This document shows, piece after piece, positions 1-64,000 of a stretch of 64,000 nucleotides of DNA (within the stretch, counting starts at the first letter, position 1; the number at the start of each line of letters is the position of its first letter). Source of the stretch: Euryarchaeota archaeon UBA202. GTDB lineage: Archaea; Thermoplasmatota; E2; UBA202. The translations under genes were made by a program, and so were the position numbers. Where the stretch lies: the NCBI GenBank assembly GCA_002502685.1, contig DAQA01000013.1, positions 2,202-66,201 of the forward strand, read 5' to 3'. Below the pieces are notes generated by a model. It made no database searches and was not told the DNA's origin. It saw nothing but the letters and a program-made list of their open reading frames with translations.

Positions 1-1
1 T

Positions 2-3000
2 AATGTCACCCAGGCTTCTGTAAATGTTGTAAATAAAGATCAATGTAATGGCAGTACTTGTCCATCCGGCGATTGGGTTATTGCCAAAGTCAAGGCTCCC
101 AAGGCTGACATGGGTATCAACAAGACGGATTCACAGGATCCCATTGTAGCGGGCAGTACATTGATTTATACACTCAATGTTACCAACAATGGACCAAATA
201 CTGCATATGCGGTAAATGTGACGGATACACTACCAACTAATGTTACCTTTACTAGTGCAAGTCCCTCCGCAAGTGGGAACAATGGACAAACCTATTGGTG
301 GAACCTAGGGGCACTAGCAAACAGTAGCTCGGTAATAATTACAATTAATGTGACTGTGGATAGTAGTTTCAGTGGATTGTTGAACAATACTGTTAATGTT
401 ACCACGGTTTCTAGTGATACAAACCCGGGTAATAATAGTGATTATGAGACCACCCAGGTTGCCACACTTACTGATTTCAATATAACCAAGGGTGTCGATA
501 AGAGTGACGCCGCACCCGGGGACACATTAAACTATAGTATCTGCCCCCGCTATACCGGGTCTATATTGTTGGCTAATGTCACGGTGACTGATACCATCCC
601 TGTTAACACAAGCTATGTGAATAATAGTGCCACTGCCAATGGAGCCTATAACTCTAGCAGCGATACCCTCACTTGGCTTCTCGGTAACCATACCCTGGGT
701 GTACCGGGCACAGCCGGTGGGCCAGGTAGCTCAGGTAATATGACATTGAATCCCATGCAGGATACCTATATCGATGAAAATAATCCCACCAATAACTATG
801 GTACTAATAACGAGATGAGATGCAGAAATAACACGGGTCAGATCATGCGTCCTCTCATACAGTTCAATCTATCAGGTATCCCAACGGGGGCAATCATCGA
901 TAATGCCACACTTAGGATGTATATAACAGGGAATAAAACAAGTCAGACAGTGAATATTCATCATCTTACCCATAACTGGACAGAGACGGGTGCCACATGG
1001 AATACCTATGATGGTGTCAACAACTGGGGTGCAGGGGGCGGCGACTATAATGGCACCATCCATGGTTCATTTGTCCCTGATCCAAAAGATGCCTATAAAG
1101 AAACTAATATCACTGATTTGGTACAAGACTGGATTAATGGCACCTGGACGAACTATGGAATCATCCTCAATGGAATCACCAGTGATGAAGCGAAATTTGG
1201 CAGCCGGGAGAACACAGGGAAGGAACCAGAGCTCGTGATTTATTATCATATTCCTTCGACTCCTGCTACCACGGTCACCCTGGGTGCAAATCCGCTTCTC
1301 ATTTGTAGTACTGGCCAGATCAATGTGACCATGACAGTGGGGATTGACAGTAATGTAAGCGGGGTGACACCCCCAGTTAACCTGACCATGAATACGACTG
1401 GTGGTATTACCGCCAGTTTGGCTAGTGGCCCATCACCCCCAGGGCCAGTGAATGTATCAGCAAATAGCCCTGTCACTTTCACATATGTTTATAATGTTAC
1501 ACCAGGTGCTATACCTGGCTCGATTAGTTTTAGTGGCTCACCTGCATCACTTAATGCATCGTTTGCTAATGCCACTTCAAACAACTGTCTGGTTACCCCC
1601 TCTCTCATCTACCAAGTGCAGATAGACTCAGTCCTTGACCTCTCGATAACACAGATAAATAATACCGCTGTACTCTCTGATGATATTTTAATCCCAGGGG
1701 GGATTGAATCGCCACCAGCCATAACAAATATTACACGAAATGCTGACCTCAGTGTCACCAAGGCTGATAACCCCGACCCCGTTGTGGCCGGGGGTTATTT
1801 GATTTATACACTTAATGTTACCAATCATGGCCCAGGTGATGCAGTTAATGTAAATGTAACAGATACATTGCCCGCAAATGTAACCTTTAACTCTGCAAAT
1901 CCAGCAGAGAGTAATCATAGTGGTCAAATCTATTGGTGGAACCTGGGGAATATAACAGCTAGTAACTACACAGTGATTAAAATTAATGTTACGGTAAATA
2001 ACGGCACCCTGGAAACATTGGTTAACATAGCAAATGTCACCTCTGAATCTAGTGATACAAACACAACGAACAATGAGGATACTGAGAATACGACTATTAT
2101 CACGGTAGCTATAGAGGTATTTAAGGCAATCTGGAATGGAACTGCCTGGGTAGAGTATCATCAGGAGGATGTTGGTGATGTTGTTAGATTTAACCTTAGT
2201 GTTCATAATGATGGTACTGATAACCTGACCAGCATTAATGTTACGGATATGTTGCCATCATGCCTTGTTTATTATGTGGGTAATGCAACACCATTTGAGC
2301 CAATTCAGTGGGATAATAATCTAACATGGTTGTTTGCTGGGCCACTTGTTAATTGCAGTTGGATCTATATTGAGTTCAATGCAACTGTTATTAGTAAGGG
2401 TATAAATGTGAATGTTGTGAATGCATCTGGAGTTGGAGAAAATACTTCCATACTTGTATCGGATGAGGATAATGCTACTGTGGAGGGTATAATCTCAAAT
2501 ATTACTCTGGAGAAGCGGGTGAGTGAGGATAACAGTTCATGGGTGGATAGTGTGGTTGCGGATCCGGGTCAGACGGTGTATTGGCAGCTCATCGTGACCA
2601 ACACAGGTGACGACCCCCTAACCAATTGCTATGTAAATGACACCAATGGCCAAACCTATGGCCCCTTCACCCTCAATATCGGGGAAACCCAAACCTTCTA
2701 CTACAGCACCACCCCCGGGAGTGACGTGAACAATACCGCCACCGCAGTGGGGACAGATTCCGACGGAGACCAAATCAATGATACCGACTGGGCCACCGTT
2801 AATGTTGTAACTACAGCTATTCATATTGAAAAAACAGTATGGAATCTACAAACAGAGCAATGGATTGATTTAGTTTATGAAAACGTTGGAAATACTACCA
2901 CCTTTAATATAAGTACTCAAAATATCGGAGAACAAAGCTTGACTAGTATCAATATTACCGACTACTTACCACCGTGTTTAGAATATTCAAATAATGCAAC

Positions 3001-6000
3001 AGTCAATGGGGTACCACTTGAACCAAATATTTGGGGGAACAATATTACGTGGGATATAAGTGGATCTGTACATTCTGGTCAATGGATTTATATTGAGTTT
3101 AATGCAACCGTGATCTCCAATGGAACAAATATAAATGTTGTCAATGTGACAGGTGAAGGAGAGATAACAGGGTCAGAAACATATGACGAAGACAACGCCA
3201 CCGTCATTGGTCTAGCTGCTGATCTTAGTGTCATAAAAACAGACAACCCCGACACCGTCATCGCAGGAAACTACCTCACCTACACCCTCAACATCACCAA
3301 CCACGGACCCAGCGACGCACAAAATGTTACCGTTAGCGACACGCTACCACCAGGAATAGATTATAACAATGCGAATCCAATACCCTCAGGGGGAACCTAT
3401 CCTACCTTTTATTGGAACATTGGTACACTCACAGCAGGAAACTCTACGTATATCACCATTAATGTCACAATCAACAGCAACACCACGGGGATACTAAACA
3501 ACACCGCAAATGTCACCAGTGACACCCCCGACCCCACACCCCAAAACAACACCGACTACGAAGAAACAATTGTAGGTGAAAGTGCTGATCTCAGCATCAT
3601 TAAGACAGATAGCCCTGACCCGGTTGTCGCCGGACAATACCTCACTTATACTCTCAATATCAGCAATAATGGACCCAGCGACGCACTCAATGTCAATGTC
3701 ATCGACACACTCCCCAGTGGTGTTACCTTTAATAGTGCCACCCCAGCACCCACTAGTTGGATTAATTGGAGTTATTCCACCTACTACTGGAACCTGGGAA
3801 CACTCACCGCGGGAAGCTACACCCTCATCACCATCAACATCACCATCAATAGCAACACCACAGGAACCCTCAACAACACCGTCACCGTCACCAGCGACAC
3901 ACCCGACCCCACACCCGGAAACAACACCGATTATGAAGAAACAGTGGTTCTTCAACCAGCACTGCTAGAGATATTTAAGACAGTGTGGAATGGATCCAAT
4001 TGGGTTGAGGCCCTCCCTGCATATGTTGGTTCTACTGTACGATTCAATATTAGTGTCCATAACAATGGAACTGAAAACCTCATTAATGTGAATATTACCG
4101 ATATGCTCCCGGCTGGCCTGCAATATAACAAAAATGCCACCGTGAATAACATCCCCTCGGAACCTATCATAGAGGGTAATAATCTAACATGGGTGATAAG
4201 TTGGCCAATACAATATTGCCACTGGGTCTATATCGAATATGATGCAATTATCACAAATACTGGAGAAAATATCAATATTATAAATGGGACAGGGGAAGGT
4301 CAAATTACAGGTGAAACAACCCTGGATACGGACACTGCTTCGGTCATAGGAATCATCATCGATATGGATCTTGAAAAAACCGCCTGGGATTCCTCCACAG
4401 GTCAATGGACAGATCAGGTCTATGTCAGCATTAACGATACCCTAAGATTTAATATCAGTATCCATAACAATGGCACCGAGCCCCTCATAGATTTCAATAT
4501 TACAGATATTCTCCCCCAACACCTTCAATATATTAACAATAGTTCAACAGTGAATGGAATACCACAAGAACCCATCATATGGAATTGTAAAAATCTTACC
4601 TGGATGATGACGGGTCCACTTACACCTTGCAACTGGGCATATATTGAATTTGAAACAATCGTTATCGACCCCAACATGAGCCTTAATCTAGTTACTGTAA
4701 ATGCAACAGGGACCATCATTGGATCAACGACAACCATGACCGATGGAGCAATCGCCGAAGTTGACATCACACCACCTACAACCATTAAGGAATATAGTGG
4801 ATGCCTTTACCAGGAAGGAGACATGGAATGGATATCAACCGAGACTTATATCCATCTTATTGCAACCGATAACCAAAGCGGGGTTAAAGAAACTTGGTAC
4901 AGGATATGGATATGGGATGAAGGAAACGAAACCTGGTCTATTGAACAAGACTGGACACTCTATTGGAATACCACTGGAGGGGGCACAAGGCCCTTTACTA
5001 TCAATCAGGAATGCTATCACATGATTGAGATAACAAGTAGTGACATACTTGGTAATATTGAAGAGATATGGAATCAAACCATGTATGTTGATGGATCACC
5101 ACCCATTATCAATAAAACACACCCCGATGAGGGATATATATACAACAGTACAACTGGGGAGCAATATATTGCCCCCTATGCTGTAATCATCCTCTCCGCC
5201 ATGGATTTCCCAAGCACTATCTGCAGTGCAGGAGTCGAGGGAATATTTTGGAGATATGACTATGACGGTGCCTCACATCCACTCAATGAAATGGACAATG
5301 ACCAAGGAATGATTATCAATATCAGCCAGTACTATAATGATAGTGTCATAGAAAATGACTTTGGAGGTATCTATCTGTGGTACCTTTATGATAACTCAAC
5401 AGGTGTCTATTTCATGGAGAATTGTGAACATATTCTCTACTATTTTGCAAAGGATCGTACATGTCACCATAGTATCATCCATAACCAAACCTATTATGTG
5501 GATGGCTTGCCACCAGACAGCTGGCTTATTACACAGTTTAGCCAGTGGGATAACTACATTACACCTTATACAGAATTTATAATACAAGCAGAAGATGACG
5601 GATGCCACGGTGGAATTGATAATTATGTCATCCATTTCACAGTAACTGGACCCAAAAATAGTAAATTCTATTGGAATGGTGACCACTTTAATTGCGACGG
5701 AAACTGGCACTCCGGAGTTCTCGAGGGTGATATAGCATTCCAAATACGAGATGAGACAGGGCGTGCACCCTCGGGTAAATACACCATTGAGTTTTATGCC
5801 ACTGATGATTTTGGGAATACTGAAACACCTCCCCATATCAAATGGTTCCTATTGGATAACACACCACCCACCACGAACATATTCTTTATGGGGCCAAACT
5901 ATCACGATACAAATCAATGGATTACGAGTGAAACAAATATCATCCTTCATGCTTCTGATGAGGGTAGTGGTACAAAAATTACCAAATACCGGATTGATAA

Positions 6001-6727
6001 TGGGCCAAAAAAAACCTATACGGCACCTCTTTTGATTACAACCGAAGGAATCCATACCCTCCATTATTACAGCAAGGACTGGACGGATACTGTTGAAGGA
6101 GAAAAATCCCTTACTATTATCATTGACAACACACCACCACTCCAAAACCTTTCCTTTAATGGAGCAAACTATACAAGTAATAATACTACATGGATAACAT
6201 CCCAGACATACATAATCCTTGAAGGGTATGATAATGGATGTGGCCTTGGAAAAATATACTATCGCTGGGGAACAAAAACATGGAAGCAATATAACCATTC
6301 CATCATCCTGACAGGTGGCAAAACAGAACTAGAATACTATATGGAAGATAAACTAGGGAACAGTGGAGACATCCAGGAAATAACCGTGGGGATAGATGAC
6401 CAGGCTCCAGTAGTCATTATAAACTCACCCAAGGATAACTATTTATATATCGCCGGTCGAGCAATTTTATACCTACGCAAACTACCTGGATCAGATGCAG
6501 TCATCATTGGCACTGCCATAATTGATGCCACAGCATCAGACACCTCGGGGATATATACCATGGAACTTTATATTGATGGTGAATTACGCCATAAAACATA
6601 TAATGGGGCCTTGGAGTGGCGGTGGAATCAGTTGGCATTCGCAATTCATACCATAGAGATTAGGGTCTATGATAATTTTGGACACAGCACTACCAAAGAG
6701 ATCAAAGTTTGGATGTTCAACCTTTAA
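2..6727 (+). CDS. Giant secreted/cell-surface repeat protein, 5' end outside the window (DUF11-type repeats, DNRLRE-like segment, Ig-like modules, C-terminal ~95-aa domain)
   Basis: The frame of ORF 110..6727 stays open back to nt 2, so the gene is 5' partial. Four DUF11-type units (nt 110-460, 1742-2100, 3218-3577, 3584-3949) carry DPVxAGxxLxYTLN[IV]TNxGPxxAxNVxVxDTLP. A DNRLRE-like segment lies at nt 749-1250. Four clear and one divergent ~125-aa units carry VGxxVRFN[IL]SxHNxGTxxLxxxN[IV]TDxLP...NLTW (nt 2113-4765). Six modules opening with TPP/DGxPP/DNTPP/DQAPV run from nt 4766. N-x-S/T sequons are very dense. Confidence 0.85.
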   Translation, partial: NVTQASVNVVNKDQCNGSTCPSGDWVIAKVKAPKADMGINKTDSQDPIVAGSTLIYTLNVTNNGPNTAYAVNVTDTLPTNVTFTSASPSASGNNGQTYWWNLGALANSSSVIITINVTVDSSFSGLLNNTVNVTTVSSDTNPGNNSDYETTQVATLTDFNITKGVDKSDAAPGDTLNYSICPRYTGSILLANVTVTDTIPVNTSYVNNSATANGAYNSSSDTLTWLLGNHTLGVPGTAGGPGSSGNMTLNPMQDTYIDENNPTNNYGTNNEMRCRNNTGQIMRPLIQFNLSGIPTGAIIDNATLRMYITGNKTSQTVNIHHLTHNWTETGATWNTYDGVNNWGAGGGDYNGTIHGSFVPDPKDAYKETNITDLVQDWINGTWTNYGIILNGITSDEAKFGSRENTGKEPELVIYYHIPSTPATTVTLGANPLLICSTGQINVTMTVGIDSNVSGVTPPVNLTMNTTGGITASLASGPSPPGPVNVSANSPVTFTYVYNVTPGAIPGSISFSGSPASLNASFANATSNNCLVTPSLIYQVQIDSVLDLSITQINNTAVLSDDILIPGGIESPPAITNITRNADLSVTKADNPDPVVAGGYLIYTLNVTNHGPGDAVNVNVTDTLPANVTFNSANPAESNHSGQIYWWNLGNITASNYTVIKINVTVNNGTLETLVNIANVTSESSDTNTTNNEDTENTTIITVAIEVFKAIWNGTAWVEYHQEDVGDVVRFNLSVHNDGTDNLTSINVTDMLPSCLVYYVGNATPFEPIQWDNNLTWLFAGPLVNCSWIYIEFNATVISKGINVNVVNASGVGENTSILVSDEDNATVEGIISNITLEKRVSEDNSSWVDSVVADPGQTVYWQLIVTNTGDDPLTNCYVNDTNGQTYGPFTLNIGETQTFYYSTTPGSDVNNTATAVGTDSDGDQINDTDWATVNVVTTAIHIEKTVWNLQTEQWIDLVYENVGNTTTFNISTQNIGEQSLTSINITDYLPPCLEYSNNATVNGVPLEPNIWGNNITWDISGSVHSGQWIYIEFNATVISNGTNINVVNVTGEGEITGSETYDEDNATVIGLAADLSVIKTDNPDTVIAGNYLTYTLNITNHGPSDAQNVTVSDTLPPGIDYNNANPIPSGGTYPTFYWNIGTLTAGNSTYITINVTINSNTTGILNNTANVTSDTPDPTPQNNTDYEETIVGESADLSIIKTDSPDPVVAGQYLTYTLNISNNGPSDALNVNVIDTLPSGVTFNSATPAPTSWINWSYSTYYWNLGTLTAGSYTLITINITINSNTTGTLNNTVTVTSDTPDPTPGNNTDYEETVVLQPALLEIFKTVWNGSNWVEALPAYVGSTVRFNISVHNNGTENLINVNITDMLPAGLQYNKNATVNNIPSEPIIEGNNLTWVISWPIQYCHWVYIEYDAIITNTGENINIINGTGEGQITGETTLDTDTASVIGIIIDMDLEKTAWDSSTGQWTDQVYVSINDTLRFNISIHNNGTEPLIDFNITDILPQHLQYINNSSTVNGIPQEPIIWNCKNLTWMMTGPLTPCNWAYIEFETIVIDPNMSLNLVTVNATGTIIGSTTTMTDGAIAEVDITPPTTIKEYSGCLYQEGDMEWISTETYIHLIATDNQSGVKETWYRIWIWDEGNETWSIEQDWTLYWNTTGGGTRPFTINQECYHMIEITSSDILGNIEEIWNQTMYVDGSPPIINKTHPDEGYIYNSTTGEQYIAPYAVIILSAMDFPSTICSAGVEGIFWRYDYDGASHPLNEMDNDQGMIINISQYYNDSVIENDFGGIYLWYLYDNSTGVYFMENCEHILYYFAKDRTCHHSIIHNQTYYVDGLPPDSWLITQFSQWDNYITPYTEFIIQAEDDGCHGGIDNYVIHFTVTGPKNSKFYWNGDHFNCDGNWHSGVLEGDIAFQIRDETGRAPSGKYTIEFYATDDFGNTETPPHIKWFLLDNTPPTTNIFFMGPNYHDTNQWITSETNIILHASDEGSGTKITKYRIDNGPKKTYTAPLLITTEGIHTLHYYSKDWTDTVEGEKSLTIIIDNTPPLQNLSFNGANYTSNNTTWITSQTYIILEGYDNGCGLGKIYYRWGTKTWKQYNHSIILTGGKTELEYYMEDKLGNSGDIQEITVGIDDQAPVVIINSPKDNYLYIAGRAILYLRKLPGSDAVIIGTAIIDATASDTSGIYTMELYIDGELRHKTYNGALEWRWNQLAFAIHTIEIRVYDNFGHSTTKEIKVWMFNL
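3218..3949 (+). repeat. Tandem duplication of a ~120-codon DUF11-type module inside the giant gene
   Basis: ADLSVIKTDNPDTVIAGNYLTYTLNITNHGPSDA... (3218-3577) is followed directly by ADLSIIKTDSPDPVVAGQYLTYTLNISNNGPSDA... (3584-3949). The 3' ends are also similar at the DNA level (gacacccccgaccccacacc.. versus gacacacccgaccccacacc..). Confidence 0.8.
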
Positions 6728-6912
6728 GATTCATTCTCCTTTTCCCTTTCTTTATATTTATTTTTTAGTCTTCCAGGATACTCAAGACCAATTCAACAAC
6801 TACAAAAAAATCTATTTTTATCCTTTAATACCAAATGTAACCCTAGATTAGGTAACAAAAAAGATAGGTTATCAATAGATTTTAAGTAGACATATAACAT
6901 ATCAATTAAGAG

Positions 6913-8775
6913 ATGAAGAAGCAAGTATTTGCCCTAACATTTATTCTTGTAACTGTAAGCCTTATAGGGCTAATGGGTCCGTCCCATAAAGCGACAGGGA
7001 TTGATGATTCAGGATGGTACTGGAAACCAGAAAGCTATGCCCAGTTGGTCACTTGGTATAGACACTTGGAGGAAAATTACTCGGGATATATTGAAGTATT
7101 TAAAGCAAATGAGCTTTATGGAACTGGGAAAGTAGATGGGGGATATGACCTTTATTATGTCCGGATAACCAATGAATCCCGAGGTTTCCATAAACCCGAG
7201 GTTCTTTTCCTGGGTAGCCCCCATGGTGACGAAACAGCAGGAACCATAGGAATGTACTGGTTTACGGACTGGCTTATGAGACATGCATACCATCCAGATT
7301 TTGACAACCCTGAAAGAGGCTGGTATCAATGGCTCATTGACAATCGAGAAATCTATCTTGAGGTAAGCCATAATCCCTATGGATTTGACCATATCCAAAG
7401 AGGTGACTTTAATGGATGGGATCTAAACAGGGAAGCAGACTATCACGGGCCAGGTCCAAATACCAGGGGGATCTGGGCCAGTGTAAATGGATTCACATTG
7501 ACACGATTCATTGATAACCATCTCATAAGGATAGGGACCGATTTCCATGGTGGCGTACGAATGTTATTATATCCATGGTCATCAAATTATGACTCAATAA
7601 ATGGGACAAGTCCTCTGAGCAATATGACCTATACTCATGCACCCCCGGATTTTTATTATTATGATACAACATCTCTGCGTGTGGGTAACTATATGGGTGA
7701 TTTCGGTGGTGACTTAAATCCTGGGAACTGTGGAACCATTCCTGATACTGTTGGCTATGAAGCACCGGGTGCAATTGCTCCTTGGGCATATGGGGCAGAT
7801 ATCAAAGAAAATCCGTGGGAGGATCAATGGGTAAATAATGAAGAATTTGGAAACTATCCCGGGGCAGGTATCTTGTGGATTACTCCAGAACTTTCAGTTA
7901 TAAAAAACCCTCCTGAGATTACTATGGGAAGTGATCATATTTTGGGATATGGGACAGAGGTACGGCGATTTCTCCTTCATCAGATAGATCTGGCACAACC
8001 CTATATTTGGTGGTTATCCCCCTGTAATAATAGTCTTCATCCCCGCAATGTTTCACTCCAATGGCAAGTTAATGGATGCCATGTGGTAGATCAAACCCTT
8101 GTCCAATGGGGGACGAACTCTGACCCGATTAATAATCCTGATCATGTCTCTAGCCTACACAATGATTATCAAGGAGATTATGTGGGAGGGACAGGATGGG
8201 ATAATGCCTTAGATGGAAATAGAAAAGGGAGAATTTATTGGGAAAACCTAACACTTGATGAACCAGGTGATTATTATTTTGTAGCAAAGGCACAAGTTGA
8301 TCAAGCATATAAAAAGACCTTGGTAGCCCCTGAGTATGCCGATGATCATTCTTATCTTCGGCTTATAAAGGAAAGAACAAATGATTCATATCTTGAGGAA
8401 CTTAATGGAACAGATGGCAGAGAATACATAAAGGGGCAGCTATGGTGGTATAGTCCTATAGTTCATATTCATGTGGGAACAATAGAGAGACCTCGAGAGG
8501 GATATCTGTATGTTGCCAATCGTGAAATCATGCCAACCTTGAGAGGAAAAACTTTGGTAATTGGCGATATCTTAGTATCCACAAATACCCAAAACACTTC
8601 ATGTGTGGAATTCTATGTGGATGGAAACCTTCGTGACCGGGTTACCACAGAACCATATGAATGGCGATGGGAGGAAACAATCTTTGGAACCCATGAACTC
8701 GAAGTAAAAATATATGGAAGGGGCGACCATTTTGTTTCTCAAACAATTCCCCTAACCATTTTTAACATTGCCTAG
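6913..8775 (+). CDS. Secreted zinc carboxypeptidase, peptidase family M14, with a C-terminal Ig-like domain
   Basis: N-terminal hydrophobic signal/anchor (MKKQVFALTFILVTVSLIGL). M14 zinc motif HxxE in LGSPHGDETAG, and a third-ligand context TDFHGGVRMLLYPWS. The last ~90 aa resemble the C-terminus of the upstream giant protein. Confidence 0.8.
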   Translation: MKKQVFALTFILVTVSLIGLMGPSHKATGIDDSGWYWKPESYAQLVTWYRHLEENYSGYIEVFKANELYGTGKVDGGYDLYYVRITNESRGFHKPEVLFLGSPHGDETAGTIGMYWFTDWLMRHAYHPDFDNPERGWYQWLIDNREIYLEVSHNPYGFDHIQRGDFNGWDLNREADYHGPGPNTRGIWASVNGFTLTRFIDNHLIRIGTDFHGGVRMLLYPWSSNYDSINGTSPLSNMTYTHAPPDFYYYDTTSLRVGNYMGDFGGDLNPGNCGTIPDTVGYEAPGAIAPWAYGADIKENPWEDQWVNNEEFGNYPGAGILWITPELSVIKNPPEITMGSDHILGYGTEVRRFLLHQIDLAQPYIWWLSPCNNSLHPRNVSLQWQVNGCHVVDQTLVQWGTNSDPINNPDHVSSLHNDYQGDYVGGTGWDNALDGNRKGRIYWENLTLDEPGDYYFVAKAQVDQAYKKTLVAPEYADDHSYLRLIKERTNDSYLEELNGTDGREYIKGQLWWYSPIVHIHVGTIERPREGYLYVANREIMPTLRGKTLVIGDILVSTNTQNTSCVEFYVDGNLRDRVTTEPYEWRWEETIFGTHELEVKIYGRGDHFVSQTIPLTIFNIA

Positions 8776-8880
8776 TTAGACAACCATTTTGATAAAAAGT
8801 AAAGTGGGAACACTAATATATAGTAAAAAATAATCGAAGAAGTATGATGTGTAAAAGTAAAGTTGAAGAAAAAAAAAATC

Positions 8881-10179
8881 TTATTGATAATGGGTGGGCT
8901 CAGCTTTCATAAATTCTCTTAAAAGACATGTGGCATAACAACCCTTGGATAGATCAAATTCCATAGTTACATAGTTCTGATAGATGGTATAATCAAAATT
9001 TGTGAGGGGTGCAAGTAGAATCCTTCGAAATCCCCGGGAGGTTAAACGGGGAATATCAGGTATAACAAACTTGGTAAGTGACACGTGGTCATCAATGATT
9101 TTTTTTTCTATCTGTCCCATTTTTCCCCCTCCAAAATGGGTCTCAAACCCAGGAAGGATACCGGAGACAAAGGCCTCTTCTTCCTGTATTTGTCGATTGA
9201 CCTTTTCCAGGTTTTCATCTGTGACAGGAATCCCCTCACGATCAGCCATAATACGGCGATTTCTTACGGGCAATACAACATCTCCCACCAGGGCTCTATT
9301 CAAGGGTAAATCCTCTTTAATTCGCCGGGAAAGAATTAAGTTAAAAAGATAAGACTGGTAGGAATGAATGAACATTTGTACAAGATGTGGGGGCAGAGTT
9401 AAAAGTGCTCCGATCCAATCATCGGGATTTCGGGCTAGATGGGAAATCATTAAGCGTTCAAAAAGAAGATACGAAGGATATATCTCTAGTGCTTTTTTAA
9501 AATCCTTTGTTTGTTGTAAAAATGTTCGTGCTCTGTATGATTCTTCACCTTCCCCAGGTAGGGGGTTGCAAATGTAGGTTAGTATTGCTTTTTTAAAGTT
9601 GCCTTCAATAATATATTTGCCGACAATGTGGGTGATTGGTCTAATGACCCCAAATCGTTGTACCCCAAAAAAATTGGGGAAACCGCCTGTTTCTAAAATT
9701 TTGTCCAATATAATCGTGAATTGTTTTTTTATGTTGTTTCGTGTGTTCCGTATTGTAATCTTAAAGGTATTCCCAATATGATCTCCCCATGAGATTGGCC
9801 TATTGCTGGTATAACAATCCGTTATTTCAACGTCCTTGATGTAAGCATTTTTTACAGTATCCAGTGATGTTTTAAAGGACATTACTTGTTTGGTGATAGC
9901 TCTTTTATCCTTTGTGCCCGCGATGCCGATCATATGGGAAGAAATACCCATTTTTTTGGAAAGCTGTAAGAGAAGATTAAATGTTTCCCAATTAATCGAT
10001 GTCACTTTTGCAATAACAAATGCACCATCGCGTTCCGGCGGGGGTGTAATACGTTCTTCAACTATAAAATCACTGGGGTGAACCTTGATTTTTCCCCCGA
10101 TGCCTTTCCTTGGTGTGAGAAATACCCTCATTCCTATCTGTTTTTCCCCTTCAGGGGGTGAAACAGATACTACGGGCAC
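8881..10179 (-). CDS. truD: tRNA pseudouridine(13) synthase TruD/Pus7 family
   Basis: Catalytic-Asp motif AGTKDKRAITKQ and FPNFFGVQRFG, both TruD hallmarks. Length 432 aa. Confidence 0.85.
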   Translation of the reverse strand: MPVVSVSPPEGEKQIGMRVFLTPRKGIGGKIKVHPSDFIVEERITPPPERDGAFVIAKVTSINWETFNLLLQLSKKMGISSHMIGIAGTKDKRAITKQVMSFKTSLDTVKNAYIKDVEITDCYTSNRPISWGDHIGNTFKITIRNTRNNIKKQFTIILDKILETGGFPNFFGVQRFGVIRPITHIVGKYIIEGNFKKAILTYICNPLPGEGEESYRARTFLQQTKDFKKALEIYPSYLLFERLMISHLARNPDDWIGALLTLPPHLVQMFIHSYQSYLFNLILSRRIKEDLPLNRALVGDVVLPVRNRRIMADREGIPVTDENLEKVNRQIQEEEAFVSGILPGFETHFGGGKMGQIEKKIIDDHVSLTKFVIPDIPRLTSRGFRRILLAPLTNFDYTIYQNYVTMEFDLSKGCYATCLLREFMKAEPTHYQ

Positions 10180-10451
10180 TATTTTTTCATCTCCTCAATG
10201 GATTTGCGGAGGGAATCAGTGTCTTTTTTTAGGGCCCGTACGGCTTTAAGAAGGATCGTTTTGGGATTTCCCTCTTTTACCTTGAGAAAGAAACGGGGAT
10301 TGGCAAGAAGTGGATGGTCAATTCTCCAGTCTGCAAGAGTGATTTTATTGTCGTCTAATAATTTATATTTTAGGGGATTCAAAATAGTTTTTTCTCCAAT
10401 GACTTCGAATTCTAATTCATTTTTTTTATTTGTCAGTATTTTTATCTCCAT
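10179..10451 (-). CDS. rpoL: DNA-directed RNA polymerase subunit L (Rpo11)
   Basis: 90 aa. The pattern GE..T..N.L...L......A....DHPL...P......GNP...L..A...L is typical of archaeal RpoL. It lies directly downstream of csl4, a common archaeal arrangement. Confidence 0.7.
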   Translation of the reverse strand: MEIKILTNKKNELEFEVIGEKTILNPLKYKLLDDNKITLADWRIDHPLLANPRFFLKVKEGNPKTILLKAVRALKKDTDSLRKSIEEMKK

Positions 10452-10455
10452 ATTC

Positions 10456-11031
10456 TCACCGTTTATCTAGATTACCTTCTCCATAGTCACTGGCGACTTT
10501 TCTTGTTTCAACACGGCCGCAAATCGAGCATTCCAATTTATCCTTTTTTTTCTGGAGAACATTTCGGCAATTGACACAATAGGACTTGATAACTCCTAAA
10601 TCAGGACCAACCGTGCTTAGTTTAATTGATGGTTTCACTTGAATGACCTTGGCTCGTGCGATATCGCCGATGCGGTATTTTTCCCCGGTTGCAGAAACAT
10701 AATCCCGGGATAGATTAGAGATGTGAATTGCGGCTATTGTATCTCCAAACAATGACCGTTTTTTTCCTGCCACATGGAGAATATCTACCAAAACCATGGA
10801 TTTTGTTGTCTTTTTGATTTCGATGAGGACAATATCCCCTTTATTTACCGAGTTGGGTGTATTCGTTAAGGGTTTTACTTCAGCAGACATCCGGTTTTTG
10901 TTCACTTGAAACGTACCAATGATCCCACTGATAATGTCATTGTTGATATTATAGGTTCCGTATCCTGAGAGCAATTCCTCGGTGGTTGCAATTATTTCAC
11001 CGGGGAATACAAATGTTCCATCCTTTATCAT
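10456..11031 (-). CDS. csl4: Exosome complex RNA-binding subunit Csl4
   Basis: N-terminal domain, central S1-like segment (GDIVLIEIKK..., GDIARAKVIQV) and a C-terminal zinc ribbon CVNC...CSIC. ATG at 11031 (MIKDGTFVFPGE) is preferred over the TTG at 11049. Confidence 0.75.
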   Translation of the reverse strand: MIKDGTFVFPGEIIATTEELLSGYGTYNINNDIISGIIGTFQVNKNRMSAEVKPLTNTPNSVNKGDIVLIEIKKTTKSMVLVDILHVAGKKRSLFGDTIAAIHISNLSRDYVSATGEKYRIGDIARAKVIQVKPSIKLSTVGPDLGVIKSYCVNCRNVLQKKKDKLECSICGRVETRKVASDYGEGNLDKR

Positions 11032-11513
11032 TATCGTAAATGAATACAAAACTTCCCTTTATAGATGACGGTTATTGTTTCGGGGGAAAATTAGAAGCAA
11101 GAGTGTAGTAGGAAAAATGAAAAAAAAAATTAAATAGAAACCTGTGAAGGGACAGATTGAATGCAACCTGAATAAAAAAAAAAAAAAGACGGTATATACA
11201 AAACATGATATAAGCCAATTGATTCCGGTGTACAGAAAGAACTGAGAGCTATAAGAGAGGAACAAGGAGGAAAAAAAAAACAAAAAAAAAAATCATGGCA
11301 CGGATGGAGATGCTTGTTTCTTGCCTTTTTTTCTCCTTGCCTATTTGTATCAAATTATGATCGGGATTGGTTTCAATTGATATTTTTTGTTTAGTGGATT
11401 GCAACAATAAAATAAAGAGTATGTCCACTATTAATGCCTAAAAAGAGATGAGGATGTATACAGAGGGGGGATGCTATAAAAAGCGATAATGTTTAATAGA
11501 AGGTGAAGGTTTA

Positions 11514-11654
11514 ATTGTCGGTGATATAATCGAGAACATATTCCCTCCCTGTCCAAAATGCGAAAAAGGATGGCTAGTCCCATTTTCCTTTGGCAGAGAT
11601 GTCTTTGAAAAATGGAAATGTACCGAATGTGGACATACTATTGAAAAAAGATAA
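11514..11654 (+). CDS. Possible ~46-codon zinc-ribbon protein with a non-canonical (ATT) start
   Basis: Open frame 11490-11654 encodes ..VGDIIENIFPPCPKCEKGWLVPFSFGRDVFEKWKCTECGHTIEKR*, with CPxC...CxxC. It has no in-frame ATG/GTG/TTG. AGGTGAAGG (11499-11509) lies a few nt upstream of ATT 11514. Confidence 0.25.
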   Translation: MVGDIIENIFPPCPKCEKGWLVPFSFGRDVFEKWKCTECGHTIEKR

Positions 11655-11788
11655 GGACATCTGTACCGCCTAGGTGCCATCAACTATAAATATCTTTTTT
11701 TCAGGTCTCATTGTTACGGTCAAGAATGTAGAGATACTCCATCATTTAAAGCAATAAAGTATTGCAAACACAGAAAAAAAGAGAGTTT

Positions 11789-12664
11789 TTATCCCGACCT
11801 ATGTCCATAAAACTTTACAGCATTACTATGTAATGGTATACCCATATCCTCTGCAATGCTTTGACACTTGACCCGTAAAAAATAGACGATGGGTCGATAA
11901 TTGGTTTCTGAAAAAGCCTCATAATTTGCCATGCCTTTACAAATCAGAAGGGTAGATGACTCTAATTTTTTAATCATCATAGGAGAGAGAATATCAAAAT
12001 CCACTCCAACAGCAAAACCTGGGGTGGTTAATATTTCATCTGCAATTCTACCCAGGCCTGCAAATTGTGCATCCTCAAATGTAGCATCTGTAAGAATGGG
12101 AACACCCTTAACAACAACGGTCAGATGGATATCATATTTTTTTAATTCTTTACATAACAGAGCATCAAAAACTATCTCCCCACAATTATCGGTAAAGAGG
12201 ACAATATTTCCTCTAAGAAGACCCCTGATGCAATCAAGATCGCTATACCCTAATCCCTGGTGAAATGACTCTTCAAAAAAGTGTTCCAGGTCTTGCGGGG
12301 ACGAGGCACTTCCCTCGATACCGAAATCTATGGTGTTTCCAATAATAGAGCAAAGAACCGCTGCCTGCAGAGGATCATTGCTTTCCAGTATGCGTTCTTG
12401 AGCCCGGGGAAGAAGGCTCTTGGCCACCTGGTTGCTTTTTTTCTTCAATTCATGATAGGGATCTAGTGACCCCATGGCTTGATATGCGGTGTGATGAACC
12501 CTTGTTGCAACCTGTGCAGAACTAAGGTTGTCGTACTCCTTCAGTATAATCTTCATGGATTGCAACAATACCCTTCTTTGTACATCCTTATCACTATTAA
12601 CCAGCCCAGTCTCAAACAAGACTCTGTTTAAAAGACAGGGGGCACATCGAGGTTTCATTTTCAT
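11789..12664 (-). CDS. DUF89 / ARMT1-like damage-control phosphatase family protein
   Basis: N-terminal MKPRCAPCLLNRV (the C-x-x-C start typical of archaeal DUF89), 291 aa. It is a paralog of 30458..31321. Confidence 0.75.
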   Translation of the reverse strand: MKMKPRCAPCLLNRVLFETGLVNSDKDVQRRVLLQSMKIILKEYDNLSSAQVATRVHHTAYQAMGSLDPYHELKKKSNQVAKSLLPRAQERILESNDPLQAAVLCSIIGNTIDFGIEGSASSPQDLEHFFEESFHQGLGYSDLDCIRGLLRGNIVLFTDNCGEIVFDALLCKELKKYDIHLTVVVKGVPILTDATFEDAQFAGLGRIADEILTTPGFAVGVDFDILSPMMIKKLESSTLLICKGMANYEAFSETNYRPIVYFLRVKCQSIAEDMGIPLHSNAVKFYGHRSG

Positions 12665-12822
12665 TTGTCAGGTACAATAGATTGCTCTTTTTTAAGATTT
12701 GTATCTTCTCATATCCTCAATGGTGTTGGTGTTCTTCATCAAAAAGACTAGTGTACCCAAACGGAAAAGTAAAGAAGGAGAACAAATATTTTAAATATTA
12801 TTTGGTCATATGGTAATCCCAG

Positions 12823-13215
12823 ATGCCCTTAAAGGAGGAATCTAGTACAATTTTGCCCAAAAAAACAGCGAAAATCAGTGGCATGGCCCACTCCCTGTGT
12901 CTTCTGCATTACTTAGATGAAAAAAAGAAGCCCAAGGGGCTTCGAATAAAAGGCATTATTAGAGAAATAATCAAAAATCGGGATAAAACATTCCTGTTAG
13001 GATTCCATTGGAAACCCTTTTATATTGGAGCCATGCATTTCCAGGATGCCTACAATTATGATATTGAACGGGTACAACGCTGCGCCATACATTATGCAAC
13101 ACCCAATGGCCGAATTATTCCCTTGTGTGCCTATATTGTGGGTCCCACCTATGGGGAGAAAATAGAAAAAAAATTTAGTGTATCATTGGAGGAATATCAT
13201 GGTCGTGAAAATTAA
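12823..13215 (+). pseudogene. Stand-alone C-terminal fragment resembling Tes/MJ0619-type radical SAM lipid enzymes
   Basis: GAMHFQDAYNYDIERVQRCAIHYATPNGRIIPLCAYI resembles the conserved C-terminal block of that radical SAM family. An in-frame stop lies 2 codons upstream of the ATG, and no radical SAM CxxxCxxC domain is present. The 3' end overlaps the ferredoxin start. Confidence 0.45.
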
Positions 13216-13363
13216 TCGGGATAAATGTATGTATTGCGGGGGCTGTGTGGGTCTGTGCCCCGTTAATGCCCTGACTCTTCAGGAGGTACGACTAGTGGTT
13301 AGCAATAAGTGTACCGAGTGCGGCATCTGTATTCAATTTTGTCCCGTGGGGGCTTTACAATGA
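13199..13363 (+). CDS. 2x[4Fe-4S] ferredoxin (geranylgeranyl-reductase associated)
   Basis: CMYCGGCVGLCP and CTECGICIQFCP motifs. GGAGG lies 6 nt upstream of ATG 13199. The stop overlaps the GGR start (ATGA at 13360-13363). Confidence 0.8.
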   Translation: MVVKINRDKCMYCGGCVGLCPVNALTLQEVRLVVSNKCTECGICIQFCPVGALQ

Positions 13364-14550
13364 AAAATATTTCTACTGATGTTTTGATAGTGGGCGCAGG
13401 GCCTGCGGGAAGCACAGCAGCACGGGAGCTGGCGGCAAAGGGTATTGATGTCATTGTGCTTGAAAAAAAACCAGAGATTGGTTGTTTTAAAAGATGTGCA
13501 GAGGGGATAACGCTTAGGGGTTTGACCGATGCAGGTATCAAACCTCAAAAAGAGTGGGCATTGGGACATATTACGGGTGCGCGACTTTATCCTCCATCTG
13601 AAAAAAATGTGGTGGAGATGAAGGGGGATCGCATGGCGGGATATGTTGTTGAACGAAAGGTGTTTGAAAAATGGTTAGCCAGCAGGGCTGTGAAGGAGGG
13701 GGCACGTTTTATGGTGAAAACTCCTGCCTTAGGGTTCCATAGATCGGGGGAGAAATGTATTGTAAAAACCCGGTATATGGATGCGGCTTTGGCTATTGAA
13801 ACTAAACTTGTGTTGGGTGCAGATGGCGTGGAAAGCAAGGTTGGCCGATGGGCCGGAATAAAGGCCCTGAACAGGATTTCGGATTATCATTCAGGATTTC
13901 AGTACGAGATGGCGGGGGTGAATGTGGATGACTCCTATATCCACTTATTTTTTGGTACAAAGGTTGCCCCTAAGGGGTATTTATGGATTTTTCCCAAAAA
14001 ATTTTCTGCAAATGTGGGAGTGGGTGTTCTCACAAAAGAAATACGGAATAAACGCCCCATGGACTATGTCCATACTTTTATTGATGCCCATCCAGATATG
14101 TTTGCCACAGCCAGTCCCCTGGAGGTTAATGCGGGAGGGGTCCCAGTGGCCCATAATACTGAAATGGTCACGGATAATGTGATGCTCATTGGTGATGCCG
14201 CCCAGGTTGTTCATCCTCTTCATGGAGGGGGTATCATTCGCAGTATCAAGTCTGCCCAGGCAGCGGCCCACACGGCCCTTCTGGCACTGGAAGAAAAAAA
14301 TTATTCCCGAAAAAGATTGATGGAGTACCAGGATTGGTGGGAGACTGCTTATGGTGTACAAATGGCTAAGCTGATGAAAATCCGTTCGTTTTTGGAACGG
14401 TTAGATGATAAGGATTTTGAGTTATTAGCAGAAGTTCTCAGTGGTGAAGATATCATGGATGTTATTGATGCAAAGGTGACATTTTTGATGAAAAAATTGA
14501 TTACTAAGCCATCGATAGCCCGGTTGGTAAAAAAATATTTGTCTGGATAA
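13360..14550 (+). CDS. Geranylgeranyl reductase family flavoprotein (digeranylgeranylglycerophospholipid reductase)
   Basis: FAD-binding DVLIVGAGPAGSTAARELA with later GDAA motif (LIGDAAQVVHPLHGGGI). ~397 aa from ATG 13360. Confidence 0.85.
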   Translation: MKNISTDVLIVGAGPAGSTAARELAAKGIDVIVLEKKPEIGCFKRCAEGITLRGLTDAGIKPQKEWALGHITGARLYPPSEKNVVEMKGDRMAGYVVERKVFEKWLASRAVKEGARFMVKTPALGFHRSGEKCIVKTRYMDAALAIETKLVLGADGVESKVGRWAGIKALNRISDYHSGFQYEMAGVNVDDSYIHLFFGTKVAPKGYLWIFPKKFSANVGVGVLTKEIRNKRPMDYVHTFIDAHPDMFATASPLEVNAGGVPVAHNTEMVTDNVMLIGDAAQVVHPLHGGGIIRSIKSAQAAAHTALLALEEKNYSRKRLMEYQDWWETAYGVQMAKLMKIRSFLERLDDKDFELLAEVLSGEDIMDVIDAKVTFLMKKLITKPSIARLVKKYLSG

Positions 14551-14575
14551 AGTTGATGCACTTGTAGTGGGATGG

Positions 14576-15214
14576 TTAGAGATAGATGGCCAGGTGGTCT
14601 TTTATATAGGGGTGCAGGGGGATTGTTTCAGTGATGGTTCCAAAGGTTGATGTGATGTGTTGGATTACGTGGTGATATATTTTTTGTGGTGGCTGTGTAA
14701 CATCGATGCTGCGCGCTTTTACCATGAGGATACCTTTTGTACAGGTAAAAAAGGTCATGTTTTTGAGGAACATGTCTACCTGGTTTCGTTGCGCGATATC
14801 CTGGTAGACAATGTCAACACGTCCTATTTGTGCTTGATAATCATGTGGTTTGTTGGCATCGGCGAGGATGGGGATAATGTTTGGTCTAAGGCCGCTGAGT
14901 TTAAGAAGATCCCTCATGGCTCGTGGCGAAGAGTCCACTGCATAGATGGTTCCCTGAGGGGTGATATCTGAGATGTGGCTGACAGTTGTTCCATTGGCAG
15001 CTCCCAAGTAAAGGGTATGTGTTGCAGAAGTGAGAGATGGGAGTCTGTGGCCATTGAGGATGGCTGCGGCAAGTTTGCTATGGTAGGGATTCCATGACCG
15101 GTACTCAATATTGTTATAGGTGATGAGTTGTTCACCATGTGTTTTCTGGCCGGGTGTGGGGTTTTTTGTATAGAGTTTTCCTTTGTGGTAATAGATGTGA
15201 GGAAGGGTGTGCAT
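14576..15214 (-). CDS. flpA: Fibrillarin-like rRNA/tRNA 2'-O-methyltransferase
   Basis: YRSWNPYHSKLAAAILNG and VLYLGAANGTTVSHISD (SAM-binding site) are typical fibrillarin motifs. 212 aa. Confidence 0.85.
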   Translation of the reverse strand: MHTLPHIYYHKGKLYTKNPTPGQKTHGEQLITYNNIEYRSWNPYHSKLAAAILNGHRLPSLTSATHTLYLGAANGTTVSHISDITPQGTIYAVDSSPRAMRDLLKLSGLRPNIIPILADANKPHDYQAQIGRVDIVYQDIAQRNQVDMFLKNMTFFTCTKGILMVKARSIDVTQPPQKIYHHVIQHITSTFGTITETIPLHPYIKDHLAIYL

Positions 15215-15295
15215 TATGTGTTGAATGATATTGGTGTTAAAAAAGTCATTCCTATTAATTTAGCATCCCTGTTTTATGGGGGGAAACAATAGCTC

Positions 15296-16936
15296 TTAGA
15301 TGGTGATGTAAGGGATAATGTCCTGGGCAATGTTCTTATCATCCAGTGTTTTGATTAGGTCTGACGGGGTGGAGAAGGGCCTGTTGATAATGAGCCGCTG
15401 TGCTCTTTTGCGTCCCACTCCAGGTAGTGCCTGGAGGAGGGATAGGCTTGCGGTGTTAATAGTGAGGGGGTAGGGAACACCTGTTACTGATCGCTGGCCG
15501 GTGGAGGTAATCTTGATATCCATTTTGTGTCCCAAGGGAATTTGGGTGGGTACGGCAATGAGGAGGGGATAGGTTCCCATTTGTCGAAGAAGGGTGAGAT
15601 TTCCTTTATATGACTCAGTATAGGCATCCCTGAGTATTGTTCCAGGGGGAGTGACTTGTTGGAGCATGGGCCGGTCTATTGTTTCTCGTATTTTTTGTTT
15701 ATGGTAGTGAAAATATTTTTTGAGACAGTGTCCATGTTTTCTATGTGCAAGGGGTGTCTTTGGAAAAGTGATTACTTGACGAAGATTGATGCGTCTGATT
15801 AAGAGTTTTTTTTCTAGTACGCTGTAGAGAAATCGATAGTTTTCTTCATATGTTTTTTTGCTTTCTCCAGGGAGCCCGTAGACAAAATTGAGGCCAGGGA
15901 GCAGTTCAGGAAGACCATTTCTCCCCGGATGGGCGCCAACCTTATTGAGTAGCTCAATGGCCCTGAGTGCCTCCTTGGCGTTTACCTTGAGATTATTGGT
16001 AGATATGACCCGGGGATCTGTGCTTTCGATACCCAATGCTGCTACATCACCGGGTGTGTGGTACTGGACAATGATGCGGGCTATTTGTGTACATTCCTGT
16101 GGGTAATGGGCAAGTGTCCCCGGGTTTGCATTATCCATATGCAGGGTCTCCAGATGGGGAGCTGCTGCCCGGATACCCTGATATAATTTTTTTAGTGCCG
16201 GGGGATTTGGCCGGGGAAATTCTTTTTCTCCTATACCCTGTGCCTTGTATGAGAAAAGACAGGGTTGATTTCCCAGGCGGAAATGTTTTATACCCTGCCT
16301 GTACAGTGACTGAACTTCTTGGATGATGGATTGTTCCTCCCGAAAAGCAGGGGGGCCTTTGAGGGGCTCAGTGCAAAAAGAACAGCCACCCATAAAAGAG
16401 CGGAAACACCCGTGATATGTTTCCAGTTCAGCAATGACCCGGGGGTAACTGGGATGCTGGGTTACAATTTGGGCGCCTTGTATCGCAAACTCTTGTATAT
16501 CCTGGGGTGACTCCCGGATGAGATTTTCAAGATGACCCTCATGTAAAAAATAACTCAATGAAAGACTGGCATCCCCAGTTATGATATAGTCAAAGACATC
16601 GTCTAGTTTGTACTGTTTATGGAATCCATGGAGTGCTGCCGGGCCCGTGAGAATAGCGGGTGTATCGATTGGTTTAAAAAAAGTCTGAAGTTCCCTCGGT
16701 GTGACCGGTTTTCCACCCAGGTATTTCCCGGGAACAGTGGTCCCTGCCACCACCACATAGAGATCACCCCTTGGCAGTCCCTGGTGACGCAGTTGGTCAA
16801 TGGTGTAATACTGTACCTGATGACTCTTGTGGGAAAAAATAGCCCCGGCGATATATCGGATAGGGGGACTGATGAAGGGGGGTACACCCAGACAGGCAGG
16901 CTCATCAATATATCCATCGATAAGTATGATTCTCAT
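15296..16936 (-). CDS. Radical SAM superfamily protein with C-terminal helix-hairpin-helix (COG1031-like)
   Basis: Cysteine triad GCFRSFMGGCSFC (Cx7Cx2C), 546 aa. The C-terminal LQALPGVGRKRAQRLI is HhH-like. Confidence 0.65.
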   Translation of the reverse strand: MRIILIDGYIDEPACLGVPPFISPPIRYIAGAIFSHKSHQVQYYTIDQLRHQGLPRGDLYVVVAGTTVPGKYLGGKPVTPRELQTFFKPIDTPAILTGPAALHGFHKQYKLDDVFDYIITGDASLSLSYFLHEGHLENLIRESPQDIQEFAIQGAQIVTQHPSYPRVIAELETYHGCFRSFMGGCSFCTEPLKGPPAFREEQSIIQEVQSLYRQGIKHFRLGNQPCLFSYKAQGIGEKEFPRPNPPALKKLYQGIRAAAPHLETLHMDNANPGTLAHYPQECTQIARIIVQYHTPGDVAALGIESTDPRVISTNNLKVNAKEALRAIELLNKVGAHPGRNGLPELLPGLNFVYGLPGESKKTYEENYRFLYSVLEKKLLIRRINLRQVITFPKTPLAHRKHGHCLKKYFHYHKQKIRETIDRPMLQQVTPPGTILRDAYTESYKGNLTLLRQMGTYPLLIAVPTQIPLGHKMDIKITSTGQRSVTGVPYPLTINTASLSLLQALPGVGRKRAQRLIINRPFSTPSDLIKTLDDKNIAQDIIPYITI

Positions 16937-18219
16937 TGTTTTCTCAAGGCAATTTCACATGCTAGGGTTGAGGGAAGAAAAACAGGGGAAACCACGGGGG
17001 CATAGGCGGTTTCAATGCCACTGAATTGCTGTAATGTCATGTTGCAGCTTATGGCTGTGGCAAAGGCATTAATTCGTTGGGCGGCACCGGGGCCAATAAT
17101 CTGTGCGGCGCACAATTTTCCCTTTCGTGTCGCCATGACCTTGACACGGATCTCTTCTCCAGGAAGATAGAGGGGGCGGCTGGATCCCCGAAATGTGCTC
17201 ACTAGTGGATTTTCTAATCCTGTGCTAAGGGGGCCAACGGCAGCGATTTCCAGATCAAAAACCTTGGTGACACGGGTGTTTAAAAGGGGAGGAAGGACGG
17301 CTTTTCCGCCACTGGCATTAATACCCGCAACTTTTCCCTGACGAACCGCAATACTGCCAAGGCCCACCAGGCATGGTGCACCAGTAATGTCACGATATTG
17401 GCTACAGTCCCCAATGGCATACACATTTTTTTTGGATGTTTCACATCTTTCATCTATAATAATGCCTCTGTCTGTCATTGACTCGGGGACAAGATCTAAT
17501 ACCGGCGTATTCCCACTTGCCACAAGGGCAAAATCAGCGCTTATGGTTCTTTTGTCACCCGTTTTCCTGTTTTTTATATGAATGTCCATGTCCCCATCAA
17601 TAGATGTGACCTCATGATTAAGGGTGAGAGAGAGAAGTTCTCTTTTCATAAGTGTGTCATGGATTATAGGTGCCATATCGGAATCAAGCATTGTGGGAAG
17701 CAGAGAGGAATAGTATTCAATGAGGGTCACCGTGACACCCCGTTTTATGAGCGCCTCTGCTGCTTCAAGTCCCGTGGGGCCTGCCCCAATGATTGCGATA
17801 TGTGTACCCCGGGTTGCCATTCGCTGGATATGGTGGGCATCATCTAGGGTGCGCAAAAAAGAGTGTTTTTTTGTATCAATAGGGAAAGGGGCATGAGAGT
17901 GAACGCCTGTGGCAATAATTAATGAATCATATTTTTTTTCCCCATTCGTGGTATAAATGTATTGTTTATCAAAATCAATTTTTGTAACAGGTGTAGTGAG
18001 ATGAAGATCGATACGGGCTTTTTGGAACCATTCATGTGAAAACTCAATAAGTTTATCAGGGTCCACTTCGCCAGAGAGCGTATAGGGAAGGCCGCATCGG
18101 GAATATTGGGAGTAGGGACCTTTTTCATAAAGAGTGATTAGTGCCTTGCGGTTGTTTTTTCTGGCAAACTGTGCAGCAGTTCCACCTGCGGCCCCGCAGC
18201 CAATAATGACAATGTCCAT
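16933..18219 (-). CDS. CoA-disulfide reductase / NADH oxidase family pyridine nucleotide-disulfide oxidoreductase
   Basis: N-terminal IVIIGCGAAGGTAA, single redox Cys in YSQYSRCGLPY, and a second dinucleotide fold IAIIGAGPTGLEAA. There is a 4-nt overlap with the downstream radical SAM gene. Confidence 0.75.
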   Translation of the reverse strand: MDIVIIGCGAAGGTAAQFARKNNRKALITLYEKGPYSQYSRCGLPYTLSGEVDPDKLIEFSHEWFQKARIDLHLTTPVTKIDFDKQYIYTTNGEKKYDSLIIATGVHSHAPFPIDTKKHSFLRTLDDAHHIQRMATRGTHIAIIGAGPTGLEAAEALIKRGVTVTLIEYYSSLLPTMLDSDMAPIIHDTLMKRELLSLTLNHEVTSIDGDMDIHIKNRKTGDKRTISADFALVASGNTPVLDLVPESMTDRGIIIDERCETSKKNVYAIGDCSQYRDITGAPCLVGLGSIAVRQGKVAGINASGGKAVLPPLLNTRVTKVFDLEIAAVGPLSTGLENPLVSTFRGSSRPLYLPGEEIRVKVMATRKGKLCAAQIIGPGAAQRINAFATAISCNMTLQQFSGIETAYAPVVSPVFLPSTLACEIALRKQ

Positions 18220-18340
18220 GATTTATTATCAAGGATTGCCTTAAAGATTTTAACGGTATTTTTCCCCCTTGGAGAAAGAATAAAATAATAAAAAAAAACA
18301 GGGAAATGTTATATTGGGGTTATCTTAGGAAAAAGGGGCG

Positions 18341-19312
18341 TTATAGGAGTAGGTTGAATAAAAAACCTAGAATGAATATCTGGGGAACCGTAATAATGGG
18401 TAACATGAGTGCTGCTTTTTTTCCAATGTTATGCCAGATTAGGCCAATTTCGGTATAATCAGTGGCCACACCAGCCATAAGAAAGGTGAAACTATTGCCA
18501 AATGCCCCGGTTTGGTTAAATATTTCAAAGGCCAATGGTGAGCTTCCCTCGGAACAAACCTCTATGATGGTGGCAAAGAGAAGAGTGATTGTTAGCCCAA
18601 GTAGCGTGGGGCCCATATAGTCCATAAAGAGATGCTGGGGGATAAACCCTCTGGCAAATGCAGCCATGATCATGCCAATCAACAGCCACCGTAACACCAT
18701 TTTAGAAAGGGCCCATGATCCCTGAGCGGTGCCCTTGATGGCTCTAGTTAGGTTGTGTGATGTAAACTTAAACCCGTGCCATCTTCTCCGTATATCATCC
18801 AGGATTGAGAAATCGGCCAGCTTGTTTATATCACCACCTTTCTTGCACTGTCTGCATTCAATCCATCCATGGGTTTCCAGATGAAGATAGATAAGACCGG
18901 TTACCAGAACAATAACTATGGCGGACACCACAATGAAAACGGCATTGAGGCCAAAAAAGCCAAAGAGGAGAATGGTGATGGGAAGATTCGCCCAGGGGGA
19001 TGATAAAAGAAAGGCTATAACGCTTGAGGTATTTGCCCCCTTTTTATAAAGTTCCATTGAGATGGCTAAAATCCCATGGGAGCATGCACTCATAAGAAAC
19101 CCCAGAAGAATGGAATACAGAATGGTTCTTTTCCGATGACGGGACAAATACTTTTCAATATATGCCTGGGGGATAAAATAATCAATAAGGCCACCAATCA
19201 GAAAACCAATGAGGATAGCCCACCAAATCAATGCAAGATAATCCATAAATACCTTAAAGAATGGACGGAGCAATGGTACAAAATAGCTGCAGACAAGTAA
19301 AATGATTACCAC
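18341..19312 (-). CDS. Predicted permease of the DUF318/ArsP type
   Basis: Multi-TM protein with two repeated Cys-containing motifs: SACSHGILAISMELYKKGA and EVCSEGSSPLAFEIFNQTGA. GTG start per the ORF track. Confidence 0.65.
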   Translation of the reverse strand: MVIILLVCSYFVPLLRPFFKVFMDYLALIWWAILIGFLIGGLIDYFIPQAYIEKYLSRHRKRTILYSILLGFLMSACSHGILAISMELYKKGANTSSVIAFLLSSPWANLPITILLFGFFGLNAVFIVVSAIVIVLVTGLIYLHLETHGWIECRQCKKGGDINKLADFSILDDIRRRWHGFKFTSHNLTRAIKGTAQGSWALSKMVLRWLLIGMIMAAFARGFIPQHLFMDYMGPTLLGLTITLLFATIIEVCSEGSSPLAFEIFNQTGAFGNSFTFLMAGVATDYTEIGLIWHNIGKKAALMLPIITVPQIFILGFLFNLLL

Positions 19313-19402
19313 AAGGCAAGACAGATATAATTTTTCTTTATACCAGGGTTTTTTCGGTGTTGTCTGGCAACTAGGACAAAATCTTTTTTCAGGATTTATC
19401 CC

Positions 19403-19504
19403 CTATTGTTCCTCATATTTTCTGACACAATGCTCACTGCAAAAATAATGACCATGGACGGGGATAGTCCCCTTCATTCCACAAATAGGGTCTTTTTTAT
19501 CCAT
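19403..19504 (-). CDS. TRASH/YHS-type metal-binding mini-protein (33 aa)
   Basis: Hand translation gives MDKKDPICGMKGTIPVHGHYFCSEHCVRKYEEQ*, with the C-x-M...FCSxxC pattern of YHS/TRASH domains. It sits directly upstream of the permease on the same strand. Confidence 0.55.
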   Translation of the reverse strand: MDKKDPICGMKGTIPVHGHYFCSEHCVRKYEEQ

Positions 19505-19744
19505 TAAAAACCCACCTTATAACAGAGATGAATAGAAAGGGCGGTATTAATGGCCTTGCATAACAAAAGAATGATATTCCAATACACTAAAAAAAAATTA
19601 ATCACTTTACTGAATAGTAATATCCCAAAAAAAAGAAAAAAACGGGAAATAATCACAGGGTACCTATCATTTCTTTTCAAGAACAATATTACAGGGAAAA
19701 AAAGATACATATGTTTTTAAGACTAAAAACCATAACCCTAGCAT

Positions 19745-22492
19745 ATGAACCAAAGACAGTATCATCAGGTTTTTTATGGTAAAAGTCTTGTCCTTATTTC
19801 ATGTCTATTGCTACTTGTGGCAAGTACTGTATTTCCCCTTGGAAGCCTAGCCAGTGAAACCCCGCTAGAATTACCCCGAGGAGAGACCCGTTCTATACCG
19901 GGTTCTTTTGATCTTCGAAATGTGAACGGTACCAATTATGTCACCTCCGTGAAAAACCAGGAAGGAGGAACCTGTTGGACCCATGGTGCCGTGGCGGCCC
20001 TGGAGGGCAACCTACTGATGACCGGCAACTGGGAATCAGCGAGGGAAACAGGGGAGCCGAATCTTGCAGAGTATCATCTTGATTGGTGGAATGGCTTTAA
20101 TACCCATTGTAATGATGATGATCCCGGGGGTGGCGGGCTCACCGTTCATCAAGGAGGTGACTATCGAGTCACCTCGGCCTATCTCTCACGTTGCGAAGGA
20201 GCGGTTCGGGATATTGATGGCCAATCATATAGCACACCTCCTGAGAGGTATAATGACAGTTATCACTATTATTACCCCCGGGATATTGAATGGTACACCG
20301 CGGGGGGCAACCTGGAAAATATCACTATTATCAAAAGCCATATCATGACCGAGGGAGTAATGGGGACATGCATGTGTTATGATGACAATTTCATAAATGG
20401 TAACTATGTCCACTATCAGCCACCCACAAGTACCCTTGATCCCAACCATGCCGTTGCCATTATTGGATGGGATGATAATAAAACAACGACACAGGCGCCA
20501 CAACCCGGGGCATGGCTGTGCAAGAATAGCTGGGGAAGTTCCTGGGGTTTGGATGGATTTTTTTGGATATCCTATTATGATAAACACTGTTGCCAGCATC
20601 CAGAAATGGGGGCCATATCCTTCCAGGATGTAGAATTCATGCGGTATGAAAACATCTATTATCACGATTACCACGGGTGGCGTGCAAGCATTACGGGCAT
20701 CACTGAGGCATTTAATGCATATACTGCAACAGAGGAAGGATTACTCCATGAAGTAAGTTTTTATACAACAGGGGATAATGTCACCTATACCGTAAAGGTG
20801 TATGATAGTTTTCAGAATGACTCTCTACAAAATGAGCTTGCCAGCACCACCGGGATTATAACATATACAGGGTTTCACACCGTTACCCTGAATACTTCAG
20901 TATTCCTCACAGTGGGAAATGATTTCTATATCTATCTAAATCTCTCCAATAGTAAACACCCCATTGATATCACCTCTGAAGTACCCGTTCTATTGGGATT
21001 CAATTCTACACGTGTCACGGTGGTATCTGCTTCGAATCCCGGTGAAAGCTATTACTATAACGGCGTAAACTGGCAAGATCTGTATAATTGGAATAATACC
21101 GCCAATTTTTGTATCAAGGGACTAATCTCCCCCGCGTTTCATATCAGCTATCCCAATGGCCTTCCCGGCATCATAGAGCCAGGAAACTCGCCTACCTTAA
21201 CAATCAAGATAGAGGAAATGGGTGATACCTATGTCCCCGGGACAGGCTATATTCATTATCGGTATGACCAGGGAACTTATGAGACTCTTCCCTTGACCCA
21301 AAATGAAAGCAACATTTATGAGGTTACCTTGCCCCCTGTTACCTGTGGCAACATCCATGAGTATTATTTCAGCCTGGATGGATCAGTTACGGGTACCCTT
21401 TATGACCCCCCTAGTGCACCTAGTGAGACATATAGTTTTTGTGTGGGAACACTGACACCATTATTCAGTGATAACTTTGAGACAGATACAGGCTGGACAG
21501 TGGAAAATGACCTTTCTCTTACCGCGGGCGCCTGGGAGAGAGGAATACCCGTGGGGGGCGGTAATCGAGGTGACCCACCCGATGATTATGATGGGTCAGG
21601 GAAATGTTATCTTACAGAGAATGCTTATGGTGATTCGGATGTTGATGGGGGTACTACATGGCTAATATCACCCTCCCTGGATGTGGCCTTTGCCCCGGAT
21701 GTAAAAATTAGTTATGCCATTTGGTACACCAATGATTATGGGAGTGCTCCCTATTCGGATGTTTTCCATGTCCATGTATCAAATGATGGAGGTGCTACCT
21801 GGGTGCTGGTGCAAACAATTGGCCCGAAGTCAGCTCCAGGGTGGACGGTATATAGTTTTTGGGTGAATGAGTATATTTCTCCCACAAGCCAGGTAAAAGT
21901 TCGCTTTGAGGCATCAGACCTAGAGAATGGATCTGTTGTTGAGGCTGGCGTGGATGCATTTCATGTATATCTTTTTAATTGCACCAATGTCTTTGAGTAT
22001 GTCCCTATAACCTTATATCAAGGATGGAATTTAATCACGTGCCCCTTGGAACAGGAGTACACGGCGGAAACACTGGGTAACGCAATCACTGATTGTACCG
22101 TGGTTATCATGTTTAATGGGAGTAGCCAGACATTCTTGACCCATGTGGTGGGTACACCCCATGATGATTTCCCTCTCCTGGATGGCGTGGGCTATTTTAT
22201 CTATGTAAATAATACAACCATTTTTACCCATGTTGGATTCTCCATCCCCAGTATCACGGTCCCTATCTTTAAGGAGTGGAACCTGGTTGGATGGAGTGAC
22301 TATACAAATACCACGGCGGTAGCACTTGGTAATGCTATCATCGATACCACGGTTGTGAGCATGTTTGATGCCGAAAGTAAAACATTTATAACCCATGTGG
22401 TAGGTACACCCCATGATAACTTTATCATCACTCGGGGCATGGGACTTTTTATCTATGCAACTGAGAGTAGCATCTGGCATGGAGAGGGTTAA
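19745..22492 (+). CDS. Secreted papain-family (C1) cysteine peptidase with MAM/choice-of-anchor-J-like domain and a tandem C-terminal repeat
   Basis: Signal peptide present. Catalytic triad contexts are [18 protein letters not shown] (Cys), [11 protein letters not shown] (His) and [10 protein letters not shown] (Asn). [15 protein letters not shown]... is the MAM-like part. 915 aa. Confidence 0.8.
22001..22489 (+). repeat. Two tandem ~80-aa units forming the C-terminus of the C1 peptidase
   Basis: [60 protein letters not shown] (22001-22258) versus [58 protein letters not shown] (22259-22489). Confidence 0.75.
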
Positions 22493-22644
22493 AAAAGAAT
22501 AGGAATGATAGAGGGTAATAAAAAATCCATCCTTTTTATGCCCGGGTATGACTTGTGCCTTCCTCTCTAGGGGTTGCCCGGGGGATGAATGGCTTGGATG
22601 ATCGGGGGGACAAAATTTTAAATGGGAACAACCAATAAGTTTTT

Positions 22645-23496
22645 ATGGTACGAAAAGCAGTGGTGGCTGGAACATTTTATCCTAGAACACCTGAGGCGTT
22701 AAAAGAACAGATTCAGCACTGTTTCATGCACCCCCTTGGGCCCCGAAAGATTCCAAAAGTGGGTACCCGGAGAACAATAAAGGGGGTAATTGTTCCTCAC
22801 GCTGGCTATATATACTCGGGACATGTCGCTGCACATTGCTATGCTGCAATCGCAGAGAATGGATTTCCTGAAACATTTATTATCCTGGGACCTAACCACA
22901 CGGGACAGGGTTCAGGAGTCGCTTTGGTAACCCAGGGTTCCTGGGAAACACCCCTGGGGGAAATACCCATTGATAAAGAAACTGCTCCCCAGCTTGTGAA
23001 GGGAATAATTGATAAAGATGAAAAAGCTCATCAATTTGAGCATTCCATTGAGGTACAGTTACCCTTCCTCCAATATTTCAAGGATTTCACGTTTATTCCT
23101 ATTTCCATGGCCCTGCAGGACTTACAGACGGCACAGGAGATAGGTGACATACTGGGCTCAATCACCAAGGATGCCATTGTGATCGCCTCCACTGATTTCT
23201 CCCACGTAGGTTCTCATTATATGCAGATGCCACCCCGGGGTATACGGGTTGATGAATGGGCTGCTGAACAAGACCACTTTGCCATAGAAAAGATACTTAC
23301 CCTAAATGAAAGAGACTTTATGAAAACAGTTATGGAAAAGAATATTTCCATGTGTGGCTATGGATGTGTCACAGCACTATTGATCGCTGTGAAAAAATGG
23401 GGTGCCACAAAGGCTCGTCTTTTAAAATATGCCACCTCCTATGATGTCACACCGGGTGAATCATGTGTGGGATATGGCGCTCTGGTAATTGAGTAG
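22645..23496 (+). CDS. MEMO1-family protein (AmmeMemoRadiSam system protein B)
   Basis: AVVAGTFYP and VIVPHAGYIYSG motifs. 283 aa. Confidence 0.8.
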   Translation: MVRKAVVAGTFYPRTPEALKEQIQHCFMHPLGPRKIPKVGTRRTIKGVIVPHAGYIYSGHVAAHCYAAIAENGFPETFIILGPNHTGQGSGVALVTQGSWETPLGEIPIDKETAPQLVKGIIDKDEKAHQFEHSIEVQLPFLQYFKDFTFIPISMALQDLQTAQEIGDILGSITKDAIVIASTDFSHVGSHYMQMPPRGIRVDEWAAEQDHFAIEKILTLNERDFMKTVMEKNISMCGYGCVTALLIAVKKWGATKARLLKYATSYDVTPGESCVGYGALVIE

Positions 23497-23865
23497 TTAT
23501 TTTGCCTTGGAGAGAGATAAAGCATTTTGTATTTTGCTTTGTAGTTCCTGGGATTTTTCCTTGAATCGTCCTTCTTGTTGCTCCAGTGTTTTTTTCCGTA
23601 TCTCAAGGGTTTCTTTGTTCTCTATAAGCTCTTTTTCAATTGATTGTTTATTGGGTGTCTGGATAAGGAGTGCACCAATGCTTTTATAGATCGGTGTTTT
23701 CTCTGTGGTTTTCTTTAATTCTTCAAGTGCTCGTTCGGTATCATTTAACCGGAAATCAATTTGTGTTTTTTGTTGGGTGACAAGTTGTAATTGTTGCTGT
23801 ATTTGTTGTAATTTCCCCAATTGATTCTGTATCTGAGGTGGAAGATGTTTCGGATCTATGGCCAT
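23497..23865 (-). CDS. pfdB: Prefoldin subunit beta
   Basis: 122 aa coiled-coil protein. QNQLGKLQQIQQQLQ ... IYKSIGALLIQ matches the prefoldin beta architecture. Confidence 0.8.
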   Translation of the reverse strand: MAIDPKHLPPQIQNQLGKLQQIQQQLQLVTQQKTQIDFRLNDTERALEELKKTTEKTPIYKSIGALLIQTPNKQSIEKELIENKETLEIRKKTLEQQEGRFKEKSQELQSKIQNALSLSKAK

Positions 23866-23905
23866 TAAATAGACCTAATAGCCATCTCTCTCTTAAAGAT
23901 TGTGA

Positions 23906-25201
23906 TTAGGGATATACTCTTCTGACCAAGCGGGGGAAAGGCGTCATGTCTCGGATATGTTCCTGTTGGGTAATCCAGCATAACAATCGTTCAATACCCA
24001 TGCCAAAACCAGAGTGAGGAATGGATCCAAAACGTCGAAGATCAAAAAACCATTCATAATTCTCCAGCTTCGCACCTTGTTTTTTAAGTCGCATTTTCAT
24101 GGATGAGATGTCCTCGGATCGTTGGCTGCCCCCAATAATTTCACCATATCCTTGGGGGGCTAACATATCGGAACATTCAACTGTTTTCCCATCTGGGGAT
24201 AATTTCATATAAAATGCTTTAATTTCCTGGGGGAAATGAGTAATAAACAAGGGCTTTTCCTCCCCGACTGTAAGAACTTTTTCTTGGGATACACCAAAAT
24301 CATCACCCCAGGTGAAATCAAATCCTTTTTTTTGTAAACGGGTAACGGCTTCTTTGTACGTAATTTTTGGAAAGGGCGGGGTTATCTTTTGAAGGTCCAA
24401 GGGATTACATCCGAGAGCTTCAAGATTGGATGTGCATGCCGTGCTGATGTTTTGGCATACGTAACTGATAAGTTCTTCTTGCAAGGCCATGTTTTGATTG
24501 TTATCAAGCCAGGCCTCTTCTGCTTCAAGATGCCAGTATTCTATGAGATGACGTCGCGTCCGGGATTTTTCAGCTCGAAAAGAGGGAGTAAGACACCAAA
24601 CTCTTTCTAAGGAAAAAATCAATGCTTCAAGATACATCTGAGCGGTTTGGGATAAAAAGGCCTTTTGATCAAAATATTTGAAGGTAAAGGCTGTTGCTCC
24701 CCCCTCTGCAGCATTAGTGGTAATAACAGAGGGAGTTGTCTCAAAAAAATCATGTGTAGCAAACCAGTCCCGTATTATGCGGAGGAGAGATGCTTTAATC
24801 TTCATTATGTGAGTGAGTTGCTGGGAGCGAACCCAGAGATGCCTATGGTCAAGCAAGATTTCGGTGCTGTGTTGTTCTGTTATGGGAAAGATATCAGCAG
24901 AATTAATAACCGTAAAACTCTCCGGATGGATTTCCCATCCACCCGGGGCTCTTTTATCCTTAATAACCTGTCCTTCTAGAGACACAGAGGATTCAATTAA
25001 TGCCTTCTTTGCCGCCTCGAATTCATCATCCGGTATTCCCCCTTTTTCAATTGTGACCTGGATTATACCCGTGGCATCCCGTACTTGAAGAAAAATGAGT
25101 TTTCCACTACTTCGGGTACGATGAATCCATCCCCGTATCCGTACCTTTTCCCCTGTTTTCCCTGAAAGGATATTATCTATCCTGTCCCATATCTGTGCCA
25201 T
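23906..25201 (-). CDS. asnS: Asparagine--tRNA ligase (class IIb)
   Basis: Motif 2 FRAEKSRTRRHLIEYWHLEAE is of the AsnRS type (EFW.. rather than the AspRS FRAED..). GGSQR and GFGMGIERLL (motif 3) are present. 431 aa. Confidence 0.75.
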   Translation of the reverse strand: MAQIWDRIDNILSGKTGEKVRIRGWIHRTRSSGKLIFLQVRDATGIIQVTIEKGGIPDDEFEAAKKALIESSVSLEGQVIKDKRAPGGWEIHPESFTVINSADIFPITEQHSTEILLDHRHLWVRSQQLTHIMKIKASLLRIIRDWFATHDFFETTPSVITTNAAEGGATAFTFKYFDQKAFLSQTAQMYLEALIFSLERVWCLTPSFRAEKSRTRRHLIEYWHLEAEEAWLDNNQNMALQEELISYVCQNISTACTSNLEALGCNPLDLQKITPPFPKITYKEAVTRLQKKGFDFTWGDDFGVSQEKVLTVGEEKPLFITHFPQEIKAFYMKLSPDGKTVECSDMLAPQGYGEIIGGSQRSEDISSMKMRLKKQGAKLENYEWFFDLRRFGSIPHSGFGMGIERLLCWITQQEHIRDMTPFPRLVRRVYP

Positions 25202-25364
25202 TTTACTACAAATAAGGTATCCTCATAAAATCTTTTGTGTTCGCAAACCAAGATATATTAGCCTAGGGATAGGTTATATAGAAACAAATGGGGGTGCTGT
25301 AGCATAATGAAACAGCAGAGGAGTTGGCCACCTTAGTATTTTTTTTCTTCTAAAATTTTACAGA

Positions 25365-25736
25365 CTAAATGGTATATTTCAGCTCGTCCGTATCCTTCAT
25401 TGGAATAGCGTTGCCGTACTTTTTTACCACTTCTTTGACCAGGGGATCACCCATTTCTTGTATAATTTCCCGTATGATTTCTTCTAATCCTGTTTGCCGT
25501 ACCGAACTGGAAACATAAACATGGATCTCTTTTAGGGCAGCAATAATTTCTATGATGGAAAGAAATAAAACAAAACCTGAGGCTAGAATAATGAGTTCAT
25601 CATGATGGATAATGGAATAATAAAATATTTCAGCATCGGCAAGTAAGACAATAAAGGGAATGATTAAAACTATTTTTTCCCAACGTGTAGCACTCCCTAG
25701 TTCTTCAAGGAATTTCCTGCAATACCTATGCCTCAT
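25365..25736 (-). CDS. Hypothetical 2-TM membrane protein
   Basis: Two hydrophobic segments (IVLIIPFIVLLA, ILASGFVLFLSIIEIIAAL) and a charged C-terminal tail. It starts 4 nt after the PqqD-like stop. No recognisable family. Confidence 0.4.
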   Translation of the reverse strand: MRHRYCRKFLEELGSATRWEKIVLIIPFIVLLADAEIFYYSIIHHDELIILASGFVLFLSIIEIIAALKEIHVYVSSSVRQTGLEEIIREIIQEMGDPLVKEVVKKYGNAIPMKDTDELKYTI

Positions 25737-25739
25737 TGT

Positions 25740-26108
25740 TTAGGTTATGGAATAATCCTCAATAATCTTTTCGGAAGACTCCAGAGAGATGAGATTATTT
25801 TTTTCTAGATCATATAAAAATTGTACCAGTCTTTCCTCAAGGTTTTCTTCACCAAAATTATTTTTTATAGACGTAAGGATGTTCTCTACGGAATGATGGC
25901 CATCACAGTATTTCCACACAAATGATCCAAGATGATCAAGATGGAGCAAAATATGGGGATCACGGCGAAGTAGCCGGCAGAATAGTTTCCCAATTGTTCC
26001 CTGAAATTTAGGGACCTTGATGCGGACATGATCTTCCTGACTAAACCATTCTGCTTGCCGGAGAGGAAGAGATGTTTTCTTAATGGAATATAATTTATGC
26101 TTGGGCAT
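25740..26108 (-). CDS. PqqD-family (RRE-like peptide-binding) protein
   Basis: LDHLGSFVWKYCDGHHSVENILTSIKNNFG...RLVQFLYDLEKNNLISL fits the PqqD pattern (LD..G..iW...DG..tv.eI...l...). ATG 26108 overlaps the OPT stop by 14 nt. Confidence 0.5.
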   Translation of the reverse strand: MPKHKLYSIKKTSLPLRQAEWFSQEDHVRIKVPKFQGTIGKLFCRLLRRDPHILLHLDHLGSFVWKYCDGHHSVENILTSIKNNFGEENLEERLVQFLYDLEKNNLISLESSEKIIEDYSIT

Positions 26109-28110
26109 TCCCTTTTCCTTGGGCCTTGGTAAACTCCCGGAGAACAAGATACCCAATCAAAAAGGCAATATAACACCACACTAAAAGACCAGGCCATGAG
26201 GGTGCCACATTGAAAACCTTGAGATCTATACTTCCAATGATAAGAAATGCGGCAATAACACCCATTAATGCCTCTCCTGCAATCAATCCCGCGGTAAACA
26301 AAATTCCTGTTCTTCGCGCCTTTTCCTTGGGATTCACTCCTTTTTGTTTAACCGCCATTTCCCAGTCACCAATTTCTTCTTCATCACTTTGGGGTGACCT
26401 TTTATCAATTATTCTATCAACGACTGCCCGGACACCACCCCCTACAAAAATGGGGATGGTAAGAGAAAAGGGAAGATAGGTACCGATGGCAACCGGGAGA
26501 ACAGGAAGATCCATAAGGATAAGTATGATGGCAAGAACAGCACCAGCAATCACATATGGCCAAATCATTTCACCTCCGAGGACACCACGGACTACACCAG
26601 CCATAAGAAATGCCTGCGGGGCAGGAAGATTGGGGCTTCCAATGGTATAGGCCGAATGTAGAGAGGCAACCACAAGGCCTAATATGGGAGCGGCAGCAAT
26701 GACTCCAACCATCTCGGCAACCTGCATTTTCCACGGTGTGGCACCAATCATATGACCCGAGGACATGGATTGGAGAACATCTCCTGAAATAGCAGCGGCG
26801 CAACACACAACAGCTGCCATTCCAATTACAATGGCCATACCGCCAGCACCAGTGATACCGAAGGCCAATAAAATGAGACTGACAAAGAGAAGAACAGAAA
26901 CAGTGACCCCGGAGATGGGGTTATTAGATGACCCAAGAAGACCCGCCATATAACCTGCTATTGCTGATGCTACAAAGGCTACCAATAAGAGAAGAGCAGC
27001 CATAAATGCAGATAGAGCTACAAGATCAGAAATCCAGGTATATAAAAGAAACATGGGTATCACCATGAGGGCAATGGCCAAAAAAACTTTTTTGTAGGCA
27101 AGATCTTGATTTGTTCTCTTTTTTGACCCTGTATCTCCCCCCCGGATACCCGTGACTGCTTCCTTGATACCACTGACTAAATTATTTCTTAAACTCCAAA
27201 TAGTCCACAGTCCTCCCACGACCATGGCGCCTACACCGATATATCTTACCTGATCACCCCAGATAGTATAAAACCCGCCCAGAAGGGGACCAAGGTTGGC
27301 ATATTGCCCTATAGGTTCAGGTAATCCACTGGCGAGGATAATCAGGGGTGTAATAATCACCCAGCTGATCAGGCCTCCACACAGAACAAAAGATGCAATA
27401 CGGGGACCAATGATATATCCAACACCCAAGAGGGCTGGAGATGAGGCCACCCCGCCATAGAGATATCCTTTACTGGTTTTCCCCAAGATGGTGTATTTTC
27501 CTATGGAGATAATATCTTCGGTAACACCCCGGAAAAGATTAAGGGAAACCTGGCAAAATTTTACCAGAGCGGCCAACAGGGCACCCACCGGCATCCATAT
27601 ACTTTGGCCACCACCTTTATTTGTTTTCTTTTCTCCTCCTTCTCCTACGGTTGTTGTTAATACCGCTGCGACGGCAATACCTTCCGGGAAAGGAAGATCA
27701 GTTTGGACAATTAATGCTCTGCGCAGTGGAACCATCCAGAGTACCCCTAAAATTCCGCCAATTAAGGCAATAACGGTTGTTTCCAGATAATGAATGTCTT
27801 CCCATACCCCTAGAACAACAAGAGCAGGGATGGTAAAGATAATTCCGGCTGCCAGGGCTTCACCGGCTGCTGTTCCCATCATTCCCAGGTTGACTTCAAG
27901 GATGGTTCCTTTAAAGGGTTTAAGTATTGCAAGGGACATGATCGCCCCTGGTATGGCAGCAGAAACCGTCATACCCGCATAAAGACCAAGATACGCATTG
28001 GCGGATCCCATCACTATGGCAAGGAGCATGCCCACGAGAATTGCTTTTAATGTTAATTCGGGGATGATACGCTCTGAGGGTATAAATGACTGAAAATCTT
28101 CCCGGGACAT
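26095..28110 (-). CDS. OPT-family oligopeptide transporter
   Basis: 671 aa polytopic membrane protein. N-terminal ELTLKAILVGMLLAIVMGSANAYLGLYAGMTVSAAIP matches the prokaryotic OPT signature. GGAGG RBS before the ATG. Confidence 0.8.
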   Translation of the reverse strand: MSREDFQSFIPSERIIPELTLKAILVGMLLAIVMGSANAYLGLYAGMTVSAAIPGAIMSLAILKPFKGTILEVNLGMMGTAAGEALAAGIIFTIPALVVLGVWEDIHYLETTVIALIGGILGVLWMVPLRRALIVQTDLPFPEGIAVAAVLTTTVGEGGEKKTNKGGGQSIWMPVGALLAALVKFCQVSLNLFRGVTEDIISIGKYTILGKTSKGYLYGGVASSPALLGVGYIIGPRIASFVLCGGLISWVIITPLIILASGLPEPIGQYANLGPLLGGFYTIWGDQVRYIGVGAMVVGGLWTIWSLRNNLVSGIKEAVTGIRGGDTGSKKRTNQDLAYKKVFLAIALMVIPMFLLYTWISDLVALSAFMAALLLLVAFVASAIAGYMAGLLGSSNNPISGVTVSVLLFVSLILLAFGITGAGGMAIVIGMAAVVCCAAAISGDVLQSMSSGHMIGATPWKMQVAEMVGVIAAAPILGLVVASLHSAYTIGSPNLPAPQAFLMAGVVRGVLGGEMIWPYVIAGAVLAIILILMDLPVLPVAIGTYLPFSLTIPIFVGGGVRAVVDRIIDKRSPQSDEEEIGDWEMAVKQKGVNPKEKARRTGILFTAGLIAGEALMGVIAAFLIIGSIDLKVFNVAPSWPGLLVWCYIAFLIGYLVLREFTKAQGKGNAQA

Positions 28111-28150
28111 GGCATTCCTCCTTTCTATAATCCCACTTAGTTTTATAAAT

Positions 28151-28201
28151 CCATCGTTTTATATACCTGTTGGACAAAACCCCCCAAAAATGGGGGGTTT
28201 T
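28151..28201 (-). promoter_or_regulatory. Palindrome + TATA module, copy A (upstream of the OPT operon)
   Basis: The minus strand reads AAAACCCCCC-ATTTTT-GGGGGGTTTT (28201-28176), then N10, then TATATAAAACGATGG (28165-28151). The TATA centre is ~50 nt upstream of ATG 28110. A near-identical module lies at 36989-37040. Confidence 0.5.
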
Positions 28202-28221
28202 ATAAAACTGCAGCTATAGGC

Positions 28222-28339
28222 AGGGTTGTATTTTTGTGGCATAGGGTTGTTCACAAGGGTTGTTCGCCATGATAACCACCATTGCATCAAGAACAAGCAT
28301 ACCTTGTACAATCATCATTGTTGTTAAGGCTTGTTCACC
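28222..28339. repeat. Four direct copies of a ~12-nt motif AGG[GC]TTGT[TA][CT][AG]C
   Basis: AGGGTTGTAT (28222), AGGGTTGTTCAC (28243-28254), AGGGTTGTTCGC (28256-28267), AGGCTTGTTCAC (28327-28338). Confidence 0.4.
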
Positions 28340-28549
28340 ATAATAATTTGACCCTTATCTTTTAAAAACAACAAACCCTATTCTCATTTAATGGAGAAAA
28401 AAAACAGTTTTCATAGCGGGACTCACATTAGGAATTTTATTATGTTTAATAGGAGCTTTCTTAATGATTTTTGACACCTTCCCTTTATCTGCAAGAATAA
28501 CGATTGTTAAAGTGTCATTTATATTTTCCATCGTCACGAAGGCAACAAC

Positions 28550-28753
28550 ATGGAGCATAAAGATTCCCTGGGTAATGTGGAATTCGATGACTACATGAAA
28601 AACTTTAATAACCTGGTTTTGAACTATTTTCCCAGTAAAAAGGTGACAAATCTTTATTATTGCGGCCACTACACCCATCCAGGGATCGGTGTCCCCGTAA
28701 CTTTGATTTCTTCCCAGTTGGCGACACAAAAAATAGTCGATTCCCTAAAATAA
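28550..28753 (+). pseudogene. C-terminal remnant of a CrtI/amine-oxidase-type FAD oxidoreductase
   Basis: NLYYCGHYTHPGIGVPVTLISSQLATQKI matches the C-terminal FAD-binding block (NLY.xG..t.PG.GvP.v..S) of phytoene-desaturase-family enzymes. Only 67 codons are open, and nothing upstream is recognisably homologous. Confidence 0.45.
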
Positions 28754-28764
28754 AAAACTGTCTT

Positions 28765-29628
28765 TCAGTTAAACAATTTTCCCGTTATTTTCGTCCACAT
28801 CTTACTGATTCTCTCAGCGATCTCTCCCTTTGAGAATTCTATAATAGTCTTTTCATCTACCATGGCGTCAGTTACAACACTATCATATGGTAGCTTTCCT
28901 ACAATCTCGATATTCTTTTTGTTACAGTAGCTCTCAATTTTTTTTGTATTTTCGGTATTGATGTCATATTTATTAATGCACACAACAGCACGAAGATGAA
29001 AATAGTGTGCCACACCCAGGATTCGGTCAAAATCATGTATGGCAGAAAGTGTTGGCTCGGTAACAATCAACACGAGATCAACACCAGTTAATGAGGATAT
29101 CACAGGACAGCCAATACCCGGAGGCCCATCAATAATTATCAGTTCTTTCTTTTTTTCCTGGGCAATCATTTTTGCATTATTTCTTACCACCGTGACTAGT
29201 TTTCCGGATGCCTCCTCGGCAGTGTTTAACCTGGCGTGAGCCATTGGTCCAAATCGTGTCTCAGAAATATAGGCGATACCTGATTCCCGTTCAACCATTG
29301 TGATGGCATCAACAGGGCATACATAGGCACAAACACCGCATCCCTCGCAAGCTTCCGTAATGAGGTTGATGTCTTCATCAATGGCATCAAAATTACACAA
29401 TTCATAACATTTTTTACAACCTATACAGCGGTCCTTGTTAATGTGGGCGATCTTTAATCCATGAAATATTGTCGACTCTAAGACCCGAGGTTTGAGAATT
29501 AGATGCAGATCTGCAGCGTCAACATCGCAATCAGCAAGAACAGCATTGTTTGCAAGAGATGCAAACGCAGCTGTGATCGAGGTTTTTCCTGTTCCCCCTT
29601 TCCCACTGATTACAGTTACTTGTTTCAT
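28765..29628 (-). CDS. MinD/ParA-superfamily P-loop ATPase with inserted 2x[4Fe-4S] ferredoxin domain (COG1149-like)
   Basis: VISGKGGTGKTS P-loop. CIGCKKCYELC and CEGCGVCAYVCP cluster motifs. ATG 29628 overlaps the upstream stop (ATGA). Confidence 0.8.
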   Translation of the reverse strand: MKQVTVISGKGGTGKTSITAAFASLANNAVLADCDVDAADLHLILKPRVLESTIFHGLKIAHINKDRCIGCKKCYELCNFDAIDEDINLITEACEGCGVCAYVCPVDAITMVERESGIAYISETRFGPMAHARLNTAEEASGKLVTVVRNNAKMIAQEKKKELIIIDGPPGIGCPVISSLTGVDLVLIVTEPTLSAIHDFDRILGVAHYFHLRAVVCINKYDINTENTKKIESYCNKKNIEIVGKLPYDSVVTDAMVDEKTIIEFSKGEIAERISKMWTKITGKLFN

Positions 29629-30461
29629 TTCTTTACCTCTGCTTGTATTTTGTTGAAAAGATCGCAAAACCGTTGTCTCCATTCAGGTAACTCAGTCACA
29701 AAGGGGATGCCATTGGAATAGAGATTTGCAATTTTTTCACTATGGGGTATTTTCATTAAAATAGGTATTTTTTCTTTCTGGCAGTAATCCTCAACTTTTC
29801 TATATCCAATACCGTCTCGATTAATAATAACTCCAAACGGTATTTTTAGATACCTGATCACCTCCACGGCTAGTTTAAGATCATGCAGGCCAAAGGGTGT
29901 GGGCTCAGTTACCAGTATACAATAATCTGAACCATTAACCGCTTCAATAACGGGGCAAGACGTACCGGGAGGCGCATCAAGAATGACCCGCTTATCTCTC
30001 GTTATTCTTCGTTTCAAGGCTTTAATTACAGGGATAGCTTGAATTTCGCCCACATTTAATAATCCATGGTAAAAATCAAGTCCATCTGCCATACCATGTT
30101 CAATCAATCCTACAACTCGTTTATCCCAGCTAATAGCATTCCATGGGCACACAAGTTTACATCCTCCACATGAATGGCATAATTCGGGAAAAACAAGAAT
30201 ATCGGTGGGTACAACAGCCAAGGCATTATACATACAGAACTCAGAACATTTTCCACAAAAATCACAAAGAGTCTTATCGATTTTGGGTATATCCACGGAG
30301 ATTTCTTTCCGTTCATGTATAGGTGCATTAAGAAAAATATTTGCATTTGGTTCTTCCACATCACAATCGATAAGCTGTACCCCCTCAAGACTTAATGCAA
30401 GGTTCGTGGCAACTGTTGTTTTTCCTGTTCCCCCCTTCCCGCTGGCAATGGAAATAATCAT
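29625..30461 (-). CDS. MinD/ParA-superfamily P-loop ATPase with inserted 2x[4Fe-4S] ferredoxin domain (COG1149-like), paralog
   Basis: SIASGKGGTGKTT P-loop. CDFCGKCSEFC and CHSCGGCKLVCP. 4-nt overlap with the upstream DUF89 gene. Confidence 0.8.
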   Translation of the reverse strand: MIISIASGKGGTGKTTVATNLALSLEGVQLIDCDVEEPNANIFLNAPIHERKEISVDIPKIDKTLCDFCGKCSEFCMYNALAVVPTDILVFPELCHSCGGCKLVCPWNAISWDKRVVGLIEHGMADGLDFYHGLLNVGEIQAIPVIKALKRRITRDKRVILDAPPGTSCPVIEAVNGSDYCILVTEPTPFGLHDLKLAVEVIRYLKIPFGVIINRDGIGYRKVEDYCQKEKIPILMKIPHSEKIANLYSNGIPFVTELPEWRQRFCDLFNKIQAEVKK

Positions 30462-31321
30462 TTTTGTACCCTGAAAATAAGATCACCTACTTTAGCATCC
30501 ATATCTTGAGCCACCAACGGACATTTTACCAACAGCAAGAAAAAAATCTCTCGTTTCACATTATTTAATGATTCATAATTCCCCTGGCCCTTTGCAATAA
30601 CTAGATCATCATGGTTAAAATGCTCTAAAAACTCCTTGGATACAGTTGTTAGTAGTATACCGGGTGATGATTCAGTATGGCCAGCATCTGCAGAAATAAC
30701 TTTTGCCAAGCTGTCAATCCCTGCTTTTTTTGCATCGGTAATGGTTGCATCATTGAGTATGGGGTTTGCCTTTACCACATAGGTTATCTCTTTATTTCTT
30801 GGTGCAAACTCTTCTAGGAGTAATTTATCAAAGAATATTTCGCCTGCATTGTCAGCAAGGTAAAGAATAGTCTTGGCGTCATTTAGCACTTTTTTAAATC
30901 GTGGATATGCCGTATTTATGATTCTTTTTTTTAGGGAGTCATTAATCATGGTGTTAACATTAAATCTCATCACAGAACCAAAATCTATGGCATTTCCAAC
31001 AATGGCGAGTTTAATGGCGGTAAGAAGAGAATCGTTTGACGTGCGAATCATCTCTTTAAGCTGGGGATACAACTTCTCTGCCATGATATTTGATTGTTTC
31101 TTTACATTCTTGTAGGGATCATGACATTTGGTTATCTTGCGTACAATTGCATGCACCTTTTTTGATGCTACCGGCGGCGGATTGTCAAATGAGAGTGTTT
31201 GAAGATATCTTAAAACTTCTTTCATCACTTGGGTATGCACGGCTTCATCCATCGTTACCATACGTGTCGCCTCTAGCGACTGTCTGATAAAACAAGGTAT
31301 GCAATCAAGGTATGTTTTCAT
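30458..31321 (-). CDS. DUF89 / ARMT1-like damage-control phosphatase family protein
   Basis: MKTYLDCIPCFIRQSLEA start and 287 aa. Collinear similarity to 11789..12664 (for example ...GNAIDFG..., ...ICKGMANYE / IAKGQGNYE...). Confidence 0.75.
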   Translation of the reverse strand: MKTYLDCIPCFIRQSLEATRMVTMDEAVHTQVMKEVLRYLQTLSFDNPPPVASKKVHAIVRKITKCHDPYKNVKKQSNIMAEKLYPQLKEMIRTSNDSLLTAIKLAIVGNAIDFGSVMRFNVNTMINDSLKKRIINTAYPRFKKVLNDAKTILYLADNAGEIFFDKLLLEEFAPRNKEITYVVKANPILNDATITDAKKAGIDSLAKVISADAGHTESSPGILLTTVSKEFLEHFNHDDLVIAKGQGNYESLNNVKREIFFLLLVKCPLVAQDMDAKVGDLIFRVQK

Positions 31322-31354
31322 TTCATATATTTTTTTGACTTATTTATCCATTGA

Positions 31355-31729
31355 TTAATGATGACGATCTCTGAATTCATGTTTGCCACATGCACTATTT
31401 AGAGTTGCTTTTTGAAGCGTACCCTGTTGAAACATGGTTATTGCATCACGCACTGTTCCAGAAGCTCCAATATAAACCTCGATACCTAAATTTTCAAACA
31501 AACTGATGGCGCGTCTTCCTAATCCTTGGCAGATCATCGCATTCACTCCTTCTTTTGCCATAATTTCGGGCGGGTCTCCCTGTCCTCCCATATGATGGCT
31601 CGTATTGGGAATGACCGTTACATCATCGGTTTCAAGATCAACAATAGTATAGGTAGGAACTCTTCCAAAATGTTCACCTACGCTATCATCTAAACCCTGT
31701 TGATCTATTGTAGGTATACATACTTTCAT
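31355..31729 (-). CDS. NifX/NifB-C-terminal-type (dinitrogenase FeMo-cofactor-binding fold) protein
   Basis: MKVCIPT....VGEHFGRVPTYTIVDLE...VNAMICQGLGRRAISLFENLGIEVY is the typical Nitro_FeMo-Co family pattern. 124 aa. Confidence 0.8.
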   Translation of the reverse strand: MKVCIPTIDQQGLDDSVGEHFGRVPTYTIVDLETDDVTVIPNTSHHMGGQGDPPEIMAKEGVNAMICQGLGRRAISLFENLGIEVYIGASGTVRDAITMFQQGTLQKATLNSACGKHEFRDRHH

Positions 31730-32124
31730 TGACGTTTCCCTCCGTTTACTGCTTTTTTGTCATCTCTTCCAAAGTGACTATCCACCGTGGCACTCTCAGT
31801 TTTTTTAAGATTATCAGCTTTATATTGTTCAACAGCATCTTTTACCCTACCGCTTACGCCAGTAATCACTTCTATATTTGCTGCTTTCAATGTTTGAAAA
31901 GCATTTGGTCCAATATTTCCCGTAATTATACACTTGGCTTTTTGTTGTGCTACCCTTTGGGCAGCTTGGATTCCTGCCCCCCCCATTGCCAAGGCACTCT
32001 CATTTGATATTGCTTCTACATTCATGTCATCCGTATTGATAAACAAAAAATAGGCGCATCTTCCAAATCGAGGATCTATTTGTGCATCCAGATTTTTTCC
32101 TGTTGATGTTATACATATTTTCAT
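31726..32124 (-). CDS. NifX/NifB-C-terminal-type cofactor-binding-fold protein, paralog
   Basis: MKICITSTGKNLDAQIDPRFGRCAYFLFINTDD...IITGNIGPNAFQTLKAANIEV. A GGTGA RBS precedes ATG 32124. The longer track ORF start (32205) is not supported. Confidence 0.8.
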   Translation of the reverse strand: MKICITSTGKNLDAQIDPRFGRCAYFLFINTDDMNVEAISNESALAMGGAGIQAAQRVAQQKAKCIITGNIGPNAFQTLKAANIEVITGVSGRVKDAVEQYKADNLKKTESATVDSHFGRDDKKAVNGGKRQ

Positions 32125-32168
32125 TTCATTCACCTTTGTTATGTTCCCCCACTTTTTTTTTATTTTTT

Positions 32169-32360
32169 TTATGCTCTTGTCATGGGTGCTCCGCATTTGG
32201 GACATTTTCTGTTATAGCATGGCTCACTAAGTCTATGAGGCTCTTTATGTCCACAGTTGGAACACAGGCATTCGCCACCAGGACCCATACCTACTCCCCC
32301 GCCCATGCCTCCTCTTCTTCCTCTGCCTCCGCCTAATCCTTTACTTCTTTCCTGCATCAT
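32169..32360 (-). CDS. Small Gly/Arg-rich protein with C-terminal zinc ribbon
   Basis: ..SKGLGGGRGRRGGMGGGVGMGPGGECLCSNCGHKEPH....CPKCGAPMTRA. Possible starts are GTG 32369 (overlaps the Mrp stop), ATG 32360 and ATG 32357. Confidence 0.55.
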   Translation of the reverse strand: MMQERSKGLGGGRGRRGGMGGGVGMGPGGECLCSNCGHKEPHRLSEPCYNRKCPKCGAPMTRA

Positions 32361-32365
32361 ATATT

Positions 32366-33184
32366 TCACTTCCCTTTTTTATTCACGTTTTTTTCAATCT
32401 TTTCCACTATTTTGGTAAATGCATTCGCTGCATCTGATGTAGCATTCTTTATAATAAATGGTTCACCCGAGTCACCTGTATCTACAATTTTTGGGTCGAG
32501 AGGGACTTTTCCTAGGTACGGCACCTGAAGATCCCTAGATGCCTTCAGCCCGCCACCGCTTTTAAAGATATCAACAGACTTGCCACAATGGGGGCAGGTA
32601 AACCCACTCATATTTTCAATAATCCCCAGAACAGGGATATTCATCTTCTTGACAAAATTGATAGATTTACGGACACTTACCAATGCCACATCTTGCGGAG
32701 TTGTTACTATTATTGCCCCATCGCACTGGGGAATAAGCTGTGCAACGGTTAATGGCTCATCGCCTGTACCTGGAGGGAGATCAACAATTAGATAATCAAT
32801 AGCACCCCAGTTTACATCACCAATAAATTGTTTCATTGCCCCCATCTTCAAGGGGCCACGCCAAATAACAGGTGCATCTCTTTCTGATAATAGAAAGCCT
32901 ATCGACATGACCGTCAAATTCGGGGACACGACAATAGGATTAAAACCCTTCTCGGAAGCCGTGATTTTTTTATCTTCCAGACCTAGTATTTTGGGGATAC
33001 TTGGTCCGTGAAAATCACTGTCTAACAGTCCAACCTTATTCCCTTTTTCAGAGAGTGCAAATGCAAGGTTGGCAGACACTGTACTTTTTCCAACGCCTCC
33101 CTTTCCACTTAATACCATAATCGTATGCTTTATATGGCTCAGGGTTTGAGTAATTTTAGTGTTGTCATATTCTTTTTTTTCCAT
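32366..33184 (-). CDS. Mrp/NBP35/ApbC-family Fe-S cluster carrier ATPase
   Basis: VLSGKGGVGKSTVSANLA deviant Walker A, CPHCG cluster-ligand motif, VDLPPGTGD. 272 aa. Confidence 0.85.
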   Translation of the reverse strand: MEKKEYDNTKITQTLSHIKHTIMVLSGKGGVGKSTVSANLAFALSEKGNKVGLLDSDFHGPSIPKILGLEDKKITASEKGFNPIVVSPNLTVMSIGFLLSERDAPVIWRGPLKMGAMKQFIGDVNWGAIDYLIVDLPPGTGDEPLTVAQLIPQCDGAIIVTTPQDVALVSVRKSINFVKKMNIPVLGIIENMSGFTCPHCGKSVDIFKSGGGLKASRDLQVPYLGKVPLDPKIVDTGDSGEPFIIKNATSDAANAFTKIVEKIEKNVNKKGK

Positions 33185-33263
33185 AGTTACCTCTCATGGC
33201 ATTATGGCATGGCTTCAGCTATATATTTGTTATTCTATTAAAAAATTGGGGGGAAAAGAAAAA

Positions 33264-33293
33264 GAGCTTGTTTATAGGTGTGTTAACAAGCTC
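33264..33293 (-). terminator. Hairpin + T-tract after the DUF5320 gene
   Basis: Perfect 9-bp stem GAGCTTGTT/AACAAGCTC (33264-33272 / 33285-33293). On the minus strand it is followed by TTTTTCTTTT. It lies 5 nt after the stop at 33298. An AT-rich TATA-like stretch follows before the Mrp start. Confidence 0.5.
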
Positions 33294-33297
33294 CTTT

Positions 33298-33651
33298 TTA
33301 CTTTTCTTTGGAGAGTTCTTGGAGTCTGTCTTGTACAGCTTTGACCTCGTTTTCTAGGTCCTTGACCATATTTTTTAGGTAGGTTTTCTCATCCTCTTCA
33401 CTAGGCTCTGGATATATTCCGGGGTAATATGGTGCAGGGTCATAGGATGGATACATACTTCTCCACCAGAATCCTCTGCCACGTCCTAAACCTCTGCCCC
33501 ATCCTCTGCCAAATCCGCGTCCAAAACCAAATCCTCTTCCTCGGGGGAATCCTTTGGTATAACCGGGGTTATTATATCCTGCACAGTATCCAAGGGCTCT
33601 CCCTGTCATGGATCCACGACCTTCGGGTCCTGTTCTATCTCCACCTGGCAT
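33298..33651 (-). CDS. DUF5320-family protein (disordered RG/FG-rich N-terminal part, C-terminal coiled coil)
   Basis: MPGGDRTGPEGRGSMTGRALGYCAG start typical of DUF5320, then GFPRGRGFGFGRGFGRGWGRGLGRGRGFWW. C-terminal ..YLKNMVKDLENEVKAVQDRLQELSKEK. Confidence 0.7.
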   Translation of the reverse strand: MPGGDRTGPEGRGSMTGRALGYCAGYNNPGYTKGFPRGRGFGFGRGFGRGWGRGLGRGRGFWWRSMYPSYDPAPYYPGIYPEPSEEDEKTYLKNMVKDLENEVKAVQDRLQELSKEK

Positions 33652-33655
33652 ATTC

Positions 33656-33928
33656 TTATTTCACCTCTTTACTTTCTTTTTTTATTTCTTCAATTCTTTT
33701 TTCTATTTTGTCTAGGTCACTTTTAATGAACTGTTTTTCCCGTTCTAGAATATGGAGCTCGTCCTCGGGATGTATCCTGGGATAAGGCATGAATTCCATT
33801 GGCGGATAGTCCATTGGTGGGTATCCAAATGGTGCCCATCCGGGTATTTTGGGTGCGTGATAGCGGTACCACTGTCTGTATCCTGCATTTTTTTTCGTCT
33901 CTGATTTACTGTTTTTATTAGTCATCAT
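33656..33928 (-). CDS. DUF5320-related small protein (Pro/aromatic-rich N-terminal part, C-terminal coiled coil)
   Basis: WAPFGYPPMDYPPMEFMPYPR, then EDELHILEREKQFIKSDLDKIEKRIEEIKKE. It has the same two-part layout as the next gene and sits 4 nt upstream of it. Confidence 0.5.
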   Translation of the reverse strand: MMTNKNSKSETKKNAGYRQWYRYHAPKIPGWAPFGYPPMDYPPMEFMPYPRIHPEDELHILEREKQFIKSDLDKIEKRIEEIKKESKEVK

Positions 33929-34003
33929 TTTTATTACGTATATATTATTATCTATATAAAGTTTTTTGTTAAATTTTTAATAATTAATCGCATATATATC
34001 ATT

Positions 34004-34315
34004 ATGCCGAGATATCGACGTGGTAGGGGCAGGTGTCCCAGGTGGGTGGCAAGATTACCCTATGCGGATTTTTTTAAACCTGCGGGTATTCCCTTGATGA
34101 ATCTTGAGATCACAACTTTGTTGATGGAGGAGTTTGAGGCTCTCCGTTTGGTGGACTCGGAGGGCTTGGAGCAGAGTGAGGCGGCGCGTCGTATGGGTGT
34201 GTCAACAAAGACGTTTTGGAATGACTTGAAATCGGCACGGAAAAAAATAGCTGATGCGTTGGCATATGGGCAAGGAATACAAATTCAAGGAGGGAGTTAT
34301 AGGATCCAAGAATGA
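34004..34315 (+). CDS. DUF134/UPF0251-family putative HTH regulator
   Basis: RGRGRCPRWVARLPYADFFKPAGIP...EEFEALRLVDSEGLEQSEAARRMGVSTKTFWNDLKSARKKIADAL matches the UPF0251 pattern with a sigma-70 region-4-like HTH. Divergent from the cluster. Confidence 0.8.
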   Translation: MPRYRRGRGRCPRWVARLPYADFFKPAGIPLMNLEITTLLMEEFEALRLVDSEGLEQSEAARRMGVSTKTFWNDLKSARKKIADALAYGQGIQIQGGSYRIQE

Positions 34316-34372
34316 TGATCCTCTCAAGGAAATTAGTGGGTCCTGATAAGGTATAGGTAATAAAGAAGGTGG

Positions 34373-34403
34373 AACCGCATGTGTGTGGTTTAATTTTTTT
34401 TTT
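34373..34403 (+). terminator. Hairpin + T10 tract downstream of the DUF134 gene
   Basis: AACCGCA-tgtg-TGTGGTT (one G-T wobble), followed by taa and T10 (34394-34403). Confidence 0.55.
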
Positions 34404-34567
34404 ATGGCGTTGTTATTGTCATCTAATCATGGTTATCAACTGTTCTTTGGAGAGAATAGCCGGGTTTACCGGGTAGGGCGTATTGCTACTGCATAGGAAA
34501 AAGTTACTTAGGAAAATTAAGACATAATGAGGGGATAAGGATGATGAGGTTATCTTTTTTTTATTGT

Positions 34568-34906
34568 CTAATTTTTTATGTCTTTTTTTATGCTTTGGAT
34601 ATTCCTCTGTGATATAACCACCATTGCTACCCAGACAAATAGGATGGCGATAGTCATGGTTACGCCAATTGTTGCCATCTCTTGTAACATAACAGGGATT
34701 TCTGCAGGATTCTGCATGGCGGTCAAGAATGGTGGATAAAGCACAACTTCTTGATGTGCTATATGTTCAACAGCAAGCATTATGACGCCTCCCCACAACA
34801 TCACGTTTAACCATACGATTTTCAATCTTTCAGGTATTTTTTTCCTGAATAGTGTTGTTACGATCGCAAGACTCATTGGAGCTATAAAGCATGCCATTTT
34901 ATTCAC
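34568..34906 (-). CDS. Small 3-TM membrane protein (paralog pair, member 2)
   Basis: LNVMLWGGVIMLAVEHIAH resembles LSLMLWGTSIMIMVDHVLG of the upstream gene. 8-nt overlap with it. Confidence 0.45.
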   Translation of the reverse strand: MNKMACFIAPMSLAIVTTLFRKKIPERLKIVWLNVMLWGGVIMLAVEHIAHQEVVLYPPFLTAMQNPAEIPVMLQEMATIGVTMTIAILFVWVAMVVISQRNIQSIKKDIKN

Positions 34907-35192
34907 CTCTTACAATTTTTTCTTTTGGACGAGAAATTATCAAGATAATCTCCCAGATTATTAAAATCGGTATGATCATGGCAATTCCTAAAAGTGTTCC
35001 ATTGGTTATTAGTCCATCGGTTTGTACCTCAAGGAATTCTCCACCGTCATAGCCGAGAACATGATCCACCATGATCATAATTGAAGTTCCCCAAAGCATC
35101 AAACTTAAAAAATCCAGTTTATAGATCTTGGGTTTTATATACCAAATGGCAGTCACCGCGATTGCTGCGATTACTGTTGTTACAAGCCACAT
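34899..35192 (-). CDS. Small 3-TM membrane protein (paralog pair, member 1)
   Basis: 97 aa with the same topology and shared motif as 34568..34906. Confidence 0.45.
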   Translation of the reverse strand: MWLVTTVIAAIAVTAIWYIKPKIYKLDFLSLMLWGTSIMIMVDHVLGYDGGEFLEVQTDGLITNGTLLGIAMIIPILIIWEIILIISRPKEKIVRGE

Positions 35193-35557
35193 ATCATTCT
35201 TTCCATACCAATTTTTTTAAACACTTCGAATAGTCATTTCTTATTTAAAAATTTTGGGTAAAAACGAATAAAAAGCATATGGCCAATCATTGGCAAAAGG
35301 AAAACAAAACAAGTTTACTAAAAAATTTTGCAGTACGGTATTAATTGACTAAACACCCATTACCATCAAGGTAGATCTAGGTCTGTTTTTTTTTTCTTTG
35401 GAAAAAAAGTTTTTTGAATCAGGTTGATCCCTAGTCATTTTTTTTCGATTGTTTCGATTCACCAATCTGTACGGGAAAAATTCTTAAAACGGGAAATTAT
35501 TTTTCATTAAAGCACAACAATAAGGATTTATGGTGTAATGGCTTCATTACCATACAG

Positions 35558-36031
35558 CTAGGCTGTCTTTTTTTGTAATAGTTTTAAATGTTCCAGTATA
35601 TCTTTTGCATGGCCTGCAACTGTAACCTTAGGCCAGATATGTGCAATTCTACCTGTTGGATCAATAAGAAATGTGGTGCGAACTGCGCCCCAGAATTCGC
35701 GTCCAAACATTTTTTTTTGGCTTCCAAACCTCATAGGCTGTCATTACCTCGTGTTTGCTGTCGCTCAATAAAGTAATGCTGAGGTCCTTTTTTCGGTAAA
35801 CGAACAATGGCTTTCAGGGCTGTCCGGGCTTATGCCAAGTATCACAGCATTGTGTTGTTCAAAGCTCTTCTTATCCCGTGTAAACTGGATTGCTTCAAGG
35901 GAACAACCAGGTGTGTTATCCTTTGGATAGAAATATAATACCACCCATTTCTCCCTAAATTCTGTAAGACAGACATCATGATTGTCTTTATCGGGTAGAC
36001 AAAATTCAAACGCTTTTTCTCCAACCTTCAT
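35558..36031 (-). pseudogene. bcp: Bcp-type peroxiredoxin (AhpC/TSA family) interrupted by two homopolymer frameshifts
   Basis: Frame A gives MKVGEKAFEFCLPD...YFYPKDNTPGCSLEA...SPDSPESHCSFTEK. After the A6 run (plus T6 35788-35793) the conserved sequence continues in another frame: KDLSITLLSDSKHEVMTAYEVWKPKK. After the A9 run (plus T9 35710-35718) it returns to frame A: MFGREFWGAVRTTFLIDPTGRIAHIWPKVTVAGHAKDILEHL, with stop at 35558. Confidence 0.75.
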
Positions 36032-36212
36032 TCAAATCACCATCATTGTTTCTATCTGAATAAGTCCGTTCTTTATATGTTTTTACCAGGCTTTATTCTA
36101 GTGGGAAAAAAAGTTTCAAGTACAGTCATGAAGACATTTTTGAAAATGAATCCAAGATTAAAAAAAAAACTGCTGCATAAAGAGTGATATATAAATGATT
36201 TGTTGATGTTAC

Positions 36213-36797
36213 TTGGCAATCGATATGGCAAAGCGGGTCAGGATTCATGATTTGGAAGTGGAATACAAGGTAATCCATCGTGATATACGGTGTCCCAGAC
36301 TTGAATTTAAAACTGGTGGACTACAAGTTATTCTTCCTAGGGATTATGGGGATTCTGAAGAGTTGATTGATAGGCACAGGAAATGGATTTATAGGACAGC
36401 TACAGTGATACATGATGCATTAAAGCAGTCTTCCAAGAGGAAGCTAAATCTAGAGAGGACAGATGAAGAATTTAAGGGATTGGTATCCTCCTATGTGAAT
36501 GTTTTCTCAGGGAAATTAGGGGTGTATCTCAATAAAATCACTTTTCGGAGAATGAAGTCTAGATGGGGGAGTTGCTCAAGTTACAAGAAGAATATAACCC
36601 TCAATACGCACCTACGGTATTTACCAGACCACATCATTGGATACGTGGTTCTCCATGAGTTAACCCATCTTTTCGAGAAGGGGCATAATAAGGGGTTCTG
36701 GCAGAGAATTTCAAAGGTATATCCAGATTACAGGGATATTAAGAAGGAACTCTTAGCGTACTGGTATCTACTCCATGATAATGGACTGCTGGAGTAA
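36213..36797 (+). CDS. DUF45/YgjP-like (M48-related) zinc metallopeptidase family protein
   Basis: RWGSCS... and YVVLHELTHLFEKGHNKGFW (HExxH...H..FW), the DUF45 signature. TTG start per the track. Confidence 0.75.
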   Translation: MAIDMAKRVRIHDLEVEYKVIHRDIRCPRLEFKTGGLQVILPRDYGDSEELIDRHRKWIYRTATVIHDALKQSSKRKLNLERTDEEFKGLVSSYVNVFSGKLGVYLNKITFRRMKSRWGSCSSYKKNITLNTHLRYLPDHIIGYVVLHELTHLFEKGHNKGFWQRISKVYPDYRDIKKELLAYWYLLHDNGLLE

Positions 36798-36988
36798 AAA
36801 ATATTTTCAAAACCGTTACTACGTTAATAGGCACCTTAGCAGTTTATATCAAAAAAAAATTTCAACATCCTATAATGTTTCTAATTTGTAACGAATTACG
36901 ATACTAAATATAATCCAAAAAAGAGATAGTTTTAACGATTTTGCCTCTAATAAGTGTAAAATGATTAATGTAATGATTTCCATTTAAC

Positions 36989-37040
36989 AAAACCCACCCA
37001 AAATGGAGGGTTTTATTCCACTAGATATATAAAACGATGG
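36989..37040 (+). promoter_or_regulatory. Palindrome + TATA module, copy B
   Basis: AAAACCCACC-CAAAAT-GGAGGGTTTT (36989-37014), then N11, then TATATAAAACGATGG (37026-37040). The 15-mer is identical to copy A and the stems differ only at one paired position. Confidence 0.45.
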
Positions 37041-37411
37041 TTTAACCAGTAAAATCGTCTCCCAAATCGGTGTTTTAAGAACCGAATTGAAAAAGTGCGT
37101 ATTTCCTAAATAATATAATTGGGCTTGATGAAAATTAAAAATCATATGCAAAAGGGAAATAAGGTGGTCTGAATTAGAATATTATATATTATTGATTTGA
37201 AGAGGGTTTAGGATAAGTTTGGGGTAATGTAGATATAAAGATAAGAAAAATACTAAACTAGTTTTTTTTAATATCATTTCATGATTTTTATAGGGGATGT
37301 GGCTATTAGGGTTAATCCCACAATAGCAATCGTTATTATCCCCCTTCCTGCGATAAAAAATATTGCAGGGACAGCCAGATAGATGAATGGAGAGTTTCAT
37401 TCAAAACTTTT

Positions 37412-37984
37412 ATGTACCAAATAGTAATACCCAATCAAATGTATGAAGTAAGATTCCATGGGCGTGGGGGACAAGGAGCTGTTACTGCCGCGCGTCTGTT
37501 GGCAGATGCTGCTTTTCGTGAAGGAAAAGAAGTGCAGTCATTTCCCATTTTTGGTGTTGAACGCCGGGGGGCACCTGTGGCTGCATTTACCCGGATAGAT
37601 GATAAACCAATCGACATAAAAACACAGATCTATGAACCAGATGTAGTTATTGCGCTTGATTCAACTCTTATCGGTGTGATAGATGTAGCGGACGGATTGA
37701 AAGATAATGGAAAAATAGTGATAAACTCTAAAAAAAAACCAGCTGATTTTAAGTTTGGGGATACACGGGTCTATACCCTTGATGCAACGGAAATCGCCAC
37801 CAAACATGGCTTGGGAACAAAAACTAATCCAATCATAAATACCGCTATTCTGGGTGCTTATGCAAAGGTTATTGGCAATATTGGTATGGCTGCTATTGAA
37901 CAATCTATTGAAAATAATGTCCCTATAAAAAAAGAGGAAAATAAAAATGCGGCACGGGAAGCATATCAGGTTATGGAGGCATAA
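37412..37984 (+). CDS. porG: 2-oxoacid:ferredoxin oxidoreductase gamma subunit (pyruvate/2-ketoisovalerate type)
   Basis: VRFHGRGGQGAVTAARLLA...FPIFGVERRGAPV. Gene order gamma-delta-alpha-beta. Substrate specificity is not decidable by eye. Confidence 0.8.
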   Translation: MYQIVIPNQMYEVRFHGRGGQGAVTAARLLADAAFREGKEVQSFPIFGVERRGAPVAAFTRIDDKPIDIKTQIYEPDVVIALDSTLIGVIDVADGLKDNGKIVINSKKKPADFKFGDTRVYTLDATEIATKHGLGTKTNPIINTAILGAYAKVIGNIGMAAIEQSIENNVPIKKEENKNAAREAYQVMEA

Positions 37985-38245
37985 ATGAAAATTACCATAG
38001 GAGCTATTAATGACAAACCGGGTTCATCAAAAAATTATAAGACAGGAAGCTGGCGTACACTTAAACCGGTTATTAATCTTGAGAAATGTAAAAAATGTTG
38101 GTTGTGCAAGCAACTCTGTCCCGAAGGATGTATAACAAAAAAAGAAGAGGGACCCCAGATCAACTATGATTACTGTAAGGGATGCGGTATCTGTGCTCAT
38201 GAATGCACCTTTGATGCCATAATAATGGAGCTTGAAGAGAGGTAA
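37985..38245 (+). CDS. porD: 2-oxoacid:ferredoxin oxidoreductase delta subunit (2x[4Fe-4S])
   Basis: CKKCWLCKQLCP and CKGCGICAHEC motifs. 86 aa. Starts one nt after the porG stop. Confidence 0.8.
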   Translation: MKITIGAINDKPGSSKNYKTGSWRTLKPVINLEKCKKCWLCKQLCPEGCITKKEEGPQINYDYCKGCGICAHECTFDAIIMELEER

Positions 38246-38249
38246 TGAG

Positions 38250-39428
38250 ATGACAAAAATGACTATTATGGGAAATATGGCTACGGCGCTGGGCGCGAAA
38301 CTATGCCGCCCCCATGTTATACCGGCCTATCCTATTACGCCATCGACACTTTTCCCTGAAAAAATATCGGAATTTATTGCCAATGGCGAGATGGATGGAG
38401 AAATGATCCGAGTGGAATCAGAACATTCAGCCATGTCGGCAGCTATTGGCGCCTCGGCTACAGGGGCACGGGTCTGTACAGCTTCGGCAAGCCAAGGTAT
38501 TGCCCTTATGCATGAAATGCTTTTTATTGCCTCAGGTATGCGTCTTCCTATTGTTATGGCTGTGGGTAACCGGGCGTTGTCTGCACCCATTAATATTTGG
38601 TGTGATCATCAGGATACCATTTCTGAACGTGATGTGGGATGGCTTCAATTCTATGCTGAAAAAAATCAGGAGGGACTGGATTTAATGATTCTTGCTTTCA
38701 AGATCTGTGAAGATAAACGGGTGCTGTTACCGGGCATGGTGGGCATCGATGCATTTGTTTTGACACATACTGTTGAAGGCGTAGATGTACCTGACCAAAA
38801 ACTTGTTGATGATTTTCTTCCCCCCTATAAACCTGAGAAGTATCTTGATGCCCGTACCCCTATCACTTTTGGTTCCTTTGGTACACCTGAATTTTATCAG
38901 GAATTCAAATATGCCCAAGTGAAAGCCATGGAAGAATCAGAGAAAGTCATTGATGAGGCTTTTCGGGAATATAAAAAGGTTTTTGGGCGAACCTATCAAA
39001 AAATAACGCCGTATCGATGTGAGGATGCAGACATGGTCATATTGACTTTGGGATCGATGAGTGGTACAGCTCGTGCCGCAGTGGATATTCTGCGAGAGGA
39101 GGGAAAGAAAGCAGGATGCATAAAAATGACAGTGTACCGTCCTTTTCCAGGAAAGGAACTTATAGATGTATCAAAGAATGCCAAAGTCATTGCGGTTCTT
39201 GACCGGGATATCACACCAGGGCTTGGGGGAGCATTATACGCTGATGTTGCTGCTCAATTTGTCAATAGAACTGCACATCCCGTGATTTTGAACTATATTC
39301 TTGGATTAGGGGGACGCGATATTGTCATCAATGATTTCAAAGAAATTTATGATAAGTCCCATCAGGCCCTTGAGAAAGGGATACAGAATCCTGTTGAATG
39401 GATAAATCTGAATAAGGAGATATTGTGA
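38250..39428 (+). CDS. porA: 2-oxoacid:ferredoxin oxidoreductase alpha subunit
   Basis: MGNMATALGAKLCRPHVIPAYPITPST...ESEHSAMSAAIGASATGARVCTASASQG is typical of the alpha subunit. ATG 38250 is preferred to TTG 38232. Confidence 0.85.
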   Translation: MTKMTIMGNMATALGAKLCRPHVIPAYPITPSTLFPEKISEFIANGEMDGEMIRVESEHSAMSAAIGASATGARVCTASASQGIALMHEMLFIASGMRLPIVMAVGNRALSAPINIWCDHQDTISERDVGWLQFYAEKNQEGLDLMILAFKICEDKRVLLPGMVGIDAFVLTHTVEGVDVPDQKLVDDFLPPYKPEKYLDARTPITFGSFGTPEFYQEFKYAQVKAMEESEKVIDEAFREYKKVFGRTYQKITPYRCEDADMVILTLGSMSGTARAAVDILREEGKKAGCIKMTVYRPFPGKELIDVSKNAKVIAVLDRDITPGLGGALYADVAAQFVNRTAHPVILNYILGLGGRDIVINDFKEIYDKSHQALEKGIQNPVEWINLNKEIL

Positions 39429-39438
39429 GGAAATATAT

Positions 39439-40338
39439 ATGACAGAAGAAAAGGAGTTATTTGCTTGTGGTCATCGAGCCTGTGCAGGGTGCAGTGAACC
39501 TATTGCTGTCCGTATGATTTTAGAGGAAGCTGGACCAAATACCATTGGCACAATTTGTACAGGGTGCCTGGAGGTGGTCTCTACAGGATGGCCTGAGACC
39601 GCTTGGGAAATACCCTTAATTCATGCGGCCTTTGAAAATTCTGCCTCAGTGGCTTCAGGTGTTGAGGTTGCTCTTCGGCAATTGGGCCGGGACGACACTC
39701 ATGTTATTGCCTTTGCAGGTGATGGAGGAACCTTTGATATTGGTCTGCAGGCACTATCAGGAATGCTTGAGAGAGGACATAAAATTCTTTATGTCTGCCT
39801 TGACAATGAGGCCTATATGAATACCGGTATTCAACGATGTTCCTCGACACCCTTGGGAACATCAACCACCACGTCGCCTGCAGGGACATATAGTATAGGT
39901 GAGGATCGACAGAAAAAACCTATTGGCGCTATTTGTGCAGCTCACTGTATTCCCTATACGGCCACGGCAACCATTGCCTATCCCCAGGATTTGAAAAAAA
40001 AGGTACGCAAAGCCTTAGCTGTGAATGGACCCTCTTTTCTCCATGTTTTGGTTCCCTGTCCTACAGGATGGAGGTTTTCCTCAGAAGAAACAGTGGAACT
40101 GGCTCGCTTAGCGGTGGAAACTGGTATCTTTGTCCTCTGGGAACTTGAGGGGGGTAATTTGCAAAACATTAAGGTGACAAAAAAACCAAAAACATGGCGA
40201 CCTGTGGAGGACTATCTCAAACAACAGGGACGCTACAAACACTTGTTTAAACCTAAAAAAAGACAGGATGTCATTGAGAAAATCCAACAGGACGTGGATC
40301 AAAAACTTATAGAATTGGGAATCACCAAGGAGACATAA
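39439..40338 (+). CDS. porB: 2-oxoacid:ferredoxin oxidoreductase beta subunit (TPP-binding)
   Basis: GHRACAGCSEPIAVR and AFAGDGGTFDIGLQALSG...LDNEAYMNTG (TPP/Fe-S site). Confidence 0.85.
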   Translation: MTEEKELFACGHRACAGCSEPIAVRMILEEAGPNTIGTICTGCLEVVSTGWPETAWEIPLIHAAFENSASVASGVEVALRQLGRDDTHVIAFAGDGGTFDIGLQALSGMLERGHKILYVCLDNEAYMNTGIQRCSSTPLGTSTTTSPAGTYSIGEDRQKKPIGAICAAHCIPYTATATIAYPQDLKKKVRKALAVNGPSFLHVLVPCPTGWRFSSEETVELARLAVETGIFVLWELEGGNLQNIKVTKKPKTWRPVEDYLKQQGRYKHLFKPKKRQDVIEKIQQDVDQKLIELGITKET

Positions 40339-40549
40339 ATACTCTTAAATAGTGCCTTCATACCTCCCTGTCTTCATTTATACAGACCACTTAATAGTAA
40401 TGTTACTGAAGATAAAATTAAGGGGTGAAAGTGACCAGGGTCATAAAAAGTGAAAGAAACTTTCCTTTATCACTATGCTGGATGATAAAAATAAAAATAC
40501 TATAAAATCCAAAAGAGATCCTTGTATTCAATAATGGAGGATAGGGCTT

Positions 40550-43372
40550 GTGACAAAAAAGATTATTATTAAGGGAGCACGGGAACATAACCTGAAAAAT
40601 ATTGATGTTGAGCTTCCCCGGGATAAGATCATTGTGATTTCTGGTCTTTCAGGATCAGGAAAATCCACCTTGGCTTTTGACACCATTTATGCCGAGGGAC
40701 AAAGAAGATATGTGGAATCACTCTCAGCGTATGCCCGACAGTTCTTGGGGTTGATGAGGAAACCCAATGTGGACAGTATTGAGGGTTTGTCACCTGCCAT
40801 CTCCATAGAGCAGAAAACAACGGGGAGGAATCCCCGTAGTACGGTGGGAACCATAACGGAGATCTATGATTATCTTCGGCTTCTCTTTGCCCGTATTGGT
40901 GTACCCTATTGCCCTGAGCATAACATCCCCATCGAATCACAATCTCCCGAAAGAATTGCGGAAAGAATTAGTCATGAACTCCAGGGAATGGTAATGCTTC
41001 TTGCTCCCCTTATTCGCCAAAAAAAAGGGACCTATGAACAGCTTTTCCAGCAACTTAACAGAAACGGGTATTCACGAGTCCGGGTGGGCAAAGTAATTTA
41101 CCGTACCCATGAAGATATACCCCTAGAACGTTATAAAAAACATGATATTGAAGTGGTCATTGACCGAGTATCTGTAGATGATACATCACGTCTCCGGGAG
41201 GCATGTGAAGATGCATTGGATATGTCTGATGGCCTTATTATTGCTGTTGATGAACAAAAAAAGGAGTATATTTACTCAGAGAAAATGGCATGCCCAAAAT
41301 GCGGCATTATATTTGAGGAATTACAACCACGGATGTTCTCATTTAACAGTCCCTTTGGTGCATGCCCGACGTGTCATGGCCTGGGGTTTAAAATGGAATT
41401 TGATCCTGATCTTATTGTTCCAGATAAATCATTATGCATTGCGGATGGAGCCATTGCTATTTACAGAAATATACGGGATGGATGGCGGGTTAAAATCTTA
41501 GGGGGTGTGGCTAAACATTTTGGTTTCGACTTGTTTACCCCCATTCAGGATTTAAATGAGAAGCAATACCAGGGTCTTATGTATGGCACTTCTGAAAAAA
41601 TAACCTTTTTCATGGTAAGTAAAAATGGTGAGGGACATTGGTCACATAAGGGGCCTTGGGAGGGATTGGTACCACAATCAAACCGTCTTTATCGGCAGAC
41701 AAAATCTGATTACCGGCGGCGTGACATGGAAAAATTTATGCGTATTTTTTCCTGTCCCGACTGCCAGGGTAAACGATTGAAACAAAAAGTTTTGGCGGTC
41801 AAAATCGGAGGGAAATCAATTATTGATATCACGGATTTATCCATTAAAAAATGTATTTCTTTTTTTTATGGTCTTTCAGTAACTGATAAACAATACGAGA
41901 TTGCTCGCCAGATTTTAAAGGAGATTCGGGAAAGACTGCGGTTTCTTGACAATGTGGGATTAGGATATCTTACCCTATCCCGGAATTCTCGGACACTTTC
42001 AGGAGGTGAAGCCCAAAGGATACGCTTGGCGACACAGATTGGATCCAACTTGATGGGTGTTCTCTATATCCTTGATGAACCATCCATTGGGTTGCATCAA
42101 AGGGATAATAAAAAACTTATCCAGACACTTTATCAATTAAGGGATATGGGAAATACTCTCATTATTGTGGAGCATGACGAGGAAACTATCAGGAGTGCAG
42201 ATTACGTAATAGATATGGGTCCGGGGGCCGGCATACATGGGGGAAAAATTATTGCCCAGGGGACTCCACAAGAGATCGAAAATAATCCACGATCTATTAC
42301 AGGACAATATCTCTCAGGTAAAATGTGGATCGATATCCCTGAAAAACGAAGGATGCCCCATAACTATGTCTGGATTACCCAGTGCCAGGAGCATAATCTA
42401 AAAAATATCACGGTGGGGGTACCCATTGGCGTTCTCACAGTAATTACCGGGGTATCAGGAAGTGGAAAGTCCACTCTTATTTATGACATTCTGTACAAGG
42501 CATTGATGAAAAAACTTCATGGATCCCGGGTCAGCCCCGGAAAACATGAATCCATACAATATGATAACAAGATAGATAAAGTAATTGTGATTGATCAAAG
42601 CCCCATTGGAAAGACACCCCGGAGCAATCCTGCAACCTATACCAAGGTGTTTGATGAAATCCGGAAGATATTTGTCCAAATACCTGAGGCAAAGATAAGG
42701 GGTTATAAACCGGGAAGGTTCTCCTTTAATGTCAAGGGAGGGCGTTGCGAAGCGTGCCATGGTGATGGATCCATCAAAATAGAAATGAATTTTTTACCCG
42801 ATATCTATGTGGAATGTGAAGAATGTAAAGGCAAACGATATAATCGGGAAACACTAGAGGTAAAATATAAGGGAAAAACCATTGCCGATGTCTTGGATAT
42901 GAGTGTAGAGGAAAATCTGCACCTCTTTAAAAATATTCCCTATATCAGAAAAAAACTAGACGTGTTATCACAAGTGGGCTTGGGATATATTAAGCTGGGG
43001 CAAAGCTCAACCACCCTTTCAGGGGGCGAGGCGCAACGAATTAAACTAACCCGGGAATTATCCAAAAAAAGCACGGGGAAAACCCTCTATTTGCTTGATG
43101 AACCCACGACGGGTCTTCATTTTCACGATGTCAAAAAACTTATCATGGTACTCAATAAACTAGTTGATAAAGGAAACACTGTTGTAGTAATTGAACATAA
43201 CATCGAGGTGATTAAATCAGCTGATTATATTATTGACCTGGGCCCTGAAGGAGGGGAACAGGGTGGAGAAATCGTGGCGGAGGGAGCACCGGAAAAGATT
43301 GTTAAATCACCACGGAGTTACACGGGAAAAATTCTTAAAAAATATATGGATAAAAAAACAAAAAATGATTGA
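40550..43372 (+). CDS. uvrA: Excinuclease ABC subunit A
   Basis: Two ABC modules ([27 protein letters not shown]; LSGGEAQRI twice) and zinc-finger cysteines CPKCG...CPTCHG and CEACHGDG...CEECKG. 940 aa, GTG start. Confidence 0.9.
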
Positions 43373-44915
43373 TCCAGATAGTCTTCCCTCAAATCCGGGA
43401 TGTTACCTATTTAAGAACACAAAAAAACAAGTTCTATATGTGGGTAAAGCAAAAAATCTTAAAAAACGGGTGAAAACATATTATCAAAAAAATGAACTTG
43501 ATGCTAAAACACAACGCCTCATCGATACCAGCACCAGTCTTGATTTTTTTGTCACAGAGAATGAAACAGAAGCCCTAATATTAGAAAACACCTTAATAAA
43601 AAAATATCTTCCTCGCTACAATATCCGTCTTCGTGATGCAAAAACCTATGCATTCATTCGTCTGACAATCGATACCTTTCCTCGGTTGATGATCGCCCGA
43701 AAAAAAAGTGGATCGGGGATATTCTATGGTCCTTTTGTCTCCGCCCAGGAAAGAGATTATATCCTAAATTTTTTAAATAAGACATTTCGCCTTCGCACTT
43801 GTAAAAAAATGCCCAAAAAACCCTGTTTAAGATCTCACATCAAATTATGTGACGCACCCTGTATAAATAATATTGCTCCTCAGGAATACCAAAAAAGAAT
43901 TGAAAAAACAAAACTTATTTTGAATGGAAAAACCAAACATCTTCTTAAAAAACTAGTAAAAGAAATGAACCAATTATCCCAGGAACAAAATTATGAAAAA
44001 GCCTTGGAGATACGAAATCAAATCTCTGCCATACAAAGATTAAGTGAACATCAGAATATGCAACGTGAAATAAAACATGATGAAGATATTTTGAATTATG
44101 TAGTAAAGGATGACGCTGTATACCTTATGTTGTTTAATGTTTCCAAGGGAATTGTAACCACAAAAAATGAATATGTTTTTGAGTATAATCCTGATTTTTA
44201 CGAGGAATTTTTGGTTCAATACTATTCAGAAAAACCAGTTCCCCCAGAACTTATTATTCCCCAAGGAATCTCCTCCCCATTAAAGGATTTTTTACAAAAA
44301 AAAAGCCAAAGGAAAATTATTATTACAGTTCCCCTTAGAGGATCTAAAAAACAACTTCTTGATCTCGTGAAAAAAAATATTGAAGGAGTTTTTTTTGCAG
44401 GAGCCATAAAAATGGAAAAACTGGGGAAACAACTTGGTCTCCATGACATACCCCAAGTGATAGAATGTTTTGATATATCCCATCTCTCCGGGACATCAAC
44501 AGTGGGATCCATGGTCCAATTTCGGAATGGAAAACCTGATAAAAATAACTATAGACGATTTAAAATACGGACTGTGGACACAATCGATGATTATGCAGCC
44601 ATCAGAGAAATCATAAGACGACGATATACTCGCTTAAAACAAACAAATGGACCCTATCCAGATCTTATCATTATCGACGGGGGACGGGGACAATTAAATG
44701 GCGCGCGGGCTGAACTGGAAACACTGGGAGTTAATATTCCCATAATCTCAATTGCAAAAAAAGAAGAAGATATCTATTTGCCCAATATCCCTATACCCCT
44801 TAGGTTATCCTCAAAAAATAAGGCTCTTCATGCCATCCAGGAAATACGTGATGAAGCACATCGATTTGCGATTAAATATAACAGATTGCTGCGAAAGAAA
44901 AGCATGATATCATGA
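43365..44915 (+). CDS. uvrC: Excinuclease ABC subunit C, short form lacking the C-terminal (HhH)2 domain
   Basis: GIY-YIG start [26 protein letters not shown], a UvrBC-type helix ([14 protein letters not shown]) and the endonuclease domain ending [20 protein letters not shown] 43365 overlaps the uvrA stop. The protein ends ~20 aa after DEAHRFAI. Confidence 0.85.
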
Positions 44916-46846
44916 AACGATTTAAGCTGGTAACAGATCTTATCCCCCATGGATCACAGCCCTTTGCCATACAGAAACTTACCCAGGGTATAAAAAAAGG
45001 AAAACGCCGCCAAACGCTTCTTGGCGTCACTGGCTCAGGTAAAACTTTTACCATGGCAAATGTGATACAAAAGATACAAAAACCCACCTTGGTGATTGCC
45101 CATAACAAGACGCTTGCAGTACAGCTTTACAATGAATTCCAGGATTTTTTTCCCGAGAATAGGGTGGAATACTTTGTCTCGTATTACGATTATTACCAAC
45201 CAGAATCCTATATTCCCCAGAAGGATCAGTATATCGAAAAAGATGCAGATATCAATCCAAAGATTGAGCAAATGCGATTGGCGACCACTGCCTCTCTTCT
45301 GTCAAGAAATGATGTCATTGTGGTTGCCTCAGTATCATGTATCTACAGCGCTGGTGACCCCCGGGATTATCATGAGATGGGATTTGATGCTGAAGTAGGA
45401 GAGACCATTCCCCGAAAGATGCTTTTACGGAAACTCATTGAGAGCCAATATGAAAGAAATGATTATGCCATGAAGCCAGGGCGTTTTCGGGTTAAAGGCG
45501 ACACGATCGATATCATTCCAGGTTATTACTATAATATTATTCGTATTGAGTTGTTTGGTGACGAGGTTGAAAAAATCAGGGAGATCCACAGGGTGACAGG
45601 TGAAACATTGGATGTTTTTCCCTATTATTATTTTTTTCCAGCTAAGCATTTTGTGATCTCTGAAAGGAAAAAAAATCAGGCTGTTCAATCAATAAAAAAA
45701 GAATTAACGGAGCGGCTACCTGCACTTGATGCACTGGCGGCCCATCGTCTTAAACAGCGTACCTTATTTGATATTGAGATGATCGAAGAAACAGGACACT
45801 GTAAAGGTATTGAGAACTATTCCCGTCATTTTGATAACAGGAAACCTGGAGAAAAGCCCTATTGTCTTCTTGATTATTTTCCCCATGATTTCTTAATGTT
45901 CATTGATGAAAGCCATCGGACGATTCCACAGATCCGGGGAATGTATCATGGTGACCATTCCCGAAAAAAAACACTGGTGGATTATGGATTTCGGCTACCC
46001 AGTGCATTTGATAATCGTCCCTTGAATTTTCAGGAATTTGAAGGATATATGGAACGGGTTATTTTTGTATCAGCAACCCCTGGAGAGTATGAACTGGATA
46101 AATCTTTCCAGGTGGTGGAACAAATTATTCGTCCAACCGGTCTTCTTGATCCACATATCGAAATACGAAAAATAACGGGTCAAATACAGGACCTCATAAA
46201 AGAGATTACCGCAACCATCCAAAAAGGAGAAAGAGTCCTTGTGACCACTCTTACCAAAAAGCTTGCCGAGGAGCTATCAAATTATCTTGCCGGCAAGAAT
46301 ATACAGACGCGGTATCTTCATTCAGAGATTGACACTCTTGATAGAACCGAGATCATCAGACAATTGAGATTGGGTGAATTTGATGTTTTAGTGGGGATTA
46401 ATCTACTCCGGGAGGGACTTGACATCCCAGAGGTAGGATTCATTGGTATTCTTGATGCAGATAAAGAAGGTTTTCTTCGCGATCAACGAAGCCTCATCCA
46501 GATCATTGGGCGAGCGGCACGTAATGCTAACTCTAAGGTTATACTGTATGCCGATAACCTGACAGAATCCATAAAAAATGCTGTAGAGGAGACGAATCGC
46601 CGGCGAAGAATACAGGAGGAATTTAATCTCAAGCATCAAATCATACCCCAAACCATTATTAAACCCATCAAGGAAAAAACTGTGGATATCAAGGATACAA
46701 AACATATACCCAAGAAAGAGATACCCCCGATGATTATCAATCTTGAGGCAGAAATGAAGGTGGCAGCGGATAATCTGGATTTTGAAACCGCGATAACCCT
46801 TCGTGAAAAAATAAAGAAACTACAAAAAACACTCACAAGCCAATAA
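44912..46846 (+). CDS. uvrB: Excinuclease ABC subunit B
   Basis: GVTGSGKTFTMAN Walker A, DESH box (FIDESHRT), beta-hairpin region YYDYYQPE, C-terminal UVR motif (FETAITLREKIKKL). 4-nt overlap with uvrC. Confidence 0.9.
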   Translation: MKRFKLVTDLIPHGSQPFAIQKLTQGIKKGKRRQTLLGVTGSGKTFTMANVIQKIQKPTLVIAHNKTLAVQLYNEFQDFFPENRVEYFVSYYDYYQPESYIPQKDQYIEKDADINPKIEQMRLATTASLLSRNDVIVVASVSCIYSAGDPRDYHEMGFDAEVGETIPRKMLLRKLIESQYERNDYAMKPGRFRVKGDTIDIIPGYYYNIIRIELFGDEVEKIREIHRVTGETLDVFPYYYFFPAKHFVISERKKNQAVQSIKKELTERLPALDALAAHRLKQRTLFDIEMIEETGHCKGIENYSRHFDNRKPGEKPYCLLDYFPHDFLMFIDESHRTIPQIRGMYHGDHSRKKTLVDYGFRLPSAFDNRPLNFQEFEGYMERVIFVSATPGEYELDKSFQVVEQIIRPTGLLDPHIEIRKITGQIQDLIKEITATIQKGERVLVTTLTKKLAEELSNYLAGKNIQTRYLHSEIDTLDRTEIIRQLRLGEFDVLVGINLLREGLDIPEVGFIGILDADKEGFLRDQRSLIQIIGRAARNANSKVILYADNLTESIKNAVEETNRRRRIQEEFNLKHQIIPQTIIKPIKEKTVDIKDTKHIPKKEIPPMIINLEAEMKVAADNLDFETAITLREKIKKLQKTLTSQ

Positions 46847-46966
46847 AAATAAAAAAAAGAAAACGGGATTCCATGACCCATAAAAAAGGGGGAATTGCAT
46901 ATCTTTTTTTTGTCTCTTTTCTCTTTTTTGGATACATTTTTAAACAGGCAGGAAATTAGTTATCCC

Positions 46967-47440
46967 ATGGATATCGAACAATTATTAAAGATTGCAATAA
47001 AATCGGAGATAAATGCTGCAGAAATCTATAAAAAAATGGCTGATAAAACAAAGATTGTTTTCCTAAAAGACAAACTTAATTTTTTGGCAAATGAAGAGAG
47101 TAGCCATAGAAATCTGTTGGAAAAACTTTTCGAGACTAAGTTTTCCCATGAACCACAAAAATTAGATGGTGATATGGAAACACCGCTTCCCGAGCTGACA
47201 ATAACTGATGATATGCTCATTTCTGATATGCTTACTCAAGCCATGGAAGCAGAAAAAAAAGCATCAGATTTCTACAAGAATCTTAAACAAAATTTTGAAG
47301 AAGAAAAAGAAAAATCCATGGCGCGGTATCTTTCCCATATGGAAAAATCACATTATTATCTTTTAAAAAGTGAGCTTGAGCTTTTCCATAATTTTGAGCT
47401 GTATGACGAAGTCCATATGATGATGCATGTCGGACCCTAG
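46967..47440 (+). CDS. Ferritin-like (rubrerythrin-fold, diiron-type) protein without a rubredoxin domain
   Basis: AIKSEINAAEIYKKMA...LANEESSHRNLLEKLF and a second half AMEAEKKASDFYKNL...LSHMEKSHYYLL (E...ExxH twice). ATG 46967 is preferred to the upstream track start. Confidence 0.6.
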   Translation: MDIEQLLKIAIKSEINAAEIYKKMADKTKIVFLKDKLNFLANEESSHRNLLEKLFETKFSHEPQKLDGDMETPLPELTITDDMLISDMLTQAMEAEKKASDFYKNLKQNFEEEKEKSMARYLSHMEKSHYYLLKSELELFHNFELYDEVHMMMHVGP

Positions 47441-47528
47441 AGGTATCCAGCCTGGTTTTGAAGGATTACGCCATAAGTTAGGAGGGGTAGCCGATTTGCT
47501 GATAAGGTGGACGCTCTATATTCGTGCT

Positions 47529-48392
47529 CTATGGGAGAGGATCTATATGGACAGTGGGTTCAATTTGGCATTTCGTCCTTAGCTCATCTTCAATGAATGC
47601 AACAATATCATGTGCTTCCTCAAGATTCATATGTGCCGGCAGCATGATATGTAATGTTACTTCCACATGATCACCATATCTATGAACACGGAGATGATGC
47701 ACATGAGACACCTGGGGAAAATTATGATAGATTATTTCTTTTATTTTTTTATCAAGGGATGTATCAGGAGCTTCCCCTAGCATTGATTCGATAGATTTCT
47801 TTAAGATATCAAATGTCACATATCCAATTAAAAGTGAGATACCAAGTGCCATGACACCATCAATCCACCAGTAACGGGTACCTACAAGGGCACCTATAAT
47901 AATGAGTCCTGATGTAATGGCATCACTACGGTGATGCCATCCATCGGCAATAAGGCTAGAGGAATTAATTTTTTTCCCTATCCGGAGGGTATATTGTGCT
48001 AACGCCTCTTTGATAATTACGGAAAAAAGAAGAACAATGATGGCGATGTCTCCAAACGTGGCTGATTCACCCTGCCAAAGTCTTTCTATAGCCCGGGTGA
48101 AAAACGTAAATGCCACTACTGCAAGGAGTGTACCAATAATCAAGGTCCCAATTTCTTCTGCTCTTCCGTGTCCAAAGGGATGCTGTTTATCTGGCGGCTT
48201 TGAAGAAATCCAGAAACCCAACATGACAATAATGGAGGTTAACGTATCCGAAAGGCTATGCCATGCATCTGCCTGTATGGCGATCGAATGAAATGTGGTT
48301 CCCACCCAGTATTTACCCACAAAAAGGATAACATTAATGATGATAGAAATCCCTGCCACAAAATAGCCAAGAGATTTTCTTGTGGGGAACAT
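47529..48392 (-). CDS. Cation diffusion facilitator (CDF) family metal efflux transporter
   Basis: Six TM segments. ADAWHSLSDTLTS (TM2) and GWHHRSDAITS (TM5) metal-site motifs. C-terminal cytoplasmic domain. Confidence 0.8.
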   Translation of the reverse strand: MFPTRKSLGYFVAGISIIINVILFVGKYWVGTTFHSIAIQADAWHSLSDTLTSIIVMLGFWISSKPPDKQHPFGHGRAEEIGTLIIGTLLAVVAFTFFTRAIERLWQGESATFGDIAIIVLLFSVIIKEALAQYTLRIGKKINSSSLIADGWHHRSDAITSGLIIIGALVGTRYWWIDGVMALGISLLIGYVTFDILKKSIESMLGEAPDTSLDKKIKEIIYHNFPQVSHVHHLRVHRYGDHVEVTLHIMLPAHMNLEEAHDIVAFIEDELRTKCQIEPTVHIDPLP

Positions 48393-48715
48393 GATAAAAA
48401 CACCTAGTTATATCCTGATAAATAAACAAGAGTATAATTATTAAAATTTGCGAAAAAAAAAGAAGATAAGAAGATTGATTCTGAAAAAAAATGGTTATAT
48501 AAACAAAAAAAAAGAAAAATAACACCTAGAGGATATGTGTACAGATAGAGATAAAACTGTTGATAAAAAAAAATCCTTAGGGAAGCTAACAGAAAAGATA
48601 TTAAACGAGTGATTACATTTTTTAGGATAAGTAAAAAATGGAAAAAAAAGATACGTAAAGCCCTTACTGACCAAAAAAAAAATAATGGATCAGAAAATAA
48701 AAAAGGAGATAGAAA

Positions 48716-49051
48716 ATGAATATCTTTGTGACCACCTTTGAATCCGTTATTGTCCTTTTGGGAATTGGGTTTCTTGGATTTTGGGTTATACGAAAAAAGC
48801 TTATCCCGGGAAATATCATTGGATTGCTATCTCCTCTTGCTTTGGATATTGCCCTCCCCAGTTTTATTTTTGTAAATATCATACAAAACTTCAACCCCGG
48901 GGAAGCTTCTGACTGGTGGACCCTTCCTCTCTGTGAATGGCAAAATCTAATATTTCTTCAACAGATGCAAATTTTTCCATTGTTTCACCCTTCCATGACA
49001 AACTTGCTTCTCTATAGAAAGGACACGGATGTTATAGGGAAGATATCATGA
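48716..49051 (+). pseudogene. N-terminal fragment of an AEC (auxin-efflux-carrier/Mem_trans) family transporter
   Basis: MNIFVTTFESVIVLLGIGFLGFWVIRKKLIPGNIIGLLSPLALDIALPSFIFVNII matches AEC N-termini. Only ~70 homologous residues are present, then unrelated sequence and a stop, whereas the family is ~300 aa. Confidence 0.5.
48891..48980 (-). pseudogene. N-terminal stub of a ferritin-like/rubrerythrin-family gene, converging on the AEC fragment
   Basis: Hand translation gives MEKFASVEEILDFAIHREEGSTSQKLPRG*. The first ~19 aa resemble the start of ferritin-like proteins (compare 46967: EQLLKIAIKSE). Confidence 0.3.
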
Positions 49052-49155
49052 CAGATTTGTAGTAATGAGTATCCCTATAAATTATTTTTGTGTAACGAAA
49101 CATTTAGATTTATAAGGCCTCTTTCGTTATCGAATAAAAAATAGATAGATGACAC

Positions 49156-49617
49156 ATGATGACCGTTGTGGAAACAATAACCAGATTAAAATTTTATCCC
49201 CATAGATGCACAGGGTGCAGAGAATGTGAACGGGCATGCTCACAGGTGCATTTCAAAACAAAGGAAGGGGGAGACAAATCAGCTCTCCGGATCAAGGAAA
49301 AAAAAGGAATTTATAGTATCCATGTGTGCGACCAGCGGGGTTTATGCTTGGACATGTGCCCGGTGGGGGCATTAACCCGGCGAAAGAATGGTGCTGTCTG
49401 GCTTGACAAGAAAACCTGTATTGGATGTCAAGCATGTGTCGGATTCTGCCCCATTGGAGCCATGAAAAAAGCCAAGGAGAGAATCGAGCCCTTCAAATGT
49501 ATCTCGTGTGGATCCTGTGTCCGTGCATGTCCTGAAGAAGCCCTGGAGCTCATCACGGTACCCCTTGAGGAAAAAAAAGAGATAGTGTATCATGAATTGG
49601 GAGCCAAAAACAAATGA
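49156..49617 (+). CDS. Four-cluster [4Fe-4S] ferredoxin-like electron-transfer subunit (AorA-like)
   Basis: Four Cys motifs: CTGCRECERAC, CDQRGLCLDMCP, CIGCQACVGFCP, CISCGSCVRACP. The stop overlaps the AOR start (ATGA 49614-49617). Confidence 0.8.
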   Translation: MMTVVETITRLKFYPHRCTGCRECERACSQVHFKTKEGGDKSALRIKEKKGIYSIHVCDQRGLCLDMCPVGALTRRKNGAVWLDKKTCIGCQACVGFCPIGAMKKAKERIEPFKCISCGSCVRACPEEALELITVPLEEKKEIVYHELGAKNK

Positions 49618-51938
49618 CAGAAGGACAAATACCGATAAAGGAATATAAAACAGGAAATACCCAGCATACCTGGGATCTAAAAAAATTAAGGGAGACCCAT
49701 AAAATCCTCCATAAATATACCTATCAAAAAAATGAGGTGAAAAGAGGATATACAAATAAAACACTTCAGATTGATATCTCCACCAATACAATACAGGAAA
49801 AACCAGTTACAAAAGAAATGAAGGAGTTATTCACAGGTGGACGTGGATTTGGCCTAAGACTCCTCTGGGATGCCCTCACACCCGCTACACGATGGGACAG
49901 CGAGGACAATGAGATTGTGATCACCACTGGCCCCCTCTGCGGCATTACCCAATATCCCGGATGTGGGAAATCAGTCTGCTTGACTGTCTCTCCCTCCACC
50001 AACATTATCTGTGACAGCAATGTCGGGGGGTTCTTCGGCCCCTATCTTAAATTTGCCGGTTTTGATGCCCTGGAGATACGGGGAAAAGCAAAGGAAGATA
50101 TTGTGATTGTCATCGATGCTGAAAAGGAAGAAATAACCCTAGAAACTGCCCCACTGGAGGAAACCAATGCCCATCTTCTCAACGAACAACTCACCTCTCT
50201 TTATGCAACCGAGGACACGGATAAAGCCCGACAGAAGGTCTCTGTAGTCTCAGCTGGGCAGGGAGCGGAACATAGCTTTTGGGGTTGTTTGAATTTTTCT
50301 TTTTATGACATCAGAAGAAAAGTACCCCGGATCAAACAAGCAGGAAGAGGAGGACTGGGGACCGTATTGAGGAATAAAAGAATTAAGGCAGTAGTGGTAA
50401 AAATTGATAAGTTAGATGGACTATCAAATAATCCCAAGGACCCCCACACACTTGCTCAAGTAGGAATTAAAATACATCGAGAAATCCGAGACCTTGACCG
50501 ATATCAATGCAATATGCGGGCTGTGGGAACAGTCCATCTAGTTGAAATCATGGACGCCTATGATCTCTTACCCTGTGAGAATTACCGGTTTGGAAGTTTC
50601 CCAAAAGCACCCCGGATTCACTCCCCTGAGTTTTACAAACGGTTTACCAAAATCATCCCGGATGGCTGCTGGCACGGTTGCACCCTGGCATGCGCAAAAA
50701 CCGTTGATGGTTTCACCGTAAAAACAGGACCCTATGAAGGCCAAAGGGTTACCGTTGATGGCCCTGAGTATGAGACCGTTGGCTGCGGAGCAAACATGGG
50801 ATTGTGGGACCCGGACTGGATTCTTGAATTTAACTTCTATTGCGACACCTATGGCATGGACACCATCTCCACCGGAACCGCTATAGCTTTCTATATGGAA
50901 ATGTATGAATATGGCATCCTGAACAAGGAACGATGTGATGGTTTAGAGCTTTGTTTTGGAAATGCAGAGGCAGTCATGGAGTTTCTTCATCGTATCGCCC
51001 AAGGAGATTCCGGTGAATTTTTATCCATTGCACCTCGGGGTATACGGCGGGTAAAAGACTGGTTGATTGCAAAAGGCTGGGGTGACCCCCAGCTGATTGA
51101 AGATACCGGTATGGAAAGCAAGGGACTTGAATTCTCAGAATATGTCACCAAGGAATCACTTGCAATGCAAGGAGGATATGGTCTTACCCTCAAGGGACCT
51201 CAACACGATGAAGCATGGCTTATCTTTATGGATATGGTGGACAACGCCATACCAAGCTTTAAGGATAAAGCTGAGGCGTTACATTACTTTCCCATGTGGC
51301 GCACCTGGTTTGGCCTTCATGGCCTATGCAAGTTACCCTGGAATGATATTGAACCGGCTAATAACGTAGAGACAGATGAACCACCTAAGGTTCCTGAGCA
51401 TGTACAAAATTATGTGGAGCTCTTTAATGCCGTTACGGGAAAAAATATTGATAAGGATGACTTAATCCTGCAAAGTGAGCGGTGCTATAATTGGCAGAGA
51501 GCCATGAATGTGTGGATGAGGCGGGGAAGACGACGGGATGATTGGATACCCTATCGCTCCATGGGACCTGTGACTGAAATGGAGTATATATCTCGGAAGG
51601 ACCGGTATGACCAGCAACTTGTTGAAAAATTGGGTCTTACTGAGGAATATGTTGCTGGTTTGACGATAAATAAGAAAATCCAGTTGTTGTATAATTATCG
51701 ACAGGAACAGTATCAAAAATTAGCTGATGCGGTATATTATCGCCGCGGATGGACACCAAATGGTGTCCCAACCATTCAGAAGATGAAAAAGCTAGGGTTT
51801 TCGGACAAAAAGATGTTGAGGATGCTTGAAGAAAAGATAAAAGAGGATGAAAAAGCAGGGTTGAATGTATGGGGTGGAACGTACACCGAGGGTGAACAAC
51901 CCCCTAGTACTGACTTAAACTATTGGTTAAAGTGGTAA
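49614..51938 (+). CDS. Aldehyde:ferredoxin oxidoreductase (AOR) family tungsto/molybdopterin enzyme, long form
   Basis: AOR N-terminal domain (YTNKTLQIDIST...FTGGRGFGLRLLWD), GPEYETVGCGANMG pterin-site block and a Cys cluster DGCWHGCTLAC. 774 aa. Confidence 0.8.
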   Translation: MTEGQIPIKEYKTGNTQHTWDLKKLRETHKILHKYTYQKNEVKRGYTNKTLQIDISTNTIQEKPVTKEMKELFTGGRGFGLRLLWDALTPATRWDSEDNEIVITTGPLCGITQYPGCGKSVCLTVSPSTNIICDSNVGGFFGPYLKFAGFDALEIRGKAKEDIVIVIDAEKEEITLETAPLEETNAHLLNEQLTSLYATEDTDKARQKVSVVSAGQGAEHSFWGCLNFSFYDIRRKVPRIKQAGRGGLGTVLRNKRIKAVVVKIDKLDGLSNNPKDPHTLAQVGIKIHREIRDLDRYQCNMRAVGTVHLVEIMDAYDLLPCENYRFGSFPKAPRIHSPEFYKRFTKIIPDGCWHGCTLACAKTVDGFTVKTGPYEGQRVTVDGPEYETVGCGANMGLWDPDWILEFNFYCDTYGMDTISTGTAIAFYMEMYEYGILNKERCDGLELCFGNAEAVMEFLHRIAQGDSGEFLSIAPRGIRRVKDWLIAKGWGDPQLIEDTGMESKGLEFSEYVTKESLAMQGGYGLTLKGPQHDEAWLIFMDMVDNAIPSFKDKAEALHYFPMWRTWFGLHGLCKLPWNDIEPANNVETDEPPKVPEHVQNYVELFNAVTGKNIDKDDLILQSERCYNWQRAMNVWMRRGRRRDDWIPYRSMGPVTEMEYISRKDRYDQQLVEKLGLTEEYVAGLTINKKIQLLYNYRQEQYQKLADAVYYRRGWTPNGVPTIQKMKKLGFSDKKMLRMLEEKIKEDEKAGLNVWGGTYTEGEQPPSTDLNYWLKW

Positions 51939-51948
51939 CTAGTGTGTT

Positions 51949-52551
51949 ATGAATATACAGGAAAAAAACCGTATTAGAAAAAAGGTACAGGGAGCATGTG
52001 TGGGGATTGCAGGCATAGGTGGCCTGGGATCCAATGCCGCAGTTGCCCTGGCTCGCGCGGGTGTGGGACATTTAGTTCTTGTTGACTTTGATGTTGTAGA
52101 GGAAGATAACCTGGATCGTCAATACTATTTTCATGATCAGATTGGAAAACTAAAAAGTGACGCTCTCACCGAGACGCTGCATCGTATCAATCCATCTCTT
52201 GACTGTATTACCCACCAAGTCAAACTGGAAAGAGGGTCCATGGAGATACCTTTTAAGGATGTAGATGTGGTGCTGGAGGGTTTGGACAATGCAGAAACCA
52301 AGGCTACCTTTATCGAGGAAATACTATTGAAACTTCCAGGAAAACCATTAGTTGCTGCGTCAGGGGTCGCCGGTTACGGAAAACCAGATAGGATCAGTAC
52401 CCTTCAGATGGGGAATTTCTATCTGTGTTACGATGAAAAAGCAAAGTCCAGCGAGGAGGATGTTTTGATTGCGTCCCATGTTGCTCTGATGGCAAACTGG
52501 GAAGCGGATTTGGCGTTACGGATCATTCTGGGAGAGCATCATGACCATTGA
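51949..52551 (+). CDS. ThiF/MoeB-family E1-like adenylyltransferase (short 'ThiF family 2' type)
   Basis: GIAGIGGLGSNAAVALARAGVGHLVLVDFDVVEEDNLDRQ nucleotide-binding motif. 200 aa. Confidence 0.8.
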   Translation: MNIQEKNRIRKKVQGACVGIAGIGGLGSNAAVALARAGVGHLVLVDFDVVEEDNLDRQYYFHDQIGKLKSDALTETLHRINPSLDCITHQVKLERGSMEIPFKDVDVVLEGLDNAETKATFIEEILLKLPGKPLVAASGVAGYGKPDRISTLQMGNFYLCYDEKAKSSEEDVLIASHVALMANWEADLALRIILGEHHDH

Positions 52552-52741
52552 AGTGAATGGGAGAACTGTTGAATGGAAAAATAATGAAACAGTAACCCGG
52601 TTGCTTAAAAGAATTGGATATGTTTTTCCCTTGGTGTTTGTAAAAATAAATGATTCGGTCATCCCCCGTAAAGACTTTCTACATGTCACCATTCCGGACA
52701 AGGCAGTAATTAAGGTAATCCACATGATAAGTGGAGGATAA
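52541..52741 (+). CDS. ThiS/MoaD-family ubiquitin-like sulfur carrier
   Basis: 66 aa ending ...VIHMISGG* (C-terminal Gly-Gly). Overlaps the ThiF-like gene by 11 nt. Confidence 0.8.
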   Translation: MTIEVNGRTVEWKNNETVTRLLKRIGYVFPLVFVKINDSVIPRKDFLHVTIPDKAVIKVIHMISGG

Positions 52742-52788
52742 AAATAAAAAAATAAAAAAAAATAAAGAAAACGTAATCTGTGGATCCA

Positions 52789-54048
52789 CTAGGGAAATAT
52801 GCCCCGTTGTTCCAATGATGCCGCCACTTTTTTCAAAGAAAGCATATAGGCTGCACTGCGAAGACTGGTGGCCTCTTTTTGTCCCATATCCCACACCTCT
52901 TGAAAGCTTTTCAAGATAAGTTTTTTGAGATTAGCATTTACCTCCTTGAGATCCCAAAAGAATGACTGTATACCCTGAACCCATTCAAAATATGAAACGA
53001 TGACACCCCCGCTATTTGCCAGGATGCCAGGGATAACAATAATCTTTTTTTCATTGAGGACACCATCTGCTTTATCAGTAACAGGGCCATTTGCACCCTC
53101 CACAATAAGCTGCGCTTTGATATGATCAACATTGCCAAGCGTAATCTGGTTTTCAAGGGCGGCAGGTATCAAAATATCGGTCTCCAATTCAAGGAGTTCC
53201 TCATTGGTCACAGAGGAGACCTTTTTATCATCATAGTCTTGTAAAAGACAGGGTGGTTTTGTGGAATAGACATGGTTATAGATACGGGGGATATCTAATC
53301 CATCAGGATTATAAATCCCTCCTGAAATATCGGTGATCCCAATAATTTTGCATCCCTTCTCCGCAAGCAATTTGGCAGCTATTGATCCTACATTTCCGAA
53401 TCCCTGGATAACAATGGATGTATCCTTTGGATGCCGGTGTAATTTCTCAAGGGCAGCAAGCGTAGTTAGCATCACGCCGCGCCCTGTTGCCTCAAAACGA
53501 CCCAGTGATCCTCCTAGCTCCAATGACTTACCCGTGACAATATCTAAAACAGTTTGTCCTTTATACATGCTGACCGCATCCATGATCCAGCCCATGGTAT
53601 CCGCAGATGTATTCACATCGGGGGCAGGAATATCTGTTTTGGAGCCAATGATGGGAAGTATTGCCGCGGCATACCTTTTGGTCAATCGCTGTATTTCCCG
53701 TTGGGATAATTGGGCTGGATTACAGGTGATGCCTCCCTTGGCTCCGCCAAAGGGTATATGGGCCACAGCACATTTCAGAGTCATCAGGGTCGCAAGAGCT
53801 TTTATCTCATCAAGAGTCACCAGGGGATGATAACGAATACCCCCCTTACAGGGCCCCCGTGCACTAGAATGCTGGACTCGGTATCCTGTAAAGACCCGGA
53901 TATCGTCTGAATCTGTCACAACGGGAATTGAAACAATGAGTTGCCGTTCTGGTTCCTTTATGACAGATGTTATGCCAGGATCCAAGCCGATTTTTTTTGC
54001 CTCTTGATCTATTTGTGCTAGAACACTTTCATAAAAGCTTCTTACCAT
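52789..54048 (-). CDS. gdhA: Glutamate dehydrogenase
   Basis: GPCKGGIRYHP and PFGGAKGG catalytic motifs, plus the dinucleotide fold VIQGFGNVGS. 419 aa. Confidence 0.9.
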   Translation of the reverse strand: MVRSFYESVLAQIDQEAKKIGLDPGITSVIKEPERQLIVSIPVVTDSDDIRVFTGYRVQHSSARGPCKGGIRYHPLVTLDEIKALATLMTLKCAVAHIPFGGAKGGITCNPAQLSQREIQRLTKRYAAAILPIIGSKTDIPAPDVNTSADTMGWIMDAVSMYKGQTVLDIVTGKSLELGGSLGRFEATGRGVMLTTLAALEKLHRHPKDTSIVIQGFGNVGSIAAKLLAEKGCKIIGITDISGGIYNPDGLDIPRIYNHVYSTKPPCLLQDYDDKKVSSVTNEELLELETDILIPAALENQITLGNVDHIKAQLIVEGANGPVTDKADGVLNEKKIIVIPGILANSGGVIVSYFEWVQGIQSFFWDLKEVNANLKKLILKSFQEVWDMGQKEATSLRSAAYMLSLKKVAASLEQRGIFP

Positions 54049-54185
54049 GGTTACATTCTCCAGTGAAAACTTAATATTTTTGGCAGTGTAGATATTGGAT
54101 TCACAAGGAACAGAAACAGAGATGGCTTGATAATGTTTTTGTTTTATCTACCCTAGATATGCGTGAGGCTCAAGATGCCCGGGAA

Positions 54186-54584
54186 TCATTTATTTTTCTT
54201 TTTTTGTTGGTAATCCTTTATTGCCTCGTGAAGGGCACCTGCTGCCAGATTGGAACAATGCATTTTTTGAGGAGGAAGACCATCAAGTTCACTGGCAACA
54301 TCATTGCGTGTAATCTTTAACGCTTCATCCACATGAAGATCCTTTGCCATTTCAGTCACCATGCTACTGGTTGCAATGGCTGAGCCACAACCAAATGTTT
54401 TAAATTTAATATCAGTGATGTGATCATCCTTAACTGAAATATACATCTCCATGATGTCACCACAGACAGGATTACCCACTTTCCCGTATCCATCAGGATT
54501 TTTTATTTCCCCCACGTTTCGGGGATTGAAAAAATGATCCATTACTTTTTTGCTATAACCAATATTTTGTGCCATACATATCAC
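54186..54584 (-). CDS. iscU: IscU/NifU-like Fe-S cluster scaffold
   Basis: NPRNVGE...GNPVCGDIM...FKTFGCGSAIATSS...MHCSNLA (three scaffold Cys). Confidence 0.85.
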   Translation of the reverse strand: MICMAQNIGYSKKVMDHFFNPRNVGEIKNPDGYGKVGNPVCGDIMEMYISVKDDHITDIKFKTFGCGSAIATSSMVTEMAKDLHVDEALKITRNDVASELDGLPPQKMHCSNLAAGALHEAIKDYQQKKKNK

Positions 54585-55747
54585 TTCTTTTTTTTATAGA
54601 GAGGAGAGAGATCCCTCAATTTTTCCACTGTGTTTGTTACCGCGGTGATAACATGAGGCACTTCCTTGGATGTATTTGATCGCCCAAGGGTGAGAACCAT
54701 TGATCCATGGGCTTCCTCATGTTTTAATCCAATAGCCAAGAGGACATGGGAGGGCTCAAGGGTTCGGGATGAGCATGCTGACCCTGTTGCCACCTGGATG
54801 TTATACATATCAAGAGATAAAAGTATGCTTTCACCCTCGATGTAGCTAAAACGAAAACTGGCATGATGAGGAAGACGCAGCGTGGGATGCCCTGTCAGAA
54901 AAGAGTCATCTATCTTGAGTATGCCATCTATGAGGCTGTCCCGGATATTTTGAAAACGAGGTGTCTCTTTGGCCCTCTCCTTTTTTGCGATCCGTGCAGC
55001 CTCTCCCATCCCTACCAGGGCAAAAATATTTTCACTCCCTGACCTAAGTCCTCTTTCCTGTCCTCCTCCAGGGAGAATTGATTGCAGCTTAATGCCAGGT
55101 TTTACATAGAGAACACCAGCACCAAGAGGGCCATATAGCGCGGATGAGGAAAGAGTTAAAAGATCAATGTTATCTTTTTGAACATCAAGGGGAACATATC
55201 CCCCTGCCGCGACGGCATCGACATGGAGATACAGTCCTTTTTCATGAACAAGTGAACTAATTTCTTTGATGGGCTCAATGGTTCCAATTTCATTATTGGC
55301 ATACATTATAGAAGTGATAAGGGTTTCTTTGGTGACAATGTCCTCTAGTTGTTCAAGGTCAACAAGACCCTGTGAATCAACAGGTATCAATGAAAATCTA
55401 AAACCATTTTTTTGAAGATATTTCATTGGATTGAGCACAGAGATATGTTCTATGGCACTTGCTGCCACCTGTTTTCCCTTGCCAGTATTGCGAAGGGAAC
55501 ATCCCTGAATCGCTAAATTGTTTGACTCTGTGGAACCCCCTGTAAAAATGATTGTGGATTCATTTTCTGCATTAATGAAACCAGCGATTTTTTCCCGGGA
55601 TTCCTCCATTGCTTTTTTTGCTTGAAGGCCTAATGAATGAAGGGATGAAGGATTTCCCACCATGTCCTCTAGATACCACCGGGAAAAATCAAGAACCCGG
55701 GAGTCGATGGGTGTCGCAGAGGCATAATCAAGATAGATGCGTTTCAT
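54581..55747 (-). CDS. iscS: Cysteine desulfurase (IscS/NifS class)
   Basis: IYLDYASATP start, PLP and active-site regions (..HVDAVAA.., SSALYGP, ATGSACSS). ATG 55747 has AGGAGA 8 nt upstream. The track GTG 55777 would overlap the upstream gene. Confidence 0.85.
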   Translation of the reverse strand: MKRIYLDYASATPIDSRVLDFSRWYLEDMVGNPSSLHSLGLQAKKAMEESREKIAGFINAENESTIIFTGGSTESNNLAIQGCSLRNTGKGKQVAASAIEHISVLNPMKYLQKNGFRFSLIPVDSQGLVDLEQLEDIVTKETLITSIMYANNEIGTIEPIKEISSLVHEKGLYLHVDAVAAGGYVPLDVQKDNIDLLTLSSSALYGPLGAGVLYVKPGIKLQSILPGGGQERGLRSGSENIFALVGMGEAARIAKKERAKETPRFQNIRDSLIDGILKIDDSFLTGHPTLRLPHHASFRFSYIEGESILLSLDMYNIQVATGSACSSRTLEPSHVLLAIGLKHEEAHGSMVLTLGRSNTSKEVPHVITAVTNTVEKLRDLSPLYKKKK

Positions 55748-55767
55748 ATTAACTGTCTCCTTTGTCT

Positions 55768-56139
55768 CTAAAACCACATGGTTGCATCAGCGTCAAGGGC
55801 AAGATCATTCAGAGTCCCAGCACCGACAATTTTTACCCCGGGTAAAAGCTGCACCTTTCCAATACCAAGCATCTGTTTGGATGCCTCACAGGCATAAATC
55901 TCAATATTCATCTCTTGTGTCTTTTTAATCATTTCCAATACCGTGGGAAAATTTCCAATTTTAATGTTTTCAGCTGTATTGGGCATCAAGATGTTCAATC
56001 CTCGCCCCAGGTAATAAACACGGGGGATAATATCCATCATTTGTGCTGTTTGCGCTAAAACCAGAGGGGAATATTGCCTGTCGGGTTGATCACTTGTCTG
56101 AACGTATAAAATTGATTTTGTTTGTCTCACTTTCTTCAT
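55768..56139 (-). CDS. DsrE/DsrF-like sulfur-relay family protein
   Basis: 123 aa. ILYVQTSDQPDR..SPLVLAQTA...IEIYACEASKQMLGI..VKIVGAGT fits the DsrE-like fold family. It sits next to the TusA-like and IscS genes. Confidence 0.55.
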   Translation of the reverse strand: MKKVRQTKSILYVQTSDQPDRQYSPLVLAQTAQMMDIIPRVYYLGRGLNILMPNTAENIKIGNFPTVLEMIKKTQEMNIEIYACEASKQMLGIGKVQLLPGVKIVGAGTLNDLALDADATMWF

Positions 56140-56152
56140 ATTCCTGTTTTTC

Positions 56153-56401
56153 TTAATGTATTTTTTTAATATAAAAGATTAATGCATTCCCCTTTTTTTC
56201 AAATTTTATAAGCTGATGACCGGTCCGTTTCACCCACCGTGCAATATCCTCCTCAGCTGCTGGATCATCCGCCTCAACCCTGAGAACCTGTCCTTGTTGA
56301 AGATTCTCCATTGCCTCCTTGGTTAATGCAATGGGCATGGGACAATAGAGCCCTACACAATCAACCTCTGCATCATACCGGTGAGTGTTGCTGATGGATA
56401 T
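56153..56401 (-). CDS. TusA/SirA-like sulfurtransferase (probable non-canonical start upstream of the first ATG)
   Basis: The frame is open from 56419. It encodes ..YDAEVDCVGLYCPMPIALTKEAMENL..GQVLRVEADDPAAEEDIARWVKRTGHQLI. The conserved Cys-Pro-x-Pro lies upstream of the only ATG (56338). AGGGGGA precedes ATA 56401 and ATC 56395. Confidence 0.6.
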   Translation of the reverse strand: MSISNTHRYDAEVDCVGLYCPMPIALTKEAMENLQQGQVLRVEADDPAAEEDIARWVKRTGHQLIKFEKKGNALIFYIKKIH

Positions 56402-56429
56402 CGTCCCCCTATGATAATTTCATTATTTA

Positions 56430-57005
56430 CTAATAGTTTTCTCCCCAGAGTTCATAGTATCCCTGCGGGTGTTGACATGCGGGGCATATCTTTGGGGGCT
56501 CTGTTCCTTCATATACATAGCCACAGTTCCGACATTTCCATTTCATGACTTTGTCACACTTGAACACCTGCCCGGTTGTAATATTACCCAAAAGCTTTCG
56601 ATACCGTTTTTCATGGTATGCCTCCACTTGGGCAATCTCACGAAAACTCCGGGCTATCTCAGAAAATCCTTCCTTTTCCGCTGTGTTTGCAAAGTCAGGA
56701 TAGAGGGTTCCCCATTCCATTTTTTCTCCCTCGGCGGCCTCTTGTAGATTTTCTGTTGTTGCCCCAATGATTCCGGCAGGATATTCTGCAGTAATCTTGG
56801 CTATCCCTCCTTTTAGGTGCTTAAAAAAAACTTTAGCGTGCTCTTTTTCGTTATCCGCTGTTTCCAAAAAGACAGCCGCAATCTGTTCATATCCCTCTTT
56901 TTTTGCTTGTGACGCAAAAAAAGTATAGCGATTCCGTGCTTGTGATTCTCCTGCAAATGCTGCTAAAAGATTTTTCTCGGTCTGTGTTCCTTTTATATCC
57001 TTCAT
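56430..57005 (-). CDS. rbr: Rubrerythrin
   Basis: Diiron four-helix part (ESQARNRY.., EKEHAKVF.., EAYHEKRY) plus a C-terminal rubredoxin-like CRNCG...CPAC. 191 aa. Confidence 0.9.
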   Translation of the reverse strand: MKDIKGTQTEKNLLAAFAGESQARNRYTFFASQAKKEGYEQIAAVFLETADNEKEHAKVFFKHLKGGIAKITAEYPAGIIGATTENLQEAAEGEKMEWGTLYPDFANTAEKEGFSEIARSFREIAQVEAYHEKRYRKLLGNITTGQVFKCDKVMKWKCRNCGYVYEGTEPPKICPACQHPQGYYELWGENY

Positions 57006-57188
57006 GTTGTATCTCTTATATACTGGCTTTTTTCACTTTTTTTTAATCTTGGTTGAAACAATACATGTTATAAAGGGGTAATCATGCATCAATTTCTCCA
57101 ATATTTTTTTGGGATTTCCATGTAGTAAGAACCTTCTATCCCTGTTCATTCTCTTGGCAAAGTTTTAGACAGTACCGGGACAAAATAG

Positions 57189-57704
57189 TTAGTCCTCGGT
57201 GCCAGTGGGAGATGTAAAAGCCCGTTGACCCAACTGCTGGTCAAGCATGAAAATACCCCTTCCTTTCTCCCCTACAAGTTTAAGTTTTTCAACGATGGCG
57301 TCAGCTGAGGATTCTTCTTCAACTTGTTCATCAACAAACCAGCGGAGCATACTCACACTTGCATGATCCTTCTCAGCCAGTGCGAGATCCATAAGATTAT
57401 GTATTAAACTTGTCACTTTTTGCTCATGCTGATAGACATCCTCAAAAGCAGAGAGAGGAGACGACCAGGTAGTTTGAGGTGCATCAATGGACAACATGGT
57501 CACCCGGCCACCTCTTTCTACAAGATAATCATAGAATTTCATGGCATGAACCACCTCTTCCTGTGCTTGAATCTTCATCCAATTAGCAAAACCTGTAAGA
57601 TTGATAGATTCAAAGTATGCCGACATGGAAAGGTATAGGTAGGCGGAATATAATTCAGCATTAATCTGTTCATTAATGGCCTTTTCCATTTTTTTATTAA
57701 TCAT
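57189..57704 (-). CDS. Ferritin (non-heme, Ftn type)
   Basis: [22 protein letters not shown]...[13 protein letters not shown] ferroxidase-centre motifs. ATG 57704 has a GAGGT RBS. The longer track start overlaps the dfx gene. Confidence 0.85.
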
Positions 57705-57706
57705 AA

Positions 57707-58099
57707 CTAAACCTCTATATTTTTTTTTGTGTGCCATAAACCATGGATATTGCAATAATCTCGCACTTCGGCGACATCCCCTTCGATTTCAAATAGTGCC
57801 TCAGGTAAGCGGCCTGGCTTTAAAAACTTTTTTTGTACACCCTTATCAGTAATAACCTCAAGCCATTTGATATAATGATTATCTTCCATGGGATGCGGGA
57901 CAGATCCAACTTTTACCTTTATCCCCCGGGGTGATTCTTCTATTATAGGAACATGTTTCTCTTTGCCTTGATCCTCTGTTTTGGGTTTCAAGGGGATCAT
58001 GGGTTGCCCGCAACACACTAACTGTCCTTCACCTTCCTGGAGAACCTCAACAATATTACCGCATATCTCACATTTATATACTTCAAGAAACTTTGTCAT
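57707..58099 (-). CDS. dfx: Desulfoferrodoxin (2Fe superoxide reductase)
   Basis: N-terminal desulforedoxin site [20 protein letters not shown] and the SOR domain EKHVPII...[19 protein letters not shown] before ATG 58099. Confidence 0.85.
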
Positions 58100-58122
58100 C
58101 AGTACCTCCATTCAAAAGCCGT

Positions 58123-58332
58123 TTAGCATGAACTATGTTCAATAGCGTCATTGGGGCAGGCCTCGATACAGACACAACATTCAATACATTCATCAACATT
58201 TTTGGCTATTGCCTTTCCCTCTTTTATTTCATAAATATCCACAGGGCATTCTTCCACGCAATTCCCAGCACCAGTACACTTGTCATAGTCAATTTTTATT
58301 ACCATATCTCCAGATTTAAATTCTTTAACCAT
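58123..58332 (-). CDS. Small 2x[4Fe-4S]-type ferredoxin
   Basis: CTGAGNCVEECP and CIECCVCIEACP motifs. 69 aa from ATG 58332. Confidence 0.75.
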   Translation of the reverse strand: MVKEFKSGDMVIKIDYDKCTGAGNCVEECPVDIYEIKEGKAIAKNVDECIECCVCIEACPNDAIEHSSC

Positions 58333-58508
58333 TTTATCATACCTCAAAAAAATGTAATATAGAGATATATATATAGATTTTGGATTCACTTAACCCGGTT
58401 TAAAAAGTATAAATTGAGTGAAGACCAAGCATCTAGACTTCTCTTGAAAATACCCAGTGTGCCTAGGAAGTAATTAATGTATTTGTAAGTCCCAATTTAG
58501 CAGTAAAA

Positions 58509-59693
58509 CTATGAAATAGCATTTTCATCATGTTTCTTTCGTATTAAAACACCTAATTTCGTCAATGATTCAAAATCTTGTTTTTTAGGATACCCCTTTA
58601 TGATAACCGGATCCAGAAAATCAATTTTTAAATTTGATAATAGATCCACAAGCTGGTCATGCATTTTACCCCCCCATCCATATGACCCAATGATAGAGAC
58701 AAACCTTGTTTTTGGCCTCAATGCATTAACCAGATATGCCCCAAAGACAGCTTGGGGATGGGTGCCCCCCAGGGTTGTTGGTGACGCAAGAATAAGCGTT
58801 GCGGCATCAACAAGCGCCATGGCAAATTTTCCGATATCTGCCCTGGTTAAATCAAACTGTTTTACCCTAATTCCTTGCTGTATCAATACATCTACAAGGT
58901 GCTCCACCATTTTGTGTGTGCTGCCATGCATTGACACATAGCCAATAACCACTTCATTTTTCACCCTGTCAGATATCCACTCCCGATAGGCATCCAAGAT
59001 AAAACCGGGTTGACCATGCAAAGGGCCATGGCTGGGTGCGATAATGTCTATTGGAAGATCCTGTATTTTCTCAATATTTTTTCGAATAGGGACTTTAAAG
59101 GGCATCATGATCTCTGCATAATATCGTTTCGCTGACTCATAGATTAAGGATTTATCAGTGGCAAACAAATCACTGGTAGCAAGATGGGACCCAAAAAAAT
59201 CACAGGTAAATAAAATTTTATCTTCACGCAGATAGGTAATCATGGTCTCGGGCCAATGAACCCAAGGGCAAAAAATGAATTCAAGGGTTTTGTTACCCAA
59301 CAAAAGAGTCGAGCGGTCTTCTATAACAAGAAACTTTTCTTCCGGGATAAGCAGCATCTCCATAAGAAGATTTTTACATTTTTGATTGGTCACTACCCGG
59401 GCTTCAGGATACTTTTCAAGAACCAAGGGAAGAGATCCTGAGTGATCCTGTTCTGCATGGTTTATCACAACATAATCTAATTGGTCGATGCCCGAATCAT
59501 CCAGCATGCCCAACAAGACATGGGACATGGATGGATCAACCGTGTCAACCAAGGCAGCTCTACCACTACCCTTGACTAAAAAAGCATTATATGTTGTTCC
59601 ATCAGGGAGGGGAATAAGTTCATCAAAAAGACGCCTGTCCCAATCAATAGCCCCAAGAAAAAAAACATTCTTGGCGACTTTACGACCAGTCAT
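58509..59693 (-). CDS. fprA: Flavodiiron protein (FprA / A-type flavoprotein)
   Basis: Metallo-beta-lactamase-like diiron motif VINHAEQDHSGS followed by a C-terminal flavodoxin domain (VVIGYVSMHGSTHKM). 394 aa. Confidence 0.85.
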   Translation of the reverse strand: MTGRKVAKNVFFLGAIDWDRRLFDELIPLPDGTTYNAFLVKGSGRAALVDTVDPSMSHVLLGMLDDSGIDQLDYVVINHAEQDHSGSLPLVLEKYPEARVVTNQKCKNLLMEMLLIPEEKFLVIEDRSTLLLGNKTLEFIFCPWVHWPETMITYLREDKILFTCDFFGSHLATSDLFATDKSLIYESAKRYYAEIMMPFKVPIRKNIEKIQDLPIDIIAPSHGPLHGQPGFILDAYREWISDRVKNEVVIGYVSMHGSTHKMVEHLVDVLIQQGIRVKQFDLTRADIGKFAMALVDAATLILASPTTLGGTHPQAVFGAYLVNALRPKTRFVSIIGSYGWGGKMHDQLVDLLSNLKIDFLDPVIIKGYPKKQDFESLTKLGVLIRKKHDENAIS

Positions 59694-59695
59694 TA

Positions 59696-59857
59696 TTATT
59701 CCACTGGTTCAAAATCATCTTTACCAACGCCACACATGGGACATACCCAGTCATCGGGCAGGTCCTCAAAGGGTGTGCCTGCATCAATACCATTGTCTGG
59801 GTCGCCCTCCTGGGGATCATATATATAACCACAAACCATACATCGATATTTTTTCAT
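59696..59857 (-). CDS. Rubredoxin (53 aa, below the ORF-track cutoff)
   Basis: Hand translation gives [53 protein letters not shown], with CxxCG...CPxCG. The stop lies 2 nt before the fprA ATG. Confidence 0.85.
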
Positions 59858-60102
59858 TGTATCTTACCCTCGCAATTTATGCTATCCATACAGGATACAT
59901 TTTTATTTGACCATATCATGACAAATGCCGTGACATGACCCAAGGGAGTATGCACTCATTATTGTTAATCATTTCGGCCCTAAAACTATTAATTATTGTC
60001 ACCTTTTTTATTAAAACATAGATCCGGCACTAAAAAAAATAATCATAGAATAATATGATAAAGTAAGGAACAAATACAAACATTTTTGAGGGGGCGTCTT
60101 TT

Positions 60103-62244
60103 GTGCTAATGATGAATGTCGAGAGGCTGCCCATTAAAAATGAGATCATACAGATACTACAGCAACAGGGAATCCAAACCCTGTATCCCCCGCAAGCAGA
60201 AGCGCTTCCTCGTGCCCTTAATGGAGAAAACATTGTGGTGGCAGTGCCAACTGCTGCGGGTAAAAGCCTTGTGGCCTATTTGCCCATCATCCAAGAGGCC
60301 TTTCTACATAAAAAAAAATCCCTATATATTGTACCCCTGAGAGCCTTGGCTCGTGAAAAATGGGAGGATCTTCAACCCTTTAAAAAACTGGGGATAAAAA
60401 TTGGGATTGCGACAGGTGACCTTGATGAAAAAGCATCATATCTGGCAAAAAATGATATTATTGTATGTACCTCAGAAAAAGCCGATTCATTATTACGACA
60501 TCAGGCTAACTGGCTTAACGATATCGCAGTCCTAGTTGCCGATGAAATACATCTCATCAATGATATCTCTCGAGGACCAACTCTTGAGATGATTATTGCA
60601 CGGTTTCGCGCCATGAATCCAGATATCCAAATAATTGCTCTTTCAGCAACCATTAAAAATGCTCAGGAGATCGCCCGCTGGCTGGATTCGATTCTAATTG
60701 AGTCAAAGTGGCGACCCGTGCCATTAAAAGAGGGTATATATCATAAAAATAAAATCTATTATGGCATTGATGACGTAAAAACCGTTAGTGCAAGTTCACC
60801 AGGAAAGATAGCGCCATTGATCATAGAAACCATTAAGGAAGGGGGCCAAGCATTAATCTTTGTTAATACAAGAAGGGCTACAGAAAAAATAGGAGAGACT
60901 CTAGGGGGGGATATTGGCTCTATTATTCAGCATAATAAACTAGAAAAGATTAGTCAAACTCTTCGTCAGGCAGAGGGCACCATAATGGGGAAAAAGCTTA
61001 TAGGATGCATTAAAAAAGGTGTTGCTTTTCATCATGCAGGACTTAGTGAACAGCAACGCAGAACCGTAGAACAATCCTTTAAAGCGGGTGATATAAAATG
61101 TATTGTCGCTACGCCCACCTTGGCCGCGGGGGTTAACGTACCCGCCCGTCGGGTGATTATCCGTGATTTATGGAGATATGCGTCCGAATTTGGAGGGATG
61201 GCACCCATCCCTGTATTGGAAATTAAACAAATGATGGGAAGAGCAGGACGACCGGGGTATGATAAGGAGGGAGAGGCCATCCTCATTGCAAAAAACAAGG
61301 GGGAAATTGAACGCTTGTGGACCCAATACATCATAGCAGAGGTAGAACCAATTTATTCTAAACTTGGAAGTGAACCTGCCCTGCGAATGCATCTTCTTGC
61401 CCTGATTGCCACAAACTTTGTTTCTAATATTGAAGAATTATATCAATTTATGGCGGGTACATTTTTTGTCTATCAGTCAGGCTCTTTTCCCACAGAGAAA
61501 ATACAAGAGATACTCCAATTTTTAGAGGAAAATGATTTTATCGCCATTGACGGTAACTATTTAAAAGCCACCACTTTTGGCAGAAAAACATCCGATTTAT
61601 ATATAGATCCTCTCTCTGCTCTAAAATTACGGACCGCTCTGGAATCTAGAATTAAACCCACTATTTTTTCCTTTTTGCATGCCATATGTACCACTCCGGA
61701 TATGATAGGTCTATATCTCCGAAGTAAGGATAGTAACTGGATAATGGAAAAAGCTGAAAAAGAAAAATTCCTTTTTGAAGATGGGTTTTATTCAACATTA
61801 ATGAATGAATGGTTCCTATCAGAAATCAAAACAGCATCATTACTAGAAGATTGGATAAATGAGGCAACAGAGGACCAGATTGTCATGAAGTACAATGTTG
61901 GACCAGGAGATATTCATAATAAAATAGAAACTGCCACCTGGCTTATACACGCCATGAGGGAACTTGCACGAATGTTTAATTTTGAGGTTGTTTCCCCTCT
62001 AGATAAACTCCTCATCAGGGTAAAAAATGGATGTAAAGAAGAACTACTCAACTTAATACAATTACGGGATATTGGAAGAGTGCGGAGCAGAGCATTATAC
62101 AAAGCAGGATTTAAGACTATCAACCAACTGAGAGATATAAATATTAAAACTCTCTCCAAGATTCCAACAATTGGGGAACGTGTTGCTAAAAGCATAAAAG
62201 AGCAACTTGGTGAAACAGATGGAACTCAAAATAATTTGCTGTAA
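60103..62244 (+). CDS. hel308: Hel308/Ski2-like ATP-dependent DNA helicase
   Basis: VAVPTAAGKSLVAY (motif I), DEIH (VADEIHLI), SAT, HHAGL, MMGRAGRPGYD (motif VI) and a C-terminal HhH-like domain. 713 aa. Confidence 0.85.
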   Translation: MLMMNVERLPIKNEIIQILQQQGIQTLYPPQAEALPRALNGENIVVAVPTAAGKSLVAYLPIIQEAFLHKKKSLYIVPLRALAREKWEDLQPFKKLGIKIGIATGDLDEKASYLAKNDIIVCTSEKADSLLRHQANWLNDIAVLVADEIHLINDISRGPTLEMIIARFRAMNPDIQIIALSATIKNAQEIARWLDSILIESKWRPVPLKEGIYHKNKIYYGIDDVKTVSASSPGKIAPLIIETIKEGGQALIFVNTRRATEKIGETLGGDIGSIIQHNKLEKISQTLRQAEGTIMGKKLIGCIKKGVAFHHAGLSEQQRRTVEQSFKAGDIKCIVATPTLAAGVNVPARRVIIRDLWRYASEFGGMAPIPVLEIKQMMGRAGRPGYDKEGEAILIAKNKGEIERLWTQYIIAEVEPIYSKLGSEPALRMHLLALIATNFVSNIEELYQFMAGTFFVYQSGSFPTEKIQEILQFLEENDFIAIDGNYLKATTFGRKTSDLYIDPLSALKLRTALESRIKPTIFSFLHAICTTPDMIGLYLRSKDSNWIMEKAEKEKFLFEDGFYSTLMNEWFLSEIKTASLLEDWINEATEDQIVMKYNVGPGDIHNKIETATWLIHAMRELARMFNFEVVSPLDKLLIRVKNGCKEELLNLIQLRDIGRVRSRALYKAGFKTINQLRDINIKTLSKIPTIGERVAKSIKEQLGETDGTQNNLL

Positions 62245-62743
62245 AGGAAAAATCAATGACATAGAAAAAGCTCTAGGGATTACACAACAATATGAAAAAA
62301 AATACGGGGTAGCACTACTCTTATTAAATCCCCGTCTCGTTTATGGCAAAGATCATATTGAGTCAGCGGTAAAACATGCCATTCGAGCATTCCGGGAAAA
62401 AAGAAACACCAGTCATTCCCTGTCATTGGAGATACTTTTATATGCCTCAGGTAAAACACAACTAAAAGACGCCATTGAATTCATGGGAATAAAAAGAACA
62501 GGGCCGTACGCAATTATTTGTGTGGGCAAAACCAGAATAAGTGGTTCAGAAAATATGATACCTAAGGGAATTGACAAGTTAGTCACAGACCTTAAACTTG
62601 ATAGCGATAATTCCGTTCTTGATGGAAGCAAAGAGATACTGTATCGTTTTGGAATTACTGACACCGAATTAAAAACAGTAGATAAATCTATGTATCAGGA
62701 TTTAATTCTGGAAAGAGTGGCCATGGTTGATGTGTTTAAATAG
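62219..62743 (+). CDS. cgi121: KEOPS complex subunit Cgi121-like
   Basis: ~174 aa. ...HAIRAFREKRNTSHSLSLEILLYASGKTQLKDAIEFMGIK fits the Cgi121 pattern (A...F.....N.......E.L...SG..Q...AI...G). Confidence 0.6.
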   Translation: MELKIICCKGKINDIEKALGITQQYEKKYGVALLLLNPRLVYGKDHIESAVKHAIRAFREKRNTSHSLSLEILLYASGKTQLKDAIEFMGIKRTGPYAIICVGKTRISGSENMIPKGIDKLVTDLKLDSDNSVLDGSKEILYRFGITDTELKTVDKSMYQDLILERVAMVDVFK

Positions 62744-62816
62744 CCCGGATGGGGTAGTTTGGATATCCTAGAGCCCTGCGGAGGCTCAGACTCGGGTTCG
62801 AATCCCGATCCGGGCG
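62743..62816 (+). tRNA. tRNA-Arg (anticodon GCG)
   Basis: Hand-folded cloverleaf. Acceptor GCCCGGA/TCCGGGC. D-arm with A14, G18 G19 and A21. Anticodon stem GAGCC/GGCTC with loop CTGCGGA (GCG at 62778-62780). T-arm TCGGG-TTCGAAT-CCCGA. Discriminator G. No encoded CCA. Followed by a T-tract. Confidence 0.85.
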
Positions 62817-62855
62817 TTTTTTTACTAGTAAAAATTTATATACTTTCTCGATATA

Positions 62856-63458
62856 ATGGGTGTAATGACCATCGAGAGTTCAGGGGTAAAAAAAGAGCGA
62901 TTTACCAAGAAAGGAACCAAGAAAAATTACAAGACAGATACCATAGCCAAACGGGCAATCTACGTTTATTTACCTTCAATAGAGGAAATAGAAAAATGGA
63001 AAAACTTGGCGGAAAAATCAGGCCTCTCCATATCAAAATTTGTCGTCGAACATGTCGAAAATTCCCTGAGACAAGAAGAAGACGAAGACATCTATGGATC
63101 CCGAACAAGACTGATGAAAGAAATCCGGGGACTAAAAGATGAAAACATCGAACTACGGAAAAGAAACGAAATGCTGGAAAGAGTCATTGAAAAACTGGAT
63201 GAAGAAAACAAACGATACCGCATGGAGCCATTCCTAAACAATGATTTCAAAGGTATTCGTAAATATGAGGAAGGCTTAATAAAACTCTTCAAATCAAGGA
63301 CCACTGTCAAAAAAGAAGATATTTTTGAACTACTGGGAGTAAACCCCATGAAAAATGTGGATATCGCCAAGGGGATAACAAAGCAACTGGAAAATCTTGA
63401 ACGCTATGGCCTTATAGAGGATAAAGGGAGACTATGGAAATGGAAACCTCCAGCATGA
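62856..63458 (+). CDS. Putative DNA-binding protein: N-terminal ribbon-helix-helix, central coiled coil, C-terminal winged-helix-like
   Basis: AIYVYLPSIEEIEKWKNLAEKSGLSISKFVVEHVENSL (beta-alpha-alpha of CopG/Arc type). ..LKDENIELRKRNEMLERVIEKLDEENKR (coiled coil). ..EDIFELLGVNP...ITKQLENLERYGLIEDKG (wHTH-like). The stop overlaps the integrase ATG. Confidence 0.5.
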   Translation: MGVMTIESSGVKKERFTKKGTKKNYKTDTIAKRAIYVYLPSIEEIEKWKNLAEKSGLSISKFVVEHVENSLRQEEDEDIYGSRTRLMKEIRGLKDENIELRKRNEMLERVIEKLDEENKRYRMEPFLNNDFKGIRKYEEGLIKLFKSRTTVKKEDIFELLGVNPMKNVDIAKGITKQLENLERYGLIEDKGRLWKWKPPA

Positions 63459-64000
63459 CCCTTGTGACAGATGACCAATTAATCCGACGGTTTCTTACAG
63501 ATTGCAAAATCAGGGGACTGACTGACAAAACCATCGAAGACTATAAGGGAAACGTCAAAATATTTCACCAATTCCTAGAAAAACAAGACAAAGACTTCCT
63601 TAACGCCACCAAGGATACCATCCGAGAATTTGTAAAATATTTGCGATTTGACAGAAAAGTTAGCCAACGGAGGATAAAAAACTATTTTTCTGGCTTATCA
63701 ACTTTCTATGAATTTCTCATCTATGAAGGACTAACGGAGACAAACAAGATTCTTCAGGTTAGAAAAAGATATCTTACAAGTTATAAAAAGGATAATGGAG
63801 GGAACCAAAGAAAACTCATCTCCATTGAAAGCATGGCACACTTCATCAATTCCATTATGGATTCAAGGGACAAAGCAACAGCCTTGCTTATGGCAAAGAC
63901 AGGAATCAGGCGAGGAGAACTCATAAGGATAAACGTGGATGATATAAATTGGCAGGATATGAGCATTACATTACAACCAGCCGCAAAGAGGAGTAACCGA
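63455..64000 (+). CDS. Tyrosine recombinase / phage-type integrase (3' end outside the window)
   Basis: N-terminal SAM-like core-binding domain (FLTDCKIRGLTDKTIEDYKGNVKIFHQFL...YFSGLSTFYEFL), then the start of the catalytic domain with TGIRRGELIRINVDDI (first conserved Arg). Confidence 0.8.
   Translation, partial: MTLVTDDQLIRRFLTDCKIRGLTDKTIEDYKGNVKIFHQFLEKQDKDFLNATKDTIREFVKYLRFDRKVSQRRIKNYFSGLSTFYEFLIYEGLTETNKILQVRKRYLTSYKKDNGGNQRKLISIESMAHFINSIMDSRDKATALLMAKTGIRRGELIRINVDDINWQDMSITLQPAAKRSNR

Follow-up and report, generated by a model that had tools for sequence, protein, structure and literature searches.

The locus described here carries, twice within about 9 kb, a palindrome followed by a TATA-like 15-mer, once directly before the gene of an OPT-family oligopeptide transporter and once upstream of porGDAB. 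The question is what this repeated sequence does, or did. According to the original prediction, it is an operator joined to a promoter and shared by a small regulon. The window, meaning the whole stretch of DNA that was analysed (64 kb), comes from a metagenome-assembled genome (MAG) of the Thermoplasmata, and its contig carries prefoldin and other archaeal genes. Since the host is an archaeon, reading the sequence in terms of archaeal promoters is legitimate. A sigma-70 promoter was also considered and rejected, as the host is archaeal and the matches from the scan fell below shuffle expectation.

The Two Copies of the Unit

Both copies have the letters that had been reported for them. The first (U1, 28148–28202) lies on the minus strand, directed towards the OPT gene, and matches the nhmmer profile with E=1.4e-16. 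It consists of a perfect palindrome, AAAACCCCCC-AAAAAT-GGGGGGTTTT (28176–28201), a spacer of 10 nt (28166–28175) and the 15-mer, read as CCATCGTTTTATATA at 28151–28165. The second (U2, 36990–37043, plus strand; nhmmer E=3.8e-16) has an imperfect palindrome, AAAACCCACC-CAAAAT-GGAGGGTTTT (36989–37014), an 11-nt spacer and the 15-mer TATATAAAACGATGG (37026–37040). Exact copies of the 15-mer number two in the 64 kb, with no others, and the palindrome pattern was found twice against 0.01 occurrences expected in a window of this size. The two sites are a pair of homologous units of ~55 nt, each composed of palindrome, spacer and TATATAAAACGATGG, far above chance, with ~80–84% identity over 55 nt.

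Regarding the details of this likeness, three earlier statements need adjustment. The stems do differ at a single paired position, as had been noted, but the change from C-G to A.A breaks the pair instead of compensating. The surroundings of the two sites had been called unrelated; by pairwise alignment and nhmmer, ~55–62 nt are homologous, a stretch that takes in the spacer (TCCA..AG) as well as a few bases on the 5' side of the stem. Finally, the order of palindrome, spacer and 15-mer is the same at both sites, as claimed, but the loops have opposite orientations relative to the 15-mer (ATTTTT versus CAAAAT).

The genomic settings of the two copies are as follows. At copy 1 the 15-mer lies 40 nt from the OPT ATG (28110). 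Copy 2 has a YgjP-like gene on one side and porGDAB on the other; 371 nt separate it from the porG ATG, and this stretch includes a T8 run (37262–37269). The genes between U1 and U2 form an ordinary chromosomal Fe-S/NifX-like/Mrp cluster. By eye, a third, inverted and partial copy seemed to be present near bcp (~36085–36112, 12/14 positions); it was undetected by the nhmmer profile at E<=10 and is not claimed.

Conservation of the Unit among Relatives

For comparison, OPT orthologue loci at 94–95% protein identity were fetched (L005, which is the same as L026, and L006), L014 and L017 were added by a pattern scan of metagenome contigs and L027 by an integrase search. All relatives are metagenome contigs, and the resulting set holds eight unit copies, window and relatives together. 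Orthologous units were found upstream of OPT in L026/L005, L006, L014 and L027.

Among the eight copies, the spacer and the 15-mer are near-invariant, with a mean pairwise identity of 88%, and the block TTTTATTCCACTAGATATA[T/G]AAAACGATGG is identical in six of them; the non-coding DNA of these strains is otherwise ~77–88% identical. The palindrome has a mean pairwise identity of 66%, with no compensatory or symmetric changes among the eight copies. Six palindromes fold at -9.6 kcal/mol or better with differing sequences, that of L017 by means of G.U pairs. The value of -21 kcal/mol is reached only by copy 1 of the window, five copies lie at ~-10 to -14 and two at ~-3, the dyad being degenerate in L006 (-2.7) and in U2 of L014 (-3.4 kcal/mol). 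Weak conservation, lack of compensation and two degenerate copies together are not the pattern expected of an operator or of a selected RNA stem. Aligning orthologous promoters had been proposed as a check, and in the comparison of the copies the dyad is lost in L006 and in U2 of L014.

The variable T/G position of the 15-mer is concerted within genomes: both window copies have T and both L014 copies have G. Identity within a genome combined with difference between genomes is expected if the copies exchange, and this counts in favour of a recombination-site (att) reading of the unit.

Exact, pattern and nhmmer profile searches of the 64-kb window and the fetched loci detected no third copy. 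The 15-mer with its shared flanks gave three chance bacterial matches only in the genome contig collection, so the representative of the species is either absent from it or divergent. The metagenome pattern scan returned 17 matches, of which L014 and L017 alone are homologous and the rest are unrelated coding sequence; the collection is incomplete and its negatives are weak, as the JGI contigs L026 and L006, which fit the pattern, were not returned. In the viral collection neither the unit nor the non-coding block that follows U2 (E-left, see below) had a match, and Rfam, at gathering and permissive thresholds, gave nothing for either. A small open reading frame was considered as well and rejected, as frames through the unit (GGFIPLDIENDG in L014) hit a stop codon in the window.

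The Integrase at the OPT Border

U1 is a border of synteny. On its OPT side, the order OPT-PqqD-hyp-AspRS-prefoldin-Memo is kept in all relatives, and on the other side the DNA is strain-specific, which counts for the att reading. The OPT gene itself (26095–28110, minus strand; Pfam PF03169, E=4.9e-79) is the chromosomal flank of U1, and the relatives of its protein are Thermoplasmata/Thermoplasmatota MAG proteins.

The strain-specific side begins with an integrase. In L026/L005 and L027, an intact tyrosine integrase of 347/345 aa lies upstream of OPT and stops 8 nt short of the palindrome, again in favour of the att reading. The other strains retain remnants of it: a C-terminal piece of 50 aa abuts U1 in L014 (E=1.6e-22), and L017, L006 and the window keep 30–40 nt beside U1. 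The remnant in the window (28203–28245, minus strand, ending in ..PQKYNPAYS*) abuts the palindrome; its homology at the DNA level to the end of the L026 integrase gene begins at 28238, and by tblastn 8 of 11 residues at 28213–28245 are identical to the C-terminus of the L027 integrase (E=1.3, weak when taken alone). Besides small ORFs and a second integrase of smaller size, the 6 kb upstream in L026 also encode an RHH/CopG-like protein and an AAA+ protein bearing a Cdc6-lid domain. RHH, Cdc6-lid AAA+ and two integrases are element hallmarks, and by this gene content the L026 insert is a plasmid-like integrative element.

A module recurs in Thermoplasmatota elements, comprising a small integrase-family ORF (175–180 aa), an ORF of ~100–120 aa and then an integrase of 345–351 aa at the element edge (L026 4096–6040; L028 7112–9044; L032 5959–11056). 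The small integrase directly precedes the ~100–120-aa ORF in L026 and L028–L030, and four other ORFs intervene in L032. In the window, beside the integrase remnant and in what is left of the element interior, four close copies of GAACAA(C/G)CC / ATACAACCC (minus strand reading) occupy 28250–28345; they could be arm-type or iteron-like sites, and no homologue of them was found in the relatives.

The position of the palindrome with respect to the integrase gene also bears on what had been offered as alternatives to the regulon, namely a terminator-promoter cassette or a miniature repeat. The hairpin starts 8 nt after the integrase stop in L026 and L027, an intrinsic-terminator-like geometry, and a consensus terminator scan flags 28180–28197 on both strands, with a T run of only T4. 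As the hairpin follows the integrase stop in relatives and the unit is linked to a mobile element, these alternatives came nearer to the truth than the regulon: the terminator-promoter geometry and the tie of a repeat to mobile DNA are borne out, but the repeat is not one of the MITE type. The G+C palindrome may be seen as a possible 3' hairpin of the integrase gene, being the sequence right after its stop, and not as an operator.

The 8.8-kb Inversion

The relative L031, whose porG is 91% identical, clarifies how copy 2 came to lie before por. Its positions 4589–4736 correspond to window 28643–28496 in reverse and run unbroken into L031 4731–6518, which corresponds to window 37332–39118. In L014, the equivalent of window 30682–36084 is oriented opposite relative to OPT. 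The two alignments together show that the window carries an inversion of ~28496–37337, and un-inverting this segment brings back the gene order of L014 and L031. The inverted segment (28496–37337) contains a LuxE fragment, the Fe-S cluster gene set, bcp, the YgjP-like gene, U2 and E-left. Its left junction, AATAACGATTG (28496–28506, plus strand), and its right junction, CAATCGTTATT in plus-strand letters (37327–37337, minus strand), are the two arms of a perfect 11-bp inverted repeat. Immediately beyond lies the ancestral upstream region of por (37338–37411, plus strand), homologous to L031 and containing GATAAAAAATATT.

In L031, por has no unit, and its divergent neighbour is a LuxE-like gene, the start of which (~31 codons) is found at 28550–28643 on the plus strand of the window. 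Since the inversion is strain-specific and por of L031 lacks the unit, the position of copy 2 upstream of por is a secondary accident. A mis-assembly is unlikely, as seven contigs carry an identical OPT protein, six of them grouped with one that was examined and mostly having the same neighbouring genes. With the inversion undone, U1 and U2 become direct repeats separated by ~0.75 kb that includes E-left and the integrase stub, a reduced form of the arrangement in L014.

Regarding the mechanism, the inversion junctions (ATAACGATTG) and the right junction of an insertion in L017 (ATAACGATGG) are similar to AAAACGATGG, the core of the unit. The pattern AWAACGATKG, which was defined post hoc, has five matches in the window against 0.77 expected, four of the five at this locus. 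This likeness between junctions and core suggests the involvement of a recombinase in the inversion. As far as the account of Cossu et al. (2017, PMC5495485), cited in PMC8371274, goes, recombination in the Int-pTN3 inversions of Thermococcales depends on stretches of identity no shorter than ~104 bp, and experiments demonstrated the activity. With that case, so far as it is described there, the present one shares an archaeal chromosomal inversion with an endpoint inside integrated-element DNA; it differs in its 11-bp junction repeat and in that a role of the integrase would follow solely from the resemblance to the unit core.

Further features of this locus were noticed. An ORF of 67 aa (28550–28753, plus strand) fuses the ~31 LuxE-like N-terminal codons, as in L031, to an unrelated C-terminus (..GHYTHPGIGVP..), pointing to a further deletion at this rearranged locus. 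The bcp/peroxiredoxin gene (35567–36031, minus strand) has an internal out-of-frame stretch compared to the intact 157-aa orthologue of L014, and is either a pseudogene or affected by assembly indels. In L017, two tandem copies of ~215 nt (1182–1576) lie within the insert of 1.26 kb that separates the unit from OPT.

The Units as Probable Recombination Sites of a Decayed Element

The arrangement that best displays the relation of the two copies is that of L014, where OPT is followed by U1, the integrase remnant, 3.9 kb with other genes, E-left, U2, bcp and the Fe-S cluster genes. U1 (4342–4396) and U2 (8427–8481) are here direct repeats with 83.6% identity over 55 nt, sharing an identical block of 30 nt, or 32 of 33 nt when bases past the 15-mer are counted. 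Between them lie 4.1 kb with E-left at one end and the integrase remnant at the other, and U2 adjoins bcp, as would suit a pair of att sites. In the 3.9-kb interior the genes look ordinary (csp, HEAT-like, ASCH-like) and hallmarks of an element are lacking, which counts against that reading.

Across the loci, three combinations of flanks were observed: integrase, unit and OPT at five loci; bcp side, unit and E-left in L014 and in the window; and integrase remnant, unit and E-left in L017. These match three of the four att configurations, which would be attR, attL and an attP-like form, respectively. The attP-like joint in L017 spans the 30-nt repeat, and an assembly chimera is possible there in principle. 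A related element in L032, with an integrase 42% identical, has this geometry too, although its sequence is different, which supports the att reading: 35 nt after the integrase stop, the host NAC gene carries a 23-nt repeat at its 5' end, and the second copy of this repeat is located 8 kb off at the other element boundary, beside a YjeF-type gene, the two sharing an exact core of 17 nt. The L032 element (~8 kb) has these direct repeats, GAGAWWATATAACATTTGCATAT, at 3113–3135 and 11091–11113; it also carries seven iteron-like 40-nt tandem repeats (4431–4713) and the same pair of small and large integrases.

An intact element with the unit at both ends was not seen; the L026 contig ends before the left end, with no second copy within 6 kb. 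A clean empty site (bcp, unit and OPT with no integrase remnant) was not found among the few relatives sampled, the nearest being L006, where DNA from upstream of bcp lies ~90 nt from U1 and OPT and ~30 nt of the integrase remnant are still present. Around the 48%-identical integrase of L028/L029, no att repeats were found in the fetched DNA.

Taken together, it seems slightly more probable than an even chance that the units are the relic attL and attR of a decayed plasmid-like integrated element, flipped apart by the 8.8-kb inversion. The history would then be as follows. In an ancestor of the present lineage of Thermoplasmata, an integrative plasmid-like element with tyrosine recombinases, having the ~55-nt unit as its att repeat, would have entered the chromosome at a point flanked by bcp and OPT, the integration giving two direct copies. 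U1 would be attR, with the integrase 3' end on its left and the OPT leader on its right, and U2 would be attL, with the bcp side on its left and the element end, E-left, on its right. The crossover would most likely have taken place in the near-invariant spacer and 15-mer, with the core A(A/T)AACGAT(G/T)G, on which the integrase may have acted. In the window strain the element would have decayed, leaving ~40 nt of the integrase and ~0.4 kb of interior. The later inversion between the 11-bp inverted repeats would have flipped U2 together with the chromosomal gene block, so that the copies now face apart with 8.8 kb between them and U2 stands upstream of por by accident. The att sites, if real, are old, given that the copies are only ~80–84% identical over 55 nt.

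Possible Promoter Activity and the E-left Block

The recombination-site reading leaves room for promoter activity, and the two can coexist, as the TATA-like part of the core may double as the OPT promoter. A fuller alternative, which appears unlikely, regards the unit as a promoter module: at copy 1 the TATA of the 15-mer would drive the OPT operon, and at copy 2 a non-coding RNA of ~140–200 nt, E-left; the hairpin would insulate from, or terminate, upstream transcription, and a segmental duplication would account for the two copies, with the integrase being incidental.

At OPT, the spacing of the 15-mer as a TATA box had been proposed, and this is plausible in that TATATAAA is conserved and lies 47 nt from the ATG, a distance leaving a leader of ~24 nt with GGAGG; moreover, the 15-mer is near-invariant in all eight copies. 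However, a second conserved TATA-like box, TTTATAAAAC (28140–28149, minus strand), is nearer to the ATG, at ~31 nt. In most genes of the window an A/T box ends 21–26 nt before the ATG, and they are apparently leaderless; the TTTATAAAAC box is closer to this usual distance than the 15-mer, yet still outside it. Of six strains, five have TATA[T/G]AAAACGATGG upstream of OPT, the exception being L017, where it is displaced by 1.26 kb, and the TTTATAAAAC box is kept in all OPT orthologues, L017 included. There, the OPT gene retains adjacent to it only ACGATGG and the TTTATAAAAC box, the remaining unit lying ~1.3 kb upstream. In addition, the invariant AAAACGATGG is downstream of the TATA, where promoters are usually unconstrained. 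The 15-mer may serve as an OPT promoter, but the data do not require it.

In comparison with the archaeal BRE/TATA promoter, TATATAAA matches a TATA box well and lies far enough from the OPT start for a short leader with GGAGG; unlike such promoters, there is no clear purine-rich BRE upstream, the strongest conservation (AAAACGATGG) is 3' of the box, and a rival box is closer to the ATG. On the minus strand at 28140–28165, the 15-mer and the proximal OPT box form a tandem-like pair, TATAAAACGA-TGG and TATAAAACTAAGTGG, 18 nt apart, possibly the trace of the original target site beside the element-borne copy.

At copy 2, the promoter module draws on E-left, a conserved non-coding block of ~140 nt (37041–37182, plus strand) that directly follows U2 in every strain having it. 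By blastn, it is 78–81% identical to L017 486–628 and L014 8426–8297, and the genes downstream of it differ between strains, as would be expected of a self-contained transcription unit. Its constant tie to U2 also means that copy 2 travels with E-left and not with por. Oligo-T termination is established for archaea, and the T8 run between E-left and por (37262–37269, plus strand) is a likely termination signal for any U2 transcript. The structure signal in E-left is weak, with two compensatory pairs in a predicted hairpin, which would speak for an RNA, but a covariation term of ~0 from three sequences. No conserved ORF was found, as indels break the frames in the window, L017 and L014, and a C/D-box sRNA was rejected, TGATGA...CTGA (37125–37175) not being conserved in L017 or L014. 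E-left could be an element-end RNA or an attP arm region. The promoter module by itself leaves the integrase adjacency, the synteny boundary and the concerted T/G change unexplained.

A combined proposal joins both lines. The integrase family would recognise a promoter-like core, A(A/T)AACGAT(G/T)G, and would have remodelled the chromosome at secondary core-like sites, giving the 8.8-kb inversion and the 1.26-kb insertion of L017; the element end would be a portable hairpin-plus-TATA cassette, acting as promoter for the host OPT operon and for an element-encoded RNA of ~140 nt (E-left). This proposal is tentative and, taken whole, rather unlikely.

Other Explanations

Within the att reading, the strand exchange could be placed in the palindrome instead of the spacer and 15-mer. 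Inverted arms around an asymmetric centre are the architecture of tyrosine-recombinase core sites such as dif, loxP and FRT, and the 10-6-10 palindrome, with its two inverted 10-bp arms and 6-bp asymmetric centre, resembles them, the 15-mer then being a flank or arm. The palindrome is directly 3' of the integrase gene, and its central 6 bp are flipped in two of the eight copies (AAAAT versus ATTTT). Yet loop flipping also arises spontaneously, which is a known behaviour of palindromes, and no other part of the unit is as poorly conserved as the arms. Moreover, the L014 copies differ strongly in the palindrome and are identical in the spacer and 15-mer, which makes exchange likelier in the latter, and the junctions of L017 and of the window inversion are at AACGAT-type sequence and not at the C6/G6 arms. 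Strand exchange in the palindrome is therefore considered improbable.

Equally improbable is that the units are a neutral leftover, duplicated intergenic DNA or a miniature repeat which never had a site-specific function. Two copies only per genome would suit this, as would the local abundance of gene fragments (LuxE, an FAD-reductase gene, the frameshifted bcp and integrase stubs), but the 30-nt block is identical in six of the eight copies in strains whose other non-coding DNA is ~77–88% identical. The MITE version was rejected: there are only two copies, neither terminal inverted repeats nor target duplications were found, the inverted arrangement in the window is due solely to the inversion, and the L014 copies are direct repeats ~4 kb apart.

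The operator, a palindrome binding a dimeric archaeal transcription factor upstream of BRE/TATA with OPT and por as a small regulon, is very doubtful, and the comparison with relatives has already largely refuted it. In its favour, the OPT TATA-like box does have a perfect 10-bp inverted repeat 10 nt upstream, with a similar set 9 kb away and the inverted repeat persisting in six of the eight copies. Against it, half-sites are 66% identical among orthologous copies against 88% for the spacer and 15-mer, the dyad is essentially gone in L006 and L014-U2, copy 2 of the window has the A.A clash, no further copy was found in the accessible sequence, and copy 2 came to lie near por through the strain-specific inversion, por of L031 having the LuxE-like divergent neighbour and no unit.

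Relation to Known Systems and Meaning

Archaeal elements with intergenic att sites are on record, the provirus PsiM100 of Methanothermobacter wolfeii being an example (review 'Archaeal tyrosine recombinases', PMC8371274), which lends support to the att reading. With the PsiM100 type, the present locus has in common an integrase at the element edge, short direct repeats at the junctions, seen here for the decayed insert of L014 and, once the inversion is undone, for the window, an A/T-rich intergenic target that is not a tRNA gene, and an element that decays in place. It differs in its uncultured Thermoplasmata host, in a repeat made of a G+C palindrome and a TATA-like box directly before a host gene, and in the paired small-plus-large integrase module, whose activity here would be a prediction from its sequence.

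There are also parallels to the tRNA-targeting islands and integrative plasmids of bacteria and archaea: the integrase lies beside the rebuilt target, a displaced partial copy is found at the far end, and the insertion point is a hot spot for strain-specific DNA. Unlike those, the target here is neither a tRNA gene nor an RNA recognised by Rfam, and it is the upstream region of a gene that is rebuilt. The window itself has a region of the tRNA kind elsewhere, where tRNA-Arg(GCG) (62743–62816) is followed by an ORF of 200 aa and, from ~63545 to the window end (64000), by an open frame that looks like a tyrosine recombinase's N-terminal half (..TGIRRGEL..); 62743–64000 is probably a second element, integrated at a tRNA gene.

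For the annotation of such genomes, the case would show, if the att reading is right, that a relic att pair and one inversion can look like a shared regulatory motif, and that motifs in two copies need a synteny check in relatives before a regulon is called. The locus itself is most likely an ordinary genomic scar, and the current view of archaeal regulation is unchanged by it. To our knowledge, almost no mobile elements have been characterised in this Thermoplasmata lineage group. If the att reading is true, the locus would be a worked example of site-specific integration into the upstream region of a gene in an uncultured Thermoplasmata lineage, and it would provide a candidate att core together with a matching integrase module, composed of a small integrase, an ORF of ~110 aa and a large integrase.

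Follow-up and report, generated by a model that had tools for sequence, protein, structure and literature searches.

In Desulfovibrio vulgaris, the orange protein (ORP) system includes Orp3 and Orp4, MinD-like proteins with two [4Fe-4S] clusters, together with the orange protein itself (Orp8) and MrpORP (Orp9); the Desulfovibrio orp proteins associate in a physical complex, and in vitro Orp3 and Orp4 receive Fe-S clusters from MrpORP (PMC6345978). Expression of the orp genes is governed by a dedicated redox-sensing regulator, OrpR, and an archaeal origin of ORP has already been proposed (PMC8359166). A second point of reference is IssA, the thioferrate-storage protein of Pyrococcus, whose 70-residue tail (15 Gly, 7 cationic, 14 aromatic, 11 Pro and 1 Cys; pI 10.7) has been suggested to hold the thioferrate anion through electrostatic attraction (PMC5524996). 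In M. voltae, two IssA-like NifX proteins with locus tags four apart (Mvol_0689 and Mvol_0693), rise on pyrite (PMC8516115).

Gene content of the locus

The ten-gene block at 28765-34315 of the window (the whole stretch of DNA analysed, 64,000 nucleotides from an uncultured archaeon) is solidly identified as an archaeal form of the ORP system of anaerobes, and its closest relatives are found in Thermoplasmata MAGs. The preliminary description had held that this neighbourhood has no experimentally defined role, but its core is that of the studied orp system of D. vulgaris (PMC6345978, PMC8359166): both contain a pair of MinD-type ATPases with ferredoxin domains (MinD-Fdx), two NifX-like proteins, one of them of orange-protein type, and an Mrp protein of the MrpORP clade. 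All ten open reading frames first reported do exist, independent callers giving the same genes on two public contigs with an identical locus. Pfam and NCBIfam models place nine of the ten above threshold, while the gene initially called DUF5320-related lies under the Pfam cut-off. The genes are as follows.

34004-34315, plus strand: DUF134/UPF0251 HTH protein, 103 aa (Pfam DUF134, 85 bits; Sigma70_r4_2 HTH)
33656-33928, minus strand: truncated DUF5320 paralogue, 90 aa (Pfam DUF5320, 21 bits against a cut-off of 27)
33298-33651, minus strand: DUF5320 protein, 117 aa (Pfam, 96 bits; alignment A1)
32366-33184, minus strand: Mrp/NBP35-type Fe-S carrier ATPase, MrpORP clade, 272 aa (ParA/NUBPL, 344 bits)
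32169-32360, minus strand: Gly/Arg-rich Cys6 mini-protein, 63 aa (alignment A2)
31726-32124, minus strand: NifX-like protein A, orange-protein (Orp8) type, 132 aa (Pfam Nitro_FeMo-Co, 88 bits)
31355-31729, minus strand: NifX-like protein B, TM1816/PH0822 type, 124 aa (Pfam Nitro_FeMo-Co, 74 bits)
30458-31321, minus strand: DUF89/ARMT1 metal-dependent phosphatase, subfamily I, 287 aa (Pfam, 220 bits)
29625-30461, minus strand: MinD-family ATPase A, inserted 2x[4Fe-4S] ferredoxin domain, Orp3/Orp4 type, 278 aa (CbiA and Fer4)
28765-29628, minus strand: MinD-family ATPase B, inserted 2x[4Fe-4S] ferredoxin domain, 287 aa (CbiA and Fer4)

With two [4Fe-4S] motifs each, the MinD-type ATPases match the published description of Orp3 and Orp4 (PMC6345978). 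They are paralogues with 30% identity, each carrying two CxxCxxCxxxC motifs and a GKGGTGKT Walker A, and ATPase A has an additional cysteine (Cys169) in a DxPPGxxCP motif, seven residues past the Walker B Asp, that is invariant in 70 family members. This cysteine lies in the switch II region, where NifH, CooC and HypB-type NTPases put metal or cluster ligands. Among NCBIfam models the Mrp protein scores highest with MrpORP (389 bits, covering model positions 1-255 of 365, the P-loop part, vs 252 bits for ApbC); it shows a GKGGVGKS Walker A and CPHC at residue 197 and has no fused NifX-like domain, which is encoded separately. NifX-like A has the D. gigas ORP as its best solved relative (2WFB, E = 8e-18), and NifX-like B, whose C-terminus is rich in Cys and His (ACGKHEFRDRHH), resembles PDB 1T3V/1O13 (4e-17) and 2YX6 (2e-16). 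The DUF89 protein matches PDB 2FFJ and 2G8L at ~1e-41 and carries DNAGE and KGQGNYE motifs and an N-terminal CIPC.

The DUF5320 protein consists of an invariant MPGGDRTGP...GYC motif, a region of RG/FG/W repeats, a Pro/Tyr-rich segment and a C-terminal amphipathic helix, AlphaFold2 predicting disorder for residues 1-84 and a helix at 85-115 (pLDDT ~90). Residues 1-82 (23 Gly, 12 Arg+Lys, 16 aromatic, 9 Pro and 1 Cys; pI 10.3) resemble the IssA tail, likewise predicted to be disordered, in a likeness of composition. The NifX-like proteins of the window (pI 9.05 for one and 5.4 for the other) have 8% and 10% Gly in their last 40 residues, below the minimum of 20% published for tails of the IssA clade. 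The truncated paralogue retains the Pro/Tyr-rich segment and helix without the Gly/Arg region, and its alignment to the DUF5320 profile (hhalign, 85.6% probability) covers only this C-terminal part (columns 67-122); its best-scoring matches occur only in the identical loci L001 and L002, with one weak match in L046 (29 bits).

The mini-protein combines a disordered, cationic N-terminal half with a C-terminal ribbon (GPGGxCxCxxCGxxxxHxxxxPCxxxxCPxCGxxMxR) in which six Cys and one His are invariant (alignment A2). No Pfam family was matched, but a search of 1.84 billion proteins returned 2050 representatives at E<=1e-3. AlphaFold2 models residues 30-63 as a small beta ribbon (pLDDT 80-89), for which Foldseek gave rubredoxin and Zn-ribbon matches, all non-significant. 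The MPGGDGTGP motif is absent from the window's mini-protein.

Partner modules travel with the ORP core and are fused to it

The locus was compared with about 160 related loci, including 80 GTDB species loci anchored on DUF5320, in which partners were counted within 6 kb, and 36 metagenome contigs of at least 8 kb anchored on MinD-Fdx. The genes are indeed co-conserved elsewhere: across the 80 loci, families occur within 6 kb of DUF5320 at 6 to 40 times (or more) their density further out. Co-occurrence in the DUF5320-anchored and MinD-Fdx-anchored sets, respectively, is as follows.

NifX: 55 of 80; 31 of 36
MinD-Fdx: 46 of 80; 36 of 36, as an adjacent pair every time
Mini-protein: 35 of 80; 17 of 36
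Mrp: 32 of 80; 19 of 36
DUF5320: anchor; 14 of 36
DUF134: 29 of 80; 11 of 36
DUF89: 13 of 80; 6 of 36

A mini-protein or DUF5320 gene is present on 23 of the 36 MinD-Fdx-anchored contigs. The DUF5320 protein, the Cys6 mini-protein and DUF134 hence travel with the ORP core across many archaeal and bacterial phyla, an association shown here for the first time; both Gly/Arg-rich small proteins and the DUF134 regulator are regular parts of the cluster, and DUF89, found in a minority of clusters, is an accessory member. The bacterial loci extend the correspondence with Desulfovibrio: a DUF5320-anchored planctomycete locus (L066) encodes a full MrpORP (519 bits against a curated cut-off of 450), and L046 has a confirmed sigma-54 activator with PAS domains, showing the same domain classes as OrpR (PAS, sigma-54 AAA+ and HTH), whose protein cluster spans seven bacterial loci.

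Also new here is the finding that other genomes show recurrent fusions of the partner modules with the core. For the NifX-DUF5320 fusion, the best 120 matches all carry PF02579 and PF17253, and among the best 150 mini-family representatives 17 contain NifX domains, one of them in a rhodanese-mini-NifX arrangement. Fusions of DUF134 with Gly/Arg and Cys6 ribbon regions are seen in Methanosarcinales, Woesearchaeota and others, a CDF cation-efflux transporter bears the mini module at its C-terminus, and loci L018 and L066 encode proteins of IssA-type architecture, in which a NifX domain bears a Gly/Arg tail. The fusion of DUF5320 and mini modules to NifX domains, and of the mini module also to DUF134, indicates that these two small proteins are not incidental to the system.

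None of the genes flanking the cluster in the window recurs beside it in the 80 related loci, which delimits the conserved block to exactly 28765-34315 and leaves the earlier suggestion that the cluster serves the nearby POR, AOR and polyferredoxin genes without comparative support. Among the genes that do recur beside DUF5320 are those for FeoB (8 loci), FeoA (7), Fur (8) and DtxR-type repressors (6). An ArsP-type permease, a weak match, also recurs beside the cluster.

Proposed function and alternative readings

Family assignments and co-conservation both fit the general idea, put forward from the outset, that the genes encode a machine for handling metal clusters, regulated locally by DUF134. 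While the identity of the system is solid, its mechanism is inferred, and the two taken together constitute an explanation that we regard as somewhat better than an even prospect. In this model, the NifX-like proteins would hold inorganic anionic metal-sulfide species non-covalently, as do orange protein, IssA and NifX/NafY, and the disordered cationic Gly/Arg/aromatic regions of DUF5320 and the mini-protein would act in trans, in the manner of the IssA C-terminal tail, to neutralise and wrap the anion, with oligomerisation through the DUF5320 helix. [4Fe-4S] clusters assembled or carried by Mrp would be loaded onto the two MinD-ferredoxin ATPases, which may form a heterodimer, switched by nucleotide, whose transfer of electrons or clusters builds up or mobilises the stored species, DUF89 being an optional phosphatase accessory. 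DUF134 would bind an operator overlapping the transcription start and could sense the same ligand or a metal through Gly/Arg and Cys modules. Counting against this model are the low Gly content at the C-termini of both NifX-like proteins of the window, the missing MPGGDGTGP motif of its mini-protein and the single half-site in its operator-like element. The best reading is thus a DUF134-regulated, ATP-driven handling of inorganic metal-sulfur species in which polycationic partners assist NifX-type carriers.

The metal handled is most likely iron, with molybdenum or tungsten as the alternative. When isolated, orange protein, the solved protein closest to NifX-like A, carried a Mo-Cu-S cluster bound non-covalently (PMC6345978), the window includes a gene for a tungsten-type AOR (49614-51938), and thiometallate anions would suit cationic Gly/Arg regions as readily as thioferrate. 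The orange-protein-type NifX might bind thiomolybdate or thiotungstate clusters arising spontaneously in sulfidic cells, the system buffering them or handing them over for synthesis of the pterin cofactor of AOR and other enzymes. This we consider unlikely: no Mo/W transporter or pterin-cofactor gene recurs beside the cluster, the recurring transport and regulator families being Feo, Fur and DtxR-type repressors, along with the weak ArsP-type match; AOR and the other flanking genes are not co-conserved; and MrpORP and Orp3/Orp4 are Fe-S proteins.

A role in cell division or positioning, in which the MinD-like ATPases would place the septum or organise the poles, with redox inputs from the Fe-S and NifX-like parts, is favoured by the Desulfovibrio authors. 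A cell-morphology defect is the only phenotype reported there, seen when OrpR, which targets the orp operons alone, is lost; MrpORP is polar, and MinD-like amphipathic helices have been reported at the C-termini of Orp3 and Orp4 (PMC6345978, PMC8359166). Such a defect could, however, follow secondarily from an Fe-S defect. No cell-division gene recurs in the ~116 related loci long enough to judge, the conserved partners are instead carriers of metal clusters and genes for the uptake and regulation of iron, and the Cys invariant in switch II, like the eight of the ferredoxin domain, would be expected of a metallochaperone or reductase more than of a positioning ATPase, making a division role for the archaeal cluster quite improbable.

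RG/RGG repeats are classic nucleic-acid-binding motifs, which counts against the metal-sulfide reading and in favour of DUF5320 and the mini-protein as RNA or DNA binders that form a regulatory module with DUF134 and adjoin Fe-S genes only because they regulate them. Although several lineages have the mini module joined to the DUF134 HTH and a survey flagged Methanosarcina DUF134 and DUF5320 proteins for a G-quadruplex-binding-like motif (PMC7565180), this is the most doubtful of the alternatives, as NifX domains are by far the more frequent fusion partners of the modules, with rhodanese and a metal-efflux transporter as further ones, and no partner of these kinds binds nucleic acid.

Operon organisation and the divergent spacer

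DUF134, with its cationic N-terminus (MPRYRRGRGRCPRW), is proposed as the local transcription regulator of the cluster. The AT-rich spacer from which its gene diverges is real, and the following features can be read from its sequence.

33929-34003, no strand: putative divergent promoter spacer, 75 nt, 12% GC
33974-33983: TATA-like box towards DUF134
33989-33999: operator-like element CGCATATATAT, between TATA box and start codon
33952-33961: TATA-like box towards the minus-strand genes
33936-33945: operator-like element ACGTATATAT, between TATA box and start codon

Distances this short point to mRNAs with no leader or a very short one. In relatives, a palindrome, CTCATATGAG, follows the TATA box and precedes the DUF134 start codon; all five exact occurrences in 1.19 Mb of loci lie ~32 nt upstream of that start, directly after the TATA box. 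In alignment A3 (the window and nine Thermoplasmata relatives), the TC-CA of the window and the palindrome of the relatives are equally distant from the TATA box. The window's operator-like element would thus be a degenerate CTCATATGAG with one half-site only, in a spacer so AT-rich that partial matches come easily.

The operon-like organisation of the cluster was upheld, with revised gene starts. ATGA overlaps are found at 31726-31729, joining NifX-like B to the preceding gene, and at either end of the ATPase A gene (30458-30461 and 29625-29628). A fourth overlap claimed between Mrp and the mini-protein (32366-32369) would require a GTG start, in place of which gene callers use ATG 32360, behind GAAGTGA, and the exact 63-aa product is present in public collections. 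NifX-like A most likely starts at ATG 32124 and not at 32205, given the SD-like AAGGTGA before this ATG, the alignment to the solved orange protein, which begins there (Met28 of the long ORF), and the 132-aa product on record; the last ATPase starts at 29628, not 29682. The reported hairpin and T-tract between the two DUF5320-type genes and the rest is likewise real.

33255-33294, minus strand: hairpin (33264-33294) and T-runs, candidate attenuating terminator

Folding at -16.4 kcal/mol (z = -4.5), a stability equalled by 0 of 200 shuffles, and followed by T-runs, the hairpin is a possible attenuating terminator.

Gene layout and the ORP-type core

All ten ORFs listed in the preliminary description were recovered by ORF reading, the same ten genes having been called independently on two public metagenome contigs that bear an identical locus, and profile HMM searches (Pfam, NCBIfam) confirmed the recognisable families.

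33928 to 28765, minus strand: nine ORFs, head to tail, from ORF reading
34004-34315, plus strand: divergent DUF134 ORF, from ORF reading

In Desulfovibrio vulgaris, the orange protein (ORP) complex is made up of two MinD-like proteins with two [4Fe-4S] motifs each (Orp3 and Orp4), Orp8 and Orp9. Its proteins were isolated in physical association with one another, and in vitro MrpORP (Orp9) passes Fe-S clusters to Orp3, Orp4 and Orp8 (PMC6345978). Because its make-up is that of this published complex, the cluster is not uncharted, and it is very probably the archaeal form of a named and partly characterised system. The earlier statement that such clusters have no experimentally defined role therefore fails for the core, but it is still apt as regards function, the ORP complex having been without an assigned role since 2011. 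The interpretation of the cluster as a metallocluster machine under DUF134 control is likewise partly supported: metal-cluster handling, with DUF134 as the likely regulator, stands, but the named ORP system had been missed.

As in the orp cluster of D. vulgaris Hildenborough (Orp3, Orp4, Orp5, Orp8, Orp9/MrpORP and OrpR), adjacent paralogous 2x[4Fe-4S] MinD-type ATPases are encoded in the window. Profile searches placed these proteins, MinD-Fdx-A and MinD-Fdx-B, as CbiA/MinD ATPases with inserted Fer4 domains. They are translationally coupled neighbours (ATGA overlap) with a mutual identity of 30%, and the motif CxxCxxCxxxC occurs twice in each, together with a deviant Walker A (GKGGTGKT). Also shared are an orange-protein-type (Orp8) NifX-like protein, NifX-A, whose best solved relative is the 'putative uncharacterized protein ORP' of Desulfovibrio gigas (2WFB; E = 8e-18, 101 residues), and a second NifX-like protein, NifX-B, the two scoring 88 and 74 bits against Pfam Nitro_FeMo-Co. 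The Mrp/NBP35 protein belongs to the MrpORP clade, its best NCBIfam model being MrpORP ("iron-sulfur cluster carrier protein") at 389 bits, against 252 for ApbC, with a Pfam match of 344 bits. Both systems are confined to anaerobes and have their own regulator gene beside the operon.

The window differs from the Desulfovibrio arrangement in encoding Mrp and the NifX-like domain on separate genes, the NifX-like genes lying downstream of Mrp. The window Mrp covers only the P-loop two-thirds of the MrpORP model (positions 1-255 of 365), and its 389 bits fall below the cut-off of 450 for the fused protein because the Di-Nase domain is missing; L066, a bacterial locus among those retrieved in our comparative scans, encodes a fused full-length MrpORP whose 519 bits exceed the curated cut-off. 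OrpR is a redox-sensing Fe-S regulator that has the orp operons as its sole targets and is limited to Deltaproteobacteria (PMC8359166). No gene for a sigma-54 activator with Fe-S PAS domains of the OrpR type is present in the window, where a small DUF134 HTH gene fills the regulator position instead. To our knowledge, sigma-54 is absent from archaea. Among the related loci, L046 was confirmed to encode a sigma-54 activator that has PAS domains and shares the domain classes of OrpR; its protein cluster spans seven loci. Furthermore, the window presents one unidirectional operon with a divergent regulator, whereas Desulfovibrio has two divergent operons, and it adds DUF5320, a truncated DUF5320 paralogue, a Gly/Arg-rich Cys6 mini-protein and DUF89. 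The last of these falls in DUF89/ARMT1 subfamily I (Pfam, 220 bits), a phosphatase class assigned here from sequence; it matches the archaeal structures 2FFJ and 2G8L at about 1e-41 and retains the metal-binding motifs DNxGE (DNAGE at residue 157) and KGxxNYE (KGQGNYE at 244). The organism has two DUF89/ARMT1 copies, since a paralogue of 291 aa (Pfam, 200 bits) is encoded at 11789-12664 on the minus strand, away from any ORP-type cluster.

The earlier observations on layout were confirmed, with small coordinate corrections. Three of the four proposed 4-nt overlaps (31726-31729, 30458-30461 and 29625-29628) are ATGA overlaps, but the one at 32366-32369 requires a GTG start; for the mini-protein, ATG 32360 is likelier, following a Shine-Dalgarno-like GAAGTGA, and the exact 63-aa product is on record. 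NifX-A, formerly started at 32205, most likely begins instead at ATG 32124, which has AAGGTGA in front and coincides with the beginning of the orange-protein alignment, and its 132-aa product is on record. The hairpin and T-tract 3' of the DUF5320 gene were upheld (-16.4 kcal/mol, z = -4.5, with T-runs after it), as was the AT-richness of the 75-nt divergent spacer (12% GC). An Rfam scan of the window returned one distant tRNA and nothing else, and scans for sigma-70 promoters and bacterial terminators are uninformative in an archaeal host.

Gly/Arg-rich proteins and the likeness to IssA

The gene at 33298-33651 encodes a DUF5320 protein (PF17253; 96 bits, model positions 1-99 of 99). In the family alignment, members share an invariant N-terminal MPGGDRTGP...GRxxGYC motif; after it come RG/FG/W repeats, then a stretch rich in Pro and Tyr, and finally a helix at the C-terminus. 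In the AlphaFold2 prediction, residues 1-84 lack order, while 85-115 make up a single confident helix. The 90-aa product of the upstream gene (33656-33928), first described as DUF5320-related, deserves that label in part: profile comparison matches it to the Pro/Tyr-rich segment and C-terminal helix, but it stays below the PF17253 threshold (21 bits, C-terminal part only) and the Gly/Arg region is missing. The mini-protein was assigned to no family in Pfam or NCBIfam searches. It belongs to a real family, with 2050 representatives (E <= 1e-3) among 1.84 billion proteins, defined by a C-terminal motif, GPGGxCxCxxCGxxxxHxxxxPCxxxxCPxCGxxMxR, in which six Cys and one His are invariant in the alignment. 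In the predicted structure this region folds as a small beta ribbon, for which Foldseek returned nothing significant, only generic rubredoxin/Zn-ribbon knuckles. Many members start with MPGGDGTGP, a motif in common with DUF5320 that is missing from the window protein. A literature search found no functional report on DUF5320 or DUF134.

In Pyrococcus furiosus, IssA couples a NifX-like domain to a 70-residue tail, which is proposed to wrap around the anionic thioferrate by electrostatic attraction (PMC5524996). The cluster similarly pairs NifX-like (IPR003731) domains with disordered sequence in which cationic residues, Gly, aromatic residues and Pro abound; the N-terminal region of DUF5320 is near-identical to the IssA tail in composition, including the single Cys, and related loci hold NifX and a Gly/Arg tail on one chain.

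Table. IssA tail and DUF5320 N-terminal region, compared by composition only
IssA tail (PMC5524996): 70 aa; 15 Gly, 7 cationic, 14 aromatic, 11 Pro, 1 Cys; pI 10.7
DUF5320 residues 1-82: 82 aa; 23 Gly, 12 cationic, 16 aromatic, 9 Pro, 1 Cys; pI 10.3

Unlike the IssA tail, the cationic Gly-rich segments of the window are polypeptides of their own, separate from NifX-A and NifX-B, one with a coiled-coil-like helix and the other with the Cys6 ribbon. IssA has not been described within any ATPase cluster. The IssA clade is delimited by a pI of 9 or higher, a Cys count below 5 and a final stretch of 40 residues with 20% Gly or more (supplement, PMC5524996), and both NifX-A (pI 9.05, 3 Cys, 8% Gly) and NifX-B (pI 5.36, 3 Cys, 10% Gly) fall outside it. 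From composition and architecture we infer a likeness to IssA in which, if the analogy holds, the tail would be provided in trans by the separate Gly/Arg proteins.

Extended to the whole cluster, this analogy leads to a tentative reading, which we consider possible but rather improbable, whereby DUF5320 and the mini-protein would be free-standing IssA tails acting with ORP-type NifX proteins, Mrp and a MinD-ferredoxin heterodimer to condense, store and remobilise metal-sulfide polymers. As one joint conjecture, no less doubtful, the system would be a widespread and ancient one of anaerobes, its polymers would be anionic (thioferrate or thiometallates), the heterodimer would be nucleotide-switched, and DUF134 would sense through the same Gly/Arg and Cys module. 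If this were true, the ORP complex and storage by IssA would be two aspects of a single system, and the ORP and IssA/thioferrate literatures, formerly separate, are in any case joined by the comparison in an area, the acquisition, buffering and distribution of iron and sulfur in strict anaerobes, that is poorly understood.

Genes for FeoB, FeoA, Fur and DtxR-type repressors occur beside DUF5320 in six to eight loci each, and two IssA-like proteins of Methanococcus voltae, Mvol_0689 and Mvol_0693, with tags four apart, are up on pyrite (PMC8516115, PMC9431491); both observations are consistent with an iron-sulfur theme. The handling of Mo/W thiometallates is a rival explanation, against which these iron-related neighbours count.

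MinD-ferredoxin ATPases and domain fusions

The eight ferredoxin cysteines are invariant in 70 MinD-ferredoxin sequences, as is an extra Cys seven residues past the Walker B Asp (DxPPGxxCP), and two additional Cys are 84% conserved. In NTPases such as NifH, CooC and HypB, a metal or cluster is held at this position, which lies in switch II and faces the other subunit of the dimer. By analogy, the invariant Cys at switch II argues for the MinD-Fdx proteins as putative metallochaperones or reductases rather than positioning ATPases, and hence weighs against a second rival, a role in cell division. Searches for solved relatives returned separate MinD and ferredoxin-domain matches only.

With Mrp/NBP35/ApbC and CooC/HypB/UreG the cluster ATPases have in common the deviant Walker A, a cysteine site where the dimer interface is expected (CxxC in Mrp, a switch II Cys in MinD-Fdx) and, possibly, nucleotide-dependent delivery of metal centres; the MinD-Fdx pair has 2x[4Fe-4S] inserts that CooC, HypB and UreG lack. 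The maturation of FeMo-cofactor by NifX/NafY/NifB-C, NifH and NifEN offers a further parallel, in that small NifX-fold proteins serve as non-covalent carriers of inorganic clusters, alongside a dimeric SIMIBI-class ATPase bearing Fe-S centres, which may supply electrons or drive insertion. The cluster differs in containing no nitrogenase, NifB, NifEN or NifH genes, and its ATPases, unlike NifH, are of the MinD/CbiA family with a ferredoxin insert.

Fusion of NifX to DUF5320 is very common in bacteria, PF02579 and PF17253 occurring together in 120 of the 120 best matches to one NifX-DUF5320 protein, and NifX domains with a plain Gly/Arg tail are found in Asgard and planctomycete loci. Among the best 150 mini-family representatives, 17 contain NifX domains, eight are DUF134 fusions and six have a DUF5320-like segment. 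Those 17 take in giant proteins with PDZ, several ribbons and NifX, and one with rhodanese, ribbons and NifX; proteins P0172, P0175, P0176 and P0178 from the mini-family search span 600-1430 aa and combine PDZ or rhodanese with 2-5 Gly/Arg/Cys6-ribbon stretches and 1-3 NifX-like domains, an architecture for which no description was found in the literature. Within the loci, DUF134 is fused to Gly/Arg and the Cys6 ribbon in Methanosarcinales, Woesearchaeota and others, and to a different CxxC ribbon with a Gly/Arg tail in Atribacterota, Bacteroidales and Asgard archaea. A Methanosarcinales MAG (L013:458-1510) encodes a cation-diffusion facilitator (Cation_efflux and ZT_dimer) with a C-terminal Gly/Arg segment and Cys6 ribbon, its gene adjoining a DUF134-ribbon fusion and a DUF5320 gene.

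Such fusions, which link the small proteins physically to NifX carriers, sulfur-transfer and metal-transport domains and the regulator, tie the Gly/Arg modules to metal-cluster carriers, sulfur transfer, metal transport and regulation; nucleic-acid binding by the Gly/Arg proteins, a rival that their composition could accommodate, fits these partners poorly. Our best explanation is a mechanism combining carrier, polycation and ATPase, in which we have moderate confidence, and it supplies a concrete, testable biochemical hypothesis for three families of unknown function.

Distribution and regulation

A search of one genome per GTDB species with the DUF5320 profile yielded 80 loci, against whose six-frame ORFs the ten window proteins were searched. 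The closest loci are Thermoplasmata MAGs (48-58% identity); others belong to Asgard archaea, Methanosarcinales and Woesearchaeota and, in bacteria, to Atribacterota, Planctomycetota, Spirochaetota, Bipolaricaulota, Clostridia, Bacteroidales and more. Gene order in Thermoplasmata is DUF134, DUF5320, Mrp, mini, NifX-A, NifX-B, (DUF89), MinD-Fdx-A and MinD-Fdx-B, with DUF134 co-directional in these relatives and inverted in the window; the order is rearranged in other groups. Within 6 kb of DUF5320 the 80 loci contain NifX in 55 cases, MinD-Fdx in 46, mini in 35, Mrp in 32, DUF134 in 29 and DUF89 in 13, minimum values because many contigs are short, and the densities of the cluster families are 6 to 40 times (or more) those of the outer flanks. 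In a second, reciprocal scan of metagenome contigs with the MinD-ferredoxin profile, the ATPases are paired in all 36 contigs of at least 8 kb, which also carry NifX (31), Mrp (19), mini (17), DUF5320 (14), DUF134 (11) and DUF89 (6), mini or DUF5320 being present in 23 by hand count from the listing. The co-occurrence anticipated earlier is thus borne out across archaeal and bacterial loci. Taken together, our analysis shows the Desulfovibrio cluster to be a derived version of a far wider system including DUF5320, the new Cys6 Gly/Arg mini family and DUF134. The window copy is an ordinary member of this widespread family, and the interest lies at family level, in the new conserved components, the fusions, the IssA link and the candidate operator.

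DUF5320 is not strictly cluster-bound: 13 of the 80 loci have no partner, and in the cultured Asgard Promethearchaeum syntrophicum MK-D1 (L070, 3537574-3557915) it is solitary, with no cluster family within 10 kb. Among loci L003-L082, 18 have a metallo-beta-lactamase-fold protein of ~240 aa within 8 kb of DUF5320, and 15 have a radical SAM protein of ~315 aa there, both families being absent from the window. The latter was rejected as NifB, giving weak MoaA/W-maturase-like matches only; the one example scanned, from L066, has an ArsR-like C-terminal HTH.

None of the window flanks (OPT transporter, POR, AOR, small membrane proteins) is co-conserved in related loci as a client or transporter, so the conserved module ends at the borders first proposed for it. 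The suggestion that it serves the nearby POR, AOR and polyferredoxins finds no backing, as nothing links the cluster to the adjoining oxidoreductases. About 650 nt downstream of the cluster lies the gene for an OPT-family transporter of 671 aa (26095-28110, minus strand), with a PqqD-like gene after it (Pfam labels). The transporter is not co-conserved; neither is an aldehyde:ferredoxin oxidoreductase (AFOR_N and AFOR_C) after a small ferredoxin-like ORF at 49156-51938, plus strand. Two overlapping hydrophobic ORFs of 112 and 97 aa (34568-35192, minus strand), convergent with DUF134, have no Pfam family and no counterpart beside the cluster in other loci.

The regulator is a DUF134 protein (PF02001; 85 bits, model 3-97 of 98), for which searches for solved relatives gave only chance matches to designed TIM barrels. 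In nine Thermoplasmata relatives, aligned DUF134 upstream DNA reveals a TATA box, then a conserved element around CTCATATGAG, then the DUF134 start codon. The 1.19 Mb of loci contain five copies of the exact palindrome CTCATATGAG, each of them ~32 nt upstream of a DUF134 start. Archaeal repressors typically have their operators over the transcription start. The evident candidate for binding this element is DUF134 itself, and the element would be the first candidate operator proposed for a DUF134 regulator. At the aligned position the window has TCGCATATATAT (33988-33999), as does locus L043, and a related ACGTATATAT (33936-33945) lies between the second TATA-like box and the first minus-strand gene; with one half-site kept and a very AT-rich spacer, the window operator is a lead, not a finding.

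Elsewhere in the window, a minus-strand run at 54186-59693 encodes, by Pfam, IscU (NifU_N), an IscS-like cysteine desulfurase, rubrerythrin, ferritin, desulfoferrodoxin and a flavodiiron protein, so the ORP-type cluster coexists in this organism with a minimal ISC system and a ferritin.
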